Part shown: in pieces, positions 1 through 36,254 of the stretch
Numbering within the stretch: the first letter of the stretch is position 1
How the letters are laid out: every line of letters begins with the position of its first letter
From: a virus
Taxonomy: Duplodnaviria; Heunggongvirae; Uroviricota; Caudoviricetes
Strand: one strand, 5' to 3'
IMG/VR virus record: IMGVR_UViG_2531839432_000012
Length of the DNA stretch: 36,254 nt
Notes under the pieces: model-generated
Databases searched by the model: none
Seen by the model: the letters and a program-made list of their open reading frames with translations, nothing else
What the model was told of the DNA's origin: nothing
Made by a program: the position numbers and the translations under genes

Positions 1-981
1 CTAACGTCTTGCTTTTAACAATAACCAGATAAACACCGGCGCACCCAACGTTGCGGTGACCACGCCAATAGGCAGCTCTGCGGCAGCTAATGCCAGGCGC
101 GCTACAATATCGGCCAGCAGCAATGCGCTCGCCCCTGCCAGCGCGCAGCCGGGAAGTAATACGCGATGATCGGTTAAACCACACAGCCGGAGAATATGTG
201 GGATCACCAGACCAATAAAGCCGATAGCACCCGCCAGCGCCACACTGACGCCAACCATCCAGCCGGTCGCTGCCACCAGCACATTGCGCCAGAACCACAG
301 GGGTAAACCCAGTTGCCGCGCCGAGATCTCGCCAAGTGCTAACATATTCATCGGCCTGGACTGACAACAGATCCACAACAACACGGGGATCAATGCCAGC
401 ATCAGCCAGCTTTGCCGCCAGTCTACGCCGCCAAAACCGCCCATCATCCAGTACATCAGCTGACGCAAATCAACTGAGGTGGAAAAGTAGATAGCCCACG
501 TCATTAGTGCGCTACAGATAATCCCTAATGCAACGCCAGCCAGCAATAACCGACTGGTCGAAAGATGACGACGGGCGAAACGTAAGAGTATTAAAGTGAT
601 GATAAGCGCGCCAGCAATCGCACACAGCCCTAGCGCCCAGTTGGGGAGTTGCCCTTGCCCAAGTAATACCGCGGCGATAAGCCCCACGCCTGCGCCGTTA
701 GAGACGCCAAGTAGTCCAGGTTCTGCCAGAGGATTTTCAAACAACGCCTGCATTACAGCGCCGGATATAGCCAGCGCCGCACCAACCAGCAATACAGCCA
801 GCGTACGTGGCAGGCGAATTTGCCAGACGAACAGTTCGCCACGAGGAGTAAACCAGTCACCTGGCGAGATCCATTGTTCACCGGCGCAAAGGCTTAAGAG
901 AAGCGCCAGCAGCATCAAAACTGACAGGCATAATAACCAGCGAATATTTTGTCGCTGTTGTTGGCGGGCAAGTGTCAGCAT
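1..981 (-). CDS. btuC: Vitamin B12 ABC transporter permease BtuC (complete, 326 aa; stop codon at 1..3)
   Basis: Full-length ORF; translation is a polytopic membrane permease matching remembered E. coli BtuC essentially end to end ([17 protein letters not shown]...LLKARR). Recognition from memory, not a search. Confidence 0.9.
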
Positions 982-1039
982 GGTATCCGTTCTGCTGAAG
1001 TGTCATGGCGTTGATTTTACGGTGACTCTTCGACAGTGA

Positions 1040-1064
1040 AAAGAAAAAAGGCCGCAGAGCGGCC
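1040..1064 (-). terminator. Rho-independent terminator for leftward transcripts (stem GGCCGC/GCGGCC, loop AGA, followed on the minus strand by a U-run)
   Basis: Seen in sequence: aaaagaaaaaaGGCCGCagaGCGGCC on the plus strand; lies between the end of the 1174..1728 gene and the btuC start. Confidence 0.5.
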
Positions 1065-1173
1065 ATAAACACAAGCAAAAATCAATAAGTTAGATAATTA
1101 TCAAAGACTTACAGACACACAAAAACACAGCCAACCACAACAAATAACAGGGATGTGGTCAATTTGTGGATCA

Positions 1174-1728
1174 TCAGCCAACAAATTTAGCAACAAATAC
1201 AGCAACCGCCGCCGTGAAAATGGTTGTGCATACTGGCACAATAATGCCACTCCAACGCCACTTCGTATTATCATCAACCTTGTCAACCCGCCGATTCATC
1301 TCATCCATAATCTTGTCAAAGCGTTTATCCATCGCTTCGGTAAGCTCACCCTTCAGGCTGTTAATGTCTGATTTGAGCTGCTCTTTCAGGTGAGCTGTAT
1401 CAGATTTAAGCTCACCTTTCAGATTCGCAATATCGCATTTAAGATCACCTTTCAGATGAGCAATGTCTGCTTTGAGCTCACCTTTCACCTCACCAACATC
1501 AGCTTTGGTTGAGAGGTTTGTAGTGCGTTCAGTAAGCGTCGCAAGGTCGTTTCTTGTTAGCGATAAATCACCTTCGAGTCGCTCAATTCGCCTTTCAAGT
1601 TTATCTGACATTCCGCCTCCACTACTGCCGCCATCGCCGCCATGATAAAGCACATCACGCTCAGAATGCGACATACTACCTGCTGAATTACCGAAAAGGT
1701 TTCTTGCTGCATTACCCATTTTCACCAT
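1174..1728 (-). CDS. Hypothetical tail-anchored coiled-coil protein: Gly-rich N-terminus, 11-residue tandem repeats, C-terminal transmembrane helix; start may be ATG at 1719 or 1611 rather than 1728
   Basis: ORF of 184 aa; repeats KGELKADIAHL/KGDLKCDIANL/KGELKSDTAHL/KEQLKSDINSL; hydrophobic C-terminus IIVPVCTTIFTAAVAVFVAKFVG; the ATG at 1719 overlaps the stop of the upstream gene (ATGGGTAA). Confidence 0.6.
   Translation of the reverse strand: MVKMGNAARNLFGNSAGSMSHSERDVLYHGGDGGSSGGGMSDKLERRIERLEGDLSLTRNDLATLTERTTNLSTKADVGEVKGELKADIAHLKGDLKCDIANLKGELKSDTAHLKEQLKSDINSLKGELTEAMDKRFDKIMDEMNRRVDKVDDNTKWRWSGIIVPVCTTIFTAAVAVFVAKFVG
1339..1503. repeat. About five tandem 33-bp in-frame repeats encoding the 11-residue coiled-coil repeats of the 1174..1728 protein
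   Basis: Seen in sequence: repeated units of the form atttaagctcacctttcagat...gcaat with minor substitutions. Confidence 0.6.
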
Positions 1729-2212
1729 CCTGCGCTTTGTCTTTCTCCAACCACTTCAGCACCGCAGACGTACGGTAAAGGCTCAGGTAACCACAATTCA
1801 GGCAATGCAGCGTGTAATAAGTTTTGCGCATATCAGGTATGCTCTTAACATCACCAAAAAAAGTATAAGATACATAATGCTTTATGTTCTCTTTAATTAA
1901 CTCACTCTGCTCCTCCAAGGGTAGATTGTTAAAATTTTCTGGTTTCTTATTTTTATCCCAACAAAGATCCATACTTTCAGGAATAGATAATCGCGACGAT
2001 CCACATGAAGGGCAGACACTGGAGACCCCCTTCTCAGACAAGAAACGGAAGAAGATTTCTGGCGTAATCTCCATCAGCCGCTCTTTATGTTTTTTGACAC
2101 GACTCATCGACTTCTTATTGATTTCATCAGCTTCTTCTTTGCATTTATCTTCTATATATTTCGATAGTAAATAGTCATATAACTCTTTTTTTGTAGGTTT
2201 TTTTATTTCCAT
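1712..2212 (-). CDS. Hypothetical low-GC protein with two CxxC pairs (CPSC ... CLNC), putative zinc ribbon; translationally coupled to int
   Basis: 166-aa ORF; visibly AT-rich compared with neighbours; start codon 2 nt downstream of the int stop with GGGAGG 9 nt upstream (inside the int 3' end); Lys/Glu-rich. Confidence 0.6.
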   Translation of the reverse strand: MEIKKPTKKELYDYLLSKYIEDKCKEEADEINKKSMSRVKKHKERLMEITPEIFFRFLSEKGVSSVCPSCGSSRLSIPESMDLCWDKNKKPENFNNLPLEEQSELIKENIKHYVSYTFFGDVKSIPDMRKTYYTLHCLNCGYLSLYRTSAVLKWLEKDKAQDGENG

Positions 2213-2214
2213 AG

Positions 2215-3192
2215 TTACATTCCTCCCAAGGGATTAAACCTCACCGCATCCTGCAAGTAATCCGGCGCAAGATGGGCATAAATCATCGTTGTCTGAATCT
2301 TTGCGTGCCCCAGAATTTTCTGGAGCGTCAGAATATTGCCGCCGTTCATCATGAAATGACTGGCGAATGTGTGGCGCAGCGCATGAACAGCCTGGCCGTC
2401 GGGAACATCAGGTGCGACCGTTTTGATGACATCGCGAACCAATGGATAATCCAGCGTCGGAAACACCAGTTTCCCGCCCCGTTTTTTGATCTTTTCAAAC
2501 AGGCTTTCAGAAATAGGAACGGTACGGTTTTTGCTGTTCTTCGTTTTTGAAAAAGTGATTCGACAATGAAGAACACGGCGCTGCTCCAGTGCCACTACCT
2601 CGCCCCATCGCGCCCCGGTCGACAGAAGGATTTCGACAGCCAGCCGTTCATCAGGATTTTCAGCCAGTGCATCCAGCAACTGAACACATTCAGACTTACT
2701 CAGATATCCCATTTCGCGCTCGTTAACCTTCATTCCTTTAAGGCCTTGAACGGGGTTATCGTTAAGAAAATGGCCGGATGAGATGAGTGCGGTAAACATC
2801 GCGCTTAACGCCCCAATCTCTCGATTAATAGTGCTGGGCTGTATCCCCTGCTCTATCCTGGACACACGTAGCTCGGTGAGCATCGTTGTATTAAGTTTAT
2901 GCACGCACGGGTCATCCATTGCCTCACTCAAGCGCAGCAATTTAAGGCGCGTGTTATGCCCTGACTTCATTAGCTGGCCGTGGTATTTCCACCACAAGTC
3001 AATAAGCACTGACAGCGGACGGCGATCAATGGAGTTTCCTTTCCACTCATTGTTATGCTGTTGCGCCAGCACCCACCGCTCATATAAAACTGCATCCGAT
3101 TTCGTTTTAAATTTTTTACGAATGCGTTTGCCTTTACGCCCCTCCGGGCGCATGTCAAGAAGATACCCTCCCGGAATTGATTTTATGCTCAT
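2215..3192 (-). CDS. int: P2-family tyrosine integrase (start taken at MSIKSIPGGY, not the longer ORF start at 3342)
   Basis: Translation has the phage-integrase C-terminal signature (HALRHTFASHFMMNGGNILTLQKILGHAKIQTTMIYAHL) and N-terminal arm-binding region; position next to the repressor as in P2. Confidence 0.85.
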   Translation of the reverse strand: MSIKSIPGGYLLDMRPEGRKGKRIRKKFKTKSDAVLYERWVLAQQHNNEWKGNSIDRRPLSVLIDLWWKYHGQLMKSGHNTRLKLLRLSEAMDDPCVHKLNTTMLTELRVSRIEQGIQPSTINREIGALSAMFTALISSGHFLNDNPVQGLKGMKVNEREMGYLSKSECVQLLDALAENPDERLAVEILLSTGARWGEVVALEQRRVLHCRITFSKTKNSKNRTVPISESLFEKIKKRGGKLVFPTLDYPLVRDVIKTVAPDVPDGQAVHALRHTFASHFMMNGGNILTLQKILGHAKIQTTMIYAHLAPDYLQDAVRFNPLGGM

Positions 3193-3241
3193 TCGTGAAA
3201 CCCCAGCGTTACAAGACCACCATGCCCCCAGCGCTCCATGA

Positions 3242-3553
3242 TTAGCCGGGCTGTGTGCCAGTCTTGCGGGGTTTTTGAGAAGGCGATGTGCTTTTTGGCC
3301 CATCAGGGGAGAGAGACGGACTGATCTGCCCAGCAGCCTCATTTGTTTCGTTACTCATCAACCACGTGGTGTATTTTTTAAAGTTCGGATGCATTGTGAT
3401 TTTCAGTAAAACCTCCGTCCCCACACCTCTAATACCAGTCTCATATTGCTTAACTGTACCAACCGCAATACCTATTGAATCCGCGAACTTTGCCTGGCTA
3501 AGTCCCTCAGATTCTCGAATTGCTTTTAGCTTCTTTGATATCTCTATTGACAT
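3242..3553 (-). CDS. Immunity repressor (P2 C-like), small HTH protein (start taken at MSIEISKKLKAIRESEGLSQ)
   Basis: HTH-like segment LSQAKFADSIGIAVGTVKQYETG; divergent from the early operon as in P2 int-C / cox. Confidence 0.7.
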   Translation of the reverse strand: MSIEISKKLKAIRESEGLSQAKFADSIGIAVGTVKQYETGIRGVGTEVLLKITMHPNFKKYTTWLMSNETNEAAGQISPSLSPDGPKSTSPSQKPRKTGTQPG

Positions 3554-3648
3554 GGTGTGCACCTGAATACTATATTGGTTATCAGTTGAGTACCACTTGA
3601 CGCCACAAAAAGCCACAAATAGCACCAGATTGAATAGGTTATCACATC
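3554..3648. promoter_or_regulatory. Divergent early control region (Pc/Pe-equivalent) with candidate operator direct repeats
   Basis: Seen in sequence: GCCACAAA at 3602..3609 and 3612..3619 (10-bp periodicity); GGTTATCA at 3577..3584 and 3637..3644; TTGACG -35-like hexamer at 3596..3601. Confidence 0.4.
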
Positions 3649-3927
3649 ATGGCAAAAGTCCTGAACACATACGAACAAGCGGATTTTGAGCGTTTGGCGG
3701 CGTTCTACCCATACCGTGATGAGCATGGGTTACCTGTGCTTGAAGAAAGCCTGGAAGATTACGCGAAACGCACGAATCAAAGCATTCTTGCGGTAAGAAG
3801 GCAGGCCGACAGATCAGTAATCCCCGTCACCCAAGAAGGAAGAAACACAAAACGCAAAGTAAACCTTTTCGCAATATTCCTGAAAACCATCAGGAGCGAA
3901 GAGAAATACGTGCAGATGACAAAATAA
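3649..3927 (+). CDS. First early-operon gene, Cox/Apl-like position (putative excisionase / early regulator)
   Basis: 92-aa ORF at the position of P2 cox; assignment by synteny only. Confidence 0.4.
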   Translation: MAKVLNTYEQADFERLAAFYPYRDEHGLPVLEESLEDYAKRTNQSILAVRRQADRSVIPVTQEGRNTKRKVNLFAIFLKTIRSEEKYVQMTK

Positions 3928-3941
3928 CGAGGTGTCATTTT

Positions 3942-4280
3942 ATGCTGAAGCAACGCCGTAATTTTCGTACCGGAACAGAACGCCACGCTAACCGTTTCAC
4001 TACCAGTGCATCACGCAGCAACATCCGCTACAGCCTGAGTGATACACACGCAACGCCGGATGGCTACCCAGTAAAACAAATCGGCGAGCACGCCTGGCTG
4101 ATTGAGAAAGCTGGAATCGTGATCCACAAATGCCCACGCAATCCGTTTACCGGAAACCGCATTTTTGCATTGAGCTGTGGCGACAATCAGTTCGGGCAGG
4201 ATTTCACATTATACGAAGCACTTCGCACGGTTGATCGTCTGCTTCGCGGGCAAAGTTTTATTAAACAGGCTGATTTATAA
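3942..4280 (+). CDS. Hypothetical early protein (112 aa)
   Basis: ORF in the early operon; no recognisable motif. Confidence 0.5.
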   Translation: MLKQRRNFRTGTERHANRFTTSASRSNIRYSLSDTHATPDGYPVKQIGEHAWLIEKAGIVIHKCPRNPFTGNRIFALSCGDNQFGQDFTLYEALRTVDRLLRGQSFIKQADL

Positions 4281-4290
4281 CAGGTGCTTT

Positions 4291-4578
4291 ATGACCAAAG
4301 ACCATGCACAAGGGGTATTTATCCGTTTTATTGATTTTCGCGGTGAACTGTTATTACGTGCATCCGCTATTGACGGAGTGACTCCGGCGGGTAAAAACGG
4401 AGCCGACGAAGCCACTTACGTTTATCTGAACGGCACGCGACTGCTTGTGGAACTTCCGTACCAGACCGTACGAGAAATCATTAGCGAAGCTGAAAAGGCA
4501 CGCCAGGTTAATGGCGATGAACCCTATATCGAAATTATTTGTATGGATTCAGAAGCTGAAATACAGAAAGCAGATTAA
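4291..4578 (+). CDS. Hypothetical early protein (95 aa; start at ATG 4291 inside the longer ORF 4177..4578)
   Basis: In-frame ATG after the upstream stop; same operon. Confidence 0.5.
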   Translation: MTKDHAQGVFIRFIDFRGELLLRASAIDGVTPAGKNGADEATYVYLNGTRLLVELPYQTVREIISEAEKARQVNGDEPYIEIICMDSEAEIQKAD

Positions 4579-4589
4579 AGGGCGTTGTG

Positions 4590-4832
4590 ATGGGTAAAGA
4601 ATATAAAACTCTCATTAACAAAGCACTTGAGCGTTTTTATTTTCGCTTAAGTGCATCAGGCGCTCATGCTGAACGTGCGGCCCGTGACTCATTGACCAGA
4701 GCAATCCGAAGTCTGTATGACGTGGCTTTTTACGCTGATGATCTGGATGCACTTAACGAACTTTCCGAGCTGATCTGTGCCGCAGAATGCGGGGAACATA
4801 TTGAACCGTATAAGCTGGGAAATATCGCATGA
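4590..4832 (+). CDS. Hypothetical early protein (80 aa)
   Basis: ORF with adjacent GTG/ATG start; same operon. Confidence 0.5.
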   Translation: MGKEYKTLINKALERFYFRLSASGAHAERAARDSLTRAIRSLYDVAFYADDLDALNELSELICAAECGEHIEPYKLGNIA

Positions 4833-4966
4833 GTATATTTATTTCATGGCTTGTTCTGATTATTTCGGTGGACTGCGCCATTGGGATTATGCGAATTATT
4901 AATTCAGTGAAAAAGATCGAGCGTTTTTCTCTGATGAATAACGATACAAATAAAACATCAAATTAA
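4829..4966 (+). CDS. Possible small hydrophobic membrane peptide (45 aa, MSIFISWLVLIISVDCAIGIMRIINSVKKIERFSLMNNDTNKTSN), start overlapping the upstream stop (ATGA)
   Basis: Hand-translated from the sequence; below the ORF-track size cutoff; one predicted TM helix followed by a polar tail; AT-rich. Confidence 0.3.
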   Translation: MSIFISWLVLIISVDCAIGIMRIINSVKKIERFSLMNNDTNKTSN

Positions 4967-5033
4967 ATAAGAAAACGTGAAAACCATCCGTATTAACGGA
5001 GGTATTCGCACACGTAAATAACGGAGATATAAA

Positions 5034-5450
5034 ATGAACGCAAAAGAAGAAGGCATTATCGACACATTAAAAAAAATATCAAAAGCGGAAGATGAAATGG
5101 CTAAAGATGCCGTGAAGCGTAGCCAACATATGGCAGCACTTCACGCACTGACCATTGCAAAAATCACCGCTGACGCAGCCAAAATTATTGAGGAACAGGG
5201 CAAAAAAATCGACACTCTTAAAACACAGTCAACAGTTGCAGCCATGAATCCGCCCAGCATTGGACGCCGCATTCACATTCTTGGTTCGGCAATAATGACG
5301 CAATACACCATTATTGCCGAACTGCACGGCAAATACCTGATAACGCCTTACCACACAAAAGAGTCAGAGCTTCTGACAAATCTCCGCCTGATAGAACTCT
5401 CTCAAGCTGTATTCATTGATGACGCGCAACGTGCCGTATTTAACGCATAG
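5034..5450 (+). CDS. Hypothetical protein (138 aa) preceded by an AT-rich ~200-bp spacer
   Basis: ORF with AGGAG-like RBS region (acggagatataaaATG). Confidence 0.55.
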   Translation: MNAKEEGIIDTLKKISKAEDEMAKDAVKRSQHMAALHALTIAKITADAAKIIEEQGKKIDTLKTQSTVAAMNPPSIGRRIHILGSAIMTQYTIIAELHGKYLITPYHTKESELLTNLRLIELSQAVFIDDAQRAVFNA

Positions 5451-5473
5451 GGTTACTGGACAAAGGGGGCGCA

Positions 5474-5677
5474 ATGGCAATTAAGCATTTTCCCGTCGTT
5501 CGCTTTACCTCCAGAGGGCGCGAATACGAGGTCGACGAACGCCTGATTACCACTATCGACAAACATCGTTCGGAAAAGGATGCACACCACATCTACCTCA
5601 CTGACGGCACTTATTTCTGCGCCACCAACGTGGCGCGGGTGAATCTTATCCGACAGGTACAGGAGCCACGCAGATGA
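5474..5677 (+). CDS. Hypothetical protein (67 aa)
   Basis: ORF with RBS GGGGG upstream; tight spacing with neighbours. Confidence 0.5.
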   Translation: MAIKHFPVVRFTSRGREYEVDERLITTIDKHRSEKDAHHIYLTDGTYFCATNVARVNLIRQVQEPRR

Positions 5678-5940
5678 CCATTCTGGACTACATCGCTACC
5701 CATCCGGGTTGTAGCGGCGGAGAAATCGCCGCAGCACTGAATACTCCAACCACAGCCATTAATGCTGAGTTACGCCAACTTTGGCGCGGCGGCTTAGTCA
5801 TCAGAACAAACCGCAGCACAGGTGGTCGCGCTCGCAAAACTGGAGGCCAGGCTTCTTACCACGTAAACCCGATGCCGTTCGGGTGTAGCAATCCACTTAC
5901 TCACATGTTTAACCAGCTACTGAAGGAAGCCAGAGCATGA
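5674..5940 (+). CDS. Hypothetical protein (88 aa), possibly a small winged-helix DNA-binding protein
   Basis: Start overlaps the upstream stop (ATGA); HTH guess from the composition of the translation only. Confidence 0.45.
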   Translation: MTILDYIATHPGCSGGEIAAALNTPTTAINAELRQLWRGGLVIRTNRSTGGRARKTGGQASYHVNPMPFGCSNPLTHMFNQLLKEARA

Positions 5941-6236
5941 GCACCATCAACCACCAGAAGCTACGCGAACTGGCATTTACCCTGCAACGAATGGCAACGC
6001 CTCAAAAATTACTGGCATTTCGCGCAATGCTCTCGCCGTCTGCTGTGCTGGCACTGCTGGATGAGCTGGAGCACGCCAGAACCACGGCTCCTGCCATTCG
6101 CCTGACGCTCCATCATGAAATCGCTGATTTCTGCGCGACGTTGGAGGCGCCGGGCGAACCGGAAACGCCGGAAGCAATACAGCAAGAGCTGCTGCAACGC
6201 ATTGACAAGGTTTTTGATTTTTTTCTGAACCAGTAA
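5937..6236 (+). CDS. Hypothetical protein (99 aa)
   Basis: Start overlaps the upstream stop (ATGA); same operon. Confidence 0.5.
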   Translation: MSTINHQKLRELAFTLQRMATPQKLLAFRAMLSPSAVLALLDELEHARTTAPAIRLTLHHEIADFCATLEAPGEPETPEAIQQELLQRIDKVFDFFLNQ

Positions 6237-6558
6237 GAAACCAGAGCATGCACACACAAAAAAACCGCTTGCCACGCCGCAATCAGTCAGGTTACATTTC
6301 CGCTGCACCTCATAAAACGGGTGCCGGGATTTCCACCCCGCTGACTAGCAAAGCGCACAACCGCGCCAGCGGTTTTTTTGTGCGTACCGTATCGCCACGT
6401 CTTTTTCGCACACGAATTATGGTGGGGCGTATGGGGCCGACTTCGGTCGGGCCGGGTTCTTTGCTAGCCGGTTGTGGAAACCCTGTACGTCTCACCACCC
6501 CGAGTTTTCCACCTCTGGATGGTGAGTTTTTAAAACTTACTAGCAAAGAGGCCACACC
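6237..6558 (+). other. Structured non-coding region inside the early operon with three terminator-like hairpins and ACTAGCAAAG-type repeats; candidate attenuator or small RNA
   Basis: Seen in sequence: long-range inverted repeat AAAAAAACCGCTTG (about 6259..6272) / CAGCGGTTTTTTT (about 6367..6380); GC hairpin GGCCGAC-TTCG-GTCGGGCC near 6433..6452; hairpin CTCACCA...TGGTGAG followed by TTTTT near 6502..6535. Confidence 0.3.
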
Positions 6559-6789
6559 ATGGCAAACCGCAAACAACAGCGCGCATACGCTGCGCGTCGT
6601 CACATCCAGACTGAAATCAACCGTAGACTTTTCCGCGCATCACGCGTCGCGCAAATCATGCACATCAATATGCTGCATGAGCGCAGCCACGCGCTATCGA
6701 ACATCTATTCCGCCTCTGTTTTCAGCTATCTGGCGGATGATCTGCGCGAGCTGCAACAACTCTTCCAGCAGCAAAACAAACTCCATTAA
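6559..6789 (+). CDS. Hypothetical protein (76 aa)
   Basis: ORF with RBS (agaggccacaccATG). Confidence 0.45.
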   Translation: MANRKQQRAYAARRHIQTEINRRLFRASRVAQIMHINMLHERSHALSNIYSASVFSYLADDLRELQQLFQQQNKLH

Positions 6790-6861
6790 TTCCTGTTCCG
6801 GGCCTTTCCTGCACCTTGCGGCGGGAGGCCTTCGCACATCTGTAGTAAAGAGAATTGCAGC

Positions 6862-7251
6862 ATGATTGACGCTCATGACTTCACAAGATGGGTGCGCACA
6901 CAGGACACCCGTCTGGCTCCCGTTCTTCAGGGATTATTTGATCTCTACATCCGTGGTCGTGACAACAGAGCACGCACCACAAAACCGGAGAATGCAGACC
7001 CCCTTTATTTCACAGTAGACGACTGCTACCGCGTGGACTTCACACCACACGGGCTGGCGTTGCACTGCCTGACACCACACGGAGAATCACTGCTGGCGTA
7101 TTACGACTCCCCGGCCTCCGTATTTGCGGCAATGCTGGCGCATCGCACTGCTGGCGGGTGTGCCTCGCTGAGTGAATACACCGCTGAATTTAACCGCCTT
7201 TCTGCCCTCTTCTCGCAGGAGTGGCAGCGCGTGACGGGATACCAGCCATGA
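6862..7251 (+). CDS. Hypothetical early protein (129 aa) immediately upstream of the replication gene
   Basis: ORF; its stop overlaps the A start (ATGA). Confidence 0.5.
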   Translation: MIDAHDFTRWVRTQDTRLAPVLQGLFDLYIRGRDNRARTTKPENADPLYFTVDDCYRVDFTPHGLALHCLTPHGESLLAYYDSPASVFAAMLAHRTAGGCASLSEYTAEFNRLSALFSQEWQRVTGYQP

Positions 7252-10088
7252 GTGAGTTTGCATGGAGCTGGAATGAACCACGGCCAGCCATTGATCCGGC
7301 CAGATTTACGGAGCACAGGCAGGAAACTGAAACCGACCTGCAACGCGCCATCCGTTACTACCTTGAGGCAGACAAAAAGGCTCTGGAAGAACAGGAAGCG
7401 AAGGAGGAAGCCTTTTTCGCACAATCCACCGTGGGTAAAAAACTCATGGCATCCCTTGAGGAAGCCGGACAGCGTGAAAAGCTGGCACAAAGCATCATCA
7501 GCAAGCGTCAGGCAACAGAACAAGACCCGGTGGCCCGTGCTTTTGCCACACTGAAGGTGCTTCCCGTTTATCTGCGTGAACCTCTGAGCCGCCACCTCTC
7601 TTTCCTGCGCAAAAAACAGGAAGCCGATCGCCAGAAAGGCAAAAAGAGCTGGCAGGCTGAACGCTACGCGCGCGGAACCCTGCGCAAAATATTCCAACGT
7701 CTGGACCGCACCGATCACCGCTGGCTGACACCGGGTTATCGCTCCCTTGCCGGACGCGAACGCCTGGACGATTTGCTTTACCTACCGCAGCTCAACAAAC
7801 ACCAGATACAGACGCTGGCCACCATGACGGCGGCGATGTTCAGCAGCACCTTCGAAAAACTCTGCGATGGCTTTGGCGCGACTGATGGCGAACTGACCAT
7901 GGATGTAACGCTGAAGGCGTATCAGATGCTGGCCCGCATGGCGTTACACCTGCACGCCATGCCTCCACATTATGACGCACTGACAACAGACAAAAACCGG
8001 AGGAACGAACCGGACACGGAGCTGCTGCCGGGCGCAATCCTTCGCCTGACCTGTGCGGAATGGTGGAAACGCAAACTGTGGCTGTTACGTTGCGAGTGGA
8101 GAGAAGAACAACTCCGCGCCGCCTGTCTGGTTTCCAGAAAAACATCACCCTATCTGAGCCAGGACGCGTTAAGCGAGTTTCGCGCACAGCGCGACAAAAC
8201 ACGCGATTTCCTGAAAAGTTTCATGCTGGAAAATGAAGACGGGTTTACGATTGATCTCGAGACGGTGTATTACGCGGGAGTAAGTAACCCGGTTCACCGT
8301 AAGGCAGAAATGATGGCCACAATGAAGGGGCTGGAACTTCTGGCCGAAGCCCGTGGCGACAAAGCGGTGTTTCTGACTGTCACCTGCCCGTCAAAATACC
8401 ACGCCACAACAGAGAACGGTCATCCGAATCCCAAATGGAACGGGGCCACCATGCGCGACTCCAGCGATTACCTGGTTAACACGTTTTTTGCAGCGGTCCG
8501 CAAGAAACTGAACCGCGATGGCCTGCGCTGGTATGGCATCCGCACGGTGGAGCCTCACCATGACGGCACCGTGCACTGGCATATGATGGTCTTTGCTCAT
8601 CCGGAAGAAATCGACAGCATTGTGGCCATCACCCGCGATATTGCCATTCAGGAAGACCGCCACGAGCTGGGCGATGACATAACTCCGCGTTTTAAGGCGG
8701 AGTACGTAGACGGCTCAAAAGGCACACCAACCAGCTATATCGCGACCTACATCGGAAAAAACCTGGACAGCCGCGCCGTGGATGGCATCGACCCGAAAAC
8801 GGGCAAGCCACGCGTTGAGCACGAAACCGGAAAATCAATGGCAGAGAGCGTGGAACGCGCCATCGGCTGGGGGCGCCTTCACCGGGTCCGCCAGTTCCAG
8901 TTCTTTGGTATCCCCTCCCGTCAGGTGTGGCGTGAACTGCGTCGCCTTGCCAGCCAGATGGCACGCAACCCGGAAGGCCCGCAACGGCTGAAGGATGACG
9001 CAATGGACTCGGTTCTTGCTGCCGCTGATGCCGGATGTTTTGCCACCTACATAGAGAAACAGGGCGGCGTACTTGTTCCACGCAAAGACTACCTGATTCG
9101 CACCGCCTACGACCTCGCAGATGAGCTGAACGATTACGGCGAACAGAGCGTACAGATTTACGGGATCTGGTCACCACTCATCGGGGAATCCTCCCGTGTG
9201 TGCACGCACCCGGATAACTGGAAGCTGGTAAGACGTAAACCTGAAGCAGAAGACATCGCCCGCGAAAATGGTTTTGACCTTCAGGGCGGCCCTGCCGCCC
9301 CTTGGACTCGTGGCAATAACTGTCCCCGTGTACAGGAAACGGACAACAACGGGACAGAACAGCCGGAAGAACGGCCAGCACCGTGGCCGCAGCTCCCTGA
9401 CGGCGTTGAAGTGAACGTATGGATGCGCTCACTGAAACGGCACGAACGCCGGGCGCTGATGCGTTCGCTTCGTGACAAACAGGCAAAAAACAGCAGTGAT
9501 GAAATGCAGAGCTGGACACAGAGCCGCAAACAGCAGCGGCCTTTGCCTGATAACCACGAATTACTCGCTAAAGAATGGCGGGAATCTGCCGAATCTCTCG
9601 GCCTGCATATCGGTGAACAGCAGATGCAGCACCTGTTACGGGGCGGCAGCCTGTACGTTGACGGCAGCATCATTGCACCGCAGGGATTTGAAATTGTACG
9701 CAAACCGGATACCCGCCCGGACAGCCGAATCACGCAGTTCTGGCAGCGCCTGAGCCGTAATCACGGCGTAAGCAGCACGGAGATCCGCCATAACCCGGTC
9801 GCCAGCTATCTGGAACAGCTGGGGGCATCAGCCCCCGAAGCCGCCGCACGCCTGGCATCCACACTTCAGCAGGACCAGAACACCATGAAAACCCCCGTTA
9901 CCGTGCTTTCTGACATGCTGCGCGCCATCCGTGACGCAGAGCACGCACAGAGAATCAGTGAAACCACTGAACGCGCCCACCGCAAAGCAGACCTGCTGCG
10001 GGGTGGCTTGACCCGTGGGAACAAAAAACAGACAGAAACGGGATCCACGAATCCCGTAAATGACCAAAAAACGCGCAGCGATATATGA
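7248..10088 (+). CDS. A: Replication initiation protein (P2 gpA-like rolling-circle replication endonuclease), 946 aa; start taken at MSEFAWSW
   Basis: Very large early ORF at the position of P2 A after the early small genes; conserved-looking core (HxH-type segment VHWHMMVF, YIATYIGKN); identification by size, position and motifs, not a search. Confidence 0.75.
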   Translation: MSEFAWSWNEPRPAIDPARFTEHRQETETDLQRAIRYYLEADKKALEEQEAKEEAFFAQSTVGKKLMASLEEAGQREKLAQSIISKRQATEQDPVARAFATLKVLPVYLREPLSRHLSFLRKKQEADRQKGKKSWQAERYARGTLRKIFQRLDRTDHRWLTPGYRSLAGRERLDDLLYLPQLNKHQIQTLATMTAAMFSSTFEKLCDGFGATDGELTMDVTLKAYQMLARMALHLHAMPPHYDALTTDKNRRNEPDTELLPGAILRLTCAEWWKRKLWLLRCEWREEQLRAACLVSRKTSPYLSQDALSEFRAQRDKTRDFLKSFMLENEDGFTIDLETVYYAGVSNPVHRKAEMMATMKGLELLAEARGDKAVFLTVTCPSKYHATTENGHPNPKWNGATMRDSSDYLVNTFFAAVRKKLNRDGLRWYGIRTVEPHHDGTVHWHMMVFAHPEEIDSIVAITRDIAIQEDRHELGDDITPRFKAEYVDGSKGTPTSYIATYIGKNLDSRAVDGIDPKTGKPRVEHETGKSMAESVERAIGWGRLHRVRQFQFFGIPSRQVWRELRRLASQMARNPEGPQRLKDDAMDSVLAAADAGCFATYIEKQGGVLVPRKDYLIRTAYDLADELNDYGEQSVQIYGIWSPLIGESSRVCTHPDNWKLVRRKPEAEDIARENGFDLQGGPAAPWTRGNNCPRVQETDNNGTEQPEERPAPWPQLPDGVEVNVWMRSLKRHERRALMRSLRDKQAKNSSDEMQSWTQSRKQQRPLPDNHELLAKEWRESAESLGLHIGEQQMQHLLRGGSLYVDGSIIAPQGFEIVRKPDTRPDSRITQFWQRLSRNHGVSSTEIRHNPVASYLEQLGASAPEAAARLASTLQQDQNTMKTPVTVLSDMLRAIRDAEHAQRISETTERAHRKADLLRGGLTRGNKKQTETGSTNPVNDQKTRSDI

Positions 10089-10137
10089 AGCGCGCACAAA
10101 ACAGGCAAAAACGGGATTTCAGAATCCCGTAAACGAT
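10022..10137. repeat. Two ~40-bp direct repeats, each containing a hairpin ACGGGAT-N6-ATCCCGT, flanking a possible promoter; candidate parC-like centromere/operator
   Basis: Seen in sequence: caaaaaacagacagaaACGGGATccacgaATCCCGTaaatga (10022..10063) and cacaaaacaggcaaaaACGGGATttcagaATCCCGTaaacga (10096..10137); TATAT-containing spacer between them; the first repeat overlaps the A 3' end. Confidence 0.4.
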
Positions 10138-10164
10138 TAATTAATCAACATAAGGAAAAGCGAC

Positions 10165-11124
10165 ATGAAAATTTGTATCGACGACGGCTCCACCAACATC
10201 AAGCTGGCATGGACTGAGAACGGCGAACGCCGCAACGCCATCAGCCCGAACAGCTTCAAGTCGGAATGGTCTGCGCCGTTCGGTGGCACGCAGCCCGCGA
10301 ACTATATGCTTGATGGCGTGCGCTATGGTTTTGATCCGGTCAGCGATCGCTTTGTCCAGACGACCGACACGCAATACCAATACAGAGATGTGAATGTCAT
10401 TGCCATTCATCACGCGCTGGTCAAATCAGGCATCACGCCACAGGAGGTGGATGTGGTTGTCACCCTGCCACTGAGCGAGTATTTCGACACAAACGCACAG
10501 CCGGACATGGCCAACATCAACCGCAAAAAAGCGAACGTTATGCGCCCGGTGGAGTACCAGAACGGCGAAGCATTCACTATCCGTAACGTGCGGGTTATGC
10601 CTGAATCCATTCCGGCTGGCTTTAAGGCACTGGCTGACATGAGTCCGTTTGAATCCCTGCTGATTGTGGATTTGGGCGGAACCACGCTGGATGTGGCAAA
10701 GGTTCAGGGGCAACTGGCAGGTATCAGCCAGGTGTTTTGCGATCCACACGTAGGCGTTTCTCTGATGGCCGATGCCGTACTGTCGGTGATGGCCACTAAC
10801 GGTATGCGCACCAGTCACCACATCGCCAATACCATTATCGAACATCGCCATGATGAAGCCTGGCTGCGCCAGCACATCCACAATGACGCGCATTACGCCA
10901 GCCTGATGGCGGTTATTCGTGAAAAGGAAGAAACACTGAAACAACGCGTGATCCGCGCGCTGGCGGGTTTTTCGGGTTACGGTCGGGTGATGGTTGTCGG
11001 TGGCGGGGCGGAGATTGTGGCACCCGCTATCCGCGAAGCCTGCGGAGTTAATGCGACTTTCATCGCGGACGGGGTGCCACAGTTTGCTCTGGTTAATGGG
11101 CTGTACGCAATGGACAAGGAGTAA
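10165..11124 (+). CDS. parM: Actin-like segregation ATPase, ParM/StbA family
   Basis: Translation matches remembered plasmid R1 ParM over its length, including IDDGSTNIKL, VMPESIPAG, DLGGTTLD, GGGAE; good RBS. Confidence 0.85.
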   Translation: MKICIDDGSTNIKLAWTENGERRNAISPNSFKSEWSAPFGGTQPANYMLDGVRYGFDPVSDRFVQTTDTQYQYRDVNVIAIHHALVKSGITPQEVDVVVTLPLSEYFDTNAQPDMANINRKKANVMRPVEYQNGEAFTIRNVRVMPESIPAGFKALADMSPFESLLIVDLGGTTLDVAKVQGQLAGISQVFCDPHVGVSLMADAVLSVMATNGMRTSHHIANTIIEHRHDEAWLRQHIHNDAHYASLMAVIREKEETLKQRVIRALAGFSGYGRVMVVGGGAEIVAPAIREACGVNATFIADGVPQFALVNGLYAMDKE

Positions 11125-11128
11125 ACCA

Positions 11129-11440
11129 ATGACGACACCAACCAGACGGATAAGTTTCTATCTGAAGCCCGCCGCCGTCAAGAACGAAGGCGAAGCATGC
11201 GCCTGGCTGGACAGCCTTACACCAGAAGCCCGCAAAAGCGGCCAACGCGTGGCTTTTCTGGCCGGGCTGGCACTTCTGAAAATGAATCCGGCAGAGGCTT
11301 ACCGACTGGCTGCATGGGCTGATGATGAGGCGTTATCAGTGACACAAACCAGGACAGAACGCCCCGCGTCACAGCCAGTATCAACCGCACAGATAACCAG
11401 TCAGATGGCCGGAAATATCCGGGCGTTATTTCCCGAATAA
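11129..11440 (+). CDS. parR: ParR/StbB-like centromere-binding adaptor (start at ATG 11129, not 10994)
   Basis: N-terminal ISFYLKPAAV...LDSLTPEARKSGQRVAFLAGLAL resembles the remembered ParR ribbon-helix-helix N-terminus; RBS AAGGAG 7 nt upstream; immediately downstream of parM. Confidence 0.65.
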   Translation: MTTPTRRISFYLKPAAVKNEGEACAWLDSLTPEARKSGQRVAFLAGLALLKMNPAEAYRLAAWADDEALSVTQTRTERPASQPVSTAQITSQMAGNIRALFPE

Positions 11441-11445
11441 CACAA

Positions 11446-11469
11446 CATCAGGGCGCATCCGCCCTGATG
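11446..11469 (+). terminator. Strong hairpin (10-bp stem CATCAGGGCG / CGCCCTGATG, loop CATC) after parR; weak U-tract
   Basis: Seen in sequence. Confidence 0.35.
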
Positions 11470-11503
11470 ACTTTAACCCGGGAACATAAACAAGGGGGAC
11501 ACA

Positions 11504-11836
11504 ATGCAACACATTGACAGAGAAAAAGCGCAGCGACTGATTGAGCGGATGGAAGCGCTGGCGAAAGAAGAAAATGTCAACATCCAAAAAATAGCTGAAT
11601 GTGGCCAGATAGTTCTTCGTCGTGAAAAAGACCTCAAACAACTGATGTCTGGCGAAACCAGCAAAACATGGACTTCAGGCGAGGAGACGGTTTATTGCAG
11701 TTTCTGCAATAAATCCCAGCACGAAGTCACAAAGGTGATTGCCGGACCGTCTGTTTACATCTGCAATGAGTGCGTGGATTTGTGCAATGAAATTATCAGG
11801 AAAGAAGTGACAGACAAAAAGGAAAAAAACGCATGA
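11504..11836 (+). CDS. ClpX-type C4 zinc-finger domain protein (110 aa), first gene of a five-gene coupled operon
   Basis: C-terminal half [37 protein letters not shown] closely resembles the N-terminal zinc-binding domain of ClpX; RBS GGGGGA upstream. Confidence 0.7.
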
Positions 11837-12168
11837 ACAGAAAACAAAAACAAGAGTTGAAATACTTTTTATGTAAAGAAATTGCCAGGCTTGAAGATGC
11901 AGAATCACAATCATCAGAAATTCCGTTCGGAATGGATATCAACGACGCCCGTATACTCCAGGCATACCGCATAGCTCAGGCTGCACTACAGGCAAAACCG
12001 TCAGATGGACTGGTTAGAGCAGTACGTTTCTATGAACTGGTAAAGCGTGAGAATCCGCCAGCCGAAACCGGAGCATGGAAAGACGCTGTTGACTGGGTGC
12101 TCAAAGAGGCTTGCCATGCTGTAAACATTGGTATCAAGGGAGGGGGATATGGCAACCAACAACCGTAA
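11833..12168 (+). CDS. Hypothetical protein (111 aa)
   Basis: Start overlaps the upstream stop (ATGA). Confidence 0.5.
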
Positions 12169-12343
12169 AGCAAAGATTCTGTTAGTTCGTAGAAACGCTC
12201 CTGGCGTCTGGCAGTGGGTGAGACTCAGCAACCGACGGATGGGGTTGATGAAATATTACGGGATGATGGATTGTGGTTTTTGCAAAAAGCCCAGCGCGGC
12301 GCAAAACCGCTGGAAAAACCACTTGCGCACTAAAGGAGAGTGA
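12149..12343 (+). CDS. Hypothetical basic protein (64 aa; start at ATG 12149 with RBS AGGGAGGGGG)
   Basis: In-frame ATG preceded by a strong RBS; overlaps the end of the previous gene. Confidence 0.45.
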   Translation: MATNNRKAKILLVRRNAPGVWQWVRLSNRRMGLMKYYGMMDCGFCKKPSAAQNRWKNHLRTKGE

Positions 12344-12344
12344 T

Positions 12345-12554
12345 ATGGCTATCGCTGCAAGTTACACCATGCATCTCTATTGTGATTGCCTCCAGTGTAC
12401 AGATGGCAAATATAAGTCGCCAGACTTCGGTGAGTATATAGGTACGTCATGGGCTGGCTGTGCAAAAGAGGCGCGCAAGGATGGCTGGCGAATAAGCAAA
12501 GACAAAACGCGTGCTTTTGCGCCCGGGCATAAAGTTTTGAGGATTAACAAATGA
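12345..12554 (+). CDS. Hypothetical Cys-rich protein (69 aa; CDCLQC motif)
   Basis: ATG with RBS AAGGAGAG; start overlaps the previous stop. Confidence 0.5.
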   Translation: MAIAASYTMHLYCDCLQCTDGKYKSPDFGEYIGTSWAGCAKEARKDGWRISKDKTRAFAPGHKVLRINK

Positions 12555-12811
12555 CCACTTTAACCGACAAAGAACTGATTAAAGAAATCAAAGAGCGCAT
12601 AGGTAGCCTGGACGTTCGAGACAATATTGAACGCCGTGCTTATGAAATTGCACTGGCATCGCTGGAAGCAGAGCCAGTAGCATGGATGCATGTAAATAAC
12701 GGCATCGGAATACCAGCAATAACAAGGAGTAAAGATGTTGCAGAGAGTTGGTTATCAAAAGGCTGGTATGTCCAACCCTTACATCTAGCCCAGCCTGCAT
12801 CAAAGCTATAG
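12551..12811 (+). CDS. Hypothetical protein (86 aa), last gene of the operon
   Basis: Start overlaps the previous stop (ATGA); followed by a terminator. Confidence 0.5.
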   Translation: MTTLTDKELIKEIKERIGSLDVRDNIERRAYEIALASLEAEPVAWMHVNNGIGIPAITRSKDVAESWLSKGWYVQPLHLAQPASKL

Positions 12812-12820
12812 AAATGAGCC

Positions 12821-12850
12821 AAACGCCCTCTTCCAGGGCGTTTATTTCAA
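12821..12850 (+). terminator. Rho-independent terminator (AAACGCCCT-cttcc-AGGGCGTTT + TATTTCA)
   Basis: Seen in sequence directly after the stop at 12811. Confidence 0.55.
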
Positions 12851-13248
12851 TGCACAATAGCGCACAAATTTGCACAATTTTTTTGAACGACTTTTTGCCC
12901 TTCCGGCCCGCGTGGCGGCTGGATCCGTCAAGGATCCGTGCGTGCACAAAAAAACGCGCTTTTTCTACGCGCAGGTGACGGGGGAACAGCCCGCGTTTCA
13001 GGGGGTAAATAGCACTCCCTGAACGATGTCGCAGCGACACAACAGAATGGCTGTATCGCTCACGCTGAGCGTGAAAAAGACGTAAGGGGTTCTGATTTGA
13101 TGGGATGAAAGGTAAGGCCGTCAAAATCGCACTGAGGCGGCGAGAAAATGCAGTCAGCGCGGTGGGATTGTGTAAGAGTCTGGCCGTCGATGATAGCGAT
13201 AAGTCGGAAGACGTCGTGAAATTATCTGATTGATACGGGAGCTGGAGA

Positions 13249-13277
13249 GCCGGGGCATAAATTTTTTATGCCCCGGC
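13249..13277. other. Perfect 29-bp palindrome GCCGGGGCATAAATTTTTTATGCCCCGGC (hairpin or protein-binding site) inside a 565-bp non-coding region
   Basis: Seen in sequence. Confidence 0.4.
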
Positions 13278-13376
13278 GAAGCAGCAGACAAGCGAAGCGC
13301 GTCAGTGATGCAGCACCTTGCCGACCACACTTCATAAGTGCAAAATACGAGCAAAGAAATCAATGGAGGCTGTTTT

Positions 13377-13901
13377 ATGGTCATTAATTACAAGCAGTTA
13401 CGAGAAAAACGAGAGCAGGTAAAGGAAAGTTTTCGCCGCAATGAAGATCTGACCCCGCTTGTACACCTTGCCCAGGGAATTGTTGATGCTTATGAAATCT
13501 CTCTGGAGCTGCCATCACAGACATGGACGGATAGCGATGGTAATCGCCAGCATTACGTTTCATGCGGACTGGAAACAACTGAAGGGGTTCGCAGAATGCC
13601 TTTATCTCAGATTCCTGCCGCTACCCCCAAAGCAAGGGGCGGCAATGATGAGCGAAAACTGATTTTCAGCATTGAGACAGTGGTTGACGACACACCTGGC
13701 GAAGTCGCGTTCGTGCATACTCCTCTTTCGATCGCAATGTATAACGATGAAATACAGGTTCGCGTTAATAATAATATCGTGCCACTTAAAGAAGGTAATT
13801 CACCATACACCACCGTTTGTGAAGCCATCCAATATTACGTTCTCTCTGAAATTGATAATCTCAAGCCTGACGGCACCCAGAAAATGGTTCAACTCTGGTA
13901 A
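13377..13901 (+). CDS. Hypothetical protein (174 aa; start at ATG 13377 with RBS GGAGG)
   Basis: ORF convergent with the portal gene; no recognisable motif. Confidence 0.55.
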   Translation: MVINYKQLREKREQVKESFRRNEDLTPLVHLAQGIVDAYEISLELPSQTWTDSDGNRQHYVSCGLETTEGVRRMPLSQIPAATPKARGGNDERKLIFSIETVVDDTPGEVAFVHTPLSIAMYNDEIQVRVNNNIVPLKEGNSPYTTVCEAIQYYVLSEIDNLKPDGTQKMVQLW

Positions 13902-13907
13902 AAAGGA

Positions 13908-13932
13908 CAGCCCCATCACGGGGCTGTTTTTT
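13908..13932. terminator. Bidirectional terminator-like hairpin (CAGCCCCATCACGGGGCTG + TTTTTT) between the convergent 13377..13901 gene and portal gene Q
   Basis: Seen in sequence; overlaps the last codons of Q. Confidence 0.5.
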
Positions 13933-14962
13933 CATCAAGAAGAGCATAAGAATTAAAACGGATCACCTCTTCACCAAGCCAGTCATTGATGTGCTTCATG
14001 GCCTCCATGACAGGCATCAGCTCGTTAATTGCGTAAACCCGCGCTGCCTTCTCCACATCACCAAACGCACTTTTTTCGCCCGGCATCGCCCCCATCAGTT
14101 GCGGCGGAACGCGGTGCGAAGCCAGCACATCATCACGGGATGCCGCCTTAACATTCATGAACTCATCCTTTGCGGTGATCTGCTGGAACGGCAAAATTTG
14201 CACCCCCTCTTTGCCCCCGTTGGGCGCATGAATGAGCACGTTTTTAAACGCACCACCACCACGTGCCCCCTGTAGCGTTTCCTTCAGGGAGTCCATGCTT
14301 TCGCGGTTTACCTGCGCTGCACCGATGTAGATGATGCACCCGGCGTGGGATCCGTTGTCGTAGTACAGCTTTCTGAACATGTCCGCCGAATGAGACAGGC
14401 TGGCCGAGAGTAATGCGCCAAGATATTCCGGCATGCCGTAGATTTCCTGGTTAATATCCGGATTCATCAGGTGGCACACTTTGCCAGGGCGAAACTGAAA
14501 CGCGTCCTTGCCATCCTGTACATACCACCATGATTCAAGATCGCTTCCGCGTCGCATGTATTTCGCCAGGGCGTGCCGTAATTTAAGCGGTTCGCCGAGC
14601 ATATTGCTTCGAAGCTCAAGGAATGCGTTACCGAATACAAACCAGTCCAGCGCCAGCGCCGAGAAATCCTGCCGGGAAAGCAGCGGGGGCGGAATATAGC
14701 AACCGAGCAATACATTGCGCTTAAAGTAAAGCGCAGACTGATGCCAGGACGTTTGCCGGGCGGCTCTTGCCAGACCGTACCAGTCCACCGGGGTTTCATA
14801 CCACCGCCCGTTATCAGCACAGTACATATTGTCCAGCAAATCATGCCCGGTCAGGCGATAAGGACCATCAAATGTGAATGCACTGAGCGATGATTCTTTC
14901 CTGAGCGCATCAGCGAGATCAATGCGTGAACTCATGCGCACTTTTTTATTTTTTCTGCTCAT
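13916..14962 (-). CDS. Q: Portal protein (P2 gpQ-like)
   Basis: 348-aa ORF directly downstream of and overlapping the large terminase gene, divergent from the O-N-M-L operon as in P2; size matches gpQ. Confidence 0.8.
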   Translation of the reverse strand: MSRKNKKVRMSSRIDLADALRKESSLSAFTFDGPYRLTGHDLLDNMYCADNGRWYETPVDWYGLARAARQTSWHQSALYFKRNVLLGCYIPPPLLSRQDFSALALDWFVFGNAFLELRSNMLGEPLKLRHALAKYMRRGSDLESWWYVQDGKDAFQFRPGKVCHLMNPDINQEIYGMPEYLGALLSASLSHSADMFRKLYYDNGSHAGCIIYIGAAQVNRESMDSLKETLQGARGGGAFKNVLIHAPNGGKEGVQILPFQQITAKDEFMNVKAASRDDVLASHRVPPQLMGAMPGEKSAFGDVEKAARVYAINELMPVMEAMKHINDWLGEEVIRFNSYALLDEKTAP

Positions 14963-16713
14963 CAGAACTCCATAACCGTGAAACGCTCGTTTTCTCCTTC
15001 GCCGCCAATCGGTTCGTTAATGACAGCAAGCATGGTTGCCCACGCAAGGTCGCCGTGGCTGATCCCCCTCGCGCGGTCCGTTTCGTAAGTGATAAAGCCG
15101 CCCGGTGTTTTCACCTTACGCACGGCGTTAAAGGCCGCGACCAGCTCGCGTTCGGCGCGATCGTATTCCCACCGCCCGGCACGCATTATTTGCAGCATTT
15201 TCAGTACCAGCGACCGTTTTGATGACAGCGTGAAGGTGTACGGAATAGCAGCAGGGAAAAACCGTTTCACTATCTGATAAACAGCCTCCCCGTTCCCGCC
15301 CGTCACATCAATGCCGATGTGTTCCACGTTGTAGCGATACGTGAACTCTTCAATGACTCTGGCCTGTTCTTCAAACTCCAGCCCCTGAACGCGTCGCGTC
15401 TCCACCGTTCGAAAACGGCCACCAGGAACAGCCGGAGGAACCACCACGGACACAGCGCCGCTGTCGCCGTTGCCACTGCTGCCGTTTGCGTCATACCCAA
15501 TCCATACCGGACGATTTCCCATCGGGCGGGGAGCAAAAGGTTTCCAGTCTTTCCAGTCGTCGTATCCGTCAACGCCGCAGCCAATCAGGATATTCAGGTT
15601 AAATGCCGATTCCCCTTCGCGGACAAACTCACACATATAGAGATTGCGGAACTCGTCTTCGGTGTTTTCATCACGAATTTCATCAATATCGGTGTGTTTC
15701 CAGCCGTGATTAACCACATCTTCCAGCGTGACAATTTGCCGCCACGTCCGGTCGGGGCAGATAAGCCCGTTATGCAGCGTTTTCCAGTCCACAGAAAAAC
15801 GCTGGCGTTTATGCGCGGCCTTTTTCTCGTTCCAGCGGTCGCCGTTCCAGTAGACGTATGCCTCGTGCGTTTCGGTTGATGGCGTGGAGAAGTAGGTGCG
15901 CCGCAGTCCGCTGAGGGTTGCCATAGCGCCAGCCACCTTGCGCAGTTCAGCAAAGCGACTGACCCAGAAAAATTCATCAAAATAAAAATTGCCTGTGTAG
16001 GACTGTGCCGTCGCAGCAGAAGTACCGAGAAAATGCAGTTCTGCGCCGTTGGAGAGGATGATTTTATCGCCCCCTTTCAGCTCCACATCAACTTCAGCCG
16101 CGGCCTTCTGAATAATGCTTTTAAACTGGAACGCCTGACGACGCGACGCAGACAAAAAAATCTGGTTACGCTGGTAAGGTTGTGCCACATCGTCACGCAG
16201 CGCCATCAGCAGTGCTTCCTGTGCAAAATACCAGGTCGCCCCAATCTGTCGGGATTTCAGGATCATCCTGTTACGTATCCCGGCTTCACTGCAAAGGGTC
16301 AGGGAGTCAAACCAGCCCCGCTGATGCCACTCCAGCCTGCTGATGATTTTTTCCCGCAGTGCGGCAATCTGCTCCGGCGTGAAATGATTTTTAAGTTTTT
16401 TCGCCCGGCCTTTCTTTCCTGTGGCCGTCGCATCCGGCTGGCCATCATGCAGTTTTTTAAGCTGCCGGGTCAGCAGGTCTATTTCCTTGAAGTCACCACC
16501 TGTTTTATTCTGTTTTTCAGTAAGCTGGATGAGGCGCGCATCGATGGATTGCGTGACACGCTGCACGGGTGGCGTTTCATCCCACTGGTCGCGTTTTTTC
16601 CACGCATAAATCGTGTTCGGGTTTATTCCCATCAGACGTGATATTTCTGCGGGCGGATAACCCTGCCAGTAAAGTTGCCGCGCACGCTGGCGCACAAAAG
16701 CGTCCTGAATCAT
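14962..16713 (-). CDS. P: Terminase large (ATPase) subunit (P2 gpP-like)
   Basis: 583-aa ORF with N-terminal HTH-like segment (YWQGYPPAEISRLMGINPNTIYAWKKRD) and terminase-like core; P2 gene order. Confidence 0.85.
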   Translation of the reverse strand: MIQDAFVRQRARQLYWQGYPPAEISRLMGINPNTIYAWKKRDQWDETPPVQRVTQSIDARLIQLTEKQNKTGGDFKEIDLLTRQLKKLHDGQPDATATGKKGRAKKLKNHFTPEQIAALREKIISRLEWHQRGWFDSLTLCSEAGIRNRMILKSRQIGATWYFAQEALLMALRDDVAQPYQRNQIFLSASRRQAFQFKSIIQKAAAEVDVELKGGDKIILSNGAELHFLGTSAATAQSYTGNFYFDEFFWVSRFAELRKVAGAMATLSGLRRTYFSTPSTETHEAYVYWNGDRWNEKKAAHKRQRFSVDWKTLHNGLICPDRTWRQIVTLEDVVNHGWKHTDIDEIRDENTEDEFRNLYMCEFVREGESAFNLNILIGCGVDGYDDWKDWKPFAPRPMGNRPVWIGYDANGSSGNGDSGAVSVVVPPAVPGGRFRTVETRRVQGLEFEEQARVIEEFTYRYNVEHIGIDVTGGNGEAVYQIVKRFFPAAIPYTFTLSSKRSLVLKMLQIMRAGRWEYDRAERELVAAFNAVRKVKTPGGFITYETDRARGISHGDLAWATMLAVINEPIGGEGENERFTVMEF

Positions 16714-16867
16714 TGCTCCCCCTGAGTAATTACAGGAAGATTACCCGCGCGCGAAACCGTTCTCCTTAACCCCCTGTTCTGGCCGTTTTCTTACAACAAA
16801 AGCCCTTTGTATCAGCCTGTTACGCTTTGCCATCATGACTGAAGAACCAGTCAGAGGGGCAAAAACT

Positions 16868-17704
16868 ATGGCTAATGAAAAAAAGACATCCCGCAAAAAG
16901 TTTCGCGTGGCTGTCTCCGGATCAACTGTTGATGGCCGTGAAATCAGTCCGGTGCATCTGCGTGAAGCCGCCGAGAACTTCAACCCGGATGTTTACGCTG
17001 CCCGCGTGAACGTTGAGCACTATCTCTCGCCATGCCCGTCAAGCGAATTTTCCGCAATGGGCGATGTCACCGCACTGAGTACGGAAGACATTACGGAAGG
17101 TCCGCTGGCCGGACGTACTGCGCTGTATGCAGAAATCGAACCGACCGAGCGCATGAAGCAGCTTGTCGCGGACGGCAAGAAAATCTATTCCAGTATCGAA
17201 CTGCACCCGCAGTTCTCCGTTAACGGGCGCGCCTATCTGGTCGGGCTGGCGATGACCGACACCCCGGCAAGCCTGGGCACTGAGCGCCTGAAATTCACGG
17301 CACAGCAACGTCAGGCGGTGATGACGTTCAACAGTGTCCAGGGTGAAGCACCGCTCATTTCCGAAGCCATCGAGTCTGAAATCATCGAAATGGCAGAACA
17401 ACGCCAGGAAGAAGGCACCCAGTGGTTTAACCGCGTAATGGGGATTATTGGTCGTGGCCGCAAAGCGGATGACGCCAGTTTCTCCCGTATTCAGGAAGCG
17501 GTGGAAGGCGTCGCAACGTCACAGGCCGACATTATCGACCGTTTTAATGTGCTGGAAACCCGCCATCAGCAGGACCGCCAGAAAATCACGTCACTGACCA
17601 CAGAGCTGACAGCACTGAAGGAAAAACTGCGCACGCAGGACGGCGATCCGCAGAACCGCTTCACCGCAACGGGCGCAGCCTCCGACCAGCTGGCTGACTT
17701 CTGA
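16868..17704 (+). CDS. O: Capsid scaffolding protein (P2 gpO-like); start at MANEKK
   Basis: Translation resembles remembered gpO (FRVAVSGSTVDGREIS, YLVGLAMTDTPASLGTE); RBS GAGGGG. Confidence 0.8.
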   Translation: MANEKKTSRKKFRVAVSGSTVDGREISPVHLREAAENFNPDVYAARVNVEHYLSPCPSSEFSAMGDVTALSTEDITEGPLAGRTALYAEIEPTERMKQLVADGKKIYSSIELHPQFSVNGRAYLVGLAMTDTPASLGTERLKFTAQQRQAVMTFNSVQGEAPLISEAIESEIIEMAEQRQEEGTQWFNRVMGIIGRGRKADDASFSRIQEAVEGVATSQADIIDRFNVLETRHQQDRQKITSLTTELTALKEKLRTQDGDPQNRFTATGAASDQLADF

Positions 17705-17726
17705 TAAGACAAAGGAGCAAATTTTT

Positions 17727-18779
17727 ATGAATCTGGTGATGTCAGATATTACCCGCAACAAGCTGGGTTGCTATATGGCGCAGCAGGCGTCGCTTAACAA
17801 TATCCCGGTATCTGCACTGGTATCGCGATTTACCGTAGAACCCTCGGTGCAGCAGCGTTTTGAAAACGCAGTAAAGGAGAGCACTGAATTTACAAAAAAA
17901 ATTAACGTGTTCGGTGTGACTGACCAGAAAGGCGAAAAAATCCTCCTGGACACCACCGGGCCGATTGCGCGCACGAATACCAGTTATGACGGCACAAAAC
18001 GCCGTAACCCGAATAACGTGGTTGATCTGAAAAACCGCAAATACCAGTGCGAACAGGTGAACTACGACACGTTTATTTCGTATCCGCAGCTTGATGCCTG
18101 GGCGGCACACCCTGATTTTCAGTCCCGCGTCAGCACACAGATTGCCCGGCAGGTGGCGCTTGACCGCATCATGATCGGTTTCAACGGCACGTCTCACGCA
18201 GATGAGTCCAACTTCAGCACTAACAAGCTGCTTCAGGACGTTAACGTGGGATGGCTGGAGCACATCAGAACCGACGCCAGCGAGCGCGTTATGAATGATG
18301 TAACGCTGACCTCCCGCAACATGGACAACACCGTGGCGCACGCGGGTAAATATGCGAACGCTGATGCACTGGTACAGGACGCGCGCTCATCCCTGCTGGA
18401 TGAATGGCACAAGGAAGCTGACGACCTCGTGGTGATTATGGGGCGCAACCTGTTTAACTCGCTGCGTCTGCCCGTGCTGAACAGCATCAGCGGCCAGAAT
18501 CCCAATGCGGAATTACTTGCCGGACAGCTCATCCTGTCATCGCGCGCCATTGGCGGGCTGGATGTATTCCTTGCGCCGTTCTTCCCGGATGCAACGATGC
18601 TGATCACCTCGTTCAACAACCTGTCAATTTACTGGCAGAAAGGAACAATGCGTCGCCTGATGAAAGACGAGCCGGAATACAACCGCATCGCCACCTACCA
18701 GTCCATCAATGACGCTTATGTCGTTGAAGACTATGGCAAGTGCGCGATGGTCACTGGCCTGAAGTTCGCCGACAGCTAA
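17727..18779 (+). CDS. N: Major capsid protein (P2 gpN-like)
   Basis: 350-aa ORF after the scaffold gene; FTVEPSV motif as in gpN; strong RBS AAGGAG. Confidence 0.85.
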   Translation: MNLVMSDITRNKLGCYMAQQASLNNIPVSALVSRFTVEPSVQQRFENAVKESTEFTKKINVFGVTDQKGEKILLDTTGPIARTNTSYDGTKRRNPNNVVDLKNRKYQCEQVNYDTFISYPQLDAWAAHPDFQSRVSTQIARQVALDRIMIGFNGTSHADESNFSTNKLLQDVNVGWLEHIRTDASERVMNDVTLTSRNMDNTVAHAGKYANADALVQDARSSLLDEWHKEADDLVVIMGRNLFNSLRLPVLNSISGQNPNAELLAGQLILSSRAIGGLDVFLAPFFPDATMLITSFNNLSIYWQKGTMRRLMKDEPEYNRIATYQSINDAYVVEDYGKCAMVTGLKFADS

Positions 18780-18824
18780 TCACCTCACGGCGGGCATCAT
18801 GCCCGCCTGTAACGGAGAGAAAAA

Positions 18825-19625
18825 ATGATTACTCCTGCACAGCAACACTGGCAGAACGTGATGGCACAGCGCGCAGGCCGGGCGAATGAAGGCGTGGACC
18901 ACGCCGCGCGTACCGCGCATGAAGAGGTGCTGTATCGTCTGCGTCTGGCACAGGCCCGGCTTAAGGGCGTACAGGCCAGAAGCGCGAAAGCCGCCATCAA
19001 AAAAGAGTTATTGCCGGACTTTTCCGGCTGGATTGAGGGAACGCTGGAGGCTGACGGCGGGCAGCAGGATGAAGTGATTGCCACGCTGATGGTCTGGGCG
19101 ATTGACTGCGGCGATCTTCCGCTGGCGCTGCGTATTGGTGCATATGTGGTCCGTCACAACCTCATCATGCCGGATAACTTTGGACGTACTGCTGCCACGG
19201 TACTGACCGAAGAAATCTGTAATCCGGTACTGACGCAGGCCGGGACGGATGCCGACGCGGATTTGTCCGCCTTTATCGAACCACTGGACACCCTCCGGGA
19301 GATTGTCACCGACCAGGACATGCCGGACGAAGTGCGCGCCAAATTATGCAAAGCGTGCGCCTTTGCCCGCCGTGGCCTGAGTGATACGGACAGCATGGCC
19401 CTGTCACTGAAGCTGCTGCGCGAAGCAATGCACCTGAACCCGAACGCAGGTGTGAAACGCGAGATTGCAACCCTTTCCCGCGCCCTGAAAAAAGCCGATC
19501 CCGCAGCCGCACCAGAAGACGCCAGCGCACAGCAGACGCAGGACGAAAGCAGCAAAAGTAAAAAGACAACGCGGAAGCCTGCAACACGAAAAACCACCGC
19601 GACGCAGAAGGCGAAGCGCGGTTAA
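18825..19625 (+). CDS. M: Terminase small / endonuclease subunit (P2 gpM-like)
   Basis: 266-aa ORF in the conserved position after N; basic C-terminal tail. Confidence 0.75.
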   Translation: MITPAQQHWQNVMAQRAGRANEGVDHAARTAHEEVLYRLRLAQARLKGVQARSAKAAIKKELLPDFSGWIEGTLEADGGQQDEVIATLMVWAIDCGDLPLALRIGAYVVRHNLIMPDNFGRTAATVLTEEICNPVLTQAGTDADADLSAFIEPLDTLREIVTDQDMPDEVRAKLCKACAFARRGLSDTDSMALSLKLLREAMHLNPNAGVKREIATLSRALKKADPAAAPEDASAQQTQDESSKSKKTTRKPATRKTTATQKAKRG

Positions 19626-19727
19626 CGACTGACCCCGTCAGCGGGCGGCGTGCGCGGTGTTCCGGTTTGACTCCGTGACCGTTTACACCGCGCACCCACC
19701 GCCCGATTTTTTTCAGGAGTGAACCCC

Positions 19728-20222
19728 ATGAGTATGGTTGCCAGAACTGAACCCAGACCCGCAGAGGACGACATCACCGATACCGATGATGGCGATACCC
19801 GCATTTCAGCGGGTGCATTCTGGCCGGATATTGTGCTGCGCGAGCTGCGTCTGGCGGTACGACTGCCGGGCCGCGTGACCACCTCCCGCCTGCTACATAC
19901 TGCCACCGGGGCTGTGGCACACGTTACCCGCGAGCTGGAAGCATGGCAGCAGGAACAGCAGGCAGCTGGCCATCTGACGCTGGCCGATGTTCCGGCACCC
20001 GTAATTAACGGAGAAAGCGTCAATCTCTGGCACTGGCGCAATGCTGTTTATACCGCCACGCGCGCCCTGATTCTGGAGCGTTACCGCGATGCGGACACAA
20101 CGGATAAGGGCGACCGCCGGGCGGACGCACTGGATATACAGACATCGGATTTGTGGCGCGATGTGAGCTGGGCCATCTCTGACATTCTGCGCCGCCCGCG
20201 AATTTTTGCGGAGCTGTGCTGA
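19728..20222 (+). CDS. L: Head completion/stabilisation protein (P2 gpL-like); start at ATG 19728
   Basis: Position and size; RBS AGGAG 8 nt upstream. Confidence 0.7.
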   Translation: MSMVARTEPRPAEDDITDTDDGDTRISAGAFWPDIVLRELRLAVRLPGRVTTSRLLHTATGAVAHVTRELEAWQQEQQAAGHLTLADVPAPVINGESVNLWHWRNAVYTATRALILERYRDADTTDKGDRRADALDIQTSDLWRDVSWAISDILRRPRIFAELC

Positions 20223-20422
20223 TGAAAGTGAAGGCACTGGAAGGCGACACCGTGGATTCGCTCTGTTTCCGGTACTACGGCACGACGCAGGGCGTCACCG
20301 AAAAGGTGCTGGATGCCAACCCCGGACTCTGTCAGCAGGTATTTCTGGACGCCGGGCAGGACGTGGAGATGCCGGAGCCGGAGAAGAAGAAACGAGAAAT
20401 GATTCAGTTGTGGGGGGAGTAG
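20222..20422 (+). CDS. X: Tail protein X (P2 gpX-like); start overlaps the L stop
   Basis: 66-aa ORF in the P2 position; MKVKALEGDTVDSLCFRYYG. Confidence 0.7.
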   Translation: MKVKALEGDTVDSLCFRYYGTTQGVTEKVLDANPGLCQQVFLDAGQDVEMPEPEKKKREMIQLWGE

Positions 20423-20424
20423 CA

Positions 20425-20748
20425 GTGAGCACCATTCAAACAGGGATCACAGAGCAGGTTATTGCGTGGCTCTTTGACCACCTGCCAACGGTGTATGCAG
20501 TAGGCGCGGCGGTCAGCATTTCCGCGCTGATGAGTCTTTATGACGGACGAACACTGGTTCAGACCGTAACGGGATCGCTGGCGTGCGGCGTTCTTGCCAT
20601 GGCCGTGGCCGGGTCGTTGCGCTTCTTCGGGTTTCCTGAAGATGCCGTGACGTTTATCGGCGCATCAATCGGTTTTATGGGCGCAGAGAAAGCACGCGAC
20701 AAGGTTATTGCGGCCTTTAATCGCAGGGTGAAGGGGAAGGACGAATGA
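20425..20748 (+). CDS. Putative holin (P2 gpY position), GTG start
   Basis: 107-aa hydrophobic protein with predicted TM segments immediately upstream of the endolysin; start-codon choice uncertain. Confidence 0.5.
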   Translation: MSTIQTGITEQVIAWLFDHLPTVYAVGAAVSISALMSLYDGRTLVQTVTGSLACGVLAMAVAGSLRFFGFPEDAVTFIGASIGFMGAEKARDKVIAAFNRRVKGKDE

Positions 20749-21137
20749 GCAACACATTTAAATTCAGCAGTCGGAGCGAAAAGAATTTGCAGGGCGTAAA
20801 TCCTGATCTGGTGAAAGTGACCCGACGGGCACTGGAAATTTCGGAAGTGGATTTTGGTATCACCGAAGGGTTGCGCAGCCGTTACCGCCAGAAGCAACTT
20901 GTGGCCACAGGTAAGAGCCAGACCATGAACAGCCGCCACCTTACGGGACATGCCGTGGATGTTGTGGCTTATATCGGCAGCCAGGTGTCATGGGAATGGC
21001 CGCTGTACGAAAAAATCGCAGCAGCATTCAGACAGGCCAGCCGGGAGCTGAATATTCCGGTGGAATGGGGCGGCGACTGGAAGACCCTGAAAGACGGACC
21101 GCATTTTCAGTTACCACACGGAGCCTATCCGGCATGA
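20745..21137 (+). CDS. Endolysin, peptidase M15 family (zinc metallopeptidase, L-alanyl-D-glutamate endopeptidase-like)
   Basis: Contains the SxHxxGxAxD zinc-binding signature (SRHLTGHAVD) and a downstream His (DGPHF); located between holin and spanins. Confidence 0.75.
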   Translation: MSNTFKFSSRSEKNLQGVNPDLVKVTRRALEISEVDFGITEGLRSRYRQKQLVATGKSQTMNSRHLTGHAVDVVAYIGSQVSWEWPLYEKIAAAFRQASRELNIPVEWGGDWKTLKDGPHFQLPHGAYPA

Positions 21138-21541
21138 AGCTCTGGCCCACGCTGGGTGTCGCTTTCCTTCTGATTGCCGCATGGGGAACATCCATGCGTC
21201 TGTCATGGTCGCTGGGCCGGGAGAACGCCAGAAACGAAGCGCAGGCCAGCACCCTGAAACGTACCGCCGACACCCTGAATATCATCAGCGCCGGGGTACA
21301 GGATATGCAGCAGGTGCTGGCGCAACTCCGCGTGGAAAATCAGCAACGCAATCAGGACGGAGAGGCAAGACGTGAACAGCTACGCAACGATATTGCAAAA
21401 GATGAATGCGCCCACGCTTTGCCTGACGCTCGTTTTACTGACAGGTTGCGCAGGCACGCAGAACGCGCCACGGCCAGCGCCGTCAGTCCGGCTTATACCG
21501 CAGACGCTGACCATACCAGTAATACCTCCCCCCTTCCCTGA
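21134..21541 (+). CDS. Inner-membrane spanin component (LysB/Rz-like)
   Basis: N-terminal TM helix (MKLWPTLGVAFLLIAAWG) followed by a coiled-coil/charged domain; position after the endolysin. Confidence 0.55.
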   Translation: MKLWPTLGVAFLLIAAWGTSMRLSWSLGRENARNEAQASTLKRTADTLNIISAGVQDMQQVLAQLRVENQQRNQDGEARREQLRNDIAKDECAHALPDARFTDRLRRHAERATASAVSPAYTADADHTSNTSPLP

Positions 21542-21692
21542 TACTCCCACATGGGGAAATCTCGGTATATGGGGCGACCGCCTTCTGGATGCACTGGAAA
21601 CCTGTAACGCGGATAAACGGGCCATTGAATTACTGGAACAGCGCAGACTGCAACGACTGAACAACGAGGACAACAACCATGCTGAAAACTGA
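21372..21692 (+). CDS. Outer-membrane lipoprotein spanin (LysC/Rz1-like), starting inside the LysB gene in another frame (start may be ATG 21402)
   Basis: Lipobox LLTGC after a hydrophobic signal; Pro-rich; overlapping architecture typical of spanin pairs. Confidence 0.55.
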   Translation: MNSYATILQKMNAPTLCLTLVLLTGCAGTQNAPRPAPSVRLIPQTLTIPVIPPPFPDTPTWGNLGIWGDRLLDALETCNADKRAIELLEQRRLQRLNNEDNNHAEN

Positions 21693-22146
21693 TTCCCTGC
21701 GTGAAGCCATGACCCGTTCATGCCGATGGTGTCAGGCCAACCCGGAAAAATTCACCATTTTCGTGGAGAGCGGCAACATTGAAACGACCGGAGAAACGCC
21801 CTCGTTTGTTTACCGCTATCAGATGGTGATGTTTGTCATGGATTACGCCGGGGAGCTGGACGACCTCACGCTGCCGCTACTGGCGTGGTTATCAGAAAAT
21901 CAGCCACAGTTGTTGCTCAATCCGGAGCGTAATCAGGACATCAAATTCTCCGCCGTTATCAATGACGATGACAGCGCCGATCTCCTGTTTACGCTCCCTC
22001 TGCAGGAACGCGTTCGCATCACGCGCAGCAGTCAGGGCACGCCGCAGGCAGAACACCTGCCGGAGCCAAAACCCCGCCTGCCATCTTCCGAAGGCGACTG
22101 GTCGCATGTATTCCAGGATGTGACGTGGGGTGAAAGCGATGGATAA
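21679..22146 (+). CDS. R: Tail completion protein (P2 gpR-like)
   Basis: 155-aa ORF in the P2 position. Confidence 0.65.
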   Translation: MLKTDSLREAMTRSCRWCQANPEKFTIFVESGNIETTGETPSFVYRYQMVMFVMDYAGELDDLTLPLLAWLSENQPQLLLNPERNQDIKFSAVINDDDSADLLFTLPLQERVRITRSSQGTPQAEHLPEPKPRLPSSEGDWSHVFQDVTWGESDG

Positions 22147-22774
22147 GGCATTCCCCCGCGTGGATGAAACCTTTGAGGCCATCCGCGACAGCCTGAATCA
22201 GCAGGCCATCAATAACATCGCCAGAAAGCTGGCACAGGATTTACGCCGCGCCCAGCAGGCGCGTATCCGGTCACAGAAAGCGCCGGACGGGACCGCGTGG
22301 ACACCACGCAGACGCCGCGTAACCCGGATACAGGAACGCATTCGCTTTATCTGGAATAACGAAGCACGCACGCTGAAAAACTGGCATCACGACACGGGGA
22401 AATACGGGCGAACCATTACCGGGTGGGATGAGGATAAAAATAATATCCGCACGTTTTACCGGGATGACATCGACCGTTTTCTGGAAATACGCACCCGGCG
22501 CATCAACCAGGACAGCACAAAGCGCGTCCCCATGTTCGTAAAACTGCGCACCGCCCGCTACCTGAAAGCCCGTGCAGATGCTTCCGGTGTGACGGTGGGT
22601 TACAGCGGCGTGGCCGCACGTATTGCCCGCGTTCATCAGTTCGGTGAGCGCGATCAGGTTGCGCCGGGCATTTTCACCGATTACCCGGTACGTGAGCTGT
22701 TGGGTATCAGCCAGGCAGATGAGCGCCTGATTTATAACACGGTGCTGGGCCGGATTGCGGAGGCTGTACGGTGA
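22130..22774 (+). CDS. S: Tail completion / virion morphogenesis protein (P2 gpS-like)
   Basis: ORF in the P2 position; longer than P2 S. Confidence 0.6.
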   Translation: MKAMDKAFPRVDETFEAIRDSLNQQAINNIARKLAQDLRRAQQARIRSQKAPDGTAWTPRRRRVTRIQERIRFIWNNEARTLKNWHHDTGKYGRTITGWDEDKNNIRTFYRDDIDRFLEIRTRRINQDSTKRVPMFVKLRTARYLKARADASGVTVGYSGVAARIARVHQFGERDQVAPGIFTDYPVRELLGISQADERLIYNTVLGRIAEAVR

Positions 22775-23352
22775 GCGCAGAACTCATGCGACTGCTGAGC
22801 AATATCATCCGCACCGGGATCATCTCTGAAGTTGATGAGAAGTCCTGGCGCGTGCGCGTTCGCAGCGGCGAACTGGAAACAGGCTGGCTGCGCTGGAACA
22901 CCACGCGCGCGGGAGCCTTCAATGTGTGGCTGCCGCCATCACCAGGCGAACAGGTGGTAATTGCCTGCATTGGCGGCAACCCGGAAACCGCCATGATAAT
23001 TGGCAGCCTGTGGAGTGATGCCAGTCCGGCCCCCGGCAAAAGCCTGAAAGAAATCGTGGTCAGCGCGCCGGATGGCGCGGTGTTCCGCTACGACGCGGAC
23101 GCAGGCGCACTGAGCGCCAGCGGCATGAAAACGGCCACTTTACAGGCATCCGTCAGCGTGAAACTGGATACGCCCGTCGTGGAATGCACAAACCTTCTGA
23201 GAACGGCGACGCTTGACGTCACAAAAGGAGGAAAGATGAGCGGCAATATCACGCACAGCGGCGGCAACTTCACCTCAAACGGCATTACCGTGCATACGCA
23301 TAAACACGGTGGCGTTAAAGGTGGCAGCGATTCGACAGGAGGCCCGCAGTGA
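22771..23352 (+). CDS. V: Baseplate spike / assembly protein V (GTG start overlapping the S stop)
   Basis: Translation matches the remembered gpV pattern (IRTGII, GGNFTSNGITVHTHKHGG). Confidence 0.8.
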   Translation: MSAELMRLLSNIIRTGIISEVDEKSWRVRVRSGELETGWLRWNTTRAGAFNVWLPPSPGEQVVIACIGGNPETAMIIGSLWSDASPAPGKSLKEIVVSAPDGAVFRYDADAGALSASGMKTATLQASVSVKLDTPVVECTNLLRTATLDVTKGGKMSGNITHSGGNFTSNGITVHTHKHGGVKGGSDSTGGPQ

Positions 23353-23699
23353 CAACCCGCTACACAGGAATGAACCCGGACGGAACGGGAAACCTGAACG
23401 ATATGGAGCACCTGAAACAGTCAGTCAGGGACATCCTGACCACCCCGCTGGCAAGCCGGGTTATGCGACGGGAATATGGCAGCCTTGTGCCTGATTTGAT
23501 TGACGAACCCATGAATAACACCACGCGTCTGCAATGCATGAGTGCTGCCGTGATTGCGCTGACACGATGGGAACCCCGCATTGCCCTGGATGCCATCGAC
23601 GTTGTCTGGAAAGCGGGAGGCCGCGCCGGGGTGACGCTGTCGGGCACTGTCATGCAGACCATGCAGAATGTTGAATTAACCATCACGCTGAGGGAGTAA
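23349..23699 (+). CDS. W: Baseplate protein W (gp25-like), GTG start with AGGAGG RBS
   Basis: MTTRYTGMN...SRVMRREYGSL resembles remembered gpW. Confidence 0.8.
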   Translation: MTTRYTGMNPDGTGNLNDMEHLKQSVRDILTTPLASRVMRREYGSLVPDLIDEPMNNTTRLQCMSAAVIALTRWEPRIALDAIDVVWKAGGRAGVTLSGTVMQTMQNVELTITLRE

Positions 23700-23702
23700 A
23701 TC

Positions 23703-24599
23703 ATGCCCGCCGTTGACCTTTCACAGTTACCGGAACCCGCCATCATCGCGGAGCCTGACTTTGAAGCAATTCTGGCTGACACAAAGGCCATGATGATTGC
23801 GGCTTATCCCGCCGAACAGCGTGAAGCCGTTTCCGCCGCGCTGGAGCTGGAATCGGAACCCCTTAACGTTATCGCTCAAACCATGTCGTTTCGTGAAATG
23901 CTGTTACGCCAGCGGGTTAACGAGGGGGCACGCGCCTGCATGTTAAGCCACAGCGCCGGGACAGACCTGGACAACCTCGCGGGCAATATGAACACAAAGC
24001 GCCTGGTTATCACTCCGGCAACGGATACCACCGACGCGGTGATGGAGAGCGACACCTCGCTGAGACTGCGGGCGCAGCGGGCGTACGACGGCCTGAGTGT
24101 TGCTGGCCCGTCAGGTGCATACGAGTATTTTGCCCGCAGCGCCAGCGGTCTGGTGCGTGATGCGCGGGCTATCAGTCCGTCTCCGGCAAATGTGACGGTT
24201 TCCATCCTGTCCACTGAAGGCGACGGCACAGCGACGGAGGCGTTGCTTAATACCGTTCGCGCCGTTCTGAATGCAGAGGATACCCGCCCGGTGGCCGACC
24301 GCCTGACCGTACAGAGCGCCAGAATCGTGACATGGCGGCTGAATGCAAAACTGTACTTTTACCCCGGCCCGGAATCCGAACCTATTCTGGCCGCGGCTGA
24401 ATCGTCGTTCAGGAAGTGGCTGGCTGAACAGGGGCTTATCGGTCAGGACGTGGCGTTGTCCGCCATTGCTGCCGCACTGCATGTGCACGGTGTGCAACGC
24501 GTGGAGATAATCGAACCCACACAGAATATGGCCATCAGCGACATACAGGCGGCGCGCTGTGAGTCATTCACCATCAGCGAAGGTGGACGCAATGAGTAA
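23703..24599 (+). CDS. J: Baseplate protein J
   Basis: 298-aa ORF in the P2 position; RBS GAGGGAG. Confidence 0.8.
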   Translation: MPAVDLSQLPEPAIIAEPDFEAILADTKAMMIAAYPAEQREAVSAALELESEPLNVIAQTMSFREMLLRQRVNEGARACMLSHSAGTDLDNLAGNMNTKRLVITPATDTTDAVMESDTSLRLRAQRAYDGLSVAGPSGAYEYFARSASGLVRDARAISPSPANVTVSILSTEGDGTATEALLNTVRAVLNAEDTRPVADRLTVQSARIVTWRLNAKLYFYPGPESEPILAAAESSFRKWLAEQGLIGQDVALSAIAAALHVHGVQRVEIIEPTQNMAISDIQAARCESFTISEGGRNE

Positions 24600-25200
24600 T
24601 TCGTTGTTACCACCATCAGCCAGCAATTTCATGCGTTGTGCCGAAGCCGTCGGAACACGCATTACAGACATTCCGGTAGACCTCAACACGCTGTGGTCGC
24701 CGGACACCTGCCCGGTGCATCTGCTGCCTTATCTCGCCTGGGCGTTTTCCGTTGACCGCTGGGATCGCAACTGGCCGGAAGAGACAAAGCGACAGGTGAT
24801 TCGTGATGCATGGCTGATACACCGACACAAAGGGACCATCAGCGCACTGCGAAGAGCCGTGGAGCCTCTCGGCTACCTGATTGAAGTAAAGGAGTGGTGG
24901 CAACTCAACGAGGAGCCAGGAACATTTCGCATTGTTGTCGGAGTACTTGATCAGGGCATCACCGATGAAATGTATCAGGAACTTGAGCGCCTTATTGCGG
25001 ATGCAAAACCAGTAAGTCGCCATCTGACGGGGCTGACGATCAGCCTGAGTGTGAACGGAAAGATTTTCGTTGGTACGGGATGCTATCACGGCGATGCCCT
25101 GACGGTTTATCCCTACACCCCGGAGTCCATTATTGTCGAAGGGGATTATTTTCCTGCCCCGGCCATTCATTTAATTGATAATCTGAGAGTAAACGCATGA
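24592..25200 (+). CDS. I: Baseplate / tail formation protein I
   Basis: ORF in the P2 position (start at ATG 24592). Confidence 0.7.
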   Translation: MSNSLLPPSASNFMRCAEAVGTRITDIPVDLNTLWSPDTCPVHLLPYLAWAFSVDRWDRNWPEETKRQVIRDAWLIHRHKGTISALRRAVEPLGYLIEVKEWWQLNEEPGTFRIVVGVLDQGITDEMYQELERLIADAKPVSRHLTGLTISLSVNGKIFVGTGCYHGDALTVYPYTPESIIVEGDYFPAPAIHLIDNLRVNA

Positions 25201-26927
25201 CAGTGAAATACTACGCCATTCTGACTAATCAGGGCGCGGCACGACTGGCTAACGCGACGATGCTCGGCAGTAAGCTGAATCTGACGCAAATGGCCGTTGG
25301 TGATGCAAATGGTGTGTTACCAACACCAGACCCTGCACAAACAAAACTGATTAACCAGAAACGCATCGCGCCGCTGAATCTTCTGAGTGTTGACCCGAAC
25401 AACCAGAGCCAGATTATTGCGGAGCAAATCATCCCTGAGAACGAGGGCGGATTCTGGATCCGTGAGATAGGTCTTTATGATGATGAAGGCGTACTCATTG
25501 CGGTGGCGAACTGCCCGGAAACGTACAAACCACAGTTACAGGAAGGCAGTGGTCGTACCCAGACCATCCGTATGATTCTGGTCGTCTCGAATACCGAAGC
25601 CATCACGCTGAAAATCGACCCGTCAGTGGTGCTTGCGACGCGCCAGTATGTAGATCAGCAAATAGAAGTTCATGAGCAATCGCGCCGTCATCCATCTGCT
25701 TCTTTGACAGAAAAGGGATTTGTACGTCTGTATAGCGGTGTGGAAAGCAATGATGAAACAGTCGCTGCAACGCCAAAAGCAGTGAAAATAGCGATGGATA
25801 ATGCCAGCGCCAGACTGGCAAAAGACCGCAATGGTTCTGATATTCCCAATCCGGCACTGTTTGTTCAGAATCTGGGATTGAAAACGACTGTTGATAAAGC
25901 AGCATCAGCGATTCAGCCAGGAGATTATGGAATTGGTCTGGCTTATCTGAAAACCATGGGAACCAAATCGCAATTTTTTGCTTACAGTACAGCTGTCGGC
26001 TATCCAGAAGTGCCAACACATGGTGCTGGTTTCCAGGCCTGTTACAACGACAATCGGCGTGCACAAATTTATGTCGCTAATGATGGCAAGATGTACTGTC
26101 GATTCAGCATGTTATCGAAAATTGCCGATGATGAAACACCGTGGAATCAGGTGTTCACCAGTGCACATTATCCAGAAGCATCAGTGAGTGTTAAAGGAAT
26201 GGTGCAACTGGGGAGCGATGTAAACAGCGTGTCAGAAAATGTTGCGGCGACATTGAAAGCGGTAAAAATTGCGATGGACAACGCCAGCGCGAGACTAGCA
26301 AAGGACCGCAATGGTGCTGATATTCCTGACCCGACTTTGTTTATTCAGAATCTGGGACTTAAACCGACAGTTGATAAGGCTGAAAGTGCTCTGCAACAGG
26401 GAGCATACGGAATCGGTAGCAAAAATAACTACGAAATGGGTGAGGTTTCACAGTTTCTTGCATATTCAGGTAATGCAGATGAAGTGCCATCGAATGGGGC
26501 AGGTTTTCAGGCTGCGTATAACAAGAACAGACGCGCGCAGATTTTCATCACCGGAGCAGGAGAAATGTATCACCGTTTCAGCGGCTCTGATACGGTTAAA
26601 GACAATACAACACTATGGCGTCGGGGTGTTTGTGAAGATGAATTTTCATTTGGCAGCAATTATCACCGAATAACTGGCGGTGTGCTGAAGCAGTTTTTTA
26701 ACAGTTATTTTTCCGGGGCAACTGGTGTGGTGAATAAAGAGTATCAGGTGAATTTTCCGACACCATTTGCCCGTCAGTGCTGGTACGTAATCCCCGTTTT
26801 CCGTTCGTCACACGGTGGGAGTGTTGAGGGGGTCGCCATTACAGCTATTACTGCAACTGGCTTTACTCTGAGCATCACCGGAGATAACGGTGGATGGAAT
26901 ATTGGGTTTATTGCGGAGGGGGTCTGA
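25197..26927 (+). CDS. H: Tail fiber protein H with an internal duplicated module and a lower-GC C-terminal region
   Basis: Conserved P2 H-like N-terminus (MAVGDANG, FWIREIGLYDDEGVLIAVANCPE, HEQSRRHPSASLT); duplicated AATPKAVKIAMDNASARLAKDRNG...QNLGLK segment. Confidence 0.8.
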   Translation: MTVKYYAILTNQGAARLANATMLGSKLNLTQMAVGDANGVLPTPDPAQTKLINQKRIAPLNLLSVDPNNQSQIIAEQIIPENEGGFWIREIGLYDDEGVLIAVANCPETYKPQLQEGSGRTQTIRMILVVSNTEAITLKIDPSVVLATRQYVDQQIEVHEQSRRHPSASLTEKGFVRLYSGVESNDETVAATPKAVKIAMDNASARLAKDRNGSDIPNPALFVQNLGLKTTVDKAASAIQPGDYGIGLAYLKTMGTKSQFFAYSTAVGYPEVPTHGAGFQACYNDNRRAQIYVANDGKMYCRFSMLSKIADDETPWNQVFTSAHYPEASVSVKGMVQLGSDVNSVSENVAATLKAVKIAMDNASARLAKDRNGADIPDPTLFIQNLGLKPTVDKAESALQQGAYGIGSKNNYEMGEVSQFLAYSGNADEVPSNGAGFQAAYNKNRRAQIFITGAGEMYHRFSGSDTVKDNTTLWRRGVCEDEFSFGSNYHRITGGVLKQFFNSYFSGATGVVNKEYQVNFPTPFARQCWYVIPVFRSSHGGSVEGVAITAITATGFTLSITGDNGGWNIGFIAEGV

Positions 26928-27361
26928 TGAGTTATTTTTACAGTCCATCAAGAAATGCATTTTATAACAGTGAACTGAAATCTGATTATTACGATGCTCT
27001 CGATGCGTGGCCGGATGACTGTATTGAGGTAAGTGATGCTGTCTATCAGGAGTTTTATCTTGGTTATCGGGAAGGGTACAAAATGGTTGCAGGCACTGAT
27101 AACCAGCCATCATGGGAAGAACGTCCACCATTGACCCATGAGGAACAGGTGGAACAGGCAGAAATGATGAAACAGATGCGCATTAATGAGGCTAACAACC
27201 TGATTAATGAAAAACAATGGCCATCAAAATTACAGCTTGGCAGGTTGAACGAAATGGAGACAACCAGATTTAATGCGATGCTGAATTATCTTGAGTTACT
27301 TGAAAATATTAATGTAAGTGATGCCCCGGATATAGTCTGGCCTTTATCACCAGAAGTCTGA
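26927..27361 (+). CDS. G: Tail fiber assembly protein (gpG/Tfa-like)
   Basis: Start overlaps the H stop (ATGA); position and size. Confidence 0.7.
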
Positions 27362-27365
27362 ATAC

Positions 27366-27385
27366 ATCCCCGCGTCTGCGGGGAT
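27366..27385 (+). terminator. Hairpin ATCCCCGC-gtct-GCGGGGAT after the tail fiber assembly gene
   Basis: Seen in sequence; modest U-tract. Confidence 0.4.
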
Positions 27386-27782
27386 TCCTGTATCCGCCGT
27401 TGTGCCATTTTTCATACAAACCACATAACGTGCATCCTGCTCGTATCAACCAGAACATAGGCAGCCCCCCTCTACTACCGGAGAGACTGCCTTATGGCTC
27501 AGGATTACCACCACGGGGGCGCGTTGTTGAAGTCAACGAAGGCACCCGATCCATTACCACGGTGAGCACCGCCATCGTGGGTATGGTCTGCACGGGCGAT
27601 GATGCCGATGTAAAAATGCCTCCTCTTACTGTTCACCAAATAAGCAGAACACAGAATTGCAACGTAACACTCTACAATGCGCAAAATACGGACTGGTTAT
27701 TGAAGATAAAATCAGCAACACGAAATCATCACGTGACTATTTAATCTTGCAATAACACGTAAGGTGAGCAAGGAAACATTAA

Positions 27783-27813
27783 AACCGCTAATCTGACCAT
27801 TAGCGGTTTTTGT
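27783..27813. terminator. Bidirectional terminator (ACCGCTAAT-ctgacc-ATTAGCGGT + TTTTGTGTT) just downstream of the minus-strand U gene
   Basis: Seen in sequence. Confidence 0.5.
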
Positions 27814-27819
27814 GTTAAA

Positions 27820-28314
27820 TCAGAACAGCCCTTTAACTGAACTGGCCGCGCTGTTAAGGGATGATGTCACCTTATCTTTGAAGCCGGACAGCATATCGCT
27901 GAACGATGAGGATTGCAGGCGCTCCCGCAAATCCTCATCACAGCGTTCAAGGGTCAGTGAAAATTCTATCTTTTTCGCCTTACCGTAGCGATCAAACTCG
28001 GAGCGGGTCGTATTCGTTCCGGTCAGGACATACATGCCGTAAATCTGCCCGACACCATCAATCAGAGGCCAGGGGCGTCCTGTATATGCCTGCGTGGTCA
28101 GCAACGAAAGCGACACTTCGCCACCTGTAATTTCAGGATAAAGCACACCAGAAAGAACGATGCGATCATCGCCTGCCCCGATATACTGCCAGCTTGCTGA
28201 ACGGTTAACGCGTTCATTTTTCACATGCCGCCAGCTTTTGTTTTGCTGTAACTGCTGATGCGGCAACGTGCGCAGCTCAAAAACAAACATGCCGTAGATC
28301 ATCATCATGGCCAT
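27820..28314 (-). CDS. U: Tail protein U
   Basis: 164-aa ORF following the tape measure gene on the minus strand; size as P2 U. Confidence 0.75.
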   Translation of the reverse strand: MAMMMIYGMFVFELRTLPHQQLQQNKSWRHVKNERVNRSASWQYIGAGDDRIVLSGVLYPEITGGEVSLSLLTTQAYTGRPWPLIDGVGQIYGMYVLTGTNTTRSEFDRYGKAKKIEFSLTLERCDEDLRERLQSSSFSDMLSGFKDKVTSSLNSAASSVKGLF

Positions 28315-28320
28315 GACTCC

Positions 28321-31164
28321 TCAATCTTTATCGTAAAAACTGCCACGTCCGGCACGGTCGCGTCGTTCCAATTCTGCCCTGACCATTTCACCGACCAGTT
28401 TCGCCAGTTCGCGGGGATTCTGTGTAACAACGTTATGCAGATGAACATGAATTTCACCGCCAAATCCGGAGGCAACAGGCTCCCGGTTACGGGAAGTTGC
28501 AGGAGCTGATGCCACTGGCGATCGTATGGCCTCCGCCACCGGGCGGGAGCTGGCCGCAACAACAGGGACCAGCGCCGGAGGCAGCGGAGCCGGAACCACG
28601 GGTGTGATATTAATTGCGGGGGCAGGCTTACTGACCTGCGCAATCTTCCTCCCCTGCCACTCCCCACGAACAGCAAGTGCGCGGGGCAGGTTCTTAAAGA
28701 CAATATCGCCGGGGCCAATGCGTTTTTTCGTCTCATCAACCAGCTTACCTGTGTTATCAGCAATTTTGCTGAGTCTGCGTAGCGTACCGGTATTGCTGTC
28801 TGTGAGCGGTTTGTTGTCTTTGGGCTTATCACCTCCGGTACCATTGCCATTTTCCACAGGCTTCGGCGGATTGATTTTCGCCAGGTCCCCCTGAAGTAAG
28901 GCAACCTTGTCCTGAAGAATGGCCGCACGCTGTGCGTCTTCGATTTTCTTGCGCGCCCTTTCCGCTTCATCCGGAAGGACGCCAAGTTTTTCAAGTATCC
29001 ACGCCAGCGTATCCAGTAGCATTTTTGCAGGTGTCAGAACAAGTTGTAACGCACCGCCAAGAACGTTACCGAATATCTCGCCAGCACTGGTACATTTATC
29101 CAGCGTTTCCTTGCTGGACTCCATCGGTGACAACAGCGATTTAAACCAGTTAAACACCTGGCTGATCCCGCTTCCGATTGCGTCAAAAACAGGACCAAAC
29201 CGTTCAAAGGTTTCGCGCAACGGGGTCAGCCTTTCCATAATCCCGCTGAACACCCCGGCAAAAAATGCCCTGATGGGATCCCAGTATTTCCAGATGAGAA
29301 CGGCAGCTCCGGCAAGCGCAGCCACGATAAGACCGACCGGACTGAACAACGCCCCGATAGCGCCCCCCAGTAACGAAACGGAACCCGTCACCATTCCCCA
29401 TAGTGCTGGCAGGAGTCTGACAGCATTCATTGAACCGGTCAGGAGGGAAAAGCCAAGACGCAGTTTTGCCAGCGGACCAGCAAGCACACCAATAGCCAGC
29501 GACAACGAGCCAACCGTTGCAGTCATTGCCAGCAACGCACCGCCTGCTATCAGTAGCTGGCGCGTCAGTGCCGGATGGGCCTGCGCCAGCGCCGTCACCC
29601 TTGATACCACCCGCGTGAGCCACTGCGTGACAGAACGCAGCGGACCGTCAATCAGATCTGCAATGCGGATGCGCAACCCTTCCCATGCACTGCCGAGTGA
29701 TTTCAGATCGCCGTCAAGGTTGTTGGCCATGACCTTTGCTGTGCGTTCAGCCTCACCGCGCGCGCCTTCAAGTTCTTTTCTCAGTTTAGGTAAGGAACCG
29801 TCACCCGCTGCATCAACGAGCGCCATAAACGATGTGAAAGCCTCTTCTCCGGCAATGTCCTTAAAGAACGATACCCGGTCAACTTCCCCGTATTTGCGGG
29901 TGGCTTTATAAAGGTCGGCCAGCACATCCTCCATCGGGCGCATTTTGCCGTTCGCGTCAGAGACTGCCACACCAAGCTCTTTCAGCGCCTCTGCTGCTGC
30001 CTTTGGCGGTGATGCCAGACGAGCCAGGCTGGCACGCATTGCCGTCCCGGCATCACTCCCTCTGATACCCATATTCGCCAGCACGCCCGCCATCGCTGCG
30101 GCCTGCTCCAGCGATATTCCCAGCTTACCCGCCACCGGACCTGCATATTTCATGGTTTCGCCCAGTGCGCGAAGGTCAGTGTTGGTACGGGTAAATGCTG
30201 CGGTGAGCGTGTCGCCAACCCGGTCCATCTGGTCAGCGGAGAGGCCGAACTGCGTCAGGATATTTGAGCCAATATCTGCCGTCTCGCCAAGGTCCATACC
30301 GCCAGCCGTTGCCATGCTCAGCACGCCCGGAAGCGCAGCCTGAATGGCCTGCGGAGTGAAGCCAGCCATTGCAAGAAATGCCTGCCCACTGGCGGCATCG
30401 CCTGCGGTGAACTGCGTTTCAGAGCCAAGTTTTAACGCCTGCTCACGCAGCGCCTTAAACTGCGGGCTGTTTTTGTCGATTCGCGTCAGTGCCTGAACGC
30501 GGGACATCTCTTTGCCGAACCCGATCGCAGGCTGCAAAAAACGCCCGGCAGCATAGCCGCCAGCCGCTGCCGCACCAATTGCCAGCGCACCACCTGTTTT
30601 CAGTTTTCCCGCGGTTTCCTGCACGCGCGAATACCGCTCACGCGCCCGCGTTACACGCGCAAGCGCCTGCCGTTCGCGTTCAAGCTGGTTGTTGTACTGT
30701 TCGGTGCGTCTGATGGCCTGCTGGATGGTGTTATCGCTGCCTGTCAGGGAAATGCCGTGGCGTTTCAGCTCTCCGCCAAGCTCCCGCATTTTCTGAATTT
30801 CCCGTGTGCGCGATTCATTCAGGCGTTCAAGCCGGGTGCTTAACTGCTGCATCAGCTTTTGTTGTTTTTCGCTGAGCACTGTACCCGTGCGTTGTAACTG
30901 ATTAAGGGCGTTAAGCTGGCGTCGCGCTTTCACGATACCCGCATCCGCTTTACTGACAGCGTCGCGGGCGCGCTCAAATGAACGCGCCTGACGCTCGAGA
31001 TTTTTGATCGCCCCCTGCGTTCGCTGGATGGAGTCACCAAACTGCCCCATCAGGCGGCGGGCGTTTTCGGCAGGGCGGGTCAGCCTGTCAACGGCGCTGA
31101 AAGCGACCCGGATATCAAGAGTCTTCATTGTCTGCATTCCCGCTGCGAAGTGCCGCCCGCTCAC
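28321..31164 (-). CDS. T: Tail tape measure protein (gpT-like); exact start uncertain (alternative ATGs at 31137 and 31128)
   Basis: 947-aa ORF with long coiled-coil and Gly/Ala-rich hydrophobic stretches; follows E/E'. Confidence 0.85.
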   Translation of the reverse strand: MSGRHFAAGMQTMKTLDIRVAFSAVDRLTRPAENARRLMGQFGDSIQRTQGAIKNLERQARSFERARDAVSKADAGIVKARRQLNALNQLQRTGTVLSEKQQKLMQQLSTRLERLNESRTREIQKMRELGGELKRHGISLTGSDNTIQQAIRRTEQYNNQLERERQALARVTRARERYSRVQETAGKLKTGGALAIGAAAAGGYAAGRFLQPAIGFGKEMSRVQALTRIDKNSPQFKALREQALKLGSETQFTAGDAASGQAFLAMAGFTPQAIQAALPGVLSMATAGGMDLGETADIGSNILTQFGLSADQMDRVGDTLTAAFTRTNTDLRALGETMKYAGPVAGKLGISLEQAAAMAGVLANMGIRGSDAGTAMRASLARLASPPKAAAEALKELGVAVSDANGKMRPMEDVLADLYKATRKYGEVDRVSFFKDIAGEEAFTSFMALVDAAGDGSLPKLRKELEGARGEAERTAKVMANNLDGDLKSLGSAWEGLRIRIADLIDGPLRSVTQWLTRVVSRVTALAQAHPALTRQLLIAGGALLAMTATVGSLSLAIGVLAGPLAKLRLGFSLLTGSMNAVRLLPALWGMVTGSVSLLGGAIGALFSPVGLIVAALAGAAVLIWKYWDPIRAFFAGVFSGIMERLTPLRETFERFGPVFDAIGSGISQVFNWFKSLLSPMESSKETLDKCTSAGEIFGNVLGGALQLVLTPAKMLLDTLAWILEKLGVLPDEAERARKKIEDAQRAAILQDKVALLQGDLAKINPPKPVENGNGTGGDKPKDNKPLTDSNTGTLRRLSKIADNTGKLVDETKKRIGPGDIVFKNLPRALAVRGEWQGRKIAQVSKPAPAINITPVVPAPLPPALVPVVAASSRPVAEAIRSPVASAPATSRNREPVASGFGGEIHVHLHNVVTQNPRELAKLVGEMVRAELERRDRAGRGSFYDKD

Positions 31165-31644
31165 GCCAGCTAACCACTTCGCCGGGCGTCATCATGAAGA
31201 TTTCGGCGGGCGACCAGTTAAAAATAACGGCAATATCTGCCACAAAGTCTTCTATGTGCTCAAAGCACACAACCGTGATCAGGCTTCCGTCGCCTGTTCG
31301 TTCTTCCCGCCAGAGTCCGCACCGCTCAAAAAATTTACGGCAACCACACATAACTGAATAAAGTCACGGGATGCCATTTTTTTGATCGTCACTTCATCCA
31401 GTCGCGGTGATGTCACGCGTGACAGCAGCGTAAACATGGATTCCGCTTTCAGATTCAGCACATCAGACAGCGACAAATCTCGCAGAGATCCAGCCTGCTC
31501 AATAGCCCCGGTGATCTCCACATACGTGATTTTTTCGCCGCCTCGCTCAATGGGTTGGGTAAGTTTTACGCCACGCTCACTGGTTTCTTTCACAGTGTCA
31601 GCAACTACCGTGTTTTCGGTATCGATGTTTTTCGTCTCTTTCAT
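31115..31644 (-). CDS. E+E' fusion chaperone produced by programmed -1 ribosomal frameshift at TTTTTTG (plus-strand coordinates 31327..31333)
   Basis: Slippery heptamer seen in the E reading frame (..AAU UUU UUG..); the -1 frame continues into the overlapping ORF 31115..31351, which overlaps the start of T, as in P2. Confidence 0.7.
31279..31644 (-). CDS. E: Tail assembly chaperone E
   Basis: 121-aa ORF between FII and T on the minus strand. Confidence 0.75.
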   Translation of the reverse strand: MKETKNIDTENTVVADTVKETSERGVKLTQPIERGGEKITYVEITGAIEQAGSLRDLSLSDVLNLKAESMFTLLSRVTSPRLDEVTIKKMASRDFIQLCVVAVNFLSGADSGGKNEQATEA

Positions 31645-31698
31645 CAGGAAACTCCTTTCAGTCAGAGGCGACGCACTGCGCCGCCTGCATATTACTTA

Positions 31699-32211
31699 TC
31701 AGCCAAGCCCAAGCGCGGAACGGATGCGATCGGGCACAATGTCCTTGCCGTCCTTCCGGTAAATGAAGTTCAGCAGGTCAATCTCCCACAACGGACGATC
31801 GTTAACACTCAGCTTGTAGTAGGTGTTTTTAATGGCGTAAGTGTGTGATGTGGCTTCGCCCTGTTTGGCTTCCCCCATATCAATTTCCGTCACACGTCCG
31901 CGCATTTCGACTTCATACAGGTCGCTTTCTGCATCGGTGTAGTATTCACCCGCAAAACGCAGCAGCGTGCCGTCAATCGTGCCGCCATACTTAAGGAACA
32001 GCTCACGAACTGCGCCCCCCATGACAAAGCTCGCATCAAGCGCGGAGTCGTCCAGACCGAGATCAATACTTACCGCCCCCATCATGCCACCACCCCGGTA
32101 GCTGTCGGTTTTGCGCGTCAGTTTGGGCAGAGTGACGGACGTCCCCTTACCCACTTCGTTTTCACCATCCACAAACAGCGTAAAAAAGCGAAGATGTTTT
32201 GGCACAGCCAT
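31699..32211 (-). CDS. FII: Tail tube protein FII
   Basis: 170-aa ORF directly downstream of the sheath gene. Confidence 0.85.
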   Translation of the reverse strand: MAVPKHLRFFTLFVDGENEVGKGTSVTLPKLTRKTDSYRGGGMMGAVSIDLGLDDSALDASFVMGGAVRELFLKYGGTIDGTLLRFAGEYYTDAESDLYEVEMRGRVTEIDMGEAKQGEATSHTYAIKNTYYKLSVNDRPLWEIDLLNFIYRKDGKDIVPDRIRSALGLG

Positions 32212-33395
32212 CAGGCACCTCCCAGCACCGCAAATGCGGGTTCAAAGTATTCATCAGTAAACGTCTGGTAAAGCTCCATGTCTTCCAGTGGCGGAACGGG
32301 CGTATATTTGTAGCGAATACGCACACGCCCCTGACGTAAATCCGTGGTGCTGTTATCCACCACGTCATACCAGCACTCCGCGCCAATCAGTTTCCCGGCA
32401 GTCACCAGTGAATCCAGTTTTGCCCTGATGGCACTGATAACATCCTTCACGTTCGCAGGCGTCAGTGGACTGTCGATGGTTTCAAACTGCGCTTCCGCAA
32501 TTGAATCAGCCAGCACCTGTGCGGTTCGGGTATACACCTCAAAAATGTAGGCGTTCGTTTCCGGTGTGCGGTTGCCCCAGAAGCGGAACCCGTTGCGACG
32601 AATAATGGTCGTGATTTCTTTGTTGTTGAGGCTGTTGGCATCGCTGTCTTCGGCCTGCAACGACCAGAACACATGCCTCGACATCCCCAGCACATTTTTA
32701 ACCGGAACGTTGGACAGCGATTTGTGCCAGCCCTGCTCATGGTCAATGTACGCACGAAGGCCGCACGCATAAGCAGGCGCGGGGAACGTTTCGTTTTCGC
32801 CACTTTTCGGGTTGTAGGCGATGAAGTCCGGCCATAAGAGCATCACTTCACGTTCGTTGAATTTCTGGCGGTAGGTAATCGCTTCAGCCATCGTGTTACA
32901 GCCGTGACATGAGGCATACACAAATGCGCGCAGTTTACCCGCAATCACGCACAGGGATTTTGTCACCGCCTCCGTGTCCAGCTCCGGCGCGGCCAGAATA
33001 CGCGGACGGTATCCGATGCTTTCATCCTGCTCTGCAACAAGCAGCGCATACATCCCCGTATAGCTGCCGTCATCCTCAGAACCACCGATAACCAGTTGAT
33101 CCTGCGTCTTTTCGTCTTCTTCTTTGTGTTCAGCCACACGAACGACGATCACCTTTGTGCTCACCTGGTCTGCGATGGCCTTAAGCGCACGATAAAGCGT
33201 CCCCGTTGTTCCGCATTTTCCCAGCACGTCATTGACGCGGGTCAGCAGTGTGGGCTTGTTCAGCTGGAACAGCTTCGCGTCCGCATCATCCGCCGTTGCC
33301 ACGATACCGATAACGCTGGAATCAACATCGTTAATCGCTGTTACCAGGTCGGTATTTTCCGTAACACGGGCACCATGAAAACGAGTTTCACTCAT
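32211..33395 (-). CDS. FI: Contractile tail sheath protein FI
   Basis: 394-aa ORF; size and position; RBS AAGGGG. Confidence 0.85.
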   Translation of the reverse strand: MSETRFHGARVTENTDLVTAINDVDSSVIGIVATADDADAKLFQLNKPTLLTRVNDVLGKCGTTGTLYRALKAIADQVSTKVIVVRVAEHKEEDEKTQDQLVIGGSEDDGSYTGMYALLVAEQDESIGYRPRILAAPELDTEAVTKSLCVIAGKLRAFVYASCHGCNTMAEAITYRQKFNEREVMLLWPDFIAYNPKSGENETFPAPAYACGLRAYIDHEQGWHKSLSNVPVKNVLGMSRHVFWSLQAEDSDANSLNNKEITTIIRRNGFRFWGNRTPETNAYIFEVYTRTAQVLADSIAEAQFETIDSPLTPANVKDVISAIRAKLDSLVTAGKLIGAECWYDVVDNSTTDLRQGRVRIRYKYTPVPPLEDMELYQTFTDEYFEPAFAVLGGA

Positions 33396-33552
33396 AGCTT
33401 CAGCCCCTTGTATCCGTTAAATGATTCAGCAACAATCATCACCCACCACGTGCGTAATCTCACCCCTGCGCCGTTCTCCCGCCACGGCGACAACAAAAAG
33501 CAGTAACCCCCTCCGCACGCACATGCGACCATGCCACACAGGGAGGGAGCAG

Positions 33553-34653
33553 ATGACCGACACCACCATGCAATTGCTCAGTCAGGGCACAGAACCCGTG
33601 AAAATGCCGGATTTTGATATTCTCGCCGAGGGTAAAACGCTGTCCGGCGTGGCAGAACGCCTGATGAGCCTGTCACTGACCGACAACCGGGGATTTGAGG
33701 CGGACCAGCTCACCATCACGCTGGATGATGCCGATGGCCAGTTGCAGCTACCGCCACGGGGCGCGCGTCTGACGGTTCTCATTGGCTGGAAAGGGGAACC
33801 GCTGACAGAAAAAGGCACTTACATTGTTGATGAAATCGCTCACGAAGGACCGCCGGACAGGCTGACTGTTTCAGCCAGAAGCGCAGATTTTCGGGATGAA
33901 TTTAACGTTAAACGTGAGGTGTCCTGGCATGATGTGACCGTTGAGCGTGTGGTATCCGCCATCGCTCATCGGTATGGTCTGAAACCGCAAATCAGCGAAA
34001 TGCTGATGGATATCGAAATCGACCACGCCGACCAGACCGAAGAAAGCGATATGTCCTTCCTTACGCGCATGGCGGAAATGCTGGGCGCAATCACCACGGT
34101 AAAAAGCGGCAATCTGTTATTCATCATGCCCGGTGGTGGCGTGAACACACAGGGCCAGCCGTTGCCCTCGTTCGCCATTACACGCAGCAGCGGCGATCGC
34201 CATCAGTTCCGCATTGCTGACCGCGAGGCGTATACGGGTGTACGCGCCTACTGGCTTGATCTTAATTACGGGAAAAAGAAAAAAGTCAGCGTGAAACGCC
34301 GCAAACCGAAAAAAGAGAAAAGCAGCAGCCGTGAAGGTGACTATATGGAAGGTGCGGAAGGCAACGTGTTTGTGTTACGCAAAACTTATCAGAACGAGCA
34401 GGCAGCAAGACGCGCAGCGGCGGCAAAGTGGCAGCAGCTACAACGCGGAGCCGCATCATTTTCCATCACGCTGGCACGTGGACGAGCAGAGCTCTACCCC
34501 GAAATGCATGGCACGGTAACAGGATTTAAAAGCGAGATTGATAATCAGGACTGGATCATTGCAAAAGCCGAGCACACCATTGATAACAGTGGCTTTACCA
34601 CGCAGCTTGAGCTTGAAGCCAAAATCCCGGAATGGATAGCAGAAACAGAGTAA
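33553..34653 (+). CDS. D: Tail protein D (late control D family); start at MTDTTMQLL
   Basis: 366-aa in-frame ATG inside the longer ORF 33421..34653; position before ogr as in P2. Confidence 0.8.
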   Translation: MTDTTMQLLSQGTEPVKMPDFDILAEGKTLSGVAERLMSLSLTDNRGFEADQLTITLDDADGQLQLPPRGARLTVLIGWKGEPLTEKGTYIVDEIAHEGPPDRLTVSARSADFRDEFNVKREVSWHDVTVERVVSAIAHRYGLKPQISEMLMDIEIDHADQTEESDMSFLTRMAEMLGAITTVKSGNLLFIMPGGGVNTQGQPLPSFAITRSSGDRHQFRIADREAYTGVRAYWLDLNYGKKKKVSVKRRKPKKEKSSSREGDYMEGAEGNVFVLRKTYQNEQAARRAAAAKWQQLQRGAASFSITLARGRAELYPEMHGTVTGFKSEIDNQDWIIAKAEHTIDNSGFTTQLELEAKIPEWIAETE

Positions 34654-34847
34654 ACAACTTAGATGCATTAGCCCTGACATTTGCTAACGCGCTTACAGCA
34701 AGAATCATAACCAATCTGACAGCCTACCCGGTGTCAAAATCAGAAGAGCCTTACATTAGAATATGTTAATTTGTAGCAAACAAATTTACACACAAATGAT
34801 TACTGCTGAAATAGCCCCCATAAATGCCATGTCAAAGGATCCATGTT

Positions 34848-35513
34848 ATGAATATGCAAATTTTTATCGCACCAGCAGCCACAGTTGCTGCAGTCTGCCT
34901 TGCTGCATATTTTGCTTTACGAAATGAACGTAAAAAGAAAGCACTTGAGATTAGAACAACTCAACTAGATCGAATATCAGAGCTAGTAAACCGAGCATCT
35001 ACCAATTTGATGCAATATACAGGTACTCTTGCCTCTATACTGGAAGCGCACGCCAAAGATAATTATCTACCGAACAAAAAATTTGACATTAATGTAATTA
35101 GCAAATGGAAAGATTGCCTCGATGAGAGTGAGGTCTGGGCGATTGATATACAGCAACTAAGAACATGTCAGCACAGTCTGGAGTTTCATCGTGAAAAAGA
35201 ATGGGCTGAATGGAAAAAAATAATTCCACCATTACTTGATAAAATTAACCAATTTTTTCTCATATCTAAGCTAGGGCAACCTGTTACGTTTATAAATGGC
35301 CAAAACAAAACAGCTGATGAACTACTTGTTTTCTCAAGATATTTGAGAAAACAAACAGCAGAAATTGAATCAGTACGTCAGCTGTTACTTTCTCAAATGA
35401 GAGAGGAATTCATCGAGTTAACTAGCTTTGAACCTGTCACAATGTTTAGCTTATTTAAATCAATAAAGAAAAATGTCATGCAATTTTTCTGTATCAGTGC
35501 TCTTAAAAATTGA
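34848..35513 (+). CDS. Low-GC hypothetical protein with an N-terminal transmembrane helix and ~190-aa soluble domain; candidate accessory gene inserted between D and ogr
   Basis: ORF with RBS AAAGGA 8 nt upstream of ATG 34848; visibly AT-rich compared with flanking genes; predicted TM segment IFIAPAATVAAVCLAAYFAL; followed by a terminator. Confidence 0.6.
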   Translation: MNMQIFIAPAATVAAVCLAAYFALRNERKKKALEIRTTQLDRISELVNRASTNLMQYTGTLASILEAHAKDNYLPNKKFDINVISKWKDCLDESEVWAIDIQQLRTCQHSLEFHREKEWAEWKKIIPPLLDKINQFFLISKLGQPVTFINGQNKTADELLVFSRYLRKQTAEIESVRQLLLSQMREEFIELTSFEPVTMFSLFKSIKKNVMQFFCISALKN

Positions 35514-35528
35514 CGCTCTGTTGCAAGC

Positions 35529-35560
35529 AACCCCAGTGTTAAACTGGGGTTATTCTTGCT
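35529..35560 (+). terminator. Rho-independent terminator (AACCCCAGT-gttaa-ACTGGGGTT + ATTCTTGCT)
   Basis: Seen in sequence after the stop at 35513. Confidence 0.5.
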
Positions 35561-35662
35561 AAGAGACCTTTCTACGGCATCAGTAAACAAAACGAACTAT
35601 CAGTTGGAGTCTGAGCAAGTTCAGCCTAAACTAGCGACAGCACTACGTTAAGGGAGGTCGCT

Positions 35663-35923
35663 ATGTTCCGTTGTCCGCTTTGTGGCGCATCTGCCCGTAT
35701 CCGCACCAGTCGTCCGGAAAATGATTCAAACACCGTGCGGCAAAAGTATTACCAGTGTAACAACCTGGAATGCGGCGTATGCTTCTCAACACTGGAAGCT
35801 TTCCATAAATTCACATCGAAACACGCCTCCGGCATCCACTCTTCAGAAGGTATCCCGTGGCATGAGCTGCCAGCTTCACACAGGGGAAACAATCAGATGA
35901 GTTTGCCTTTACCTCAGAATTAA
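35663..35923 (+). CDS. ogr: Late gene transcription activator, Ogr/Delta zinc-finger family
   Basis: N-terminus MFRCPLCGASARIRTSR...YYQCNNLECGVCF matches the Ogr Cys4 pattern (CPLC...C..C); RBS AAGGGAGG; position after D. Confidence 0.8.
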   Translation: MFRCPLCGASARIRTSRPENDSNTVRQKYYQCNNLECGVCFSTLEAFHKFTSKHASGIHSSEGIPWHELPASHRGNNQMSLPLPQN

Positions 35924-35983
35924 CAGGCAGAATTGCCGGAGTAACAAAAAAACGATAGATTACGCGCGGGTGCCTTTCGGCTG

Positions 35984-36196
35984 ATGGTCGGAGGGAATAC
36001 CCGAAGGCCAGATGTGGAAAGGCCCCGGAAAACATCTCTGTTTAACCGAGGCCCTAACCGCATTACCTTGACAAGTGAAAGGTTAGCGCCTCTCCGGAAA
36101 AGGAGCAAGTGCTATGTCGCAAAAATCGCTTACGGCCATCACGTTCTGCGTGACGGCAATCCTCATCATCTGGATGTTGCACGGTTCGCTGTGTGA
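35984..36196 (+). CDS. Possible mok-like overlapping reading frame of the hok locus
   Basis: 70-aa ORF overlapping most of the hok ORF in another frame, as in hok/mok/sok loci; inference only. Confidence 0.3.
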   Translation: MVGGNTRRPDVERPRKTSLFNRGPNRITLTSERLAPLRKRSKCYVAKIAYGHHVLRDGNPHHLDVARFAV

Positions 36197-36254
36197 AATA
36201 CGGATGAGCTTCTGGGGAGCGGAGTTTGCGGCGTTCTTACAGTGTAAGCAGTAA
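36114..36254 (+). CDS. hok: Hok/Gef-family type I toxin (46 aa, MSQKSLTAITFCVTAILIIWMLHGSLCEIRMSFWGAEFAAFLQCKQ), complete with stop at the window end
   Basis: Hand-translated small ORF with RBS AAAGGAG; single TM helix followed by the conserved SLCEIR and AAF motifs of Hok-family toxins (closest to HokA from memory). Confidence 0.7.
   Translation: MSQKSLTAITFCVTAILIIWMLHGSLCEIRMSFWGAEFAAFLQCKQ

Follow-up and report, generated by a model that had tools for sequence, protein, structure and literature searches.

The window analysed here is the whole 36,254-nt stretch of IMG/VR virus record IMGVR_UViG_2531839432_000012, and all coordinates below refer to it unless another record is named; its features are collected in Table 1. 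It is an IMG/VR provirus call cut at gene borders, with the host gene btuC at the left and the stop codon of a hok-type toxin gene at the right. The btuC copy finds a match of 95-100% identity in 5,426 of 5,426 complete E. coli genomes and is so annotated in the related records. Past a short host spacer and the junction discussed below lie two phage genes on the minus strand, a tyrosine integrase, a repressor and the early operon of a P2-like prophage, the body of which encodes replication protein A, ParM-like partition, portal, terminase, capsid, lysis, baseplate, tail fibre, sheath, tube and tape measure functions and D, along with several slots for variable cargo.

Over window 3600..28500 (24.9 kb), about 96-97% nucleotide identity is seen with PhiR44_2, P88 and P884B11 across 75-83% of the interval; together with the collinearity, this puts the phage in the P88-like/Xuanwuvirus group, an assignment by similarity and gene order rather than by formal genus or species thresholds. 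No single complete RefSeq genome contains the whole window, the best match covering 92% of 11300..36254 at 98% identity, so that the prophage is best described as a mosaic of known modules. The window corresponds to the IMG/VR record UViG_2531839439_000018, which is likewise 36,254 nt long and agrees with it over the first 3,447 bases except at base 1287.

Table 1. Features of the window at the left junction, in the early region and at the right end (dot, no strand assigned)
Feature	Position	Strand	Basis or remarks
btuC	1..981	minus	host gene, vitamin B12 ABC transporter permease; outside the prophage, taken into the provirus call
Host spacer, btuC start codon to core	982..1039	.	identical to the empty sites of strain 1428 and K-12
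attL core, AAAGAAAAAAGGCCGCAGAGCGGCC, 25 bp	1040..1064	.	junction comparison with empty sites and lysogens
P' arm of attP, 109 bp	1065..1173	.	conserved in 46 attL junctions
Two IHF consensus sites (WATCAANNNNTTR)	1080..1111	+	AATCAATAAGTTA at 1080..1092, TATCAAAGACTTA at 1099..1111
Putative Int arm-type direct repeats	1154..1172	+	TGTGGTCA at 1154..1161, TGTGGATC at 1165..1172; starts 11 nt apart
Two-gene phage cassette	1174..2212	minus	inside the attL-attR interval in relatives
ORF, coiled-coil protein with C-terminal hydrophobic tail	1174..1728	minus	cassette
ORF, 4-Cys zinc-ribbon protein, 166 aa	1712..2212	minus	cassette
Integrase, tyrosine recombinase, 325 aa	2215..3192	minus	Pfam; open frame reaches upstream to 3342
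HTH repressor, position of the P2 C immunity gene	3242..3550	minus	Pfam HTH_3 and annotation in relatives
First ORF of early operon, cox/apl position	3649..3927	+	gene order as in P2
Prophage body, P2-like (P88/Xuanwuvirus type)	3928..35662	.	collinear with the annotated FRIK944 and SE11 prophages
Replication gene A	7221..10088		early operon; Pfam GPA
ogr/Delta-type late-gene activator	35663..35923	+	Pfam Ogr_Delta 5e-14
hok/gef-type toxin module, phage-carried	35924..36254	+	leader 35924..36113; 46-aa toxin gene 36114..36254

The junction beside btuC

In K-12 MG1655, which has an empty site, btuC (1794172..1795152, minus strand) is followed by a spacer of 100 bp and then by ihfA (1795253..1795552, also minus), and strain 1428 has the same arrangement; the first-pass annotation was thus right that ihfA lies directly upstream of btuC in K-12. 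It had also proposed alignment to a prophage-free reference. The junction alignment, which took in empty sites (strain 1428 and K-12), the lysogens E2348/69, O157:H7 FRIK944 and SE11 and several IMG/VR contigs, identifies the 100-bp btuC-ihfA spacer as the empty site and window 1040..1064 as attL. In more than 5,000 E. coli genomes with an empty site, the match to the window ends at base 1064, the last base of the core, and nearly all of the matches listed from 5,426 complete genomes cover window 900..1064 only. Since the similarity to empty-site genomes stops at that base, it is phage DNA and not ihfA that comes after btuC, and the observation that a prophage cassette abuts btuC stands. The genes to the right of btuC are phage ORFs and an integrase, and native chromosomal genes are absent there.

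The 25-bp core occurs once in the empty site (in K-12 it is single, at 1795211) and at both prophage ends in FRIK944, SE11 and one IMG/VR contig. In E2348/69, for which the ihfA side alone was fetched, the same 25 bp form the junction on that side. The limit towards ihfA is equally sharp: when a query running from ogr through hok, P arm and core into ihfA was used, the empty-site genomes matched from its position 856, which is the first core base. The core, its exact limits and the empty site can therefore be read directly from the alignments. On the minus strand the core consists of GGCCGCTCTGCGGCC followed by TTTTTTCTTT, which is the intrinsic terminator of ihfA, with its hairpin at 1064..1050 and its T-run at 1049..1040; a terminator scan flags exactly this position, which in the empty site is 18 nt downstream of the ihfA stop codon. 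As the core is the ihfA terminator and is duplicated by the phage, the phage targets that terminator and brings its own copy. No tRNA or tmRNA gene is found in the window and attB is the ihfA terminator, which sets the element apart from the class that targets tRNA or tmRNA genes.

We are thus confident that the region at 982..1173 is the attL of a temperate P2-like phage of the P88/Xuanwuvirus type, integrated site-specifically in the btuC-ihfA spacer. Such a phage would integrate by site-specific recombination at the 25-bp core within the 100-bp spacer, and the ihfA terminator, with its full hairpin and T-run, would be rebuilt at attR because the phage carries an identical copy of the core. 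At attL the 83 bp upstream of btuC are unchanged. They include a promoter-like site for btuC on the minus strand, found by consensus scan in 982..1039, with a -10 hexamer at 1019..1014 and a -35 hexamer at 1042..1037 that overlaps the edge of the core; this is a match to a consensus, which is no evidence of function. The effects on ihfA and btuC are predictions from the sequence. The core hairpin, lying 110 nt downstream of the integrase and cassette genes, could also serve to terminate their transcripts. IHF is a host factor used by integrases of this type, and it is a small point of interest that the phage targets the terminator of the IHF alpha gene while rebuilding that terminator and sparing the region upstream of btuC.

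The right end of the prophage

A repeat search between 982..1173 and 35924..36254 gave a longest common word of 9 nt, a length reached or exceeded in 56 of 300 shuffles. A search of both strands with up to 8 mismatches showed no second copy of the 25-bp core in the window. The failure of the first reading to find a repeated core between the two ends is thus borne out, with a chance-level 9-mer the only common word and the true core single in the window, as is its view that the window could not by itself give the exact attL and attR: attR is outside it. The interval 35924..36113, after ogr, was a reasonable place to search, since the attP of P2 sits directly between ogr and int, and an attR located there that has diverged too far to be recognised would also account for the missing repeat. 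We regard this as barely conceivable. Besides the lack of any core copy with up to 8 mismatches and the chance nature of the 9-mer, a Hok/Gef toxin gene has its leader in this interval, phage records of the P88 type carry that gene as cargo, and in relatives the core is found 262-265 nt beyond the hok stop codon. As an attachment region it was rejected. The toxin assignment comes from Pfam (HOK_GEF, 4e-7) and from Hok/Gef or MokW-like annotations in genomes and phage records, and the stop codon of the gene is the window end; no Rfam match was obtained for the att region or the hok leader.

The place of attR is seen in NCBI contig AQFI01000018.1 of GCA_000356725.1, a probable equivalent of the scaffold that the window comes from (IMG taxon 2531839439), which has 0 mismatches over 3,907 nt to window 32348..36254 and continues past that stretch with a P arm of 261 nt, the core, and then ihfA and pheT. 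Its attR core begins 262 nt past the window end, equivalent to window 36516..36540. In every related lysogen examined the attR core is 262-265 nt past the hok stop codon, with 261-264 nt of phage DNA between, and wherever an identical copy of the 221-aa cargo protein encoded before ogr is listed, the gene order is ogr, hok, ihfA, pheT (7 of 7 places). The window's own attR, placed by the identical contig and these relatives, would lie beyond the window end, with about 261 nt of P arm followed by AAAGAAAAAAGGCCGCAGAGCGGCC, TTTTTAGTTAGATCAGATTA and the end of ihfA. With attR some 260 bases outside, no repeat could be found within the window.

The first-pass annotation had left a choice between insertion of the element, or of a larger island including it, in the ihfA-btuC neighbourhood and replacement of that neighbourhood. 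Insertion was correct; replacement was not, as ihfA directly follows attR in all related lysogens. The larger island fails as well, the two ORFs beside btuC being inside the attL-attR interval and belonging to the phage. That the prophage is part of an island that has replaced ihfA, or that the neighbourhood has been rearranged, has in its favour only that ihfA is missing from the window, and we consider it highly improbable: all related lysogens examined have ihfA and pheT directly behind attR, some 300 nt past hok; the contig identical to the last 3.9 kb of the window has ihfA after its attR too; ihfA is present in 5,426 of 5,426 complete E. coli genomes; and on the btuC side the match to host sequence runs without a break as far as the core. 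The event is a simple insertion of an element of about 35.5 kb into the 100-bp btuC-ihfA spacer, with no host DNA replaced.

A further alternative is that the genome from which the window comes has a non-canonical right junction, produced by rearrangement, by hybridisation with another prophage, or by deletion of an attR so that the prophage is locked in. Variants of this kind do occur. In ETEC1738 (NZ_CP122768.1) and two IMG/VR contigs (L050 and L052), a phage of the same type is found inside a lambdoid prophage; in one IMG/VR contig attL and attR are only 12 kb apart; and the spacer of another strain holds an IS200C. For the window itself such a junction is nonetheless very unlikely, since its attL is the canonical btuC junction, the contig with 0 mismatches over the last 3,907 nt has a canonical attR with ihfA behind it, and 1 complete genome has the lambdoid junction versus 296 with the canonical one. 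Simple insertion with a canonical attR is retained below.

The point of insertion in the lambdoid prophage is between the small terminase gene and the lysis genes, at a site, catgAAAAAGGCCGCAGAGCGGCC, with 20 of the 25 core bases in common; in ETEC1738 the junctions are at 3860..3890 and 39900..39930 (coordinates in L057), and the unoccupied lambdoid site is found in strain TW10690 (L056, at about 20000). At the five positions that differ, the left junction retains the lambdoid bases and the right junction the phage bases. Because the junctions keep different versions, strand exchange can be assigned to the common 20 nt, equivalent to window 1045..1064, and the pattern is the one to be expected if an integrase recombined the phage into a secondary site, a case from nature that supports site-specific recombination. 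For L050 and L052, tandem integration of another, lambdoid element into the same attB was considered and rejected, since their "lambdoid arm" is internal sequence of a lambdoid prophage that another strain carries near ompW.

The remaining two of these variants are as follows. IMG/VR record UViG_3300014970_000032 (L028) has cores at 1916 and 13984, with attL and attR about 12 kb apart, and is presumably a deleted derivative of this prophage type. In strain 98228 (L055, NZ_CP173463.1, 6143..6890) the IS200C in the btuC-ihfA spacer has its start among the first bases of the core, which makes this terminator a target of an insertion sequence as well.

Attachment-site architecture, integrase and the adjoining cassette

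Across 46 attL junctions the sequence is near-identical up to TGTGGATC, beyond which several different cassettes follow, and the putative arm repeats at 1154..1172 are kept across the junctions. Compared with SE11, the window matches up to 1174 and again from 2222. The two matches to the IHF consensus next to the core are the only ones on either strand of the whole 36-kb window, with about 0.02 expected per attP-length stretch. In relatives a third perfect match to WATCAANNNNTTR lies in the P arm, 4-16 nt before the core, so that three predicted IHF sites flank it. The same P arm carries TGTGGAC(A/G), which starts 56 nt before the core, and (A/C)GTGGAAC, which starts 45 nt before it, a spacing of 11 nt. 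The arm consensus of P2-type integrases has been given as tgTGGaCa (PMC3448106); the repeats of both arms fit it, as a P2-type Int/attP module should have them, and the 11-nt spacing is also seen in the attP of a P2 record. The direct repeat of the core at both prophage ends that belongs to such a module is likewise present, its second copy being the one in the identical contig.

The P' arm has two predicted IHF sites near the core, and its outer end carries the two arm repeats to which the N-terminal domain of the integrase would bind, with int about 1 kb further in behind the variable two-gene cassette; the other arm would supply paired arm repeats and one predicted IHF site before attR, ihfA and pheT are reached. 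The motifs themselves are observed directly; that Int and IHF bind them is predicted from their sequence and position. P2-like prophages located elsewhere in the chromosome have ogr and hok in common with the window and diverge from it 73 or 132 nt after hok, from which the site-specific P arm can be put at about 130 nt and the whole attP at about 265 bp. A reconstructed query running from hok through P arm, core and P' arm into the cassette matched phage records in the hok part only, and among the IMG/VR records, where two pattern scans gave 43 attL junctions and 7 attR or hybrid contigs, no free-phage or circular attP junction was found; the attP described here is thus a reconstruction from prophage ends.

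The integrase has both domains expected of the Int of a P2-type module, an N-terminal arm-binding domain (Pfam Int_N, 2e-28, 99 bits) and a C-terminal catalytic domain (Phage_integrase, 3e-20, 73 bits). A full-length alignment with P2 Int gives 48% identity and shows the HxLRH...Y box to be conserved; in FRIK944 and SE11 the annotation of this gene is likewise a phage integrase of 325 aa. Its best match among phage records is 54.6% identical, with none above 55%, which implies that no cultured phage shares this module. The ORF at the cox position is of suitable size, but Pfam and NCBIfam assign it to no family and its one match is a PHROG of unknown function; as no relation to P2 Cox is detectable, it is by position only that it becomes a candidate for the directionality factor of excision.

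The slot between the P' arm and int falls into five length classes (about 400, 680, 820, 920 and 1040 bp) across the 46 junctions. Every class except the shortest has the same two genes, one for a 4-Cys zinc-ribbon protein and one for a coiled-coil protein with a hydrophobic tail at its C-terminus. Pfam gives a CCDC90-like/DUF1640 match below threshold for the first ORF of the window's cassette and none for the second, and PHROGs places both in families of unknown function. PADLOC, Pfam and NCBIfam together returned nothing for the cassette beyond weak coiled-coil matches, on which no defence system can be named. Zinc-ribbon alleles from four loci (L005, L007, L010 and L019), carried by prophages that are otherwise near-identical, are only 21-33% identical to each other and have F..FL, CxxCG, CxxCG and W as their invariant elements. 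This divergence might reflect a fast-diversifying two-gene membrane module for superinfection exclusion or anti-phage defence rather than passive cargo, a tentative suggestion to which we attach rather little weight; if it is true, P2-like phages would have in this slot a third variable hotspot, directly beside the attachment site. Base 1287, where the window has C, is implied to be A in UViG_2531839439_000018 (L024) and in nine other loci with the same cassette that reach this position; the change is from Phe to Val in the coiled-coil protein.

Relatives, provirus boundaries and cargo

The site is already in the literature: the P2-like prophage PP_SE11-4 of E. coli SE11 (35.8 kb) is listed as lying "between btuC and ihfA", with a duplication of 25 nt (Oshima et al. 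2008, PMC2608844). Its published start is the first base of the attL core, and its published end is one base before the attR core derived independently here. It resembles the window in site, 25-nt duplication, gene order, the right end running from ogr through hok, P arm and core to ihfA, and the type of integrase (97.9% nucleotide identity in the int region), and differs in the alleles or cargo of the P' arm-int, A-Q and D-ogr slots and of the tail-fibre region. The junction from ogr through hok, P arm and core to ihfA is found in at least 296 of 5,426 complete E. coli genomes. The btuC/ihfA site, the 25-nt duplication and a P2-like user of it were thus tabulated in 2008 and concern at least one in twenty complete E. 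coli genomes; the att finding itself is fully explained and already known, with no room for novelty.

Phage P2 has in common with the window an arm-binding tyrosine integrase, paired arm repeats 11 nt apart, an IHF consensus beside the core, a core that overlaps a hairpin, and a site that is intergenic rather than in a tRNA gene. Its core and attB are different, however, and its attP fills the 273 bp between int and ogr, whereas the window has a cassette of about 1 kb between int and the P' arm, a hok module of about 0.45 kb between ogr and the P arm, and an ORF at the cox position unrelated to P2 Cox. P88, PhiR44_2 and Xuanwuvirus P884B11 (Peduoviridae) are like the window in the body and in having the hok module after ogr, but their similarity begins only near 3965, from which it follows that the integrase, repressor, cox-position ORF and att module have been swapped. 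The phage in the window is thus of the P88 type, with an integration and immunity module that differs from theirs and had been catalogued before.

The value of the window lies in curation: it is a provirus record in which host btuC is included and attR is missing. From such records btuC can be mistaken for an "auxiliary metabolic gene" carried by the phage, and the prophage for one devoid of att sites. Of the 43 IMG/VR provirus records that have this attL, about one in four takes in host btuC (loci L009, L012, L013, L020, L022, L024, L025, L027, L028 and L043), and some of these have further host DNA beyond the gene. In a 2026 survey of P2-like viruses, drawn largely from IMG/VR proviruses, "BtuC permease" is counted as a phage auxiliary metabolic gene (PMC13100340); this probably arose as an artefact of provirus boundaries at the integration site described here.

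Several other features of the prophage were noted in passing. In the early region, isrK (6305..6379) and C4 antisense RNA (6415..6502) give Rfam matches above the gathering score, within or beside an Ash-like ORF at 6248..6865, and form an RNA module of the immunity/antirepressor type. At 10165..11440 a ParM-type actin-like segregation gene (StbA_N 1e-82, ParM_N 1e-68) and a small partner gene are present in what is an integrating phage; related prophages have the same pair. The window differs from its closest relatives at 11441..13940, from the partition genes to the portal and including a protein with a ClpX-type zinc finger (11504..11836), and again at 25656..27770, the distal tail-fibre and fibre-assembly region; FRIK944 and SE11 have a DNA invertase in their distal tail-fibre region, and the window sequence at 25656..27770 is unlike theirs. 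The D-ogr interval (34667..35587) is a variable cargo slot, occupied in the window by an ORF at 34848..35513 that encodes the 221-aa protein mentioned above and has no family match; an exact-protein search with the longer 229-aa frame (34824..35513) gave no match, and the annotated start at 34848 gave matches. In SE11 the slot holds a 384-aa hypothetical protein (L005 34692..35846), and in ETEC1738 (L057 35398..38795) a four-gene His-Xaa-Ser (hxsDBCA) radical-SAM system.

What the first reader, a model, noticed from the sequence alone, without database searches (positions are those of the whole stretch)
1174..2212. Two-gene cargo cassette translationally coupled to the 3' end of the integrase
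Canonical P2-type prophages end with int next to the attachment site. Here two genes follow int on the same strand with no room for an attachment site: the first start codon lies 2 nt after the int stop and its RBS (GGGAGG) is inside the int coding sequence; the second gene overlaps the first. Gene 1 (1712..2212) is markedly AT-rich and has a split CxxC...CxxC zinc ribbon. Gene 2 (1174..1728) is a tail-anchored membrane protein with 11-residue coiled-coil repeats. A terminator at 1040..1064 ends the unit before btuC. Composition and position suggest a horizontally acquired accessory module (superinfection exclusion, abortive infection or other defence), but nothing in the sequence identifies its function.
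Basis: partly seen in the sequence, partly recalled or inferred. Interest (0 to 1): 0.65.

Follow-up and report, generated by a model that had tools for sequence, protein, structure and literature searches.

The report
Prophage zinc-ribbon plus membrane-stalk gene pair
Two overlapping genes between the integrase and the attachment site of this P2-like E. coli prophage form a conserved, swappable module, a small zinc-binding protein plus a membrane-anchored repeat stalk of the Borrelia Bdr/DUF1640 type, that sits in lysogen-expressed accessory slots of three kinds of prophage; its function is untested and anti-phage defence is only the best guess.

Summary
Gene 1 (1712..2212, minus strand) starts 2 nt after the int stop. 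Gene 2 overlaps it by 8 nt, so its start is ATG 1719, not 1728. The attachment site is not missing.

Gene 1 founds an orphan family with four invariant Cys, acidic proteins and no match to any known fold. Gene 2 is a tail-anchored DUF1640/Bdr-type stalk with xELKxDIxxhK 11-residue repeats of variable copy number.

The pair recurs in about 20 loci: after int in P2-like phages, after cI in lambdoid prophages, and as a self-contained accessory insert ("moron") among siphophage tail genes.

In the 306 E. coli genomes carrying this prophage lineage, the slot exchanges cassettes at sharp borders. One recombinant swaps exactly gene 1 plus the first 29 codons of gene 2.

A conserved Met preceded by GGAGG inside the Gly-rich linker suggests a second, shorter isoform.

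Function is inferred only. A lysogen-expressed anti-phage role (exclusion or abortive infection) is most likely (about 0.45), with no homology to any known defence system. Toxin-antitoxin, host-physiology and regulatory roles remain open.

The parts
1040..1064 (-). attL core. It is a 25-bp duplicate of the host ihfA terminator (AAAGAAAAAAGGCCGCAGAGCGGCC on the + strand). Read on the minus strand it is a GC hairpin plus T-run that ends the int-gene1-gene2 transcript before btuC.
   Evidence: Host homology in 5426/5426 E. coli genomes stops at 1064. The identical 25-mer lies beside ihfA at attR of the sister prophage in O103:H2 12009. Terminator scan.
1065..1173 (.). Phage-side att arm. It is 109 bp with GC 0.33 and is kept at about 97-99% identity in the lysogens examined, whatever cargo they carry. 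It sets the left border of the cassette.
   Evidence: Variants C and D share only 900..1174 and 2222..3378 with the window.
1174..1719 (-). Gene 2, long isoform, 181 aa. It has a disordered N-peptide (1-29), a Gly-rich linker (about 27-36), one long helix (38-147) with a beta-layer motif LSTKAD and four xELKxDIxxhK hendecads, and a C-terminal TM anchor (150-180).
   Evidence: The start was chosen from the conserved 8-11 nt overlap with the gene 1 stop in all homologous loci.
1174..1611 (-). Gene 2, putative short isoform, 145 aa. It would start at the internal ATG 1611 and lack the N-peptide. This is the form PGAP annotates as 'DUF1640 domain-containing protein'.
   Evidence: PGAP coordinates. 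A Met at this position follows the linker in every locus examined. GGAGG lies 4-9 nt upstream in 9 of 12 divergent loci. GGA codons are enriched in the linker (18/66 versus 3/54, p=0.0017). Inferred, not shown.
1616..1620 (-). GGAGG Shine-Dalgarno-like element inside the Gly-linker codons, 4 nt before ATG 1611.
1383..1506 (-). 33-bp tandem DNA repeat (3.2-3.8 copies) encoding the 11-residue repeats. Copy number differs among homologues, giving protein lengths that step by 11 aa.
   Evidence: The Salmonella copy has one more repeat.
1633..2222 (-). Exchange unit of recombinant 'variant B': gene 1 plus the first 29 codons of gene 2. It is replaced as a block, while the stalk/anchor stays 99% identical in protein (flanking DNA 98%).
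   Evidence: blastn borders against L030 and L003. Translations. Identity table.
1712..2212 (-). Gene 1, 166 aa. It is an acidic soluble protein with a split C4 zinc ribbon (C67, C70, C137, C140), the conserved helix TPEIFFRFL, and a C-terminal helix VLKWLEK plus an acidic tail.
2221..2227 (-). Ribosome-binding site of gene 1 (GGGAGGA), located inside the last codons of int.
2215..3192 (-). P2-type tyrosine integrase. It is the upstream gene of the same transcription unit.
   Evidence: PF24624 plus PF00589 and phrog_1.
3242..3550 (-). C-type HTH immunity repressor, the first gene of the lysogenic (Pc) operon.
   Evidence: PF01381 and phrog_147. The operon logic is taken from P2 (PMC3936717).

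Best explanation
SHOWN.
- The two genes are one conserved, mobile, two-protein module carried only by temperate phages, in accessory ('moron') positions.
- Gene 2 encodes a tail-anchored inner-membrane protein of the DUF1640/Bdr superfamily. It has a cytoplasmic stalk of about 110 residues, built from xELKxDIxxhK hendecads whose number varies.
- At the stalk's distal end are a Gly-rich hinge and a short variable peptide.
- Gene 1 encodes a small acidic C4 zinc-ribbon protein with no known fold relatives.
- Gene 1 is always made from the cistron immediately upstream, with an overlapping stop and start.
- Gene 1 is exchanged and diverges together with the gene 2 N-peptide, not with the stalk.

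INFERRED.
- The zinc-ribbon protein caps the N-peptide at the tip of a probably trimeric stalk.
- In this prophage the pair is transcribed in the lysogen from Pc as C-int-gene1-gene2 and terminated at the att core.
- An internal start after the linker also makes a headless stalk that could regulate or dilute the full-length form.

MOST LIKELY ROLE (inference from position and diversification only).
- The pair is a lysogen-expressed anti-phage device, working by superinfection exclusion or abortive infection.
- The hypervariable zinc-ribbon/peptide head would be the specificity or sensor part.
- The membrane-anchored stalk would be the effector or scaffold.
- This is analogous in logic to lambda RexA/RexB.
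For: Module conservation. The pair occurs with 8-11 nt overlap, or direct abutment, in the following contexts:
- P2-like prophages of E. coli, Salmonella and Klebsiella, the last at a different att site.
- Lambdoid/Rac-like prophages, directly after cI on the same strand and ending in a terminator.
- Siphophage tail clusters, next to the major tail, tape-measure and tail-fibre genes, with its own promoter-like site and terminator.

Gene 1 family. It has 85 representative clusters, with four Cys and one Trp invariant. The AF2 model has pLDDT 85.

Gene 2 family.
- The beta-layer motif has T/K/D invariant.
- The repeat unit is the same as in Borrelia Bdr, Liberibacter phage SC2 gp27 and an Aliivibrio plasmid DUF1640 protein.

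Hotspot behaviour.
- 306/5426 E. coli genomes carry the lineage. 23 of them carry this cassette, and the others carry divergent alleles of the same module or an unrelated single gene, with borders exactly at the gene 2 stop and the int stop.
- The slot is listed as a minor P2 defence hotspot (PMC13586616).

Co-variation. Gene 1 identity tracks N-peptide identity (Spearman 0.45) but not stalk identity (-0.04). Variant B swaps exactly window 1633..2222.

Operon. There is no promoter-like site or terminator between int and gene 2. C and int form the Pc lysogenic operon in P2.
Against: - No experiment bears on function. The defence reading rests on guilt by location.
- The co-variation of gene 1 with the N-peptide could reflect simple physical linkage of adjacent DNA.
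- The function of the related Bdr proteins is unknown after 25 years. DUF1640 relatives include mitochondrial scaffold proteins. Stand-alone stalk proteins sit in ordinary chromosomal contexts.
- One gene 1 homologue (Morganella) lacks a typical partner.
- The short isoform and the trimeric state are inferred only.
Confidence: 0.45

Rival explanations
1. Addiction or toxin-antitoxin-like module. The tail-anchored protein would be a membrane-damaging toxin, kept inactive by the upstream, translationally coupled zinc-ribbon protein bound to its N-peptide. The pair would stabilise the prophage, and could secondarily abort infections.
For: - Two small overlapping genes, with the soluble acidic partner first and the membrane protein second.
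- Cognate-pair style co-diversification.
- The other prophage end carries a Hok/Gef toxin gene, so addiction cargo next to att is precedented here.
Against: - There is no similarity to any TA family.
- Gene 1 has no recognisable DNA-binding autoregulatory domain and is acidic.
- In P2-like phages the pair has no promoter of its own.
- A single TM helix with almost no periplasmic tail is not an obvious pore.
Confidence: 0.15
2. Lysogenic-conversion or host-physiology factor. The pair would be a membrane-tethered scaffold, like mitochondrial MCUR1/CCDC90B or the E. coli tail-anchored YqjD/ElaB proteins, that recruits a host component through the zinc-ribbon head and changes envelope, stress or growth properties of the lysogen rather than phage sensitivity.
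For: - Gene 2 is a DUF1640/Bdr-type protein.
- Eukaryotic family members are described as scaffold factors in the abstracts retrieved.
- Borrelia Bdr proteins are inner-membrane proteins produced during vertebrate infection.
- The comparison with YqjD/ElaB rests on my own knowledge, not on a tool result.
Against: - The fast allelic turnover of the head, with cassette swapping inside one prophage lineage, is more typical of conflict systems than of host-adaptation factors.
- The module is restricted to phage contexts.
Confidence: 0.2
3. Phage-internal regulator. The pair would sequester or release a phage regulator or recombination factor at the membrane, tuning lysogeny maintenance, induction or lysis timing of its own phage. 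The two isoforms would act like a holin/antiholin or SieB/Esc dual-start pair.
For: - The pair is tightly placed in lysogeny operons, 2-3 nt after int or about 90 nt after cI.
- There is a conserved internal Met with a GGAGG signal.
- There are weak PHROG hits of the C-terminal part to holin and XhlA-like families (E about 0.006-0.03).
Against: - The same module sits in tail-gene clusters with its own promoter and terminator.
- It is dispensable. About a third of the sampled lysogens of this lineage carry an unrelated single gene instead.
- A core regulator would not be swapped out in this way.
Confidence: 0.1

Closest known systems
Borrelia Bdr (Borrelia direct repeat) proteins / DUF1640 (PF07798, CCDC90-like) superfamily
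   Same: - Same 11-residue repeat unit: xELKxDIxxhK here, SDLKSDIMSVK in B. miyamotoi Bdr, TELKQDIANVR in Liberibacter phage SC2 gp27.
- Variable copy number, and a single C-terminal membrane anchor preceded by K/T-W.
- Carried on prophages and plasmids.
- The DUF1640 beta-layer motif [aliphatic]-A/S-T-K-x-[DE] is present and invariant.
- Bdr proteins are inner-membrane associated.
   Different: - There is no folded N-terminal head. Instead there is a roughly 30-residue disordered peptide plus a Gly-rich hinge.
- There is an obligatory upstream zinc-ribbon partner, not seen next to the bdr gene, the SC2 DUF1640 gene or the chromosomal stand-alone homologue examined.
- The Pfam score of the window protein is below the gathering threshold (26.7 versus 33.5 bits).
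- The function of the Bdr/DUF1640 bacterial proteins is itself unknown.
Lambda RexA/RexB (and the cI-linked abortive-infection operons in general)
   Same: - Two genes co-transcribed with the lysogeny repressor, one soluble and one membrane protein.
- The lambdoid copies of this module sit exactly there and end at a terminator.
   Different: - No sequence or fold similarity.
- The membrane partner has one TM helix and a long coiled coil. RexB, from my own knowledge, is polytopic.
- No phenotype is known.
Moron-encoded exclusion proteins such as HK97 gp15, in the tail-gene moron slot (named from my own knowledge)
   Same: - In IMG/VR siphophage contigs the module is inserted among tail genes: before the tape-measure gene in L021, and with its own promoter-like site and terminator in L026.
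- One product is an inner-membrane protein.
   Different: - It is a two-gene unit with no homology to those proteins.
- Nearly all of the protein is cytoplasmic, so a block at the periplasmic face is unlikely.
P2-like defence hotspots (old/tin at the A-Q site, fun/Z, and the minor int-att hotspot of PMC13586616)
   Same: - It occupies the int-att slot.
- It is polymorphic among otherwise 98% identical flanks.
   Different: The cargo is not recognised by PADLOC. I found no paper naming it.
Dual-start membrane proteins: P22/lambda SieB-Esc and lambda S105/S107 holin-antiholin (named from my own knowledge)
   Same: There is an in-frame internal start codon with its own Shine-Dalgarno. It would give a truncated isoform of a phage membrane protein.
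   Different: There is no homology. The second isoform is only predicted here.

Membership tests
DUF1640 / CCDC90-like (PF07798) / Bdr superfamily (gene 2) | Profile match at or above the Pfam gathering score | tested here: inconclusive
   The window protein scores 26.7 bits against a cut-off of 33.5. Close homologues carry precomputed PF07798 hits, and PGAP names them DUF1640/CCDC90.
DUF1640 / CCDC90-like (PF07798) / Bdr superfamily (gene 2) | Beta-layer motif [aliphatic]-A-T-K-[polar]-[DE] at the start of the stalk (PMC4786415) | tested here: met
   The motif is LSTKAD. T71, K72 and D74 are invariant in 19 homologues. YATKED and YASKED occur in distant partners.
DUF1640 / CCDC90-like (PF07798) / Bdr superfamily (gene 2) | Tandem 11-residue repeats of variable copy number with an xELKxDI core | tested here: met
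   33-bp DNA repeat. Homologue lengths step by 11 aa. The unit is the same in Bdr, SC2 gp27 and the Aliivibrio protein.
DUF1640 / CCDC90-like (PF07798) / Bdr superfamily (gene 2) | Single C-terminal transmembrane anchor | tested here: met
   The Kyte-Doolittle 19-residue maximum is 2.43 at residues 159-177. AF2 helix at 150-180.
DUF1640 / CCDC90-like (PF07798) / Bdr superfamily (gene 2) | Folded N-terminal head domain (the head-neck-stalk-anchor layout described for MCUR1/CCDC90B, from my own knowledge) | tested here: not met
   Residues 1-35 are predicted disordered, with pLDDT below 50. The sequence there is a variable peptide plus a Gly-rich linker.
DUF1640 / CCDC90-like (PF07798) / Bdr superfamily (gene 2) | Trimeric coiled coil | not testable with these tools
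   Only monomer prediction was possible. PDB 6h9l, a weak profile hit (E 6e-4), is deposited with three chains of this sequence.
Lambda RexAB-type abortive infection | Homology to RexA or RexB | tested here: not met
   No hit in Pfam, PHROGs, PADLOC or NCBIfam.
Lambda RexAB-type abortive infection | Co-transcription with the immunity repressor in the lysogen | tested here: inconclusive
   The position fits: after cI in L017, L018 and L020, and after C-int here. No transcript data are available.
Lambda RexAB-type abortive infection | Phage-triggered loss of membrane potential or abortive phenotype | not testable with these tools
   This needs an experiment.
Moron (autonomous accessory insert in a phage genome) | Present or absent between otherwise homologous flanks, with atypical composition | tested here: met
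   Sharp borders at 1174/1175 and 2221/2222, with flanks at 97-99% identity. GC is 0.38 and 0.46 against 0.53.
Moron (autonomous accessory insert in a phage genome) | Own promoter and terminator | tested here: inconclusive
   Both are present in the tail-cluster copy L026. In the window there is no promoter-like site of its own, and the terminator is the att core.
Known anti-phage defence systems (PADLOC-DB 2.0) | Profile match to a system component | tested here: not met
   There are only low-scoring coiled-coil matches (LmuB, ZorA tails) for gene 2 and a 14-bit hit for gene 1.
C4 zinc-ribbon proteins (gene 1) | Two CxxC knuckles conserved across the family | tested here: met
   C67, C70, C137 and C140 are invariant in 59 sequences at 22-58% identity to the window protein. 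Metal binding itself was not tested.
C4 zinc-ribbon proteins (gene 1) | Assignment to a named zinc-ribbon family or known fold | tested here: not met

The most novel reading that the evidence does not exclude
The pair is the founding example of an undescribed family of prophage-borne, membrane-tethered anti-phage systems. A hypervariable zinc-ribbon sensor would sit on the tip of a Bdr-type trimeric stalk of adjustable length at the cytoplasmic face of the inner membrane. An internally initiated headless isoform would set the threshold. Alleles would be exchanged as 'head' cassettes (gene 1 plus N-peptide) on a common stalk. If so, it would also give the first functional handle on the Borrelia Bdr/bacterial DUF1640 proteins, whose role has been unknown since the 1990s.
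Probability: 0.3. Interest if true: 0.75.

Novelty: new variant of a known kind. Interest (0 to 1): 0.55.

Why it matters
- Temperate phages concentrate their conflict genes in a few lysogen-expressed slots. This module occupies three such slots in three phage architectures and is invisible to current defence catalogues, so it is a well-defined candidate for a new exclusion or abortive-infection mechanism.
- Its anatomy offers unusually clean experiments in E. coli. Natural chimeras already separate 'head' from 'stalk'. Repeat number varies naturally. A synonymous GGA-to-GGC change would test the second isoform.
- Gene 2 shares its repeat unit and anchor with Borrelia Bdr proteins and with DUF1640 proteins of Liberibacter phages. 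A function found here would bear on a long-unexplained protein family.
- The work also shows an annotation problem. PGAP truncates gene 2 to the internal start and misses gene 1 altogether in some genomes.

Tried and rejected
- **Locus searches with profiles.** The search for related loci with diverse alignments failed for lack of a conserved 7-10 column stretch. The close alignment found only one species-representative genome, a Salmonella enterica strain with a 98% identical cassette.
- **Unavailable library.** The afdb50 fold library was unavailable.
- **Gene 1 in phage and plasmid collections.** Gene 1 has no tblastn hit in INPHARED phages or PLSDB plasmids.
- **Rejected as compositional.** Apolipoprotein A-I/A-IV, Mer2, LmuB, ZorA, SMC and keratin hits of gene 2 reflect 11-mer or coiled-coil bias.
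- **Rejected reading: ATG 1728 as the gene 2 start.** Homologues begin at the second ATG.
- **Rejected reading: PGAP's 145-aa form as the only product.** The upstream frame is open and starts at the gene 1 stop in every divergent locus examined.
- **Rejected reading: missing or displaced attachment site.**
- **Rejected reading: an int-specific function.** The module also follows cI and sits in tail clusters.
- **Literature.** Searches for the RefSeq accessions and PHROG numbers found nothing.
Full report
**Setting.** The window holds the 5' part of E. coli btuC (1..981, minus strand) followed by a nearly complete P2-like prophage.
- The prophage genes include the C-type repressor (3242..3550), the integrase (2215..3192), gpA (7221..10088), the portal (13916..14962) and ogr (35663..35923).
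- The finding concerns the two minus-strand genes between int and btuC.

**Check of the observation.** Every stated sequence feature is present.
- int stops at 2217..2215, and gene 1 starts at 2212 behind a GGGAGGA inside int.
- GC is 0.379 for gene 1 and 0.456 for gene 2, against 0.493 for int and 0.529 for the rest of the prophage.
- Gene 1 carries CxxC at residues 67-70 and 137-140.
- Gene 2 has one strong hydrophobic segment at its C terminus. A 33-bp tandem DNA repeat at 1383..1506 encodes its 11-residue repeats.
- A GC hairpin (1064..1050) plus a T-run follows.

**Three corrections are needed.**
- Start of gene 2. In all homologous loci gene 2 begins at the equivalent of ATG 1719 (MGNA...), overlapping the gene 1 stop by 8-11 nt or abutting it. 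The product is therefore 181 aa. PGAP instead calls a 145-aa form from ATG 1611.
- Identity of the terminator. Homology to every one of 5426 complete E. coli genomes runs up to 1064 and stops there. The same 25-mer, AAAGAAAAAAGGCCGCAGAGCGGCC, lies next to ihfA at the other end of the sister prophage in O103:H2 12009. The 'terminator' is therefore the att core, a duplicated ihfA terminator. The phage restores ihfA termination at attR and uses the copy at attL to end its own operon.
- Location of the attachment site. It is not displaced. It lies after the cassette, with a conserved 109-bp phage arm (1065..1173).

**Gene 1.**
- No Pfam, NCBIfam or PADLOC family reaches threshold. Only phrog_4293, of unknown function, matches (E 1e-22).
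- A word-indexed search found 14 enterobacterial clusters. An exhaustive profile search found 85 representative clusters of 100-180 aa.
- In 59 diverse members (22-58% identity to the window protein) the four Cys and W154 are invariant.
- Conserved elements are a helix (TPExFxxFL), the two knuckles and a C-terminal helix (VLxWxE) followed by an acidic tail. The segment between the knuckles and the N-terminal extension vary.
- The family is acidic (median pI 5.3) and has no hydrophobic segment.

**Gene 2.**
- AF2 gives a disordered N terminus (1-35), one helix from 38 to 147 and a second helix from 150 to 180.
- The helix opens with LSTKAD, which fits the beta-layer motif that defines the DUF1640 stalk (PMC4786415). 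T, K and D are invariant.
- It continues with GELKADIAHLK / GDLKCDIANLK / GELKSDTAHLK / EQLKSDINSLK.
- Homologues differ in length by multiples of 11 residues (101 up to 192 aa), which means repeat-number variation.
- The same repeat unit and the same K/T-W-anchored C-terminal helix occur in Borrelia Bdr proteins, Liberibacter phage SC2 gp27 and an Aliivibrio plasmid DUF1640 protein.
- Bdr proteins are inner-membrane proteins of the cp32 prophages whose function is still unknown (PMC10016077).
- The Pfam PF07798 score of the window protein is sub-threshold (26.7 versus 33.5 bits).
- The folded 'head' of the eukaryotic members is absent. I therefore file gene 2 as a headless member of the DUF1640/Bdr superfamily, not as a CCDC90 orthologue.

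**The pair is a conserved module.** Wherever I could read the context of a gene 1 relative, with one exception, the next cistron encodes the same kind of protein: a short peptide, then a Gly-rich linker, then Met, then a coiled coil, then a TM anchor.
- (a) P2-like prophages, directly after int and before att. These are E. coli and Salmonella at btuC, Klebsiella at dadX with a different integrase lineage (hhalign 98%), and further IMG/VR contigs.
- (b) Lambdoid/Rac-like prophages of Salmonella and Rahnella. The pair lies directly after the cI repressor on the same strand, and in the Salmonella locus it is closed by a terminator. This is the rexAB position.
- (c) Siphophage contigs. The pair is inserted among tail genes (major tail protein, tape measure, tail fibre). 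In the copy scanned (L026) it has its own promoter-like site and terminator, the classical moron anatomy.
- The exception is a Morganella homologue near type I-F cas genes, with only a 55-aa hydrophobic ORF downstream.
- Stand-alone stalk proteins without the peptide or the partner exist in ordinary chromosomal contexts.

**Cassette exchange.** 306 of 5426 complete E. coli genomes carry this prophage lineage at ihfA/btuC.
- The flanks, the att arm and int, are 97-99% identical, but the slot varies.
- Variant A is the window form, found in 23 genomes.
- Variant B (L030, L003) has window 1633..2222 replaced. That segment is gene 1 plus the first 29 codons of gene 2. The replacement is a Klebsiella-type gene 1 homologue, left unannotated by PGAP, with a different N-peptide. 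The stalk stays 99% identical in protein.
- Variant C (L029) has 1175..2221 replaced by a very divergent pair of the same two families.
- Variant D (L002, and by matching span and annotation also E2348/69 and O104:H4) has the same borders but a single unrelated 131-aa gene, phrog_14142.
- From the evenly spaced sample of 60 rows, roughly a quarter look like variant C and a third like variant D. This is an estimate, since only L029 and L002 were read.
- The left border is exactly the gene 2 stop and the right border is the int stop.

**Head and stalk.** Across 13 pairs, gene 1 identity correlates with N-peptide identity (Spearman 0.45) but not with stalk identity (-0.04).
- Together with variant B, this suggests that gene 1 protein and the N-peptide are a cognate pair mounted on an interchangeable stalk.
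- The caveat is that adjacency alone could produce this pattern.
- The complex could not be modelled.

**A probable second isoform.** A Met follows the Gly-rich linker in every locus examined.
- The linker contains GGAGG 4-9 nt upstream of that Met in 9 of 12 divergent loci.
- GGA is enriched among linker Gly codons (18/66 versus 3/54 elsewhere in the gene, Fisher p = 0.0017).
- In the window this is GGAGG at 1620..1616 and ATG at 1611.
- The upstream frame is nevertheless open, and starts at the gene 1 stop, in all lineages. Both a full-length form and a headless form are therefore likely. This is inferred, not shown.

**Expression.** I found no promoter-like site or terminator between int and the att core on the minus strand. 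In P2, C and int form the Pc 'lysogenic operon' (PMC3936717). The cassette is therefore most simply the distal part of that operon and is expressed in the lysogen. This is an inference.

**What it does.**
- Shown: it is a phage-borne, lysogeny-linked, rapidly exchanged two-protein module, with one soluble zinc-ribbon component and one tail-anchored stalk.
- Inferred: both act at the cytoplasmic face of the inner membrane as a complex.
- The positions (behind int, behind cI, tail morons), the composition, the cassette turnover and the head diversification are the hallmarks of phage-versus-phage conflict genes.
- I therefore rate a superinfection-exclusion or abortive-infection role as most likely (about 0.45). 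In that model the head acts as the specificity element and the anchored stalk as the effector or scaffold.
- No homology supports this, and PADLOC is negative.
- The rivals are a toxin-antitoxin-like addiction pair (0.15), a host-physiology scaffold in the manner of other DUF1640 or tail-anchored proteins (0.2), and a regulator of the phage's own cycle (0.1).

**Novelty.**
- The slot and the idea of cargo there are known.
- Gene 2 is a new, headless variant of a known but functionally obscure superfamily.
- Gene 1 is an orphan family.
- The obligate pairing, the head-cassette exchange and the conserved internal start have not, as far as I could find, been described.
- I rate it a new variant of a known kind (a lysogen-expressed prophage accessory module), with moderate interest.

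Noticed in passing
window 36114..36254 (+); L012 7239..7379: A Hok/Gef-family toxin ORF (MSQKSLTAITFCVTAILIIWMLHGSLCEIRM...) lies after ogr and before attR, so both ends of the prophage carry cargo next to the att sites. attR itself is beyond the window end.
   Followed up: partly
window 10165..11124 (+) and 11504..11836 (+): The main P2 hotspot between gpA and the portal holds a ParM-type actin-like segregation protein (PF06406 plus PF21523, E 1e-82) and a ClpX-type C4 zinc-finger protein (PF06689, E 3e-18), plus several orphans. None has a PADLOC hit. A plasmid-partition gene in an integrating P2-like phage is unusual.
   Followed up: partly
window 6305..6379 and 6415..6502 (+): Rfam finds isrK (63.8 bits) and C4 antisense RNA (78.8 bits) side by side in the early region. 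This pairing looks like a P1/P7-type antisense (antirepressor) control element sitting in a P2-like prophage; that attribution rests on my own knowledge.
   Followed up: no
window 34824..35513 (+); L012 4947..6530: A 229-aa orphan with no Pfam, PHROG or PADLOC hit sits in the slot just upstream of ogr. The sister prophage in O103:H2 12009 has a GmrSD-type restriction endonuclease in the corresponding slot, which makes this another variable cargo site.
   Followed up: partly
L030 848..1325; L003 2213..2690: In variant-B lysogens RefSeq/PGAP leaves the 129-aa zinc-ribbon gene unannotated. In most genomes it also truncates the DUF1640 gene to the internal ATG.
   Followed up: yes
L017 4377..4931; L018 4377..4907: The Salmonella lambdoid partner protein carries a C-terminal (PA)n tail of variable length after its TM helix. 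I presume this is a periplasmic spacer. It is absent from the E. coli form.
   Followed up: no
L035 3001..4072: The Salmonella enterica strain s1 chromosome carries a 98% identical gene 1, and a gene 2 with one extra 11-residue repeat, at the same btuC site. This points to recent transfer of the prophage between genera.
   Followed up: partly
L002 5322..5717 (-): The alternative single-gene cargo of this slot is a 131-aa protein in phrog_14142 (unknown function). By matching span and annotation it is also the cargo in E2348/69 and O104:H4. It has no Pfam or PADLOC hit.
   Followed up: partly
L019 1803..2231: A Morganella gene 1 homologue lacks the usual stalk partner. It lies about 1.1 kb upstream of csy1-4 (type I-F Cas) genes.
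   Followed up: no

Follow-up and report, generated by a model that had tools for sequence, protein, structure and literature searches.

The prophage gene described here contains a run of in-frame 33-bp repeats, which raises the questions of whether the number of repeats differs between strains and what such a difference would mean for the encoded protein. In the window, i.e. the whole stretch of 36,254 nucleotides that was analysed, the gene is located at 1174-1719 (open reading frame list; 55 homologues). The description in the earlier note is corrected here in that the repeat-bearing gene lies on the minus strand, and all features given below with coordinates lie on this strand unless indicated otherwise. 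Judged by its sequence, the gene product of 181 amino acids would be a tail-anchored coiled-coil protein and a head-less relative of the DUF1640/CCDC90-like family (PF07798). The explanation favored as a whole, to which we assign a probability of roughly 75%, is that the repeats form the hendecad stalk of a tail-anchored inner-membrane protein, that the length of this stalk changes in register, and that the protein serves as a lysogen-expressed accessory spacer or scaffold together with a Zn-ribbon partner.

The repeat array and the encoded protein

An array with a period of 33 bp was detected by TRF at 1383-1506 (3.2-3.8 copies, 75-77% matches, score 120-126). The self-identity of the gene was maximal at an offset of 33 and amounted to 73.7% over 99 nt, a value that none of 1000 codon shuffles of the gene reached (mean of 43.4%, maximum of 51.5%). 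Based on both results, the five in-frame 33-bp tandem units described in the earlier note are real. The interval of 1339-1503 assigned to them there (residues 73-127) comprises the same five units, but it is shifted by 6 nt compared to the codon register, in which the array spans 1345-1509. Each of the five units encodes a hendecad unit: u0 at 1477-1509 (TKADVGEVKGE), u1 at 1444-1476 (LKADIAHLKGD), u2 at 1411-1443 (LKCDIANLKGE), u3 at 1378-1410 (LKSDTAHLKEQ) and u4 at 1345-1377 (LKSDINSLKGE), with LKxDIAxLKGE as the repeat consensus of the protein. Since the units share a pairwise nucleotide identity of just 58-76%, and no exact in-register match exceeds 13 nt, the term near-identical used in the earlier note does not apply to them. 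Unlike a plain repeat copy, the unit u0 constitutes the conserved beta-layer with which the stalk begins, and the window allele comprises four LKxD units. Two degenerate 11-residue units, u5 at 1312-1344 (LTEAMDKRFDK) and u6 at 1279-1311 (IMDEMNRRVDK), show a nucleotide identity of 67% to each other; u6 itself is a presence/absence variant in homologues (11-aa indel in alignment A1 and in the stalk table).

From the N- to the C-terminus, the protein consists of a disordered N-terminus, a Gly-rich linker, a heptad coiled coil, a beta-layer motif, the hendecad repeats and a membrane helix. The N-terminal peptide of about 26 residues and the linker GGDGGSSGGG (1612-1719) are predicted to be disordered, with a pLDDT below 50 for residues 1-35. 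Whether residues 1-36 are translated is uncertain; a comparison with locus L002 showed 7 non-synonymous versus 5 synonymous codon changes in this part. The following heptad segment (residues 37-70, MSDKLERRIERLEGDLSLTRNDLATLTERTTNLS, 1510-1611) is the best-conserved block of alignment A1. At the start of the hendecad stalk, the beta-layer motif L69-S-T-K-A-D74 (1498-1515) matches the stalk consensus of DUF1640 proteins, [aliphatic]-A-T-K-[polar]-[DE], whereby Ser replaces the consensus Ala, and beta-layers are known from trimeric coiled coils (PMC4786415). The residues T71, K72 and D74 of this motif are invariant in alignment A1. The hydrophobic sequence GIIVPVCTTIFTAAVAVFVA (residues 158-177, 1189-1248) represents the C-terminal transmembrane helix, and because just four residues follow it, the protein is considered to be tail-anchored.

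The AF2 monomer model, which is of moderate confidence (pLDDT of 62), comprises a continuous helix of residues 37-147, the confidence of which is highest in the repeat region, and a hydrophobic helix of residues 153-180 at the C-terminus. This agrees with the coiled-coil membrane protein that the earlier note had postulated. In a hendecad, 11 residues correspond to three helical turns. The check for coiled-coil periodicity that had been proposed was performed, and the hydrophobic periodicity of residues 71-147 peaked at 3.69 residues per turn, compared to 3.67 for a hendecad, with a power of 82.9 at 3.667 versus 0.8 at 3.5. For the N-terminal heptad segment, which is helical in the AF2 model, the peak was at 3.55. 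Altogether, these data strongly indicate that the 33-bp repeats encode hendecad units of a coiled-coil stalk.

The equivalent gene is annotated as 'DUF1640 domain-containing protein' in RefSeq. An alternative ATG is present at 1728, and PGAP sometimes places the start at the internal Met37 (MSDK...), which gives a protein of 145 aa. The plus-strand open reading frames at 1153-1371, 1166-1393 and 1463-1645 were set aside, as the minus-strand frame has homologues that are conserved across genera.

Relation to the DUF1640/CCDC90-like family and to Bdr proteins

The assignment of the protein to the surroundings of the DUF1640/CCDC90-like family is suggested by a match to the Pfam profile CCDC90-like (PF07798) with 26.7 bits and an E of 5.7e-6 at profile positions 68-171, a score below the gathering threshold of 33.5. 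Relatives found with the family profile passed PF07798 with scores of 46.1 (P0050), 51.9 (P0095), 41.5 (P0102) and 44.4 (P0182). In addition, phrog_9415 matched the protein at E 4e-15. The profile search yielded 1399 clusters at E <= 0.001; among the best 142 short representatives of these, 82 comprise an ATK-type beta-layer motif and 110 a C-terminal TM-like segment, and their in-register hendecad chains range from 0 to 8 units. The N-terminal globular head domain (profile positions of about 1-60) is absent from the window protein, the Pfam alignment of which starts at position 68 and the residues 1-35 of which are predicted to be disordered, whereas head-bearing relatives align from profile position 1 and score above the Pfam threshold.

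Like human MCUR1, human CCDC90B and the prokaryotic protein of PDB entry 6H9L, the window protein shows the beta-layer motif LSTKAD at the opening of the stalk, hendecad repeats of the ELKxDIAxL type, a membrane-adjoining segment containing Trp followed by a single C-terminal TM helix, and a small size. In contrast to these proteins, it has a short peptide, the Gly-rich linker and the heptad coiled coil instead of the head, and its gene invariably forms a pair with a Zn-ribbon gene, located in the int-att slot of P2-like prophages. The entry 6H9L comprises three chains with ATKEDIEALRK 11-mers; in PDB searches with the single sequence and the profile, it was matched weakly (E 0.09-0.2), as was 7O92 (E 0.012). 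A search of NCBIfam gave coiled-coil noise and nothing else, and the phage GenBank collection yielded only distant DUF1640 matches, namely to Liberibacter phages and one Klebsiella record.

A further relation concerns the Bdr proteins of Borrelia, the repeat number of which varies between paralogues. These are small inner-membrane proteins encoded on cp32 prophage plasmids, which carry tandem repeats in their center and a hydrophobic anchor at the C-terminus, so that the small size, the central repeats and the hydrophobic membrane anchor are shared with the window protein. The Bdr protein of B. miyamotoi contains VKSDLKSDIMS 11-mers and passed PF07798 at 41.1 bits. Its comparison with the window protein resulted in E 4e-14 for the pair by BLASTP, E 2e-6 for the plasmid collection by tblastn, and a probability of 94.6% by hhalign for the KW+TM segment of the window protein, whereby the repeat composition inflates all of these scores. 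On this evidence from sequence comparison, the DUF1640/CCDC90-like family appears to include a Bdr protein of relapsing-fever Borrelia, which would link the prophage family to a repeat-bearing inner-membrane protein on prophage plasmids. The Bdr protein of B. burgdorferi B31 is different, since it shows a KID match of 70.6 bits, no CCDC90-like match, and mainly periods of 18 residues (11+7); its hhalign probability against the family profile was 15%. For the window protein, no KID repeat (PF02524) was among the Pfam matches at E <= 0.1. Bdr proteins also differ from it in that they possess a head-like segment at the N-terminus, and next to them no Zn-ribbon partner was observed.

Repeat number among related prophages

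As the earlier note had predicted, the repeat number differs between strains. At the prophage locus adjacent to btuC, 1-5 LKxD units were found among alleles that are 96-99% identical in the flanking parts of the gene, and at the DNA level the alleles with 2, 3, 4 or 5 units differ by exact 33-bp indels. The wider family comprises 1-6 units, with up to 6 in sister clades. Near-identical proteins of 192, 181 and 170 aa reflect the same variation. Neither a uniform repeat number in all homologues nor a lack of hendecad periodicity was found, which together the note had named as evidence against its proposal. Because related prophages carry one to six units of 11 residues, the length of the rod changes in fixed steps. 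A scan of GTDB with the family alignment gave at least one locus among the matches listed, and the survey of alleles was otherwise based on IMG/VR and on look-ups of exact proteins.

All changes in copy number are exact in-register indels of 33 bp bounded by a 13-nt direct repeat, and their end points fall within short direct repeats present in every unit, namely ATCTGAAAGGTGA followed by CTTAAAT. Two distinct alleles with three units were observed, one of them without u1 and the other without u2, and at least five independent copy-number events occurred in the closest clade. The stalk lengths of 33 sequences of the E. coli and Klebsiella clades amount to 39, 50, 61, 72, 83 and 94 residues (all 6 modulo 11), and those of 10 Salmonella-clade sequences to 54, 76, 87 and 109 residues (all 10 modulo 11). 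The underlying process could be slippage during replication or else unequal recombination between the alleles.

These observations can be explained by the geometry of the stalk. Since 11 residues complete an integral number of turns of a hendecad coiled coil, the gain or loss of a unit would be tolerated; one unit more or less would therefore make the rod about 1.6 nm longer or shorter, while the register from the beta-layer start to the membrane helix would stay unaltered. That only multiples of 11 residues are seen is then probably due to the preservation of the stalk register by each event. As the stalk changes in whole hendecads only, the register between beta-layer and membrane anchor appears to be preserved by selection, and with this restriction holding across dozens of alleles, the stalk represents a natural experiment on coiled-coil geometry. 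That variation is rare in the closest relatives can be reconciled with adaptive tuning and just as well with neutral drift constrained by the register.

The array is not hypermutable. The unit number of the window was determined in 28 of the 29 intact IMG/VR loci and in all 36 matches in complete E. coli genomes that span the array. Compared to the proneness to slippage stated in the earlier note, the variation of the copy number between strains thus holds, and the rate was overstated. The same counts bear on the idea of a contingency locus, in which slipped-strand mispairing at high frequency would switch the stalk length within a strain, similar to phase or antigenic variation. For such a locus speak the tandem, in-frame arrangement, the difference in copy number between strains and the runs of identical units in some relatives (P0024, P0029 and P0032), which suggest a recent expansion. 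It is nonetheless very improbable, considering the divergence and the short exact matches of the units given above, the constancy of the unit number, and the most likely cytoplasmic location of the stalk, which is tail-anchored and without a signal peptide. The coiled coil of MCUR1, a member of the family, faces the mitochondrial matrix, the topological equivalent of the bacterial cytoplasm. In this location, the stalk would not be exposed to selection by antibodies or phages from outside. Furthermore, the related bdr loci of Borrelia are reported to be stable in vitro and in vivo. On-off phase variation was ruled out, since units of 33 bp never cause a frameshift, and identical short units, on/off switching or slippage at high frequency, as characteristic of contingency loci, were not found for this array. 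That the differences in copy number are assembly artefacts, i.e. a collapse or expansion of repeats in short-read assemblies, has to be considered for those variant alleles that originate from draft or metagenome assemblies, which are several. We regard this as extremely unlikely: the units are diverged enough for unique placement within an array of just 165 bp, the junctions are clean and in register, and the variants recur in independent sources, with the 2-unit allele on 10 contigs and the 5-unit allele in a complete Salmonella chromosome, an ENA scaffold and an IMG/VR contig.

Genomic context and possible function

In the P2-like E. coli prophage, the gene occupies the int-att cargo slot, with cI and int lying upstream of it. 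A cI-like HTH repressor gene at 3242-3553 (Pfam HTH_3; annotated in the equivalent locus L001) lies upstream of the tyrosine integrase gene at 2215-3192 (Pfam Int_N and Phage_integrase; RefSeq annotation of L001). The stop codon of the integrase is found 2 nt before the start of ORF166 (1712-2212), which encodes a 4-Cys Zn-ribbon protein (CPSC...CLNC; phrog_4293, E 1e-22) and shares 8 nt with the start of the DUF1640-like gene. The order is accordingly cI, int, Zn-ribbon and DUF1640-like gene with gaps of 49, 2 and -8 nt, and an intrinsic terminator with the sequence GGCCGCTCTGCGGCC and a T-run at 1040-1064 follows 110 nt downstream (terminator scan). The host/prophage junction is at about 1064/1065, which places this terminator on the host side: positions 985-1064 are common to all 5426 E. 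coli genomes, while positions 1065-1180 are common to just 304. A search for an att direct repeat within the window gave nothing longer than 12 nt.

The DUF1640-like gene is translationally coupled to the upstream Zn-ribbon gene. A member of the Zn-ribbon family was present directly upstream of the stalk gene in every locus examined, the type of the N-terminal peptide co-varied with the type of the Zn-ribbon gene in 38 of 38 loci, and the pair is conserved in prophages of E. coli, Salmonella and Klebsiella. The AF2 model of ORF166 (pLDDT of 73) gave no match at E <= 0.001 in a PDB fold search, in which Zn-ribbon ribosomal and RNase P proteins appeared at E of about 0.5 and above. The stalk would be a cytoplasmic, probably trimeric rod that keeps the N-terminal peptide at a defined distance from the membrane, and it would work with the coupled Zn-ribbon protein. 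The gene order suggests that the cI-int transcript may include the pair and allow its expression in the lysogen. The pair would then represent an accessory module, for which a spacer or scaffold anchored in the membrane is the most plausible role and a function in phage exclusion or defence a possible one.

Two other roles for the 11-residue repeats have to be weighed against a coiled-coil stalk. They could form a class-A amphipathic helix on the membrane surface, as in apolipoproteins, alpha-synuclein or perilipins, so that the copy number would set the membrane-binding area. An 11-mer periodicity is typical of such helices, and weak PDB sequence matches to apolipoprotein A-IV as well as a Pfam match to Apolipoprotein A1/A4/E (E 1.3e-5) point in this direction. 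The 25 bits of the latter are, however, far under the cut-off of 90 bits, the hydrophobic positions of each unit form a narrow a/d/h seam (I, L, L) according to sequence and periodicity, the beta-layer motif at the opening of the stalk is characteristic of trimeric coiled coils, and the related structure 6H9L has three chains, all of which makes a surface-bound helix unlikely. Still less probable is a lysis or membrane-disrupting factor of the holin, spanin or XhlA type with the repeats as a mere spacer. Its architecture of a coiled coil with a C-terminal TM helix would fit, and weak PHROG matches to holin (E 0.006), Rz-like spanin (E 0.007) and hemolysin (E 0.03) were obtained, but for a protein of the coiled-coil/TM type, such matches do not exceed the noise level. 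The prophage moreover contains a separate complete lysis cassette (holin, M15 peptidase, DUF2570 protein and LysC), and the gene lies on the repressor/integrase strand adjoining att, far from the late genes.

In P2-like phages, the int-att interval is reported as a minor defence hotspot (PMC13586616), and the Zn-ribbon/stalk pair in this cargo slot is a reasonable candidate for phage-exclusion testing. In the literature searched, no paper addressing the module was found. A rather doubtful extension of the spacer or scaffold function would be an undescribed two-gene system of the Zn-ribbon and stalk proteins, expressed in the lysogen as a superinfection-exclusion or anti-phage module of this hotspot, in which the stalk serves as a molecular ruler with steps of about 1.6 nm. 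If this were true, steps of 11 residues would set the distance of the partner-specific N-terminal peptide from the inner membrane, and the same ruler logic might explain the long-enigmatic Bdr proteins of Borrelia. PADLOC-DB 2.0 gave no specific defence match for either gene, with nothing but coiled-coil-type matches to LmuB and the ZorA tail (E 5e-5 to 2e-2) for the stalk and one weak match of E 0.005 for ORF166. The weak PADLOC match to the ZorA tail of Zorya (E 1e-4) reflects similarity at the coiled-coil level only. As a functional analogy, ZorA likewise comprises a membrane-anchored cytoplasmic coiled-coil rod, whereas the window system has neither a MotA/ExbB-type channel domain nor ZorB, ZorC or ZorD partners and is not a member of Zorya.

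The kind of protein described here is known, and variation of the repeat number in coiled-coil stalks is a familiar phenomenon. Streptococcal M proteins and the stalks of trimeric autotransporter adhesins contain in-frame tandem repeats, the copy number of which sets the rod length and varies between strains, as observed for the window stalk. While those proteins are surface-exposed and under immune selection, the window stalk is most likely cytoplasmic and strictly hendecad-quantised.

Repeat units and architecture of the stalk protein

The stalk protein is encoded on the minus strand and contains five 33-bp units in codon register at 1345-1509 (minus strand), namely TKADVGEVKGE, which holds the beta-layer motif (u0), and the LKxD units LKADIAHLKGD, LKCDIANLKGE, LKSDTAHLKEQ and LKSDINSLKGE (u1 to u4). 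They are followed by two further, more degenerate 11-residue units, LTEAMDKRFDK and IMDEMNRRVDK (u5 and u6; 1279-1344, minus strand). Tandem Repeats Finder located a period-33 array at 1383-1506, with 3.2-3.8 copies and 75-77% matches, within the minus-strand ORF 1174-1728. The self-similarity of the array is far above chance, as the self-identity at an offset of 33 amounted to 73.7% over 99 nt compared to a mean of 43.4% and a maximum of 51.5% in codon shuffles (n=1000). Both analyses support the five in-frame tandem units claimed in the earlier note, while the boundaries given there (1339-1503) were 6 nt out of phase and the units are not near-identical: nucleotide identity between them was 58-76% pairwise, with a longest exact in-register match of 13 nt.

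Three start codons were considered for the gene. The likeliest is ATG 1719, which is preceded by AGGA, is used in the majority of gene calls and results in 181 aa. ATG 1728 lies further upstream, and the internal ATG 1611 (GGAGG before it; 145 aa) was chosen by PGAP in several genomes. For the first 36 codons, a comparison with the allele L002 revealed no clear purifying selection.

The protein comprises an N-terminal peptide of about 26 residues, the Gly-rich linker GGDGGSSGGG, a heptad-periodic segment at residues 37-70 (peak at 3.55 residues per turn), the motif L-S-T-K-A-D, and a hendecad-periodic stretch of 77 residues with a peak at 3.69 and a power of 82.9 at 11/3 versus 0.8 at 7/2. A Trp-containing segment adjoining the membrane and a single hydrophobic helix follow, and the chain ends four residues after this helix. 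An AlphaFold2 model (monomer, 22-sequence alignment, mean pLDDT 62) showed residues 1-35 as disordered, and helices at 37-147 and 153-180, the former modelled most confidently over the repeats. Periodicity, modelled helix and C-terminal hydrophobic helix together agree with the previously claimed coiled-coil membrane protein. The Gly-rich linker is also variable in length: the locus L021 (IMGVR_UViG_2671180603_000011) reads GGDGGDGGDGGDGGSSGGG at the equivalent of approximately 1612-1641 and, with three additional GGD, exceeds the linker in the window by 27 nt (9 residues).

Copy-number variation in steps of 33 bp

At the DNA level, several alleles were compared, all from one position, with the integrase of the same P2-like prophage on one side and btuC on the other. 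Following the beta-layer unit, the window has four LKxD units, L004 three, L006 and L007 two, and L002, L003, L031 and a complete Salmonella chromosome (L008) five. The gene outside the array was 96-99% identical among the alleles (L006, for example, matches at 100/102 and 170/171 positions), and the alleles differed by exact in-register indels of 33 bp or 66 bp. Stalk length thus differs between strains at the same btuC-adjacent locus, as had been proposed from the sequence. The 33-bp steps are flanked by short direct repeats: L004 corresponds to L013 with one unit removed, and the junction falls within the 13-nt direct repeat ATCTGAAAGGTGA. L002 has one LKCD unit more than L013 and could originate from an unequal crossover of "LECD" and "LKCD" four-unit alleles or from a duplication with a subsequent point change. 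In the closest clade, at least five independent events were observed (a duplication and losses of u1, u2, u1-2 and u1-3), and sister clades comprise 2-6 and 1-6 units, in some cases as runs of identical units.

An assembly artefact as the source of these differences is unlikely, since the units can be told apart one by one and every variant was found again in independent sources. Nor is the array unstable. Among 30 loci of an unselected IMG/VR sample, 28 had the copy number of the window, one had five units and one a truncated gene, and all 36 E. coli complete-genome matches spanning the array showed the same aligned length.

Length differences among homologous proteins were whole multiples of 11 residues (192/181/170 aa in near-identical proteins; elsewhere 134/123/112, 187/176 and 159/148). 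The beta-layer Thr and the membrane-adjoining Trp were 39, 50, 61, 72, 83 or 94 residues apart in 33 sequences of the E. coli/Klebsiella clade, always 6 modulo 11, and 54, 76, 87 or 109 residues apart in 10 sequences of the Salmonella clade, always 10 modulo 11. This pattern is a prediction of a hendecad coiled coil: 11 residues correspond to three full turns, so that the register is kept while, based on helix geometry, the rod would change by about 1.6 nm per unit.

Indels of 11 residues also occur at a second site, close to the membrane (u6, 1279-1311; homologues P0019, P0022-P0030, P0031 and P0047): one clade lacks IMDEMNRRFDK, and P0031 contains KRCDRITEDVN in addition. Both changes are again whole hendecads. 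In L041 (E. coli M1/5, NZ_CP053296.1), the gene is truncated by an IS3-family element, ISEc52, which interrupts it where the array begins on the N-terminal side (equivalent to approximately 1510), and RefSeq lists the remnant as a pseudogene.

Relation to DUF1640 proteins and probable link to Borrelia Bdr

The best Pfam match was CCDC90-like/DUF1640 with 26.7 bits, which is below the 33.5-bit threshold, and the alignment was confined to profile positions 68-171, i.e. the stalk and the membrane helix. RefSeq names the gene "DUF1640 domain-containing" or "CCDC90 family protein". L-S-T-K-A-D fits the beta-layer consensus [aliphatic]-A-T-K-[polar]-[DE], which is prominent at the stalk start in DUF1640 membrane proteins (Hartmann et al., PMC4786415). 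A profile search against 1.84 billion representatives resulted in 1399 clusters at E <= 0.001; among the best 142 short representatives, 82 contained the beta-layer motif, 110 a C-terminal TM-like segment, and in-register ELKxDIAxL-type hendecad chains ranged from 0 to 8 units. Relatives with an N-terminal head domain exceeded the Pfam threshold and aligned from profile position 1, and 6H9L, a prokaryotic member of solved structure with three chains, contains ATKEDIEALRK 11-mers. Based on these results, the protein is a head-less relative of a known family with a hendecad-built stalk: it shares stalk, beta-layer and anchor with DUF1640/CCDC90-like proteins, its closest family, but lacks their head domain and scores below the threshold. 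Genes with a DUF1640 annotation are not confined to prophages and also occur on plasmids, as on the Aliivibrio fischeri plasmid NC_016851.1 (approximately 73943-74170) and on small Col(156) plasmids (PMC13516913).

The closest characterised proteins are Borrelia Bdr, which are inner-membrane, repeat-bearing proteins on cp32 prophage plasmids. A tblastn search of a plasmid collection with the window protein yielded mainly Borrelia bdr genes (15 of 17 records; E about 2e-6). Bdr of B. miyamotoi (plasmid, L051:1375-2049) contains VKSDLKSDIMS 11-mers of the ELKSDI type, a KW+TM end like that of the window protein, and exceeds the PF07798 (CCDC90-like) threshold with 41.1 bits, whereas Bdr of B. 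burgdorferi B31 (cp32-1, L039:22131-22763) matched only the KID-repeat model, with mostly 18-residue periods. Since the relapsing-fever Bdr matches CCDC90-like and the Lyme-agent Bdr KID only, part of the Bdr family appears to belong to DUF1640. Because repeat composition inflates these scores, the window protein, which is not a KID-repeat protein, counts as no more than probably related to that part through this family. The likeness to the ZorA tail (PADLOC match) is coiled-coil similarity only. Altogether, the feature is the hendecad stalk of a DUF1640-like protein with a Bdr-like length polymorphism; repeat-length variation in coiled-coil stalks is already familiar, and the length series found here is quantised and clean.

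Prophage context and possible role

The P2-like prophage (P2-family capsid, portal, terminase, replication endonuclease and lysis cassette) is integrated adjoining btuC: 985-1064 is host sequence common to all 5426 complete E. coli genomes, and 1065-1180 is prophage sequence present in 304 of them. On the minus strand, a cI-like repressor (3242-3553) is followed after 49 nt by the integrase (2215-3192), after a further 2 nt by a 166-aa 4-Cys Zn-ribbon protein (1712-2212), and with an 8-nt overlap by the stalk gene (1174-1719), after which a strong terminator is located (1040-1064). Phage 186 co-transcribes int with cI, and by analogy this gene order suggests expression in the lysogen.

In 38/38 loci examined, the stalk gene is directly preceded by a Zn-ribbon gene of the same family, and the same arrangement was seen in the versions from Salmonella (at btuC), Klebsiella (at dadX) and, in diverged form, E. 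coli M10. The N-terminal peptide type co-varied perfectly with the Zn-ribbon type (three types). Such co-variation would be expected if the two proteins interact, but equally if the genes are simply linked and recombination breaks within the conserved Gly-linker/LERRIERLE region. The Zn-ribbon partner had no match in Pfam, PADLOC or a PDB fold search. In E. coli O26:H11 strain 11368 (L049:3072-3467), where the prophage is of the same lineage, an unrelated gene of 131 aa occupies the int-att position, which makes int-att a variable cargo slot. E. coli M10 (L050:3091-3890) has a strongly diverged Zn-ribbon/stalk pair there, whose 11-mers are of the LRLEMAESRQS type (three units, compared to two in P0153). 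According to a 2026 survey (PMC13586616), int-att ranks as a minor hotspot for defence in P2-like phages and accounts for 3% of their systems.

Beside the in-frame hendecad repeats, the copy-number polymorphism in exact 33-bp steps, the conserved gene pair and the strict keeping of length modulo 11 established here, a mechanism can be proposed. The 33-bp steps may arise from slippage or unequal recombination. The three chains of 6H9L, the coiled coil of MCUR1 oriented to the mitochondrial matrix, and a tail anchor without a signal peptide suggest, by family analogy, that the stalk would form a trimeric, cytoplasmic rod. Presumably expressed in the lysogen, the protein could provide the Zn-ribbon partner with a membrane-anchored spacer or scaffold, perhaps contributing to phage exclusion. 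This conserved prophage gene pair is worth testing.

In the same prophage type of E. coli O103:H2 12009 (L001:29253-30528), ParM segregation and plasmid partitioning/stability proteins are annotated between the replication and portal genes. Approximately the first 1064 bases of the viral contig (window 1-1064) are host chromosome, comprising btuC and its upstream region. The BtuC permease is listed among the auxiliary metabolic genes of P2-like viruses (2026 survey, PMC13100340), and host flanks of this kind could be the source of such calls.

Follow-up and report, generated by a model that had tools for sequence, protein, structure and literature searches.

The island at positions 6237-6558 lies in the middle of the early operon of a prophage, and the question it raises is what it encodes and which gene it serves. 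A sequence-only reading of the window (the whole stretch of 36,254 nucleotides analyzed here) had taken the island for an attenuator, an antitermination target, or a small RNA. This was right in kind, as small RNAs are encoded and a terminator is present, but the known families were missed, namely, isrK/c4-a1b1 and C4, the counterparts of the seqA and CI RNAs in P4. All of the features listed in that reading were confirmed at or close to the positions given, and they go far beyond chance. Judged by its sequence, the island is an antisense-RNA immunity system of the IsrK–C4 type, a sort of regulatory cassette already known from phages. The cassette is well supported and is not a novel sort of system, its principle being already established in P1, P4, N15, and Gifsy-1. 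Most likely, a small antisense RNA and its matching target sites block the translation of a small antirepressor gene in a P2-like prophage.

Host prophage and the two RNA genes

The window is a P2-family prophage of the P88-like group (Xuanwuvirus), and its repressor is of the P2 C type. Complete P88-like Peduoviridae phages were the records nearest to the region at 6237-6558, and the layout of P88 (integrase, C, early operon, and gpA) is identical to that of the window. The P2 C-type immunity repressor is encoded on the minus strand at 3242-3553 (Pfam HTH_3; 39.6% identity to P2 gpC over 98% of the length, E = 1e-15); the features described below are on the plus strand unless stated otherwise. 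Downstream in the operon are ORF129 (6862-7251; PHROG 3237, function unknown) and a gpA-type replication initiator (7221-10088; Pfam Phage_GPA, 437 bits). An NCBIfam search of ORF76, ORF129, ORF99, and the ORF at the Cox position matched nothing, and no tRNA or tmRNA gene was detected in the window. A LexA-box-like site that would link the cassette to the SOS response was not found near it, and CTGT-N8-ACAG occurs at chance level (12 observed versus 11.7 expected).

Two curated Rfam RNA families matched the plus strand of the region above their gathering scores (E = 5e-14 and 1e-11 for the 36-kb window). An IsrK/c4-a1b1/seqA-type leader sRNA lies at 6305-6379 (RF01394; 63.8 bits, gathering score of 50, model positions 1 to 77 of 77), and a C4/CI-type antisense RNA lies at 6415-6502 (RF01695; 78.8 bits, gathering score of 45, model positions 1 to 87 of 87). 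The Rfam models matched the same isrK and C4 pair in P88, mEp460, P4, and N15. No match to the c4-a1b1 model RF03163 was reported in the window, and a permissive-threshold search of 5900-6900 for further Rfam families gave chance-level matches only (E > 6). These RNAs are not mentioned in the P88 and phiSM papers.

A sigma-70 promoter of the cassette is predicted at 6269-6298, with the -35 hexamer TTGCCA (6269-6274), an 18-nt spacer, and the -10 hexamer TACATT (6293-6298). It matched 9 of 12 consensus positions in a consensus scan, with an implied transcription start near 6305; five sites of this grade were found in the 5-kb stretch scanned, which is about the same number as in shuffles. The hexamers align with those of P4 P_LE (TTGCCT-18-TATAGT) and of the annotated P1 promoter P1c4/P51b, and the distance from the end of the -10 hexamer to position 1 of the isrK model is 7 nt in the window, P4, and P1 alike. 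A promoter directly before the leader is typical of this family and is called PisrK in Gifsy-1. Diversity over 6260-6300 is about 0 to 0.04 among 33 P88-like loci. The leader sRNA begins with hairpin 1 (6305-6324) and hairpin 2 (6325-6340), and its 3' part consists of a single-stranded stretch and then an intrinsic terminator located by a terminator scan (stem, 6359-6374; T7, or U7 in the RNA, 6373-6379). In 24 sequences, the two hairpins were 85 to 87% paired and the terminator was 97% paired, with few compensatory changes.

The C4 RNA is closed by a stem of 17 bp (6420-6436 with 6481-6497), within which lie a UUCG hairpin at 6437-6450 (stem, 6437-6441 with 6446-6450; loop, 6442-6445) and a second hairpin (6451-6455 with 6468-6472) with a 12-nt loop. 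The minimum-free-energy fold of these 88 nt is the Rfam consensus (-44.1 kcal/mol, z = -3.4), and the GC-rich hairpin with a TTCG loop that the sequence-only reading had pointed out is confirmed inside this fold. All three helices are 100% paired across 24 diverse sequences, with 7, 3, and 0 compensatory pairs (total, 10). In these folding models, the C4 scaffold is stable and folds on its own.

Two further structures that had been described from the letters, a long-range inverted repeat ending in T7 and a third hairpin followed by T5, are both present. The 5' arm of the repeat (6252-6272) is complementary to 6365-6385 at 19 of 21 positions, versus at best 16 of 21 in 100 dinucleotide-preserving shuffles of the region, and its 3' arm consists of the descending side of the isrK terminator together with the U-run. 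The fold of 6245-6390 reaches -53.4 kcal/mol (z = -4.2). Since the 5' arm lies upstream of the predicted start, the repeat would form only in transcripts from the early promoter. Among P88-like loci, it is retained whichever of three upstream genes precedes it; it was not found at the equivalent position in mEp460 or P4. As a conserved feature of the family it was rejected, being present only in P88-like loci.

The third hairpin (6491-6531 including T5) has a stem of 6491-6497 with 6520-6526, followed by T5 at 6527-6531 (-16.5 kcal/mol, z = -3.6). This hairpin and the C4 closing stem are mutually exclusive because the strand at 6491-6497 belongs to both. In 24 sequences, pairing of its outer stem reaches 96%, with one-sided changes only, and conservation of its T-run does not extend to mEp460 or P4. 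Because compensatory changes were not seen and the T-run is not kept beyond the group, intrinsic termination at this hairpin is doubtful, and 6491-6526 with T5 was rejected as a generally conserved intrinsic terminator.

Recognition sites and their covariation

Three copies of a motif had also been counted in the island. Three exact sites do exist, but two are direct and one is inverted: CTAGCAAAG occurs exactly at 6345-6353 and 6540-6548 on the plus strand and at 6459-6467 on the minus strand. Across the whole window, it has 4 exact matches versus 0.16 expected. The "three ACTAGCAAAG motifs" are an antisense recognition code, b1/b'/b2, with a parallel set, a1/a'/a2; that the code is trans-acting, with its inverted copy in the loop of the regulator RNA, had been overlooked. 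Site a1 (GGATTTCCAC, 6327-6336) is displayed by hairpin 2 of the leader, and b1 (CTAGCAAAG, 6345-6353), which is complementary to b', is the single-stranded stretch before the terminator. In the C4 RNA, b' (CTTTGCTAG, 6459-6467), the reverse complement of b1, is carried in the loop of the second hairpin, and a' (GTGGAAACCC, 6474-6483) is in the junction. Downstream, a2 (AGTTTTCCAC, 6503-6512), which co-varies with a', is displayed in the loop of the third hairpin, and b2 (CTAGCAAAG, 6540-6548), the exact complement of b', overlaps the Shine-Dalgarno sequence AAGAGG at 6546-6551. In the window, all 9 positions of both b1 and b2 are complementary to b', and a1 and a2 fit a' at 8 to 9 of 10 positions.

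Covariation was examined in a set of 87 unique related loci with 16 b'/a' classes, and a match of b' was defined as a fit to both flanks with no more than 1 mismatch. The own b' fits both flanks in 71 of the 87 loci, compared with 0 of 783 tests for a foreign b'; the own a' fits in 86 of 87 loci, and a foreign a' fits in 11 of 609 tests. The covariation scores were 0.56 and 0.53, versus 0.16 for shuffled sites and at most 0.24 with slid partners. Cognate duplexes (-28 to -37 kcal/mol) were the most stable in each row of the 8-by-8 matrices. Covariation with a' and b' is equally strong for the downstream sites (a2 and b2) and the upstream sites (a1 and b1), and the variation of the region is concentrated in the six short sites, which change as complementary sets. 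In nearly all related loci examined, b2 lies at a fixed offset, directly next to the Shine-Dalgarno sequence that serves the first ORF downstream. In P88, b' is CTGTAGTTG. At locus L012, a1 misfits its a', and in the third cassette of L116, b2 misfits its own b'.

The same pairings could be read as those of a purely cis-acting attenuator, in which alternative structures of the early transcript set the read-through into the replication genes and no diffusible RNA takes part. The minimum-free-energy fold of 6305-6580 indeed pairs a1b1 with a'b' and forms the 6491-6526 hairpin with U5, the long inverted repeat is real, and cis alternative structures control translation in Gifsy-1 (PMC4825925). 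However, a2/b2 and a1/b1, with their equal covariation, cannot both occupy a'/b' in cis simultaneously, and the C4 scaffold folds stably by itself. The specificity classes also reassort among loci, as expected for diffusible immunity determinants. In the known systems, the P4 counterpart is released by processing (PMC3632133, PMC10111431), the P1 record annotates the c4 RNA and four target sites as antisense binding sites, and IsrK acts in trans in Gifsy-1 (PMC4825925). We consider a purely cis-acting attenuator improbable and favor a diffusible antisense RNA.

The predicted target gene and the overlapping open frame

ORF76 (6559-6789, 76 amino acids [aa]) is homologous to epsilon, the derepression protein of P4. 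It matches Pfam PF25738 (Derepression) with 31.5 bits (gathering score of 27), a model that gives 170 bits on P4 epsilon itself, and is 33% identical to P4 epsilon by BLASTP (E = 4e-9). Its diversity is 0.093 and 0.098 at codon positions 1 and 2 versus 0.165 at position 3. No similarity of ORF76 to P1 Icd or N15 gp31 was found, and solved structures gave no meaningful match to it; ORF129 showed no similarity to P4 orf151, and neither ORF76 nor ORF129 contains an Ant-type domain. With b2 located on its ribosome-binding site, ORF76 is predicted to be the gene directly gated by the antisense RNA, and this direct target, the ribosome-binding site of a 76-aa epsilon homologue, had escaped the earlier reading. 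By analogy with P4, the epsilon-like protein is presumed to act on the C repressor (3242-3553).

The promoter, both RNA genes, and ORF76 are all overlapped by ORF205 (6248-6865), a frame of 205 codons that differs from the frame of ORF76 and ends with ATGA on the start codon of ORF129 (6862). It had been stated that no credible ORF covers the island. This stands insofar as ORF205 is without protein-like substitution patterns, because its RNA part has no third-position excess of variation (nor any codon periodicity), but the claim was too strong, as the frame is conserved open. Of 71 unique relatives, 69 keep it open. Stops in the 71 relatives fall at 3 positions in the ORF205 frame, all singletons, versus 20 and 22 in the other plus-strand frames and 14 to 23 in the reverse frames; the frame is kept stop-free by selection in these relatives. 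Relative to the C4 core, ORF205 has the frame of the P4 ORF at 8168-8767/8812 (eta/orf199), and the frame that had been dismissed is the equivalent of P4 eta. Its match to Pfam PF10554 (Ash) is just below the gathering score (25.5 versus 26 bits), and with the same model, P4 eta reaches 82 bits and the long Rha of mEp460 reaches 57 bits. By analogy, the ORF205 frame may be translated as a leader, not as a conserved protein.

RefSeq/PGAP and several phage records annotate ORF205 or its 5' part; it is a coding sequence in PhiR44_2, vB_EcoM-569R5, and P884B11, its RefSeq name is "ash family protein," and its residues 4 to 118 match several PHROG "transcriptional regulator" families. Together with the PF10554 score and the depletion of stop codons, these annotations favor the view that the stretch is mainly a protein-coding Ash family gene, the RNA-family matches being by-products of conserved coding sequence. 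We regard this as very unlikely. The third-codon-position excess of variation is missing from the RNA part, the variation in the six complementary sites is explained only by RNA pairing, and the stems carry compensatory changes. From 6559 on, the coding signal and the epsilon homology belong to the ORF76 frame, and the RefSeq Ash call itself is flagged as a partial pseudogene. Moreover, experiments have established the RNAs in Gifsy-1 (PMC4825925) and, according to secondary summaries, in P4 (PMC3632133, PMC10111431), and c4 is annotated as an RNA feature in the P1 record. A 97-aa ORF on the minus strand (6310-6603), partly annotated in P88, had no PHROG match, and no RNA family matched on the minus strand.

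The antisense cassette could also be an inactive relic in this prophage that is still recognizable by homology. Some related loci do have mismatched sites (a1 against a' in L012 and b2 against b' in the third cassette of L116), and two loci have stops in the eta-like frame. In the window, however, all six recognition sites are intact, both RNAs score at the family level, and the promoter hexamers, terminator, Shine-Dalgarno sequence, and both ORFs are intact as well, which makes a relic highly improbable.

Proposed regulation and known immunity systems

There is a high probability, in our estimation, that the cassette forms a second, RNA-based immunity layer in the early operon of this P88-like, P2-family prophage. 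The individual steps are modeled on the P1, P4, and Gifsy-1 systems. The internal promoter (6269-6298) would be constitutive and would give an untranslated transcript from near 6305. Most transcripts would end at 6359-6379 as an IsrK-like RNA of ~75 nt with a1 and b1, and read-through transcripts would be processed, presumably by RNase P as in the C4 family, to a C4/CI-like RNA of 80 to 90 nt (6415-6502). The b' (loop) and a' (junction) sites of this C4 RNA would pair with b2 and a2 on read-through transcripts, and the pairing would block ORF76 translation because b2 overlaps the ORF76 Shine-Dalgarno sequence. Through polarity, the expression of ORF129 and gpA from the internal promoter would be lowered as well. 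The epsilon-like protein would act as a small antirepressor against the P2 C-type repressor, and if it is aimed at C, the RNA would keep lysogeny as a second lock. The IsrK-like RNA, having the same sites as the target, may compete for C4 as a decoy. Transcripts from the early promoter would include the ATG at 6248 and would be translated across the RNA region like P4 eta, such that the RNA control would be bypassed in lytic growth.

The Gifsy-1 isrK locus, which comprises IsrK, orf45/STnc1160, and anrP, is the only one for which experiments have shown that the short RNA binds Hfq and acts in trans (PMC4825925). The layout reported there resembles that of the window, with a terminated short RNA, a read-through long RNA, and an antirepressor-type gene downstream (PMC4825925). 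The Gifsy-1 mechanism stresses cis structures and activation by IsrK, not a processed C4-like repressor (PMC4825925), and the balance of roles in the window may differ.

The equivalence of IsrK/C4 to seqA/CI has been described (PMC3632133), and P4 eta and CI are covered by a secondary summary (PMC10111431). P4 has isrK and then C4 in the same order as the window (L003, 8615-8692 and 8420-8507), its seqA-CI-seqC layout is matched, and its promoter hexamers align. As in the window, one frame (eta/orf199) is open across both RNAs, and the epsilon homologue is followed further downstream by a replication gene. However, the first gated ORF in P4 is kil, which is nested in frame in eta, with epsilon ~245 nt after CI, whereas in the window the epsilon-like ORF carries b2 itself, 57 nt after C4, and is out of the eta-like frame; the gated ORF76 belongs to the epsilon family and not to kil. 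The spacer between isrK and C4 is ~108 nt in P4 and 35 nt in the window, and ORF129 is unrelated to P4 orf151. In contrast to the satellite P4 with its alpha primase, the window is an entire P2-like phage whose replication initiator is of the gpA type; the satellite gene set (alpha primase, sid, psu, and delta) was not found in it.

The order promoter-a1-b1-C4-a2-b2-first ORF is identical in P1 immI, where the first ORF is icd. The distance from the end of b2 to the ATG is 10 nt in both the annotated P1 record and the window, and C4 scores 68.8 bits in P1. In P1/P7 immI, too, an antisense RNA gates an antirepressor as a second immunity layer. The P1 leader passes the gathering score of the RF03163 c4-a1b1 model (51 bits) but stays under that of isrK (35.1 bits against 50), whereas the window leader reaches 63.8 bits with isrK. 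The gated genes are unrelated (icd and ant1/ant2 in P1), as the window has neither Icd similarity nor an Ant homologue, and the C1-controlled second promoter of P1 was not found in the window.

In mEp460 and Stx phages, the isrK-then-C4 pair is ~72 to 73% identical to that of the window at the nucleotide level. In this group, Gifsy-1 included, the downstream antirepressor is ~180 aa long (of the Rha type in mEp460 and the Stx phages) and in frame with the long ORF, whereas that of the window is of the epsilon type, 76 aa long, and out of frame. The recognition sites also differ, the a site of mEp460 being the complement of that in the window. In N15, isrK (62.4 bits) is likewise followed by C4 (78.8 bits), with an antirepressor operon downstream; gene 32, annotated over the C4 RNA, is a Pfam Ash match. 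The c4-a1b1 model scores 42.4 bits in N15, below the gathering score of 46.7. N15, with genes 32/31/30 and an antirepressor at this locus, differs from the window in its downstream genes and as a linear plasmid-prophage.

A wider joint reading is conceivable and is offered tentatively, as something that we would not yet expect to hold in full: P88-like phages share the RNA-immunity-plus-epsilon cassette of P4, their immunity has two locks, the cassette is a mobile coded unit, and Ash is the translation of RNA genes. P4-type satellites exploit P2-family phages of this kind. If the reading is true, an antisense RNA gates an epsilon-type antirepressor against the phage's own C repressor, and the resulting two-lock immunity may explain the recovery of P88 after mitomycin C treatment. 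As a mobile unit, the cassette would begin on its left side at the ORF205 ATG, and the a and b sites would be a combinatorial code with at least 18 specificities, which would reassort even between phages with 99% identical epsilon proteins. Apart from this wider reading, recognizing the island as an RNA immunity cassette already predicts for P88-like phages a second, RNA-based immunity with many specificities that can be read directly from sequence.

The Pfam "Ash domain" would then be the mere translation of RNA genes, and its frame would stay open because translation through the RNA genes frees lytic transcripts from RNA control. A 2022 study of Stx phages listed the Ash domain as without known function (PMC8951638), and recognition of the RNA cassette accounts for this so-called domain. 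Recognition of the cassette also bears on a survey of P4-like satellites that took PF10554 as an epsilon marker (PMC8628076), since here PF10554 matches the ORF over the RNA genes, and P4 epsilon matches PF25738. The cassette is common and misannotated, as "ash family protein" (partial pseudogene), as "hypothetical protein," or as part of the "Rha" gene. A relative of the 334-nt region was detectable by megablast in 1,151 of 5,426 complete Escherichia coli genomes.

Two RNA families and their recognition sites

The whole window was scanned against Rfam at gathering thresholds. Exactly two matches were obtained, both on the plus strand and both within the island at 6237-6558: isrK (RF01394) at 6305-6379 (63.8 bits) and C4 antisense RNA (RF01695) at 6415-6502 (78.8 bits). 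On its own, the C4 segment folds to the family consensus (-44.1 kcal/mol, z = -3.4), and in an alignment of 24 related cassette sequences pairing within its scaffold reaches 100% and 10 pairs show compensatory changes. For both RNA families, C4 and isrK, the cassette shows the defining features that were tested. Rfam matches in isrK-then-C4 order were also found in P88, the lambdoid phage mEp460, satellite P4, and N15. In P4, they coincide with the P_LE leader (seqA) and CI RNA, with which IsrK and C4 have already been equated (PMC3632133, PMC4825925). In P1, C4 scored above the gathering score and the sister model c4-a1b1 gave the best leader match; isrK reached 35.1 bits there, below its threshold.

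The leader carries site a1 on the second isrK hairpin loop (GGATTTCCAC, 6327-6336), followed by b1 (CTAGCAAAG, 6345-6353). In C4, the second hairpin has a 12-nt loop that carries b' (CTTTGCTAG, 6459-6467), and the junction carries a' (GTGGAAACCC, 6474-6483); downstream of these lie a2 (AGTTTTCCAC, 6503-6512) and b2 (CTAGCAAAG, 6540-6548). The targets are ordered a...b and C4 is ordered b'...a', which is colinear for antiparallel pairing. The sequence-only reading had counted three copies of a CTAGCAAAG-like motif; two are direct (6345 and 6540, plus strand), but the third is inverted (6459, minus strand). The whole window holds four copies of CTAGCAAAG compared to 0.16 expected. The fourth exact copy (26295-26303, plus strand) lies within a 576-codon ORF (25197-26927) far downstream of the cassette, and no a-type site adjoins it. 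This copy is probably due to chance; it could also be an additional C4 target.

The hairpins noticed in the sequence were recovered, namely, the GC-rich hairpin with a TTCG loop at 6437-6450 and the third hairpin (6491-6526, z = -3.6), which is followed by T5. The long-range inverted repeat ending in T7 was likewise present, with arms at 6252-6272 and 6365-6385 that match at 19 of 21 positions; the best of 100 dinucleotide shuffles reached 16 of 21. The 3' arm forms the descending half of an intrinsic terminator (stem, 6359-6374; T7, 6373-6379), and the repeat is invariant among P88-like loci and missing elsewhere. Only early-promoter transcripts would carry the 5' arm, which precedes the predicted transcription start. 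The minimum free energy fold of the full read-through RNA, an a2 hairpin plus a cis a1b1:a'b' helix, is similar to the "structure A" described for Gifsy-1. The a2 hairpin and the C4 closing stem have one strand in common; no compensatory changes were found in the a2 hairpin, and its T-run is not conserved.

Covariation and specificity classes

In a three-way alignment, the sites vary from phage to phage yet keep their complementarity. The b sites are CAACTACAG / CTGTAGTTG / CAACTACAG in P88 and TCACCAAAG / CTTTGGTGA / TCACCAAAG in mEp460, where the a site is inverted relative to that of the window. The wider sample consisted of 120 viral contigs that have the invariant C4 core in common, giving 87 unique loci in 16 b'/a' classes. 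The b' of a locus matched both of its flanks with at most one mismatch in 71 of the 87 loci, while foreign b' sequences did so in 0 of 783 tests; own a' matched in 86 of 87 loci, compared to 11 of 609 tests with foreign a'. Covariance analysis of homologous regions, a check proposed from the sequence alone, showed that the sites covary. In the 24-sequence alignment, pairing is kept at 97% for b1:b', where 8 of 9 pairs have changed on both sides, and at 90% for a1:a', where 6 of 10 have changed. The covariation score of the upstream sites was 0.56 (shuffles, 0.16; slid partners, at most 0.15), and that of b':b2 and a':a2 was 0.53, compared to 0.16. The cognate pair had the lowest predicted duplex energy in every row of two 8x8 matrices. 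Two genomes beyond the 87 loci, one of them a Salmonella genome (L128, below), supplied new specificity classes, and the window's combination of b' and a' had no second case in the sample.

Several loci carry unusual combinations. In Salmonella enterica CP191473.1 (L128, ~2740-3003), a prophage epsilon-like protein is 99% identical to that of the window; the b specificity differs (CTACAAGAG / CTCTTGTAG), and the a site is identical. A locus of Escherichia albertii (L130) joins the P88 b type to another a type (TTGCAAC). These combinations indicate that the sites are replaced locally, independently of flanking genes. In the P88-like locus L012 (5188-5452), a1 (ATTCTCAC) no longer fits its own a' (GTGGAAAC) and a2 (TTTTCCAC), a pattern that suggests recombination inside the cassette, between leader and C4. 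Two or three tandem cassettes of isrK, C4, and a Rha-type anti-repressor, spaced ~850 nt apart and differing in specificity, occur in the viral contigs L116 (3024-4996), L034 (~7045-7938), and L105. The target in the third cassette of L116 looks orphaned or recombinant, as its b2 (TCACCAAAG) is mismatched to its own b' (CTATGTTGA).

The predicted target gene and a probable immunity lock

A 76-amino-acid ORF lies at 6559-6789 (ORF76), and site b2 extends into its Shine-Dalgarno sequence, AAGAGG (6546-6551). In nearly all related loci examined, b2 keeps this fixed offset and adjoins the Shine-Dalgarno sequence of whichever ORF comes first downstream; the annotated P1 record places the b2 end 10 nt before the icd ATG, identical to the spacing in the window. 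The ORF76 protein belongs to the Pfam Derepression family (PF25738; 31.5 bits, gathering score 27), on which P4 epsilon scores 170 bits, and shares 33% identity with P4 epsilon (E = 4e-9). Codon position 3 of ORF76 is the most variable (0.165, compared to 0.093 and 0.098). The protein shows no similarity to P1 Icd or N15 gp31. Related cassettes form two groups: the P88-like cassettes would gate this epsilon-type ORF, and the lambdoid cassettes would gate a Rha-type anti-repressor of ~181 to 187 amino acids.

A predicted promoter, TTGCCA-18-TACATT, lies at 6269-6298. Its hexamers align one for one with P4 P_LE and the annotated P1 promoter P1c4/P51b, the distance from the -10 end to isrK model position 1 is 7 nt in the window, P4, and P1, and the segment is nearly invariant among P88-like loci. 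By analogy with P1 immI and P4 immunity, the cassette probably acts as an RNA-based second immunity lock. The internal promoter would produce an untranslated transcript, most of which would stop at the isrK terminator, and the read-through RNA would be processed to C4. Pairing of C4 with a2 and b2 would block translation of the epsilon-type anti-repressor and, by polarity, may also limit expression of the downstream ORF129 and gpA from the internal promoter. The presumed target of the anti-repressor is the P2 C-type repressor. The IsrK-like RNA may bear decoy sites; in Gifsy-1, IsrK activates downstream genes in trans (PMC4825925).

Among the papers searched, none describes these RNAs in P88-like phages, and public records name the stretch a hypothetical, Ash-family, or Rha protein. 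The cassette is therefore an unrecognized, mis-annotated case of a known RNA immunity type. Its novelty is modest, namely, the predicted direct gating of an epsilon-type anti-repressor in a helper-type phage. Megablast with window positions 6237-6570 detected a relative of the cassette in 1,151 of 5,426 complete E. coli genomes, with up to four cassette places per genome. The best identity was 96.4%, so that none of these genomes is likely to be the source of the window.

Phage setting and the overlapping frame

The window, a complete P2-family prophage, contains an integrase (2215-3342, minus strand), a helix-turn-helix repressor (3242-3553/3625, minus strand), a strong early promoter-like site (3547-3576), and, at the 3' end of the early operon, a gpA-type replication initiator (7221-10088, plus strand; Phage_GPA, 437 bits). 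The phage records nearest to the island are P88-like Peduoviridae (genus Xuanwuvirus; 90-93% identity). The P4 satellite gene set was excluded: the initiator is of the gpA type, where P4 has the alpha primase, and the closest records are those of complete P88-like phages; membership in a P1 immI operon was excluded by the absence of icd and ant. The repressor, a P2 C-type protein (39.6% identical to P2 gpC, E = 1e-15), has its closest match among phage records at just 63% identity. A 92-amino-acid ORF beside the early promoter (3649-3927, PHROG 11533) holds the position of P88's annotated Cox-type protein and has no Pfam match. The protein immunity region may thus differ in type from that of P88, with the RNA cassette in common.

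ORF205 (6248-6865, 205 codons) runs over the RNA genes and, from 6559 onward, overlaps ORF76 out of frame. The sequence-only reading had judged this frame non-protein-like. No coding-type substitution pattern was found in its RNA part, but when the frame is set by the C4 core, 69 of 71 unique relatives keep it open over the RNA genes. Stops occur at 3 singleton positions, compared to 20 and 22 in the other plus frames and 14 to 23 in the reverse frames. P4 eta/orf199 occupies the same frame, and Pfam Ash (PF10554) matches ORF205 (25.5 bits), P4 eta (82 bits), and the long mEp460 "Rha" protein (57 bits). The long ORF of Rha-type loci shares its frame with the anti-repressor, as P4 eta does with kil; in contrast, ORF205 ends in an ATGA (6862-6865) on the ORF129 start codon. 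In three different upstream contexts, the cassette begins on its left side at the ORF205 ATG. Together, these features suggest that ORF205 matters. According to a published summary, translation of P4 eta from an upstream promoter prevents RNA-dependent termination (PMC10111431), and by analogy, early-promoter transcripts translated through the RNA genes may escape RNA control.

Starts and stops overlap in succession from ORF205 through ORF129 (6862-7251) to gpA, whose start is overlapped by ORF129. ORF129 belongs to PHROG 3237, of no known function, and is unrelated to P4 orf151. PF10554 matches fall exactly over the RNAs in the window (6248-6558), P4 eta/orf199 (L003, 8168-8767, minus strand), the N-terminal extension of the mEp460 "Rha" protein (L002, 2641-3792), and N15 gene 32 (L132, 1517-1807). 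The Pfam "Ash protein family" appears to be a conceptual translation of isrK-C4 RNA genes. P4 epsilon matches PF25738, not PF10554, which a survey of P4-like satellites took as the epsilon marker (PMC8628076).

Follow-up and report, generated by a model that had tools for sequence, protein, structure and literature searches.

What would an actin-like segregation system do in a phage that integrates into the chromosome of its host? The question is raised by a 36,254-nucleotide stretch of DNA (the window), in which the original prediction recognised a ParMRC-like type II partition cassette inside a P2-family prophage, at the position of the P2 genes tin and old. Three roles had been proposed for it: stabilisation of an episomal form, organisation of replicating phage DNA, or none, as an inactive remnant from a plasmid.

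Position and distribution of the cassette

The window is a P88-like prophage (Xuanwuvirus, Peduoviridae), 96-98% identical to phage P88, with nucleotide identities of 96-99% to P88, PhiR44_2, phiSM and other Xuanwuvirus or E. coli P2-like prophages that carry the same cassette. The element is integrated in E. coli, where it adjoins a host FecCD-family gene (1-981), and it contains an intact integrase (2215-3342) and a C-type repressor. The cassette lies directly 3' of replication gene A and in the same orientation, between this gene (end at 10088) and portal gene Q (the P88 portal gene aligns to window positions 13941-14962 on the minus strand). This interval is the gpA-gpQ hotspot as defined by Rousset et al. 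(2022, PMC9122126), which in reference P2 holds old and tin, so that both the predicted family and the predicted position are borne out. Window positions 7569-10088 align with P88 gpA positions 304-2823 (95.8%). The rolling-circle initiator encoded by gpA is the only annotated replication gene of the prophage, and by analogy with P2 we assume that it belongs to a repressed early operon. The features of the locus are as follows.

7221-10088, plus strand: gpA, replication endonuclease gene A (HUH rolling-circle initiator; Pfam Phage_GPA, E = 4.8e-131); coordinates run from the first GTG, and the true start is probably farther downstream
10022-10063, no strand: repeat 1, candidate centromere/operator ("parC-like"), reference copy (repeat search)
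10038-10057, no strand: dyad 1, ACGGGATCCACGAATCCCGT, 7-bp arms and 6-nt centre, candidate ParR-binding palindrome (repeat search and shuffles)
10064-10094, no strand: spacer between the repeats, holding the gpA stop codon (10086-10088) and no consensus promoter (sequence; promoter scan)
10095-10136, no strand: repeat 2, candidate centromere/operator (repeat search)
10111-10130, no strand: dyad 2, ACGGGATTTCAGAATCCCGT (repeat search and shuffles)
10152-10156, plus strand: Shine-Dalgarno-like AAGGA, 8 nt before the parM ATG (sequence)
10165-11124, plus strand: parM, actin-like segregation ATPase, 319 aa (Pfam PF06406 and PF21523; PHROG 691 "partition protein")
11129-11440, plus strand: parR, putative centromere-binding adaptor, 103 aa (Pfam PF10784; PHROG 2515; alignments; segmental dN/dS)
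11446-11469, no strand: GC-rich hairpin with a 10-bp stem, directly 3' of parR (terminator-like scan)

The cassette is not new. It is annotated in RefSeq, where PGAP names its products "plasmid segregation protein ParM" and "plasmid partitioning/stability family protein". P88 was flagged as a possible phage-plasmid by Pfeifer et al. (2021, PMC7969092), and both that study and Rousset et al. (2022, PMC9122126) mention the parM and parR genes and speculate on plasmid maintenance. The type II assignment in the original prediction is thus upheld by profiles, structures, synteny and selection, while the implied unrecognised status of the cassette is not. The copies in P88 and other Xuanwuvirus members, annotated there as ParM and a partition protein, occupy the same gpA-gpQ position and show no substantive difference from that in the window, which is one more copy. 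Our search of the literature found no experimental report on the cassette in any P2-like phage.

A survey of 5426 complete E. coli genomes finds the cassette in 1361 of them; 1525 of its 1527 places there are chromosomal, the other 2 being on plasmids. Together with the integrated state of the window copy, this distribution gives no sign of a prophage that persists as a self-replicating element in lysogens; it makes stable plasmid lysogeny unlikely and disfavours the stable episomal form first proposed.

Beyond E. coli, the order gpA-(0 to 2 ORFs)-parM-parR recurs on a single strand in P2-like prophages of Hafnia, Plesiomonas, Serratia and Enterobacter (ParM identity 54-62%), and the ParMs of these phage lineages group apart from those of plasmids and ICEs (identity of at most 52%). 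Among 50,697 phage records just one further phage, D6, encodes a ParM of the family (47.5% identity). It is a 91-kb P1-like phage with a StbA-type plasmid stability gene, in contrast to the about 35-kb integrating P88-like phages of the P2 family. D6 presumably lives as a genuine plasmid prophage. A single free phage-sized circle was found among 72,556 plasmid records: pZ1323PEC0009-2, a circular complete replicon of 34,461 bp that is a P88-like genome in full, integrase, parM and parR included. A 26.8-kb Shigella "plasmid" was rejected as a free phage, being a linear, IS1-riddled prophage fragment.

The ParM and ParR proteins

Profile searches confirm the predicted ParM/StbA-family ATPase. 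ParM matches the Pfam StbA_N domain PF06406 (E = 9.6e-82, 273 bits against a cut-off of 24.6) and the ParM C-terminal domain PF21523 (E = 1.3e-68, 230 bits against a cut-off of 27.4), and it aligns with the R1 ParM structure 1mwk over residues 2-316 (E = 4e-92, ~50% identity) with the nucleotide-binding motifs DDGSTN, MPESIPAG, DLGGTTLD and GGGAE conserved and intact, as in a type II segregation ATPase. ParM is 319 residues long in all 87 P88-like loci sampled, and its dN/dS of 0.052 over 69 nucleotide alleles reveals strong purifying selection.

The small adaptor ORF of a type II system follows immediately 3', 4 nt beyond the parM stop. Its product belongs to the ParR family as proposed (PF10784 Plasmid_stab_B, E = 1.6e-24, 85.9 bits against a cut-off of 25, residues 6-76; PHROG 2515 "partition protein", E = 1e-58), with a length of 103 rather than 104 residues, since the 104 codons counted originally include the stop. 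The protein is laid out as a predicted N-terminal DNA-binding domain, a variable linker and a conserved C-terminal NIRALFPE tail, and constraint tracks these segments (dN/dS of 0.11, 0.58 and 0.06, respectively). About 85 loci encode 50 different ParR proteins, an unusually high diversity that includes mosaic alleles, but most of the variation falls in the linker; the N-terminal RRISFYLKP, compatible in the alignment with a DNA-reading strand, is invariant. The tail residues N96-I97-x-x-L/F-F101-P102 are likewise invariant in 19 diverse ParRs, and the motif (K/R)xN(A/I)xxLFP aligns with the C-terminus of R1 ParR (...KKNAMKLIN; the R1 query is matched at 100% identity beside parM in >1000 plasmids). 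We take the C-terminal tail of R1 ParR to be its ParM-binding peptide (PDB 4A62). The AF2 monomer model of the phage protein (helices 20-29, 32-52 and 54-61; residues 1-17 unmodelled) is of low confidence (pLDDT of 58) and thus lends no independent confirmation to a ribbon-helix-helix fold; a search of the PDB with the ParR sequence returned no match.

The cassette shares with the ParMRC system of R1/R100 (the parA/stb locus) its protein families, including an alignable ParR tail, and its order of repeats, parM and parR with near-abutting genes. The host replicons differ, R1 being a theta-replicating low-copy plasmid and the cassette residing in an integrating rolling-circle phage.

Repeats upstream of parM

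Repeated DNA lies directly 5' of parM, as in type II systems. The two direct repeats are 42 nt long, 81% identical and 73 nt apart from start to start, close to the ~40-bp hairpin-containing repeats originally described. They are not both intergenic: repeat 1 falls in the gpA coding sequence, within the last 67 nt of the ORF, and repeat 2 is intergenic and ends 28 nt 5' of the parM start. Each contains the dyad ACGGGAT-N6-ATCCCGT, a pattern with no third copy anywhere in the 36-kb window, even with 2 mismatches allowed (shuffle expectation of 0.07; two or more occurrences in 0 of 100 shuffles). Among P88-clade sequences, conservation in the dyad arms exceeds that of the adjacent bases by a narrow margin only. 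Six helically phased AAAC motifs were also noted, as a post hoc observation only.

Of the four other phage lineages, three have paired repeats of their own ahead of parM; the Hafnia locus shows none that is convincing. The Plesiomonas locus carries two direct repeats of different sequence, 72 nt apart, the first again inside the end of gpA. The leader TTAATCAA...AAGGA that precedes parM in the window is also present in the Hafnia and Plesiomonas phage loci.

This architecture departs from that of plasmid R1, whose gene order was correctly recognised but whose parC does not resemble the phage site. R1-type parC consists of ten 11-bp A/C-rich iterons in two blocks of five flanking a recognisable promoter, and other plasmid relatives also show 11-bp-phased arrays, whereas the phage has two long dyad units. 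Characterised parC sites contain from 4 to 36 repeat units. Nor is the promoter attributed to the spacer supported: a sigma-70 consensus scan of 9800-11600 gave no site, and the best manual candidate (ATGACC-N16-TATATG) agrees with the consensus at only 8 of 12 positions, the conserved final T being absent. A terminator-like scan found none on the plus strand between gpA and parM, which, with the lack of a consensus promoter there, fits transcription running through from the early operon, and parM and parR may be co-transcribed with gpA. The hairpin 3' of parR is possibly an operon-end terminator or an RNA stabiliser, its T-run lying on the minus strand only.

Candidate roles of the cassette

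Several readings of the locus compete. That the cassette is an inactive remnant of plasmid origin is effectively refuted. In some E. coli lineages parM often carries a frameshift or is truncated (P0010, 649 member sequences; P0017, 555), so parM can be lost from resident prophages, and one phage record has a fragmented parM and one sampled ParR is cut to 79 residues. Against this stand the purifying selection on ParM, the 87 of 87 intact P88-like loci, the domain-wise constraint on ParR and the presence of both genes at one and the same locus in P2-like phages from five genera, even where identity falls to 54%. The hotspot also houses old, tin and many validated defence systems, which raises the possibility that the cassette is cargo from which the lysogen benefits, through partition incompatibility towards incoming plasmids or phages with related centromeres or through some other defence. 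The diversity of ParR would fit such a role, being frequent in conflict-related genes, but it falls mostly in the linker; PADLOC defence models give no match to either protein or to the four ORFs that follow; ParM and ParR keep the sequence features expected of a working segregation pair; and the module stays near gpA in one orientation in all five genera, unlike freely shuffled cargo. We regard a defence function as improbable. To a similarly small degree we credit the view that the repeats are not a centromere, acting instead in RNA as hairpins for processing or stability where gpA meets parM, or in association with gpA or its origin, with ParR binding elsewhere or serving only in regulation. 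The RNA of 10015-10170 does fold more stably than shuffles (z = -4.39), G-U pairing would survive in a plus-strand hairpin with A10111G and C10128T, the two most frequent arm variants, repeat 1 is coding sequence, and two units are few beside the iteron arrays of plasmid relatives. These points are countered by the duplication of a 20-bp perfect-arm dyad at a spacing of seven helical turns immediately 5' of parM, where type II centromere/operators lie, by the like arrangement of different sequence in the Plesiomonas phage, and by the comparable two units of paired half-sites in srpC, which SrpR binds. A scan of the window for the P2 ori nick-site motif gave no hit, so nothing ties the repeats to an origin.

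The phage-plasmid lifestyle proposed by Pfeifer et al. (2021) and Rousset et al. (2022), in which P88-like phages would alternate between integration and a stable low-copy plasmid prophage maintained by the cassette, deserves more weight, yet we still consider it unlikely. It draws on the circular pZ1323PEC0009-2 record, on the plasmid stability gene of D6, and on a second R1-type stability function in P88-like phages, a hok/gef-family toxin gene (36114-36254 in the window). Set against these are the 1525 chromosomal versus 2 plasmid places, the rarity of free circles, the lone example of which could reflect spontaneous induction in the sequenced culture, and the integration of the window copy beside the FecCD-family gene with an intact integrase and a C-type repressor. 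Moreover, with gpA the only annotated replication gene and presumably silent in a repressed early operon, a quiescent plasmid would be left without a replicon.

The explanation that we favour, and think probable, is that the cassette is a functional type II (ParMRC-type) segregation module of a P2-family phage lineage, likely acting on transient extrachromosomal circles rather than on a permanent plasmid prophage. Because the element is nearly always integrated and gpA would be under repressor control, the module most likely works on circles that arise after infection, excision or induction, probably during gpA replication. ParR dimers may bind the dyad-containing repeats at 10038-10057 and 10111-10130, which, being 73 bp or about seven helical turns apart, would present both sites on the same face of the DNA; the C-terminal tail of ParR (...NIRALFPE) would capture the ends of ATP-ParM filaments, and filament growth would push apart or position copies of the circular phage genome. 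Several points count against this reading: two repeat units may be too few to build a filament-capping complex, the dyad arms barely exceed their surroundings in conservation, the model of ParR is weak, parM is damaged in some E. coli lineages, and the need for segregation in a fast lytic cycle with no intervening cell divisions is not evident.

Action on transient circles has two characterised precedents among integrated elements, here drawn by analogy. The srpMRC system of SXT/R391 ICEs stabilises excised, relaxase-replicated R391, and its srpC centromere, shown to bind SrpR, consists of four 13-bp repeats grouped into two pairs of roughly 40 bp (Carraro et al., 2015, PMC4489591). Like the phage cassette, it combines a type II-like actin ATPase, an adaptor and a centromere on a normally integrated element with a transient circle and a rolling-circle (relaxase) initiator. 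It is an ICE system with experimental tests, in which SrpM and SrpR are only distant relatives of R1 ParMR and SrpR lacks homology to ParR (Carraro et al., 2015), whereas the phage proteins are close members of the R1 family known from sequence. Prophage CGP3 of Corynebacterium glutamicum likewise encodes an actin-like filament former with an adaptor, AlpAC, which is switched on early after excision and is required for the circular CGP3 DNA to replicate efficiently once the prophage is induced, its co-transcribed adaptor binding alpS 5' of its own operon (Donovan et al., 2015, PMC4446434). AlpAC differs in its actin-like subfamily, its Gram-positive host and its reversed order of adaptor and motor (alpA, then alpC).

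To the two papers in which the cassette was already mentioned, the present analysis adds the upstream repeats, the selection pattern and the cross-genus synteny. Among the roles first considered, organisation of extrachromosomal or replicating phage DNA stays the best option, and in P88-like phages the cassette most likely serves to segregate or position transient circular phage DNA.

Gene content and prophage setting

The gene immediately upstream of the cassette is replication gene A (gpA; Pfam Phage_GPA, E 4.8e-131), and the window aligns with Escherichia phage P88 and other Xuanwuvirus (Peduoviridae) at 96–98% identity over most of its length. The window copy is an integrated prophage, with the following principal features:

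1-981 (window start): host FecCD-family permease gene
2215-3342: tyrosine integrase
3242-3625: C-type HTH repressor
10022-10063 and 10095-10136, no strand: 42-nt direct repeats from a repeat search, 81% identical and 73 nt apart
10165-11124, plus strand: parM, a 319-aa ORF with Pfam, PHROGs and PDB matches
11129-11440, plus strand: parR, a 103-aa ORF, 4-nt gap after parM
13941-14962, minus strand: portal gene, from the alignment with P88

With gpA before it and the portal gene after it, the cassette lies inside the gpA-gpQ interval, the P2 hotspot in which the reference phage has old and tin (PMC9122126), so that the predicted placement at the tin/old position holds. Window 1-3960, which comprises the left end and the integrase, has no match to P88, so that the integration module here differs from that of P88. 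Between the FecCD-family gene and the integrase are two minus-strand ORFs (1174-2212; 184 and 166 aa), the first having weak coiled-coil-type Pfam matches only. Just after parR (11504-11836, plus strand) is a 110-aa protein that has, behind an N-terminal region of unknown function, a ClpX-type C4 zinc finger (residues 64-99; Pfam zf-C4_ClpX, E 2.9e-18) standing alone, without an AAA+ domain. This protein is 98% conserved in P88, where it is oddly annotated 'carboxylate--amine ligase', and it might serve as a decoy in, or modulate, the recognition of substrates or adaptors by host ClpX. Three small hotspot ORFs (111, 93 and 86 aa; 11833-12811, plus strand) match only PHROGs of unknown function (phrog_26213/660, 926, 5117). 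The window ends in a hok/gef-family toxin gene (36114-36254, plus strand), 98% identical to the 'MokW-like host killing' gene of P88; with the cassette, this means that both stability loci of R1, hok/sok-type and parMRC-type, have homologues in the phage.

Profile searches bear out the ParM and ParR family assignments: ParM matches StbA_N (E 9.6e-82) and the ParM C-terminal domain (E 1.3e-68), ParR matches PF10784 'Plasmid stability protein' (E 1.6e-24, residues 6-76), and PHROGs labels both 'partition protein'. The parR ORF is real, and its predicted length of 104 aa had counted the stop codon. ParM aligns end to end with ParM of plasmid R1 (1mwk; E 4e-92, roughly half of the residues identical) and keeps the phosphate-binding and adenosine motifs DDGSTN, MPESIPAG, DLGGTTLD and GGGAE. 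Among 50,697 phage records, a ParM of this family is found only in P88-like phages and the P1-like phage D6. A PDB sequence search with ParR gave no match, and its AF2 model (built from a 19-sequence alignment) has a pLDDT of 58, too weak for a fold search.

ParR is much more polymorphic than ParM (50 distinct proteins in about 85 loci, forming at least two mosaic allele families), and its variation differs by segment: residues 1-66 have a dN/dS of 0.11 and the last 15 residues one of 0.06, against 0.58 in the linker (67-88). The alignment of 19 sequences, down to 43% identity, has an invariant N-terminus (R6-R-I-S-F-Y-L-K-P14) and tail (N96-I97...F101-P102), the latter alignable with the C-terminus of R1-type ParR; the R1 ParR sequence used for this comparison adjoins parM, at 100% identity, in over 1000 plasmids. 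In R1 the C-terminal peptide of ParR is the part that docks on ParM (structure 4A62). Selective constraint on the DNA-binding head and on the motor-binding tail, with a linker free to vary, is the pattern expected of a working adaptor. Across the E. coli prophages (the window and loci L003-L085 and L092) the mosaicism has one apparent recombination breakpoint at about codon 18, placed there because in several phages megablast identity stops at window 11183. Variation is extreme in the linker, while the adjoining ParM stays 98–100% identical.

Candidate centromere and transcription

Each 42-nt repeat holds a perfect-arm dyad, ACGGGAT-N6-ATCCCGT, a pattern that occurs at these two sites only in the 36-kb window when up to 2 mismatches are allowed (shuffle expectation 0.07). 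The two hairpin-bearing repeats of the original prediction are thus present as 42-nt copies with dyads, although repeat 1 is located inside the final 67 nt of gpA. The promoter-like spacer was not recovered: a sigma-70 consensus scan of 9800-11600 found no promoter between or around the repeats. Nor was a plus-strand terminator found downstream of gpA, and no match to TCGGAGTCCTGTCAA, which we take to be the P2 ori nick-site motif, is present in the window at up to 3 mismatches.

Within the P88 clade the dyad arms are only slightly more conserved than the loops and flanks, a difference too slight to speak either for or against constraint on a binding site. The repeat region folds well as RNA (z = -4.39), and the hairpins might conceivably act at the RNA level. 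Among 55 distinct upstream sequences aligned, the commonest dyad-2 variants are A10111G and C10128T, both transitions that would preserve G-U pairing in a plus-strand RNA hairpin but disrupt the symmetry of the DNA dyad. Six AAAC motifs (starting at 10026, 10036, 10069, 10099, 10109 and 10131) are spaced at near-integer multiples of a helical turn in 10026-10134, recalling the A/C-rich phased iterons of R1 parC; this phasing was matched in 0 of 500 shuffles, for a motif that was chosen post hoc and whose spacing is partly a consequence of the 73-nt repeat.

The predicted resemblance to R1 stands for the order repeats-parM-parR, whereas in R1-type parC a promoter lies between two blocks of five A/C-rich 11-bp iterons and the phage lineage has paired long elements in their place. 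Two other plasmid relatives have 11-bp-phased arrays and likewise differ from the phage lineage. The closest published architecture is srpC of the SXT/R391 elements, in which four 13-bp repeats form two roughly 40-bp pairs and SrpR binds each pair, not half-sites (PMC4489591).

Relatives in other phages and plasmids

The closest ParM proteins outside the P88 group are all encoded in P2-like prophages, of Hafnia (62% identity), Plesiomonas (62%), Serratia (58%) and Enterobacter (54%), and these share the order gpA, zero to two ORFs, parM, parR and, farther on, the portal gene, with the cassette on the gpA strand throughout. The sampled relatives at 52% identity or less adjoin Rep3, ParA or Tra genes, which places them in plasmids or ICEs. 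A contig scan with ParM returned three near-identical loci only, and the distant relatives come from protein search and contig look-ups. In a neighbour-joining tree the 16 P2-context ParM tips form one group with the plasmid-context tips outside it (bootstrap 105/200), giving moderate sequence-based support for a single P2-phage ParM clade. Given the fixed gpA-linked order and this grouping, the ParM/ParR pair behaves more as an optional add-on to the replication module than as freely shuffled cargo of the hotspot.

Upstream elements recur in part of this group. The Plesiomonas phage has a pair of 26-nt direct repeats with a CGGG...CCCG core at a distance of 72 bp, the first inside the end of gpA, and the Serratia and Enterobacter phages have two inverted 14–20-nt arms 26–28 nt apart. 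At the Hafnia locus no convincing repeat pair was found upstream of parM, and the gap to the preceding ORF is 44 nt. An E. coli-type cassette with 98% protein identity is also present on a 226-kb contig of 'Vagococcus sp. WN89Y' (L004, NZ_JBQPOM010000071.1); in this Gram-positive assembly it is most likely contamination with enterobacterial DNA.

Chromosomal residence and possible roles

In E. coli the element lies in the chromosome at 1525 of 1527 locations. A free circle of phage size occurs just once among 72,556 plasmid records: pZ1323PEC0009-2 (L002, NZ_CP148288.1), a 34,461-bp circular 'plasmid' from an E. coli cat isolate. It is a complete P88-like genome that includes integrase, C, cox, gpA, parM and parR, and represents either a real episome or a circle assembled from an induced culture. 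A 26.8-kb Shigella boydii 'plasmid' was rejected as an episome, being a linear, IS1-disrupted fragment of a degraded prophage. The sole annotated replication gene is gpA, a rolling-circle initiator, which in lysogens of P2 is repressed. Taken together, the chromosomal locations, the single free circle and dependence on a gpA repressed by analogy with P2 favour action of the cassette on transient circles after infection or induction. Precedents support this reading, since srpMRC stabilises the excised, relaxase-replicated form of R391 (PMC4489591) and AlpAC is needed for efficient replication of the induced prophage CGP3 (PMC4446434).

Stable plasmid lysogeny, the published speculation, is possible but less likely given the chromosomal count; P88 has been listed among putative phage-plasmids (Pfeifer et al. 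2021, PMC7969092). A role in defence or incompatibility is unlikely, as PADLOC returned no defence-family match for ParM, ParR or the four downstream ORFs and the linkage to gpA is fixed. That the cassette is a dead remnant, an option left by the original prediction, is essentially excluded: ParM is 319 aa in 87/87 P88-like loci (the window, phage records, IMG/VR contigs and three genomes), its dN/dS is 0.052 (pooled pairwise, 69 nucleotide alleles), and the variation in ParR is structured. Truncated parM alleles are, however, frequent in some lineages and count against an active cassette; they comprise P0010 (frameshift after residue 224; 649 member sequences) and P0017 (stop at residue 188; 555 member sequences), protein records that suggest clonal E. 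coli lineages with inactivated parM. These alleles occur on contigs of 507 kb and 5.1 Mb. Their frequency implies that parM can disappear from resident prophages, as expected if its function benefits the phage and not the host.

For action on transient circles, we tentatively propose that ParMRC in P2-family phages is a replication-coupled genome-handling machine, not a plasmid-lysogeny device, in which new monomeric circles would be tethered to ParM filaments by a reduced centromere of two sites that overlaps the gene A end, separating or positioning them in the transient extrachromosomal phase and so aiding replication, packaging or pre-integration inheritance. Co-transcription of the cassette with the early replication operon is suggested by the lack of a terminator after gpA and of a consensus promoter, and by the short Hafnia gap. 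ParR dimers would bind both dyads, which are separated by seven helical turns and so share one face of the DNA, their tails would capture ParM filament ends, and filament growth would move the phage circles.

The cassette itself is already known: its 1.6-kb segment is present in 1361/5426 complete E. coli genomes, RefSeq annotates the genes (PGAP labels 'plasmid segregation protein ParM' and 'plasmid partitioning/stability family protein'), and in addition to the phage-plasmid survey it was remarked on by Rousset et al. (PMC9122126). The P88 genome paper does not discuss it, the EAEC 042 genome, ST131 pangenome and O157 proteome papers have nothing on it, and no experimental test was found in the searchable literature. 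The analysis confirms the original observation and supports its interpretation. As a sequence finding the cassette is routine, and the two-site dyad architecture at the gpA end, the domain-wise ParR selection pattern, the cross-genus synteny and the 1525:2 ratio of chromosomal to plasmid locations refine the picture modestly and do not amount to a discovery.

Roughly one complete E. coli genome in four has this cassette within an integrating P2-like prophage. If the cassette supported a facultative plasmid state, P2-like phages would count as phage-plasmids, affecting prophage prediction and estimates of horizontal transfer. If the genome-handling proposal is true, the cassette would parallel AlpAC and srpMRC in a small phage of E. 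coli, and two dyad sites would suffice for a working type II segrosome. A transient-circle role would extend to the classic P2 system the idea, drawn from srpMRC and AlpAC, that integrated elements need segregation machinery in their short extrachromosomal phases, and would offer a highly tractable E. coli model that pairs a close relative of R1 ParM with a minimal two-site centromere.

Follow-up and report, generated by a model that had tools for sequence, protein, structure and literature searches.

Results

Location and layout of the cassette

The window analysed here is a 36,254-nt stretch of viral DNA, in which positions 11444–12850 (plus strand) form a discrete accessory cassette in the gpA–gpQ hotspot of a P88-like (Xuanwuvirus), P2-like prophage of E. 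coli. The cassette comprises five genes, g1 to g5, together with a leader and terminator hairpins. The left border of the hotspot is a gene for a gpA-like replication endonuclease (7221–10088, plus strand), identified from the RefSeq annotation of near-identical prophages and from PF05840 on homologues. It is followed by backbone genes for ParM (10165–11124, plus strand; Pfam StbA_N, E = 1e-81, and ParM_N) and ParR/StbB (11129–11440, plus strand; Pfam Plasmid_stab_B, E = 1.6e-24), the latter directly upstream of the cassette. The right border is the portal protein gene, gpQ (13916–14962, minus strand; RefSeq annotation of near-identical prophages), and portal and terminase together occupy 13916–16713 on the minus strand. 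Comparison by blastn with the cassette-free P88-like phages Shae_phiSM and Chuche revealed that homology to the window ends at 11440–11443 and restarts at 12851. The GC content of the cassette is 46.0%, versus 52.5% for the window.

In P2, the interval between gpA and gpQ is the site of old and tin (PMC9122126). The first-pass annotation had placed the genes in the equivalent of this accessory locus, which is borne out by their position between the gpA-like gene with ParM/ParR and the portal and terminase genes, and by the variable content of the hotspot among related prophages, the two features that mark hotspot cargo.

The five genes, all on the plus strand, are g1 (11504–11836; 110 aa), g2 (11833–12168; 111 aa, helical), g3 (12149–12343; 64 aa, PHROG 1380), g4 (12345–12554; 69 aa, Cys-rich with a CxCxxC...C pattern, PHROG 926) and g5 (12551–12811; 86 aa, PHROG 5117/660/60). 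The reading frames, the product sizes and the CDCLQC motif of g4 are as first described. All five products matched PHROG families with E ≤ 1e-26, indicating that these are real conserved phage genes. The g1/g2 junction is a 4-nt ATGA overlap, g2 and g3 overlap by 20 nt, g3 and g4 are separated by 1 nt, and g4 and g5 again overlap at ATGA; a purine-rich, Shine-Dalgarno-like run can be read ahead of every start.

Between the parR stop codon and g1, the leader contains a 10-bp GC-rich hairpin (11446–11469, plus strand; −22.9 kcal/mol, z = −4.7), which blastn against the cassette-free phages assigned to the cassette and not to the backbone. Since it lacks a U tract on the plus strand, it could act as an attenuator or stabilise the RNA. 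A terminator-like hairpin with a U-rich tail (12820–12855, plus strand) closes the cassette; the hairpin at 12820–12844, followed by UUUAUUUCAAU, gave a fold of −17.1 kcal/mol (z = −3.6), and a consensus scan flagged it on the minus strand only. A promoter scan found no sigma-70-like promoter between parR and g1, and an Rfam scan of the whole window gave no match inside the cassette. The coupled-operon layout proposed earlier is thus seen in the shared strand, the abutting or overlapping reading frames and the single terminal hairpin with a U tract, consistent with a translationally coupled operon on one predicted transcript.

g2 to g5 are exchangeable accessory genes

The earlier idea that the five genes act as one functional system did not survive comparison with related loci. 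Of 42 related viral contigs, a single one carried the exact g1–g5 set; g2 lies beside g1 in about 27 of the 42 loci and is missing beside it in about 15, g3 to g5 are exchangeable, and elsewhere the zinc-finger gene g1 stands alone. The C-terminal ~50 residues of g2 are a near-invariant module common to many ~148-aa enterobacterial prophage proteins, and its AlphaFold2 (AF2) model is of low confidence (pLDDT 62.6).

The 397 nt at 12158–12554, covering g3 and g4, are 97.7% identical in DNA sequence to the exo-xis region of Stx phage 933W. g4 is the counterpart of 933W L0068 (97% amino-acid identity to residues 25–93), and over its N-terminal 44 residues g5 has 84% identity to 933W L0065, a protein whose annotation notes similarity to P22 EaA. 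L0068 and its neighbours in 933W are without a described function. Here, unlike the exo-xis (ea) genes of lambda and Stx phages (PMC3824215, PMC8614690), with which g3, g4 and the g5 N-terminus share the 933W sequences above, the genes belong to a P2-like phage and lie downstream of gpA and ParMR. As a separate observation, the zinc-finger copies of D6 and of some P88-like phages adjoin Ead/Ea22-like genes.

We conclude that g3 to g5 are swapped modules common to Stx-phage exo-xis regions, with g1 as the only constant element, and that g2 to g5 are, judged by sequence comparison, unrelated small accessory genes of the ea/exo-xis type on the predicted transcript of g1. The apparent five-gene operon is thereby reread as a mosaic of exchangeable passengers.

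g1 encodes a predicted free-standing ClpX-type zinc-binding domain

The g1 product (PHROG 6797, E = 3e-58; AF2 pLDDT 76.8) consists of an N-terminal helical hairpin, a disordered linker and a C4 zinc-binding domain (ZBD) of the ClpX type (aa 63–109; 11690–11830, plus strand). Pfam zf-C4_ClpX (PF06689) matched with E = 2.9e-18 and 65.9 bits, versus a gathering threshold of 27 bits, over profile positions 2–38 of 39. The solved E. coli ClpX ZBD chains 1OVX and 2DS5 matched with E of ~1e-20 (3e-20 for 1OVX), and 32 of 39 residues in the ZBD core are identical to E. coli ClpX. The zinc-ligand pattern CxxC-(18)-CxxC is formed by Cys65, Cys68, Cys87 and Cys90, and F67 and I97/I98 correspond to the F16/I46 patch of ClpX. 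The predicted AF2 model of the ZBD superposed on 2DS5, 2DS6 and 2DS8 with an rmsd of 0.7 Å over 40 columns (target TM 0.88–0.92), and a Foldseek search of the g1 model against the PDB matched the ZBD alone. In this copy, L12 of ClpX is replaced by Thr and D38 by Asn (Met1 numbering).

The product ends 20 residues past the ZBD and has no AAA+ module. Scores for the ClpX equivalogs TIGR00382 and NF003745 were 53 bits (cut-off 370.75) and 50.8 bits (cut-off 359), with only model positions 3–54 aligned. The claim of a ClpX-like C4 zinc domain separated from any AAA+ module therefore passes profile, sequence and predicted-fold tests, and the similarity does not fall below profile significance. By sequence and predicted structure, g1 is a free-standing ClpX-type ZBD linked to a family-specific two-helix domain, and it retains all four Cys ligands for zinc, a ClpX fold and the hydrophobic F16/I46 patch used for docking.

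The N-domain (aa 1–48; 11504–11647, plus strand) comprises two predicted helices, 6–22 and 27–48, and is joined to the ZBD by a 14-residue linker that is flexible in the AF2 model. A phmmer search of 1.8 billion representatives returned 12 matches to the N-domain. Ten were family members or fragments, one of them diverged (41% identical); the others were a 78-aa protein of fragment length (residues 1–31) and a 1212-aa repeat protein. A profile search gave 70 clusters, in which all organism-named ones were from Escherichia or Salmonella and all full-length ones carried PF06689. Identity in the N-domain drops to about 22% across the family, with E17, E23 and R40 invariant.

Conservation of the zinc-binding domain

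The g1 ZBD and E. coli clpX share 82% amino-acid but only 69% nucleotide identity, and the same codon is used at just 12 of the 32 identical residues. Against host clpX, pS is 0.94 and pN is 0.15, so synonymous sites are saturated. These values rule out a recent capture from host clpX; saturation indicates an old, independently evolving gene instead of a recent clpX fragment. Among family members, dN/dS ranges from 0.09 to 0.37.

In a fixed-offset comparison of 48 members, Cys15/18/37/40 were conserved in 47–48, the lone Cys exception being a spacer variant that is misregistered, and the 18-residue spacer was present in 47. F17 was found in 47 of the 48, and I47/I48 remain I or V. For the family ZBDs, the median identity to that of E. 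coli ClpX is 72% and the maximum 87%. This pattern shows that purifying selection has kept the ZBD near the host sequence in every lineage; conservation at F16/I46 could reflect folding or dimerisation alone. Two positions vary: at the one equivalent to L12 of ClpX, 31 of the 48 members have Thr and 5 have Pro, and at the one equivalent to H23, 27 have His, 12 have Tyr and 7 have Thr. In ClpX, L12S and H23A weaken degron binding (PMC8808172), and ligand specificity in the family may therefore differ from that of ClpX.

Distribution of the zinc-finger gene

The zinc-finger gene was found in 112 E. coli genomes, versus 1307 with the same ParMR backbone, and a tblastn search of 50,697 phage records found it absent from P2-type reference phages; it is thus not a core early gene of all P2-like phages. 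Proteins of the family are about 105–130 aa long, and roughly 4% of complete E. coli genomes encode one. The gene stands alone before Ogr or the portal gene in other P2-like lineages, those of Salmonella among them, with gpA 35–96% and portal protein 29–77% identical to the window; a 71-nt direct repeat brackets the Salmonella copy. Copies in P2-like phages always lie in the gpA-to-gpQ interval. The gene is also present in phage D6 and on about 106 D6-like phage-plasmids, which are E. coli plasmids of ~90–110 kb. It acts as a self-contained unit, recurring in many enterobacterial P2-like phages and on D6-like phage-plasmids.

RefSeq already names the zinc-finger protein, but many records instead say 'carboxylate--amine ligase', an annotation that the present analysis corrects. 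A literature search found no functional study of the family, nor any publication describing a ClpX ZBD encoded on its own by a phage.

Discussion

A possible decoy of the ClpX N-domain

The explanation that we favour, which on sequence, structural modelling and analogy is a real possibility if somewhat short of an even chance, is that g1 is a decoy of the ClpX N-domain that titrates adaptors and N-domain-dependent substrates. Orientation with the early replication operon, and the lack of a promoter-like site upstream, suggest that g1 is probably made in lytic or early development. The protein would dimerise through its ZBD, as ClpX does, and the dimer would present the ClpX docking surface to adaptors and N-domain-dependent substrates. 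Candidate ligands are the adaptors SspB and RssB, as well as lambda-O-, MuA-, UmuD'- and MqsA-type degrons. Docked partners would be kept from ClpXP while directly recognised substrates (ssrA tags) would be unaffected, the net effect being that ClpXP selectivity is reprogrammed, not blocked. The N-domain of g1 may, speculatively, give avidity via oligomerisation, or specificity.

Work on ClpX provides a precedent, in that RssB-dependent degradation of sigma-S is inhibited when purified ClpX ZBD is supplied in trans (PMC7226468, Fig. 1d). This inhibition was obtained with 5–20 µM free ZBD against 0.6 µM ClpXP (PMC7226468), and a simple decoy would therefore need high expression or added avidity. 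The F16/I46 patch of ClpX binds trigger factor and overlaps the sites for lambda-O, SspB and RssB (PMC7804408), and the ClpX N-domain binds the MqsA antitoxin degron (PMC8808172). The CmdTAC anti-phage system needs ClpX (bioRxiv 10.1101/2024.02.24.581848), so a modulator of ClpXP could benefit a phage.

Alternative explanations

Rather than pairing with itself, the g1 ZBD might pair with the ZBD of a ClpX subunit and plant its N-domain on the hexamer, where the N-domain would either cap the ring or bring in a specific protein, of the host, of a defence system or of the phage, to be degraded. The ZBD is a dimerisation domain (crosslinking in PMC7226468; the dimer in PDB 1OVX), and in its helix and core g1 matches ClpX at almost every residue. 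The invariant N-domain residues, as if for binding a defined partner, and the flexible linker would also suit an adaptor. Against this, the ZBDs of a ClpX hexamer are locally concentrated and paired already, so that a competitor in trans would mostly reach newly made ClpX, and no N-domain partner is evident, there being no homologues outside the family and neighbours that vary. We regard recruitment or capping as unlikely.

A small regulator independent of ClpX, in which the ZBD is simply a zinc-stabilised dimerisation module and the target is a phage function or one of plasmid maintenance, such as ParMR partition, replication or the lysis–lysogeny decision, is less probable again. A ZBD-like fold in the B. 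subtilis anti-sigma factor CsfB is said to serve dimerisation. In all P88-like loci, and also in a second lineage (56% ParR and 38% g1 identity), the gene immediately after parR is g1, relatives reside on phage-plasmids, and L12 and H23 have drifted from ClpX. An obligatory link to ParMR is nevertheless rejected, since several lineages carry the zinc-finger gene with no ParMR nearby. Profile searches of g1 found no DNA-binding or regulatory domain, and a dimerisation module need not stay 72–87% identical to ClpX at its surface while the rest of the protein falls to about 22%.

About equally improbable is an exclusion or addiction factor that is expressed from the prophage and benefits the lysogen, the same ZBD chemistry blocking ClpX-dependent steps of rivals, of which Mu, which needs ClpX, would be one, or tuning a ClpXP-labile Phd antitoxin. 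Besides old and tin, the hotspot is home to many defence systems (PMC9122126, PMC13586616), and P1 Phd is a ClpXP substrate according to Lehnherr and Yarmolinsky (1995), as cited in PMC4803016. In two lineages whose g1 homologues are only about 40% identical, genes for a Fic/Doc toxin and a Phd-family antitoxin lie beside the zinc-finger gene, and D6 has both doc and the zinc-finger gene. In an unbiased Doc-family scan of 16 viral contigs, however, the zinc finger was adjacent only in those two lineages and was absent beside Doc in two other P2-like hotspots and eight other phages; P1 has Phd/Doc with no zinc finger. With most Doc copies lacking it, a functional linkage to Phd/Doc is a weak lead. 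A search of PADLOC-DB with g1 to g5 and a 187-aa ORF (E ≤ 0.01) found no defence match, and g1 has the orientation of the early replication operon, the alternative cargo in three relatives being on the opposite strand. A defence role for the operon accordingly finds no support. Like old, tin and other gpA–gpQ cargo (PMC9122126, PMC13586616), the gene occupies a cos-proximal replication-to-portal locus of variable content; it differs from them in the absence of PADLOC-family homology and in being co-directional with the early operon.

Relation to known modulators of proteolysis

Returning to the decoy interpretation, g1 shares with the N-terminal ZBD of E. coli ClpX (1OVX, 2DS5–2DS8) the spaced C4 site, the core identity, the predicted fold and the docking patch, and differs in that its ZBD is C-terminal, behind an orphan helical hairpin, with no AAA+ unfoldase module. 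Several phage proteins act on host proteases, such as T4 PinA and T7 Gp4.5 against Lon and lambda RexB against ClpXP, and the concept of a phage protein altering host ATP-dependent proteolysis in the phage's favour is the same. To our knowledge, these are unrelated in sequence and target, and none mimics the protease's own substrate-docking domain. Some RssB anti-adaptors have been acquired horizontally. Like g1 as proposed here, IraP, IraD and IraM, which act on RssB/ClpXP, are small proteins that stop adaptor delivery to ClpXP (PMC7226468), but they have no detectable sequence or domain kinship to g1 and bind RssB by their own folds instead of by copies of a ClpX domain.

On the broadest reading, which is rather doubtful, the phage and phage-plasmid family would be a viral decoy of an AAA+ protease docking domain, an anti-adaptor by mimicry. 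It would selectively disable adaptor- and N-domain-dependent ClpXP proteolysis, for example against toxin–antitoxin or abortive-infection defences triggered by ClpXP or in tuning Phd/Doc-type addiction, while sparing bulk ssrA quality control. The compactness of the family and its defined patch residues make the decoy hypothesis directly testable in existing ClpXP assays. Many ClpXP substrates are chosen by way of its N-domain and adaptors, among them sigma-S, the replication proteins lambda-O and MuA, SOS mutagenesis proteins and some antitoxins. If the hypothesis is true, a phage-encoded copy of the docking domain would be a ready-made selective ClpXP inhibitor, and would show temperate phages rewiring host proteolysis.

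Setting and architecture of the cassette

The window is a P88-like E. coli prophage (Peduoviridae, Xuanwuvirus). The five genes g1-g5 (11504-12811, +) are preceded by a gpA-type replication endonuclease gene (7221-10088, +), ParM (10165-11124, +) and ParR/StbB (11129-11440, +), and followed by the genes for the portal, gpQ (13916-14962, −), and large terminase (14962-16713, −), placing them within the cos-proximal gpA-gpQ interval. In P2 this interval is the home of old and tin, and it is already well described as a hotspot whose cargo varies and is often defensive (PMC9122126; PMC13586616); the flanking genes thus bear out the first-pass annotation, which had assigned the genes to this accessory locus. 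In blastn comparison with cassette-free P88-like phages, homology stops at 11440-11443 and restarts at 12851, indicating that 11444-12850 is a single discrete insert, with a strong leader hairpin inside it (11446-11469). The same slot in other P88-like phages contains minus-strand cargo, consisting of a membrane protein, a 268-aa ORF or a DUF4760 pair.

The positions and lengths of the five ORFs were confirmed: g1 (11504-11836, 110 aa), g2 (11833-12168), g3 (12149-12343), g4 (12345-12554) and g5 (12551-12811). ATGA overlaps join g1/g2 and g4/g5, g2/g3 overlap by 20 nt, g3/g4 are separated by 1 nt, and a Shine-Dalgarno-like run precedes every start. Each product falls in a PHROG family (E<=1e-26), indicating that g1-g5 are genuine conserved phage genes. 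The terminator expected after g5 was found as a hairpin with a U-rich tail closing the unit.

Several further features were observed nearby. Two copies of a 42-nt repeat (10022-10063 and 10095-10136, 81% identical), each with a palindromic core ACGGGAT-N5/6-ATCCCGT, lie on either side of the gpA stop codon, directly ahead of parM, and could serve as a parC-like site for ParR binding or as paired terminators. A separate indel adjoining the portal stop codon (13311-13940) carries a 187-aa ORF (13338-13901, +; PHROG 5091, unknown function) that is shared with PhiR44_2 and a few IMG/VR relatives but missing from P88 and UTI89; with a 51% identical homologue at the same site in a different P2-like lineage, the indel looks like a second mini-hotspot. 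The early region gave Rfam matches above the gathering score to the Hfq-binding sRNA isrK (6305-6379, +; 63.8 bits) and to C4 antisense RNA, a P1/P7-type immunity RNA (6415-6502, +; 78.8 bits).

g1 encodes a free-standing ClpX-type zinc-binding domain

The g1 product matches Pfam zf-C4_ClpX with 65.9 bits (threshold 27 bits) and the solved E. coli ClpX zinc-binding domain (ZBD) with E about 1e-20. Lacking an AAA+ module, it scores far short of the ClpX equivalog cut-off. The AlphaFold2 model comprises helices 6-22 and 27-48 (N-domain, aa 1-48), a disordered linker (49-62) and the ZBD (63-109), which superposes on 2DS5/2DS6/2DS8 at 0.7 Å. Profile, sequence match, predicted fold and equivalog score thus agree with the initial description of a ClpX C4 domain lacking AAA+, and the similarity is well above significance. 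The g1 product belongs to the PF06689 domain family but not to the ClpX family. RefSeq and newer PGAP records already name the g1 family "ClpX C4-type zinc finger protein". Many older GenBank/RefSeq records use "carboxylate--amine ligase", a mislabel for which the sequence gives no support.

The g1 ZBD core is 82% identical to E. coli ClpX in protein but only 69% in DNA, with the same codon at 12 of 32 identical residues and a pS of 0.94 against a pN of 0.15. These values rule out a recent clpX fragment, and indicate that the gene is old and its product has been kept similar to ClpX. Inside the family, ZBD dN/dS is 0.09-0.37, and there is essentially no variation at the zinc ligands, at F17 (F16 in the literature) or at I47/I48 (I46/I47). 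The ZBD stays 49-87% identical to host ClpX (median 72%), while identity between N-domains drops to about 22%.

The zinc-finger gene is an autonomous accessory element

An N-domain-only profile search returned 70 protein clusters; all clusters with an organism name are from Escherichia or Salmonella, and every full-length one also has the ClpX ZBD. A phmmer search of 1.8 billion representative proteins found no N-domain relatives outside the family except one 1212-aa repeat protein; the family is well delimited. Gene contexts are strikingly uniform, on the plus strand of the gpA-to-gpQ interval of P2-like prophages, with or without ParMR, whose gpA and portal are 35-96% and 29-77% identical to those of the window. 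The gene is often the sole one ahead of Ogr or portal. In Salmonella P2-like prophages it is flanked by a 71-nt direct repeat (97% identical copies, 499 nt apart, with an inverted repeat inside; 5891-5961 and 6390-6460 in locus L012, 5909-5961 and 6391-6460 in locus L011), making it a single-gene cassette. A diverged subtype occurs among ea-type genes in phage-plasmid D6 and on ~106 E. coli plasmids, roughly 90-110 kb in size. Phages of Pseudomonas, Caulobacter and Klebsiella also carry ZBD-only ORFs, as do PHROGs 12435 and 5259.

By megablast, P88-type g1 was present in 112 of 5426 E. coli genomes, compared with 1307 for the ParMR backbone, and in a tblastn of 50,697 phage records the P88-like and D6-like phages alone had full-length copies. 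The gene is accessory, and not a universal core early gene.

The remaining genes are a mosaic of passengers. g1 directly follows parR in all 42 g1-bearing IMG/VR loci, and g2 lies behind it in ~27, while the exact g1-g5 set was found only in the window. In other loci g1 is accompanied by a Doc/Phd toxin-antitoxin pair, a 118-aa and 87-aa pair, or a 174-aa protein with an Ead/Ea22-like protein behind it. g1 and g2 are common to P88, PhiR44_2 and the UTI89 prophage at 93-99% amino-acid identity, whereas the DNA of g3-g4 (12158-12554) matches the exo-xis region of Stx phage 933W at 97.7% identity, with L0068 as the counterpart of g4. The g5 N-terminus matches 933W L0065. The recombination joints coincide with gene boundaries. 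The layout, overlaps and closing hairpin of the proposed five-gene coupled operon stand, but not its reading as one system; the comparisons indicate one cassette whose pieces have separate histories, with the zinc-finger gene as its constant, autonomous element. PADLOC, Pfam and NCBIfam searches assigned no function to g2-g5.

g2 and g5 are members of one modular family of small prophage proteins, the halves of which are interchangeable. They have in common the helix motif A-x-x-I-A-x-A-x-L-x-A, and each corresponds to one half, C-terminal for g2 and N-terminal for g5, of single prophage proteins of ~124-150 aa (P0167, for example), pointing to domain shuffling within the family. The 191-aa proteins P0130-P0136 are apparent fusions of the ParM N-terminus to the g2 C-terminus (one exact sequence on 143 contigs; compare locus L079), implying that a deletion derivative of P88-like prophages, without parR and the zinc-finger gene, is common.

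Proposed function of g1

Trigger factor binds a ClpX hydrophobic patch around F16/I46 that is said to overlap the lambda-O, SspB and RssB sites (PMC7804408), and the degron of the antitoxin MqsA is a further ligand of the ClpX N-domain (PMC8808172). In the presence of purified free ZBD, sigma-S degradation by ClpXP via RssB is inhibited (PMC7226468, Fig. 1d). The simplest reading, which we propose tentatively, is that g1 acts as a decoy of the ClpX docking domain. As such it would titrate adaptors as well as substrates that depend on the N-domain, thereby reprogramming ClpXP while leaving ssrA-type substrates unblocked. g1 has no homology to anti-adaptors or known phage protease inhibitors, although it may act likewise. 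Against a decoy, most family members have Thr or Pro in place of ClpX L12 and the family varies at H23, and L12S and H23A weaken ClpX degron binding (PMC8808172); inhibition in vitro also takes a roughly 10-30-fold ZBD excess (PMC7226468).

A less probable alternative is that the g1 ZBD heterodimerises with ClpX, so that the conserved N-domain would sit on the hexamer and serve as a hijacking adaptor or as a cap. It is doubtful that the prophage uses the same ZBD chemistry in exclusion or to tune Phd/Doc addiction. A Fic/Doc toxin and Phd/YefM-type antitoxin adjoin the zinc-finger gene (locus L042, 4503-5266, −; locus L056, 2825-3630, −) in two lineages whose g1 identity is only about 40%, namely a P88-like sublineage (18 E. 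coli genomes) and one distant P2-like phage, in which the module replaces parM and leaves a parR remnant. P1 Phd is a substrate of ClpXP (work cited in PMC4803016). However, an unbiased Doc-family scan of 16 viral contigs found the adjacency in those two lineages only, and we regard the connection as a lead and not a finding. It is similarly improbable that the ZBD is a mere dimerisation module of a ClpX-independent regulator, perhaps tied to ParMR/plasmid maintenance.

Co-directionality of g1 with the early operon and the lack of a promoter-like site between parR and g1 suggest expression in lytic or early development. Since the CmdTAC defence system requires ClpX (bioRxiv 10.1101/2024.02.24.581848), a possible payoff of a decoy would be shielding from ClpXP-dependent triggers. 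Our literature search turned up no study addressing what a stand-alone ClpX ZBD does in a phage. The observation of such a domain in g1 is solid, and the decoy hypothesis is open to direct test; g1 may represent a phage protein that modulates host proteolysis through domain mimicry.

Follow-up and report, generated by a model that had tools for sequence, protein, structure and literature searches.

Positions 12851-12999 of the window (the whole stretch of 36,254 nucleotides analysed here, IMG/VR record IMGVR_UViG_2531839432_000012) are very probably the cos site of a P88-type prophage of the P2 family, where terminase would dock on four short repeats before introducing staggered nicks. As inferred, the site (plus strand) is composed of three phased repeats (R1 to R3), a spacer, a fourth repeat (R4), the nicking site cosN and a few bp to the right of it. 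Its identification follows from position, conservation, motif geometry and the presence of a cognate terminase. The initial annotation had proposed a cos/packaging site in the interval that separates the accessory genes from the portal gene, and this was supported by the position, the cross-lineage conservation and the nucleotide-exact spacing of the repeats. It had offered the full 565 bp from 12812 to 13376 as the candidate; this extent held for the left third (~12851-12999) but not for the remainder.

Setting of the interval

The window is a P88-like prophage (genus Xuanwuvirus, Peduoviridae) of the P2 family. Megablast matches to 12500-14000 included P88, P88_4B11, vB_EcoM-569R5, PhiR44_2 and Citrobacter phiSM, with identities of 91-94%. 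Upstream of the interval, a replication endonuclease homologous to gpA (7221-10088) is followed by ParM (10165-11124, PF06406/PF21523), the ParM/ParR pair spanning 10165-11440, and by small accessory ORFs, the last of which is ORF 12551-12811. The gene downstream of the interval starts at 13377, not 13378. Further on, the portal gene (13916-14962, Pfam Phage_portal) and the gene of a gpP-type large terminase (14962-16713, Pfam Terminase_6N/6C) are both on the minus strand and transcribed towards cos. The scaffold, capsid and small terminase genes are located on the plus strand, beyond the large terminase.

Residues 6-63 of the large terminase matched Terminase_5/HTH_23, the N-terminal HTH of gpP-type proteins, and the protein was 44% identical to P2 gpP. 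The small terminase (18825-19625, plus strand) is a gpM homologue (PF05944, 6e-37) displaying 36% identity to P2 gpM. Both halves of a cognate terminase, gpM (PF05944) and gpP (Terminase_5 HTH plus Terminase_6), are encoded within the same element. The gene order is common to P2, and the proposed site occupies the placement typical of P2-family cos, between the accessory hotspot (downstream of gene A) and the portal 3' end; in P2 and 186, cos is found 187-196 bp beyond the portal stop codon. The 113 IMG/VR loci described below that extend as far as the portal position are arranged likewise.

Repeats, spacer and G-rich boxes

The three GCACAA copies recorded initially were confirmed at 12852-12857, 12862-12867 and 12872-12877, exactly 10 bp apart, and a fourth copy, which had been overlooked, was located at 12944-12949. 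Read as heptamers, the four are TGCACAA (12851), CGCACAA (12861), TGCACAA (12871) and TGCACAA (12943). The window contains nine TGCACAA words for 9.5 expected, and three of these nine fall within 99 bp. Together with a T7 tract, R1-R3 (12851-12884, plus strand) form a stretch with 10-bp phasing, which is the proposed terminase recognition (cosB-like) element. The R3-R4 spacer (12885-12942) is conserved in length while its sequence is mostly lineage-specific. It harbors a tandem GGATCCGT pair, which was indeed present but about 10 nt to the right of the earlier placement (12911-12930), namely at 12921-12928 and 12932-12939; this pair provides two GATC sites and is lineage-specific spacer. R4 and its A-tract (12943-12955, plus strand) are the counterpart of TGCATTAAAAC in P2, 186 and P4.

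To the right of R4 stands the conserved G-rich box GGTGACGGGGGAACAGCCC (12974-12992), over which the predicted cosN with cohesive end CAGGTGACGGGGGAACAGC was placed (12972-12990, +/- 2 nt, plus strand). Both G-rich boxes of the initial annotation exist, with small errors in their coordinates: GGTGACGGGGGAACAGCC starts at 12974 and GAGGCGGCGAGAAAATGCA corresponds to 13134-13152. The non-coding stretch 13000-13248, to which no function was assigned, contains the second of these boxes and a spurious 42-aa ORF.

An inverted repeat flanking cosN (ACGCG/CGCGT) and GC-rich dyads within the spacer were also observed in this lineage; they were left out of the argument because they are inconsistent across lineages. 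A reading of the T and A tracts as IHF sites was dropped, as they displayed no convincing match to the consensus.

Conservation across lineages

Block 12851-13306 was 90-95% identical among close P88-like relatives, which says little because those phages are close kin. Among 64 P88-like sequences, conservation started abruptly at 12851, where variable cargo begins. Enterobacter phage phiT5282H (Novemvirus) matched 12844-12995 only, with 74% identity, and Klebsiella Reipivirus prophages kept a variant of the box at 12974-12992. A scan of IMG/VR with the exact 18-mer GGTGACGGGGGAACAGCC as key gathered at least 120 contigs. A portal homologue, 67-99% identical to that of the window, was present in 113 of the 120 listed loci, 190-330 bp past the box or, if a cassette was inserted, ~590-930 bp past it; six of the other listed loci ended before the portal position and one was a chance match in unrelated GC-rich sequence. 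Repeats and box were found 190-330 bp past the portal stop even where portals were only 67-77% identical, and the replication protein was only ~30% identical in ~40 of the listed loci.

When 24 representatives, drawn from the P88-like group and from lineages further removed, were aligned, four elements proved constant: R1-R3 with the T-tract, R4 and the A-tract next to it, GCGCGCA-GGTGACGGGGGAACAGCCC-NCG and, a few bases further right, a GG. The TGCAC core of R4 was invariant in all 24 and the A-tract nearly so. R1-R3 constituted the best-conserved block apart from the box, whose invariance in the IMG/VR set is partly a matter of ascertainment since it was the search key; the repeats played no part in the selection. 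R2 reads CGCA in the window and TGCA in most relatives.

Among 92 distinct P88-type flanks, R1 and R2 were 10 bp apart in 89, R2 and R3 10 bp apart in 90, and R3 and R4 72 bp apart (start to start) in 89, while R4 preceded GGTGAC by 31 bp in 87. A third E. coli variant (CAGGCGACGAGGGAAGGGC, locus L139) kept the 72-bp R3-R4 spacing and displayed the same GCGCA-GG junction at R4 + 29. To the right of ~13000 the sequence, including the second G-rich box, differed between lineages, and 13000-13248 was not present in lineages of the phiT5282H type, the Kp4845 type and others in which the repeats and the first box are retained. The 156-bp cos core was detected in 1101 of 5426 complete E. coli genomes (~20%), almost always accompanied by the full P88-type block.

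These distributions bear on another reading of the GCACAA repeats, as a centromere or operator of the accessory genes, for instance a parC-like site acted on by the ParM/ParR pair encoded at 10165-11440. ParM and a partition protein are encoded ~1.4 kb upstream of the repeats, and partition centromeres typically contain short direct repeats in phase. However, the identical spacing of repeats and box is kept in lineages whose hotspot cargo is wholly different and lacks ParM, as in phiT5282H, which carries an AAA ATPase and an S8 peptidase instead. The left edge of conservation at 12851 moreover indicates that the repeats move as a unit with the portal side rather than with the cargo, and counterpart repeats occur in P2, 186 and P4 at the same offsets from the proven cos nick. 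A role in partition is therefore scarcely credible, and the repeats are regarded here as part of cos.

Motif geometry and the second G-rich box

For comparison, the record ends of P2, 186 and P4, whose cohesive ends are annotated from experiment, were joined. Words with a TGCA core were found at -124/-123, -111, -101 and -29 from the top-strand nick in P2, 186, P4 and P4-like satellites; the latter comprised five elements (from Enterobacter, Tatumella, Citrobacter, Kluyvera and Photorhabdus) and a sixth nearly identical to P4. The window displayed TGCA at -123, -103 and -31 from 12974 and CGCA at -113, which is the P2-type layout shifted by 2 nt, and it thus possesses the four-repeat spacing of P2-family cos. 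The 72-bp R3-R4 interval was common to P2, 186, P4 and the six satellites. A fixed-spacing pattern derived from P2, 186 and P4 alone, TGCA-N68-TGCA-N32-CGGGG, matched each of nine P2-type cos elements once and the window once (12871-12983, plus strand), and none of 100 shuffled sequences.

Alignable similarity to the cos core of P2, 186 and P4 (55-bp core and 19-nt cosN) was not found in the window. The G-rich boxes had initially been described as loosely resembling P2/186 cos, and alignment to these regions, the check put forward at that stage, was negative and hence uninformative: Smith-Waterman scores of the P2, 186 and P4 junctions against 12800-13400 equalled the shuffle mean. Likewise, an nhmmer profile built from nine P2-type cos sites gave no match at 12850-13000. 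Since alignment and profile find nothing, it is position, conservation between lineages and the geometry of the motifs that carry the identification, not sequence identity.

Cleavage at the second box GAGGCGGCGAGAAAATGCA (13134-13152), with the upstream repeats serving something else, was also considered. By eye this box is nearer to the P2 cohesive end, with a gapped alignment to P2 1-28 (GAGGCGG..GAAA..GCA..GCGCG), and ~100 nt separate it from the portal-proximal hairpin, a distance comparable to that from P2 cos to tQ (140 nt). The resemblance of this box to P2 cosN, however, was at chance level (score 16, shuffle mean 16.0 +/- 2.1). Moreover, it is conserved in close P88-like relatives only and is missing from other lineages in which the repeats and the first box are kept beside the portal; TGCA repeats are lacking at -29, -101 and -111 from it, and the fixed-spacing pattern matches 12871-12983 only. 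Cleavage at the second box is extremely unlikely, and cosN is probably located at the first box, at 12974.

Coding potential

The interval had been described as having no ORF, which is correct as far as credible genes are concerned. Strictly, mechanical ORFs do cross it: 12748-12978, 12870-13022 and 13105-13233, and on the minus strand 13154-13384 and 12588-13124. ORF 13105-13233 is annotated as a hypothetical protein in the records of P88 and P88_4B11. Among 64 distinct P88-like relatives, the variable sites of this 42-aa ORF were distributed over the codon phases as 24/22/21 and its start codon varied; minus-strand ORF 13154-13384 was broken in all 64. On these grounds (no codon-phase bias, broken frame), neither 13105-13233 nor the minus-strand ORFs were accepted as protein-coding, so that the interval remains non-coding and a spurious ORF annotation over this region is corrected. 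A scan of 12000-14500 against Rfam (E <= 1) matched no family.

Hairpins and inserted cassette

The first hairpin (12820-12844, plus strand) was called by the terminator scan and is a terminator-like structure closing the accessory genes (ORF 12551-12811). It has a 9-bp stem, a folding energy of -15.2 kcal/mol and a z-score of -4.8, and belongs to the variable cargo, outside the cos block.

The second hairpin (13249-13277) had been presented as a perfect 29-bp palindrome and as a possible cos feature. It does consist of two perfectly complementary 13-nt arms, but these are separated by a non-symmetric TTT, and the structure is a terminator-like hairpin of the portal gene's 3' end instead of a part of cos. 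This portal-proximal stem-loop (13-bp stem) occupies the position of P2 tQ and 186 tW. As RNA it folded with -31.6 and -29.3 kcal/mol on the two strands (z of -6.7 and -5.8 against shuffles), and it displays the stable GC-rich stem-loop of intrinsic terminators. A U-tract is lacking, as the plus strand continues past the stem with GAAGCAGC and the minus strand with TCTCCAGC, and the terminator scan did not call the hairpin; for both reasons it was filed as terminator-like by position only. In P88 and P88_4B11 it is located 25 nt past the portal stop. It also occurs in the otherwise different P2-like prophage L139, flanked there by a cargo ORF and by the portal stop, with the genes convergent. 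Like tQ and tW it lies downstream of the portal gene; unlike them it has no U-tract and, owing to an inserted cassette, it is ~640 bp away from the portal.

This cassette (611 bp, 13305-13915, plus strand) is positioned between the hairpin and the portal gene. Its ORF (13377-13901) encodes 174 aa and matched phrog_5091, of unknown function (1.4e-65), and displayed no Pfam, PADLOC or NCBIfam match. The canonical bidirectional terminator of the cassette (13907-13927) extends past its right edge and overlaps the portal stop codon (13916-13918). The cassette is absent from P88, where the portal stop follows directly, and the same cassette was encountered in the portal-distance-927 class of the listed IMG/VR loci.

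The presence of three stable hairpins (12820-12844, 13249-13277 and 13907-13927) would also agree with a merely intergenic regulatory or terminator region between convergent units, packaging being initiated elsewhere or by headful, and no physical DNA ends were found in public data. Against this, the element encodes a terminase of the P2 cos type and the P2-family cos geometry was matched nowhere else in the 36-kb window. Terminators, furthermore, leave unexplained why four phased repeats and a G-rich box are maintained at fixed spacing across genera. A purely regulatory interval is very unlikely.

Extent, predicted ends and packaging

P4-like satellites matched P2 and 186 from the first repeat through cosN and diverged ~7 bp to the right. 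Of the helper's repertoire, such satellites need the packaging signal only. The extent of this satellite match, together with the same asymmetry in the P88 type, is the reason why 12851-12999 was delimited as the functional cos, with its recognition part on the accessory-gene side. None of 86 P4-like loci (six from GTDB and 80 from IMG/VR) carried a P88-type cos, all of them displaying the P2/186 type; the argument that this extent is sufficient for packaging is for this reason borrowed from the P2 type.

The cohesive end was predicted by transferring the P2 offset, in which the nick follows the T of R4 by 29 nt (12943 + 29 = 12972). Nicks are accordingly predicted 5' of 12972 on the top strand and after 12990 on the bottom strand, within 2 nt, the 19-nt length and 5' polarity of the overhang being assumed from P2 and 186. 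No public record or contig was found to end at the predicted nick. Four IMG/VR loci (L120, L048, L099 and L019) had apparent starts at a distance of 5-60 nt from the box, and these proved to be database storage-chunk boundaries and not contig ends. A foreign junction at the box in locus L072 was rejected as a DNA end, as it results from an IS1 inserted at cosN, and so was the start of the linear P88_4B11 record, inside the R3-R4 spacer, which is an arbitrary circular permutation. The literature searched yielded neither a published cos of P88 or of Xuanwuvirus nor any mention of the box sequence in connection with a phage.

During lytic growth, terminase (the gpM homologue encoded at 18825-19625 and the gpP homologue at 14962-16713) would dock on the four repeats, all on the same face of the helix. 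Their spacing of 10, 10 and 72 bp approximates whole helical turns and may position the enzyme, by analogy with lambda cosB. Staggered nicks would then be introduced in the G-rich cosN, ~29 nt past R4, to yield virion DNA with the predicted cohesive ends 5'-CAGGTGACGGGGGAACAGC (12972-12990, +/- 2 nt). Candidate readers of the TGCACAA repeats are the gpM homologue and, within the gpP homologue, its N-terminal HTH; in the literature reached, no report of terminase binding to cos repeats was found for any P2-family phage.

A packaging specificity distinct from that of P2 is suspected for the P88 type, because the repeat word, cosN and the terminase all differ and because none of the 86 satellites carries the P88-type word. 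It is tentatively suggested, at slightly less than even chance, that P88-type cos represents a separate packaging-specificity class within the P2 family, in which word and cosN were replaced, along with a small terminase only 36% identical, while the scaffold of 10, 72 and 29 bp was preserved to the exact nucleotide. In that case P4-type satellites would not see P88-type phages, which would provide an orthogonal helper and packaging system, and what is truly invariant in the recognition of P2-family cos would be the scaffold of spacings. P88-type phages, P2-type phages and P4 satellites are then predicted not to cross-package. The cos site proposed here would also locate the genome termini in a type of prophage that is very common in E. 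coli, and position 12851 marks the fixed boundary of a cos-adjacent hotspot for defence and cargo genes.

Comparison with known cos sites

Lambda cos is organized as cosQ-cosN-cosB; its phased R sites serve the small terminase gpNu1, its overhang measures 12 nt, and bending there depends on IHF. The site described here is similar in outline, as a nicking site is flanked on one side by phased short repeats that presumably position terminase. Sequence and protein homology to the lambda system are lacking and the terminase belongs to a different family, so that the analogy serves as a lead to mechanism only.

The predicted end was also compared with other cohesive ends of P2-like phages. It is 11/19 identical to the end ggcgaggcgggggaacgag predicted for the Salmonella phages SEN4 and SEN5 (PMC5261728), with which it shares the in-register 9-mer CGGGGGAAC, and the box has its GGTGA start in common with the cohesive end GGTGAGGCGGGGTCCAAC of Ralstonia phage RSA1 (PMC5694545). 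To judge from their sequences, the SEN4/5 and RSA1 ends, which are predicted or from another genus, may be intermediate forms between P2 cosN and the box of the window.

The closest comparison is with P2, 186 and P4 themselves. Their 19-nt 5' cohesive ends are GGCGAGGCGGGGAAAGCAC / GGCGTGGCGGGGAAAGCAT, and a 55-bp core of cos is attributed to Ziermann & Calendar 1990 in PMC5694545 and PMC9122126. The window shares with them the succession of accessory hotspot, cos, terminator and portal 3' end, the three phased TGCA-core repeats followed by R4 and an A-tract 29 nt before the nick, a G-rich cosN with CGGGG at +7, and a terminase of the gpM plus gpP type. It differs in its repeat word, TGCACAA instead of TGCAT(G/T), in an R1-R2 distance of 10 bp instead of 12-13, and in the distance from cosN to the ancestral portal stop, ~330 bp compared with ~170 bp in the P2 type. 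Relative to P2, its predicted cosN has an identity of only 11/19, the flanks do not align, and identity of the terminase subunits is as low as 36% (gpM) and 44% (gpP). P2-family cos is thus recognisable through motif spacing where alignment fails, and the P88-type cos belongs to a known kind of element, of which it is a version divergent in sequence.

Variation and predicted disruption of cos

One related prophage, L072 (IMGVR_UViG_2681813261_000011), carried an insertion sequence at the predicted cohesive-end site (cosN, 12972-12990 in the window). In the final 49 nt of its contig, an IS1 end directly abutted ...CA-GGTGACGGGGG, and IS1 had therefore inserted into predicted cosN; with this site interrupted, the prophage should be incapable of packaging. 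A third cos variant was encountered in E. coli LZSFT34 (NZ_CP132728.1; locus L139, 2031-2175), displaying the same repeat geometry together with a different cosN (GCGCA-GGCGACGAGGGAAGGGCGCCC). There, cos was separated by a cargo ORF from a 62-bp hairpin module, shared with the window (stem-loop at 13249-13277), that adjoined the portal gene. The cos of Klebsiella phage Kp4845-1 (Reipivirus; locus L006, 1340-1420) displayed mixed repeat words (TGCACAG, TGCGTAA and TGCATTC), intermediate between TGCAT of P2 and TGCACAA of P88, and its cosN variant was GGTGACGGGGGGCAAGCCC.

The spacer separating repeats R3 and R4 (12871 and 12943) contained a pair of GATC (Dam) sites at 12922-12925 and 12933-12936. 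Of the 24 representative sequences aligned, which included P88-like and more distant lineages, about two-thirds had GATC in this spacer, although the surrounding spacer sequence was variable. Cleavage of P1 pac is Dam-regulated.

To the right of cosN, the second G-rich box (13134-13152) was covered by a 42-aa ORF (13105-13233), annotated as a hypothetical protein in two close relatives (P88 SF19_gp22 and P88_4B11 VUD40162.1). A coding signature was looked for in this ORF and none was found; it is probably a spurious call. The stretch 12987-13079 was weakly similar (73%, E = 4e-3) to part of phage 434 and phage 2B8 that is non-coding or labelled 'putative membrane protein', a likeness that may be due to chance.

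Accessory genes flanking cos

On the left side, the accessory ORFs directly adjacent to cos (12273-12811) shared ~84% DNA identity with genes from the Ea22 region in lambdoid and Stx2-converting phages; unrelated phage families therefore have cargo in common at this cos-adjacent hotspot. Further left, a 110-aa protein (11504-11836) consisted of hardly anything beyond a ClpX-type C4 zinc finger (PF06689, 2.9e-18); the label 'carboxylate-amine ligase' given to it in the P88 record is wrong. This protein might mimic the ClpX N-domain or compete with it. The segment 10165-11440 encoded an actin-like segregation ATPase, ParM (two Pfam ParM domains), and a small partition protein; their presence within a P2-like prophage suggests that they serve in plasmid-like maintenance or in DNA positioning.

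On the portal side, the insertion point of a 611-bp cassette (within 13305-13927) coincided exactly with the ancestral portal stop. This cassette comprised a 174-aa ORF (13377-13901) belonging to phrog_5091 (unknown function), for which no Pfam, PADLOC or NCBIfam match was found, and its own bidirectional terminator (13907-13927). P88 lacked the cassette; vB_EcoM-569R5, PhiR44_2 and some of the IMG/VR loci carried it. Like ctx in phiCTX, it is cargo located on the flank of cos that faces the portal gene.
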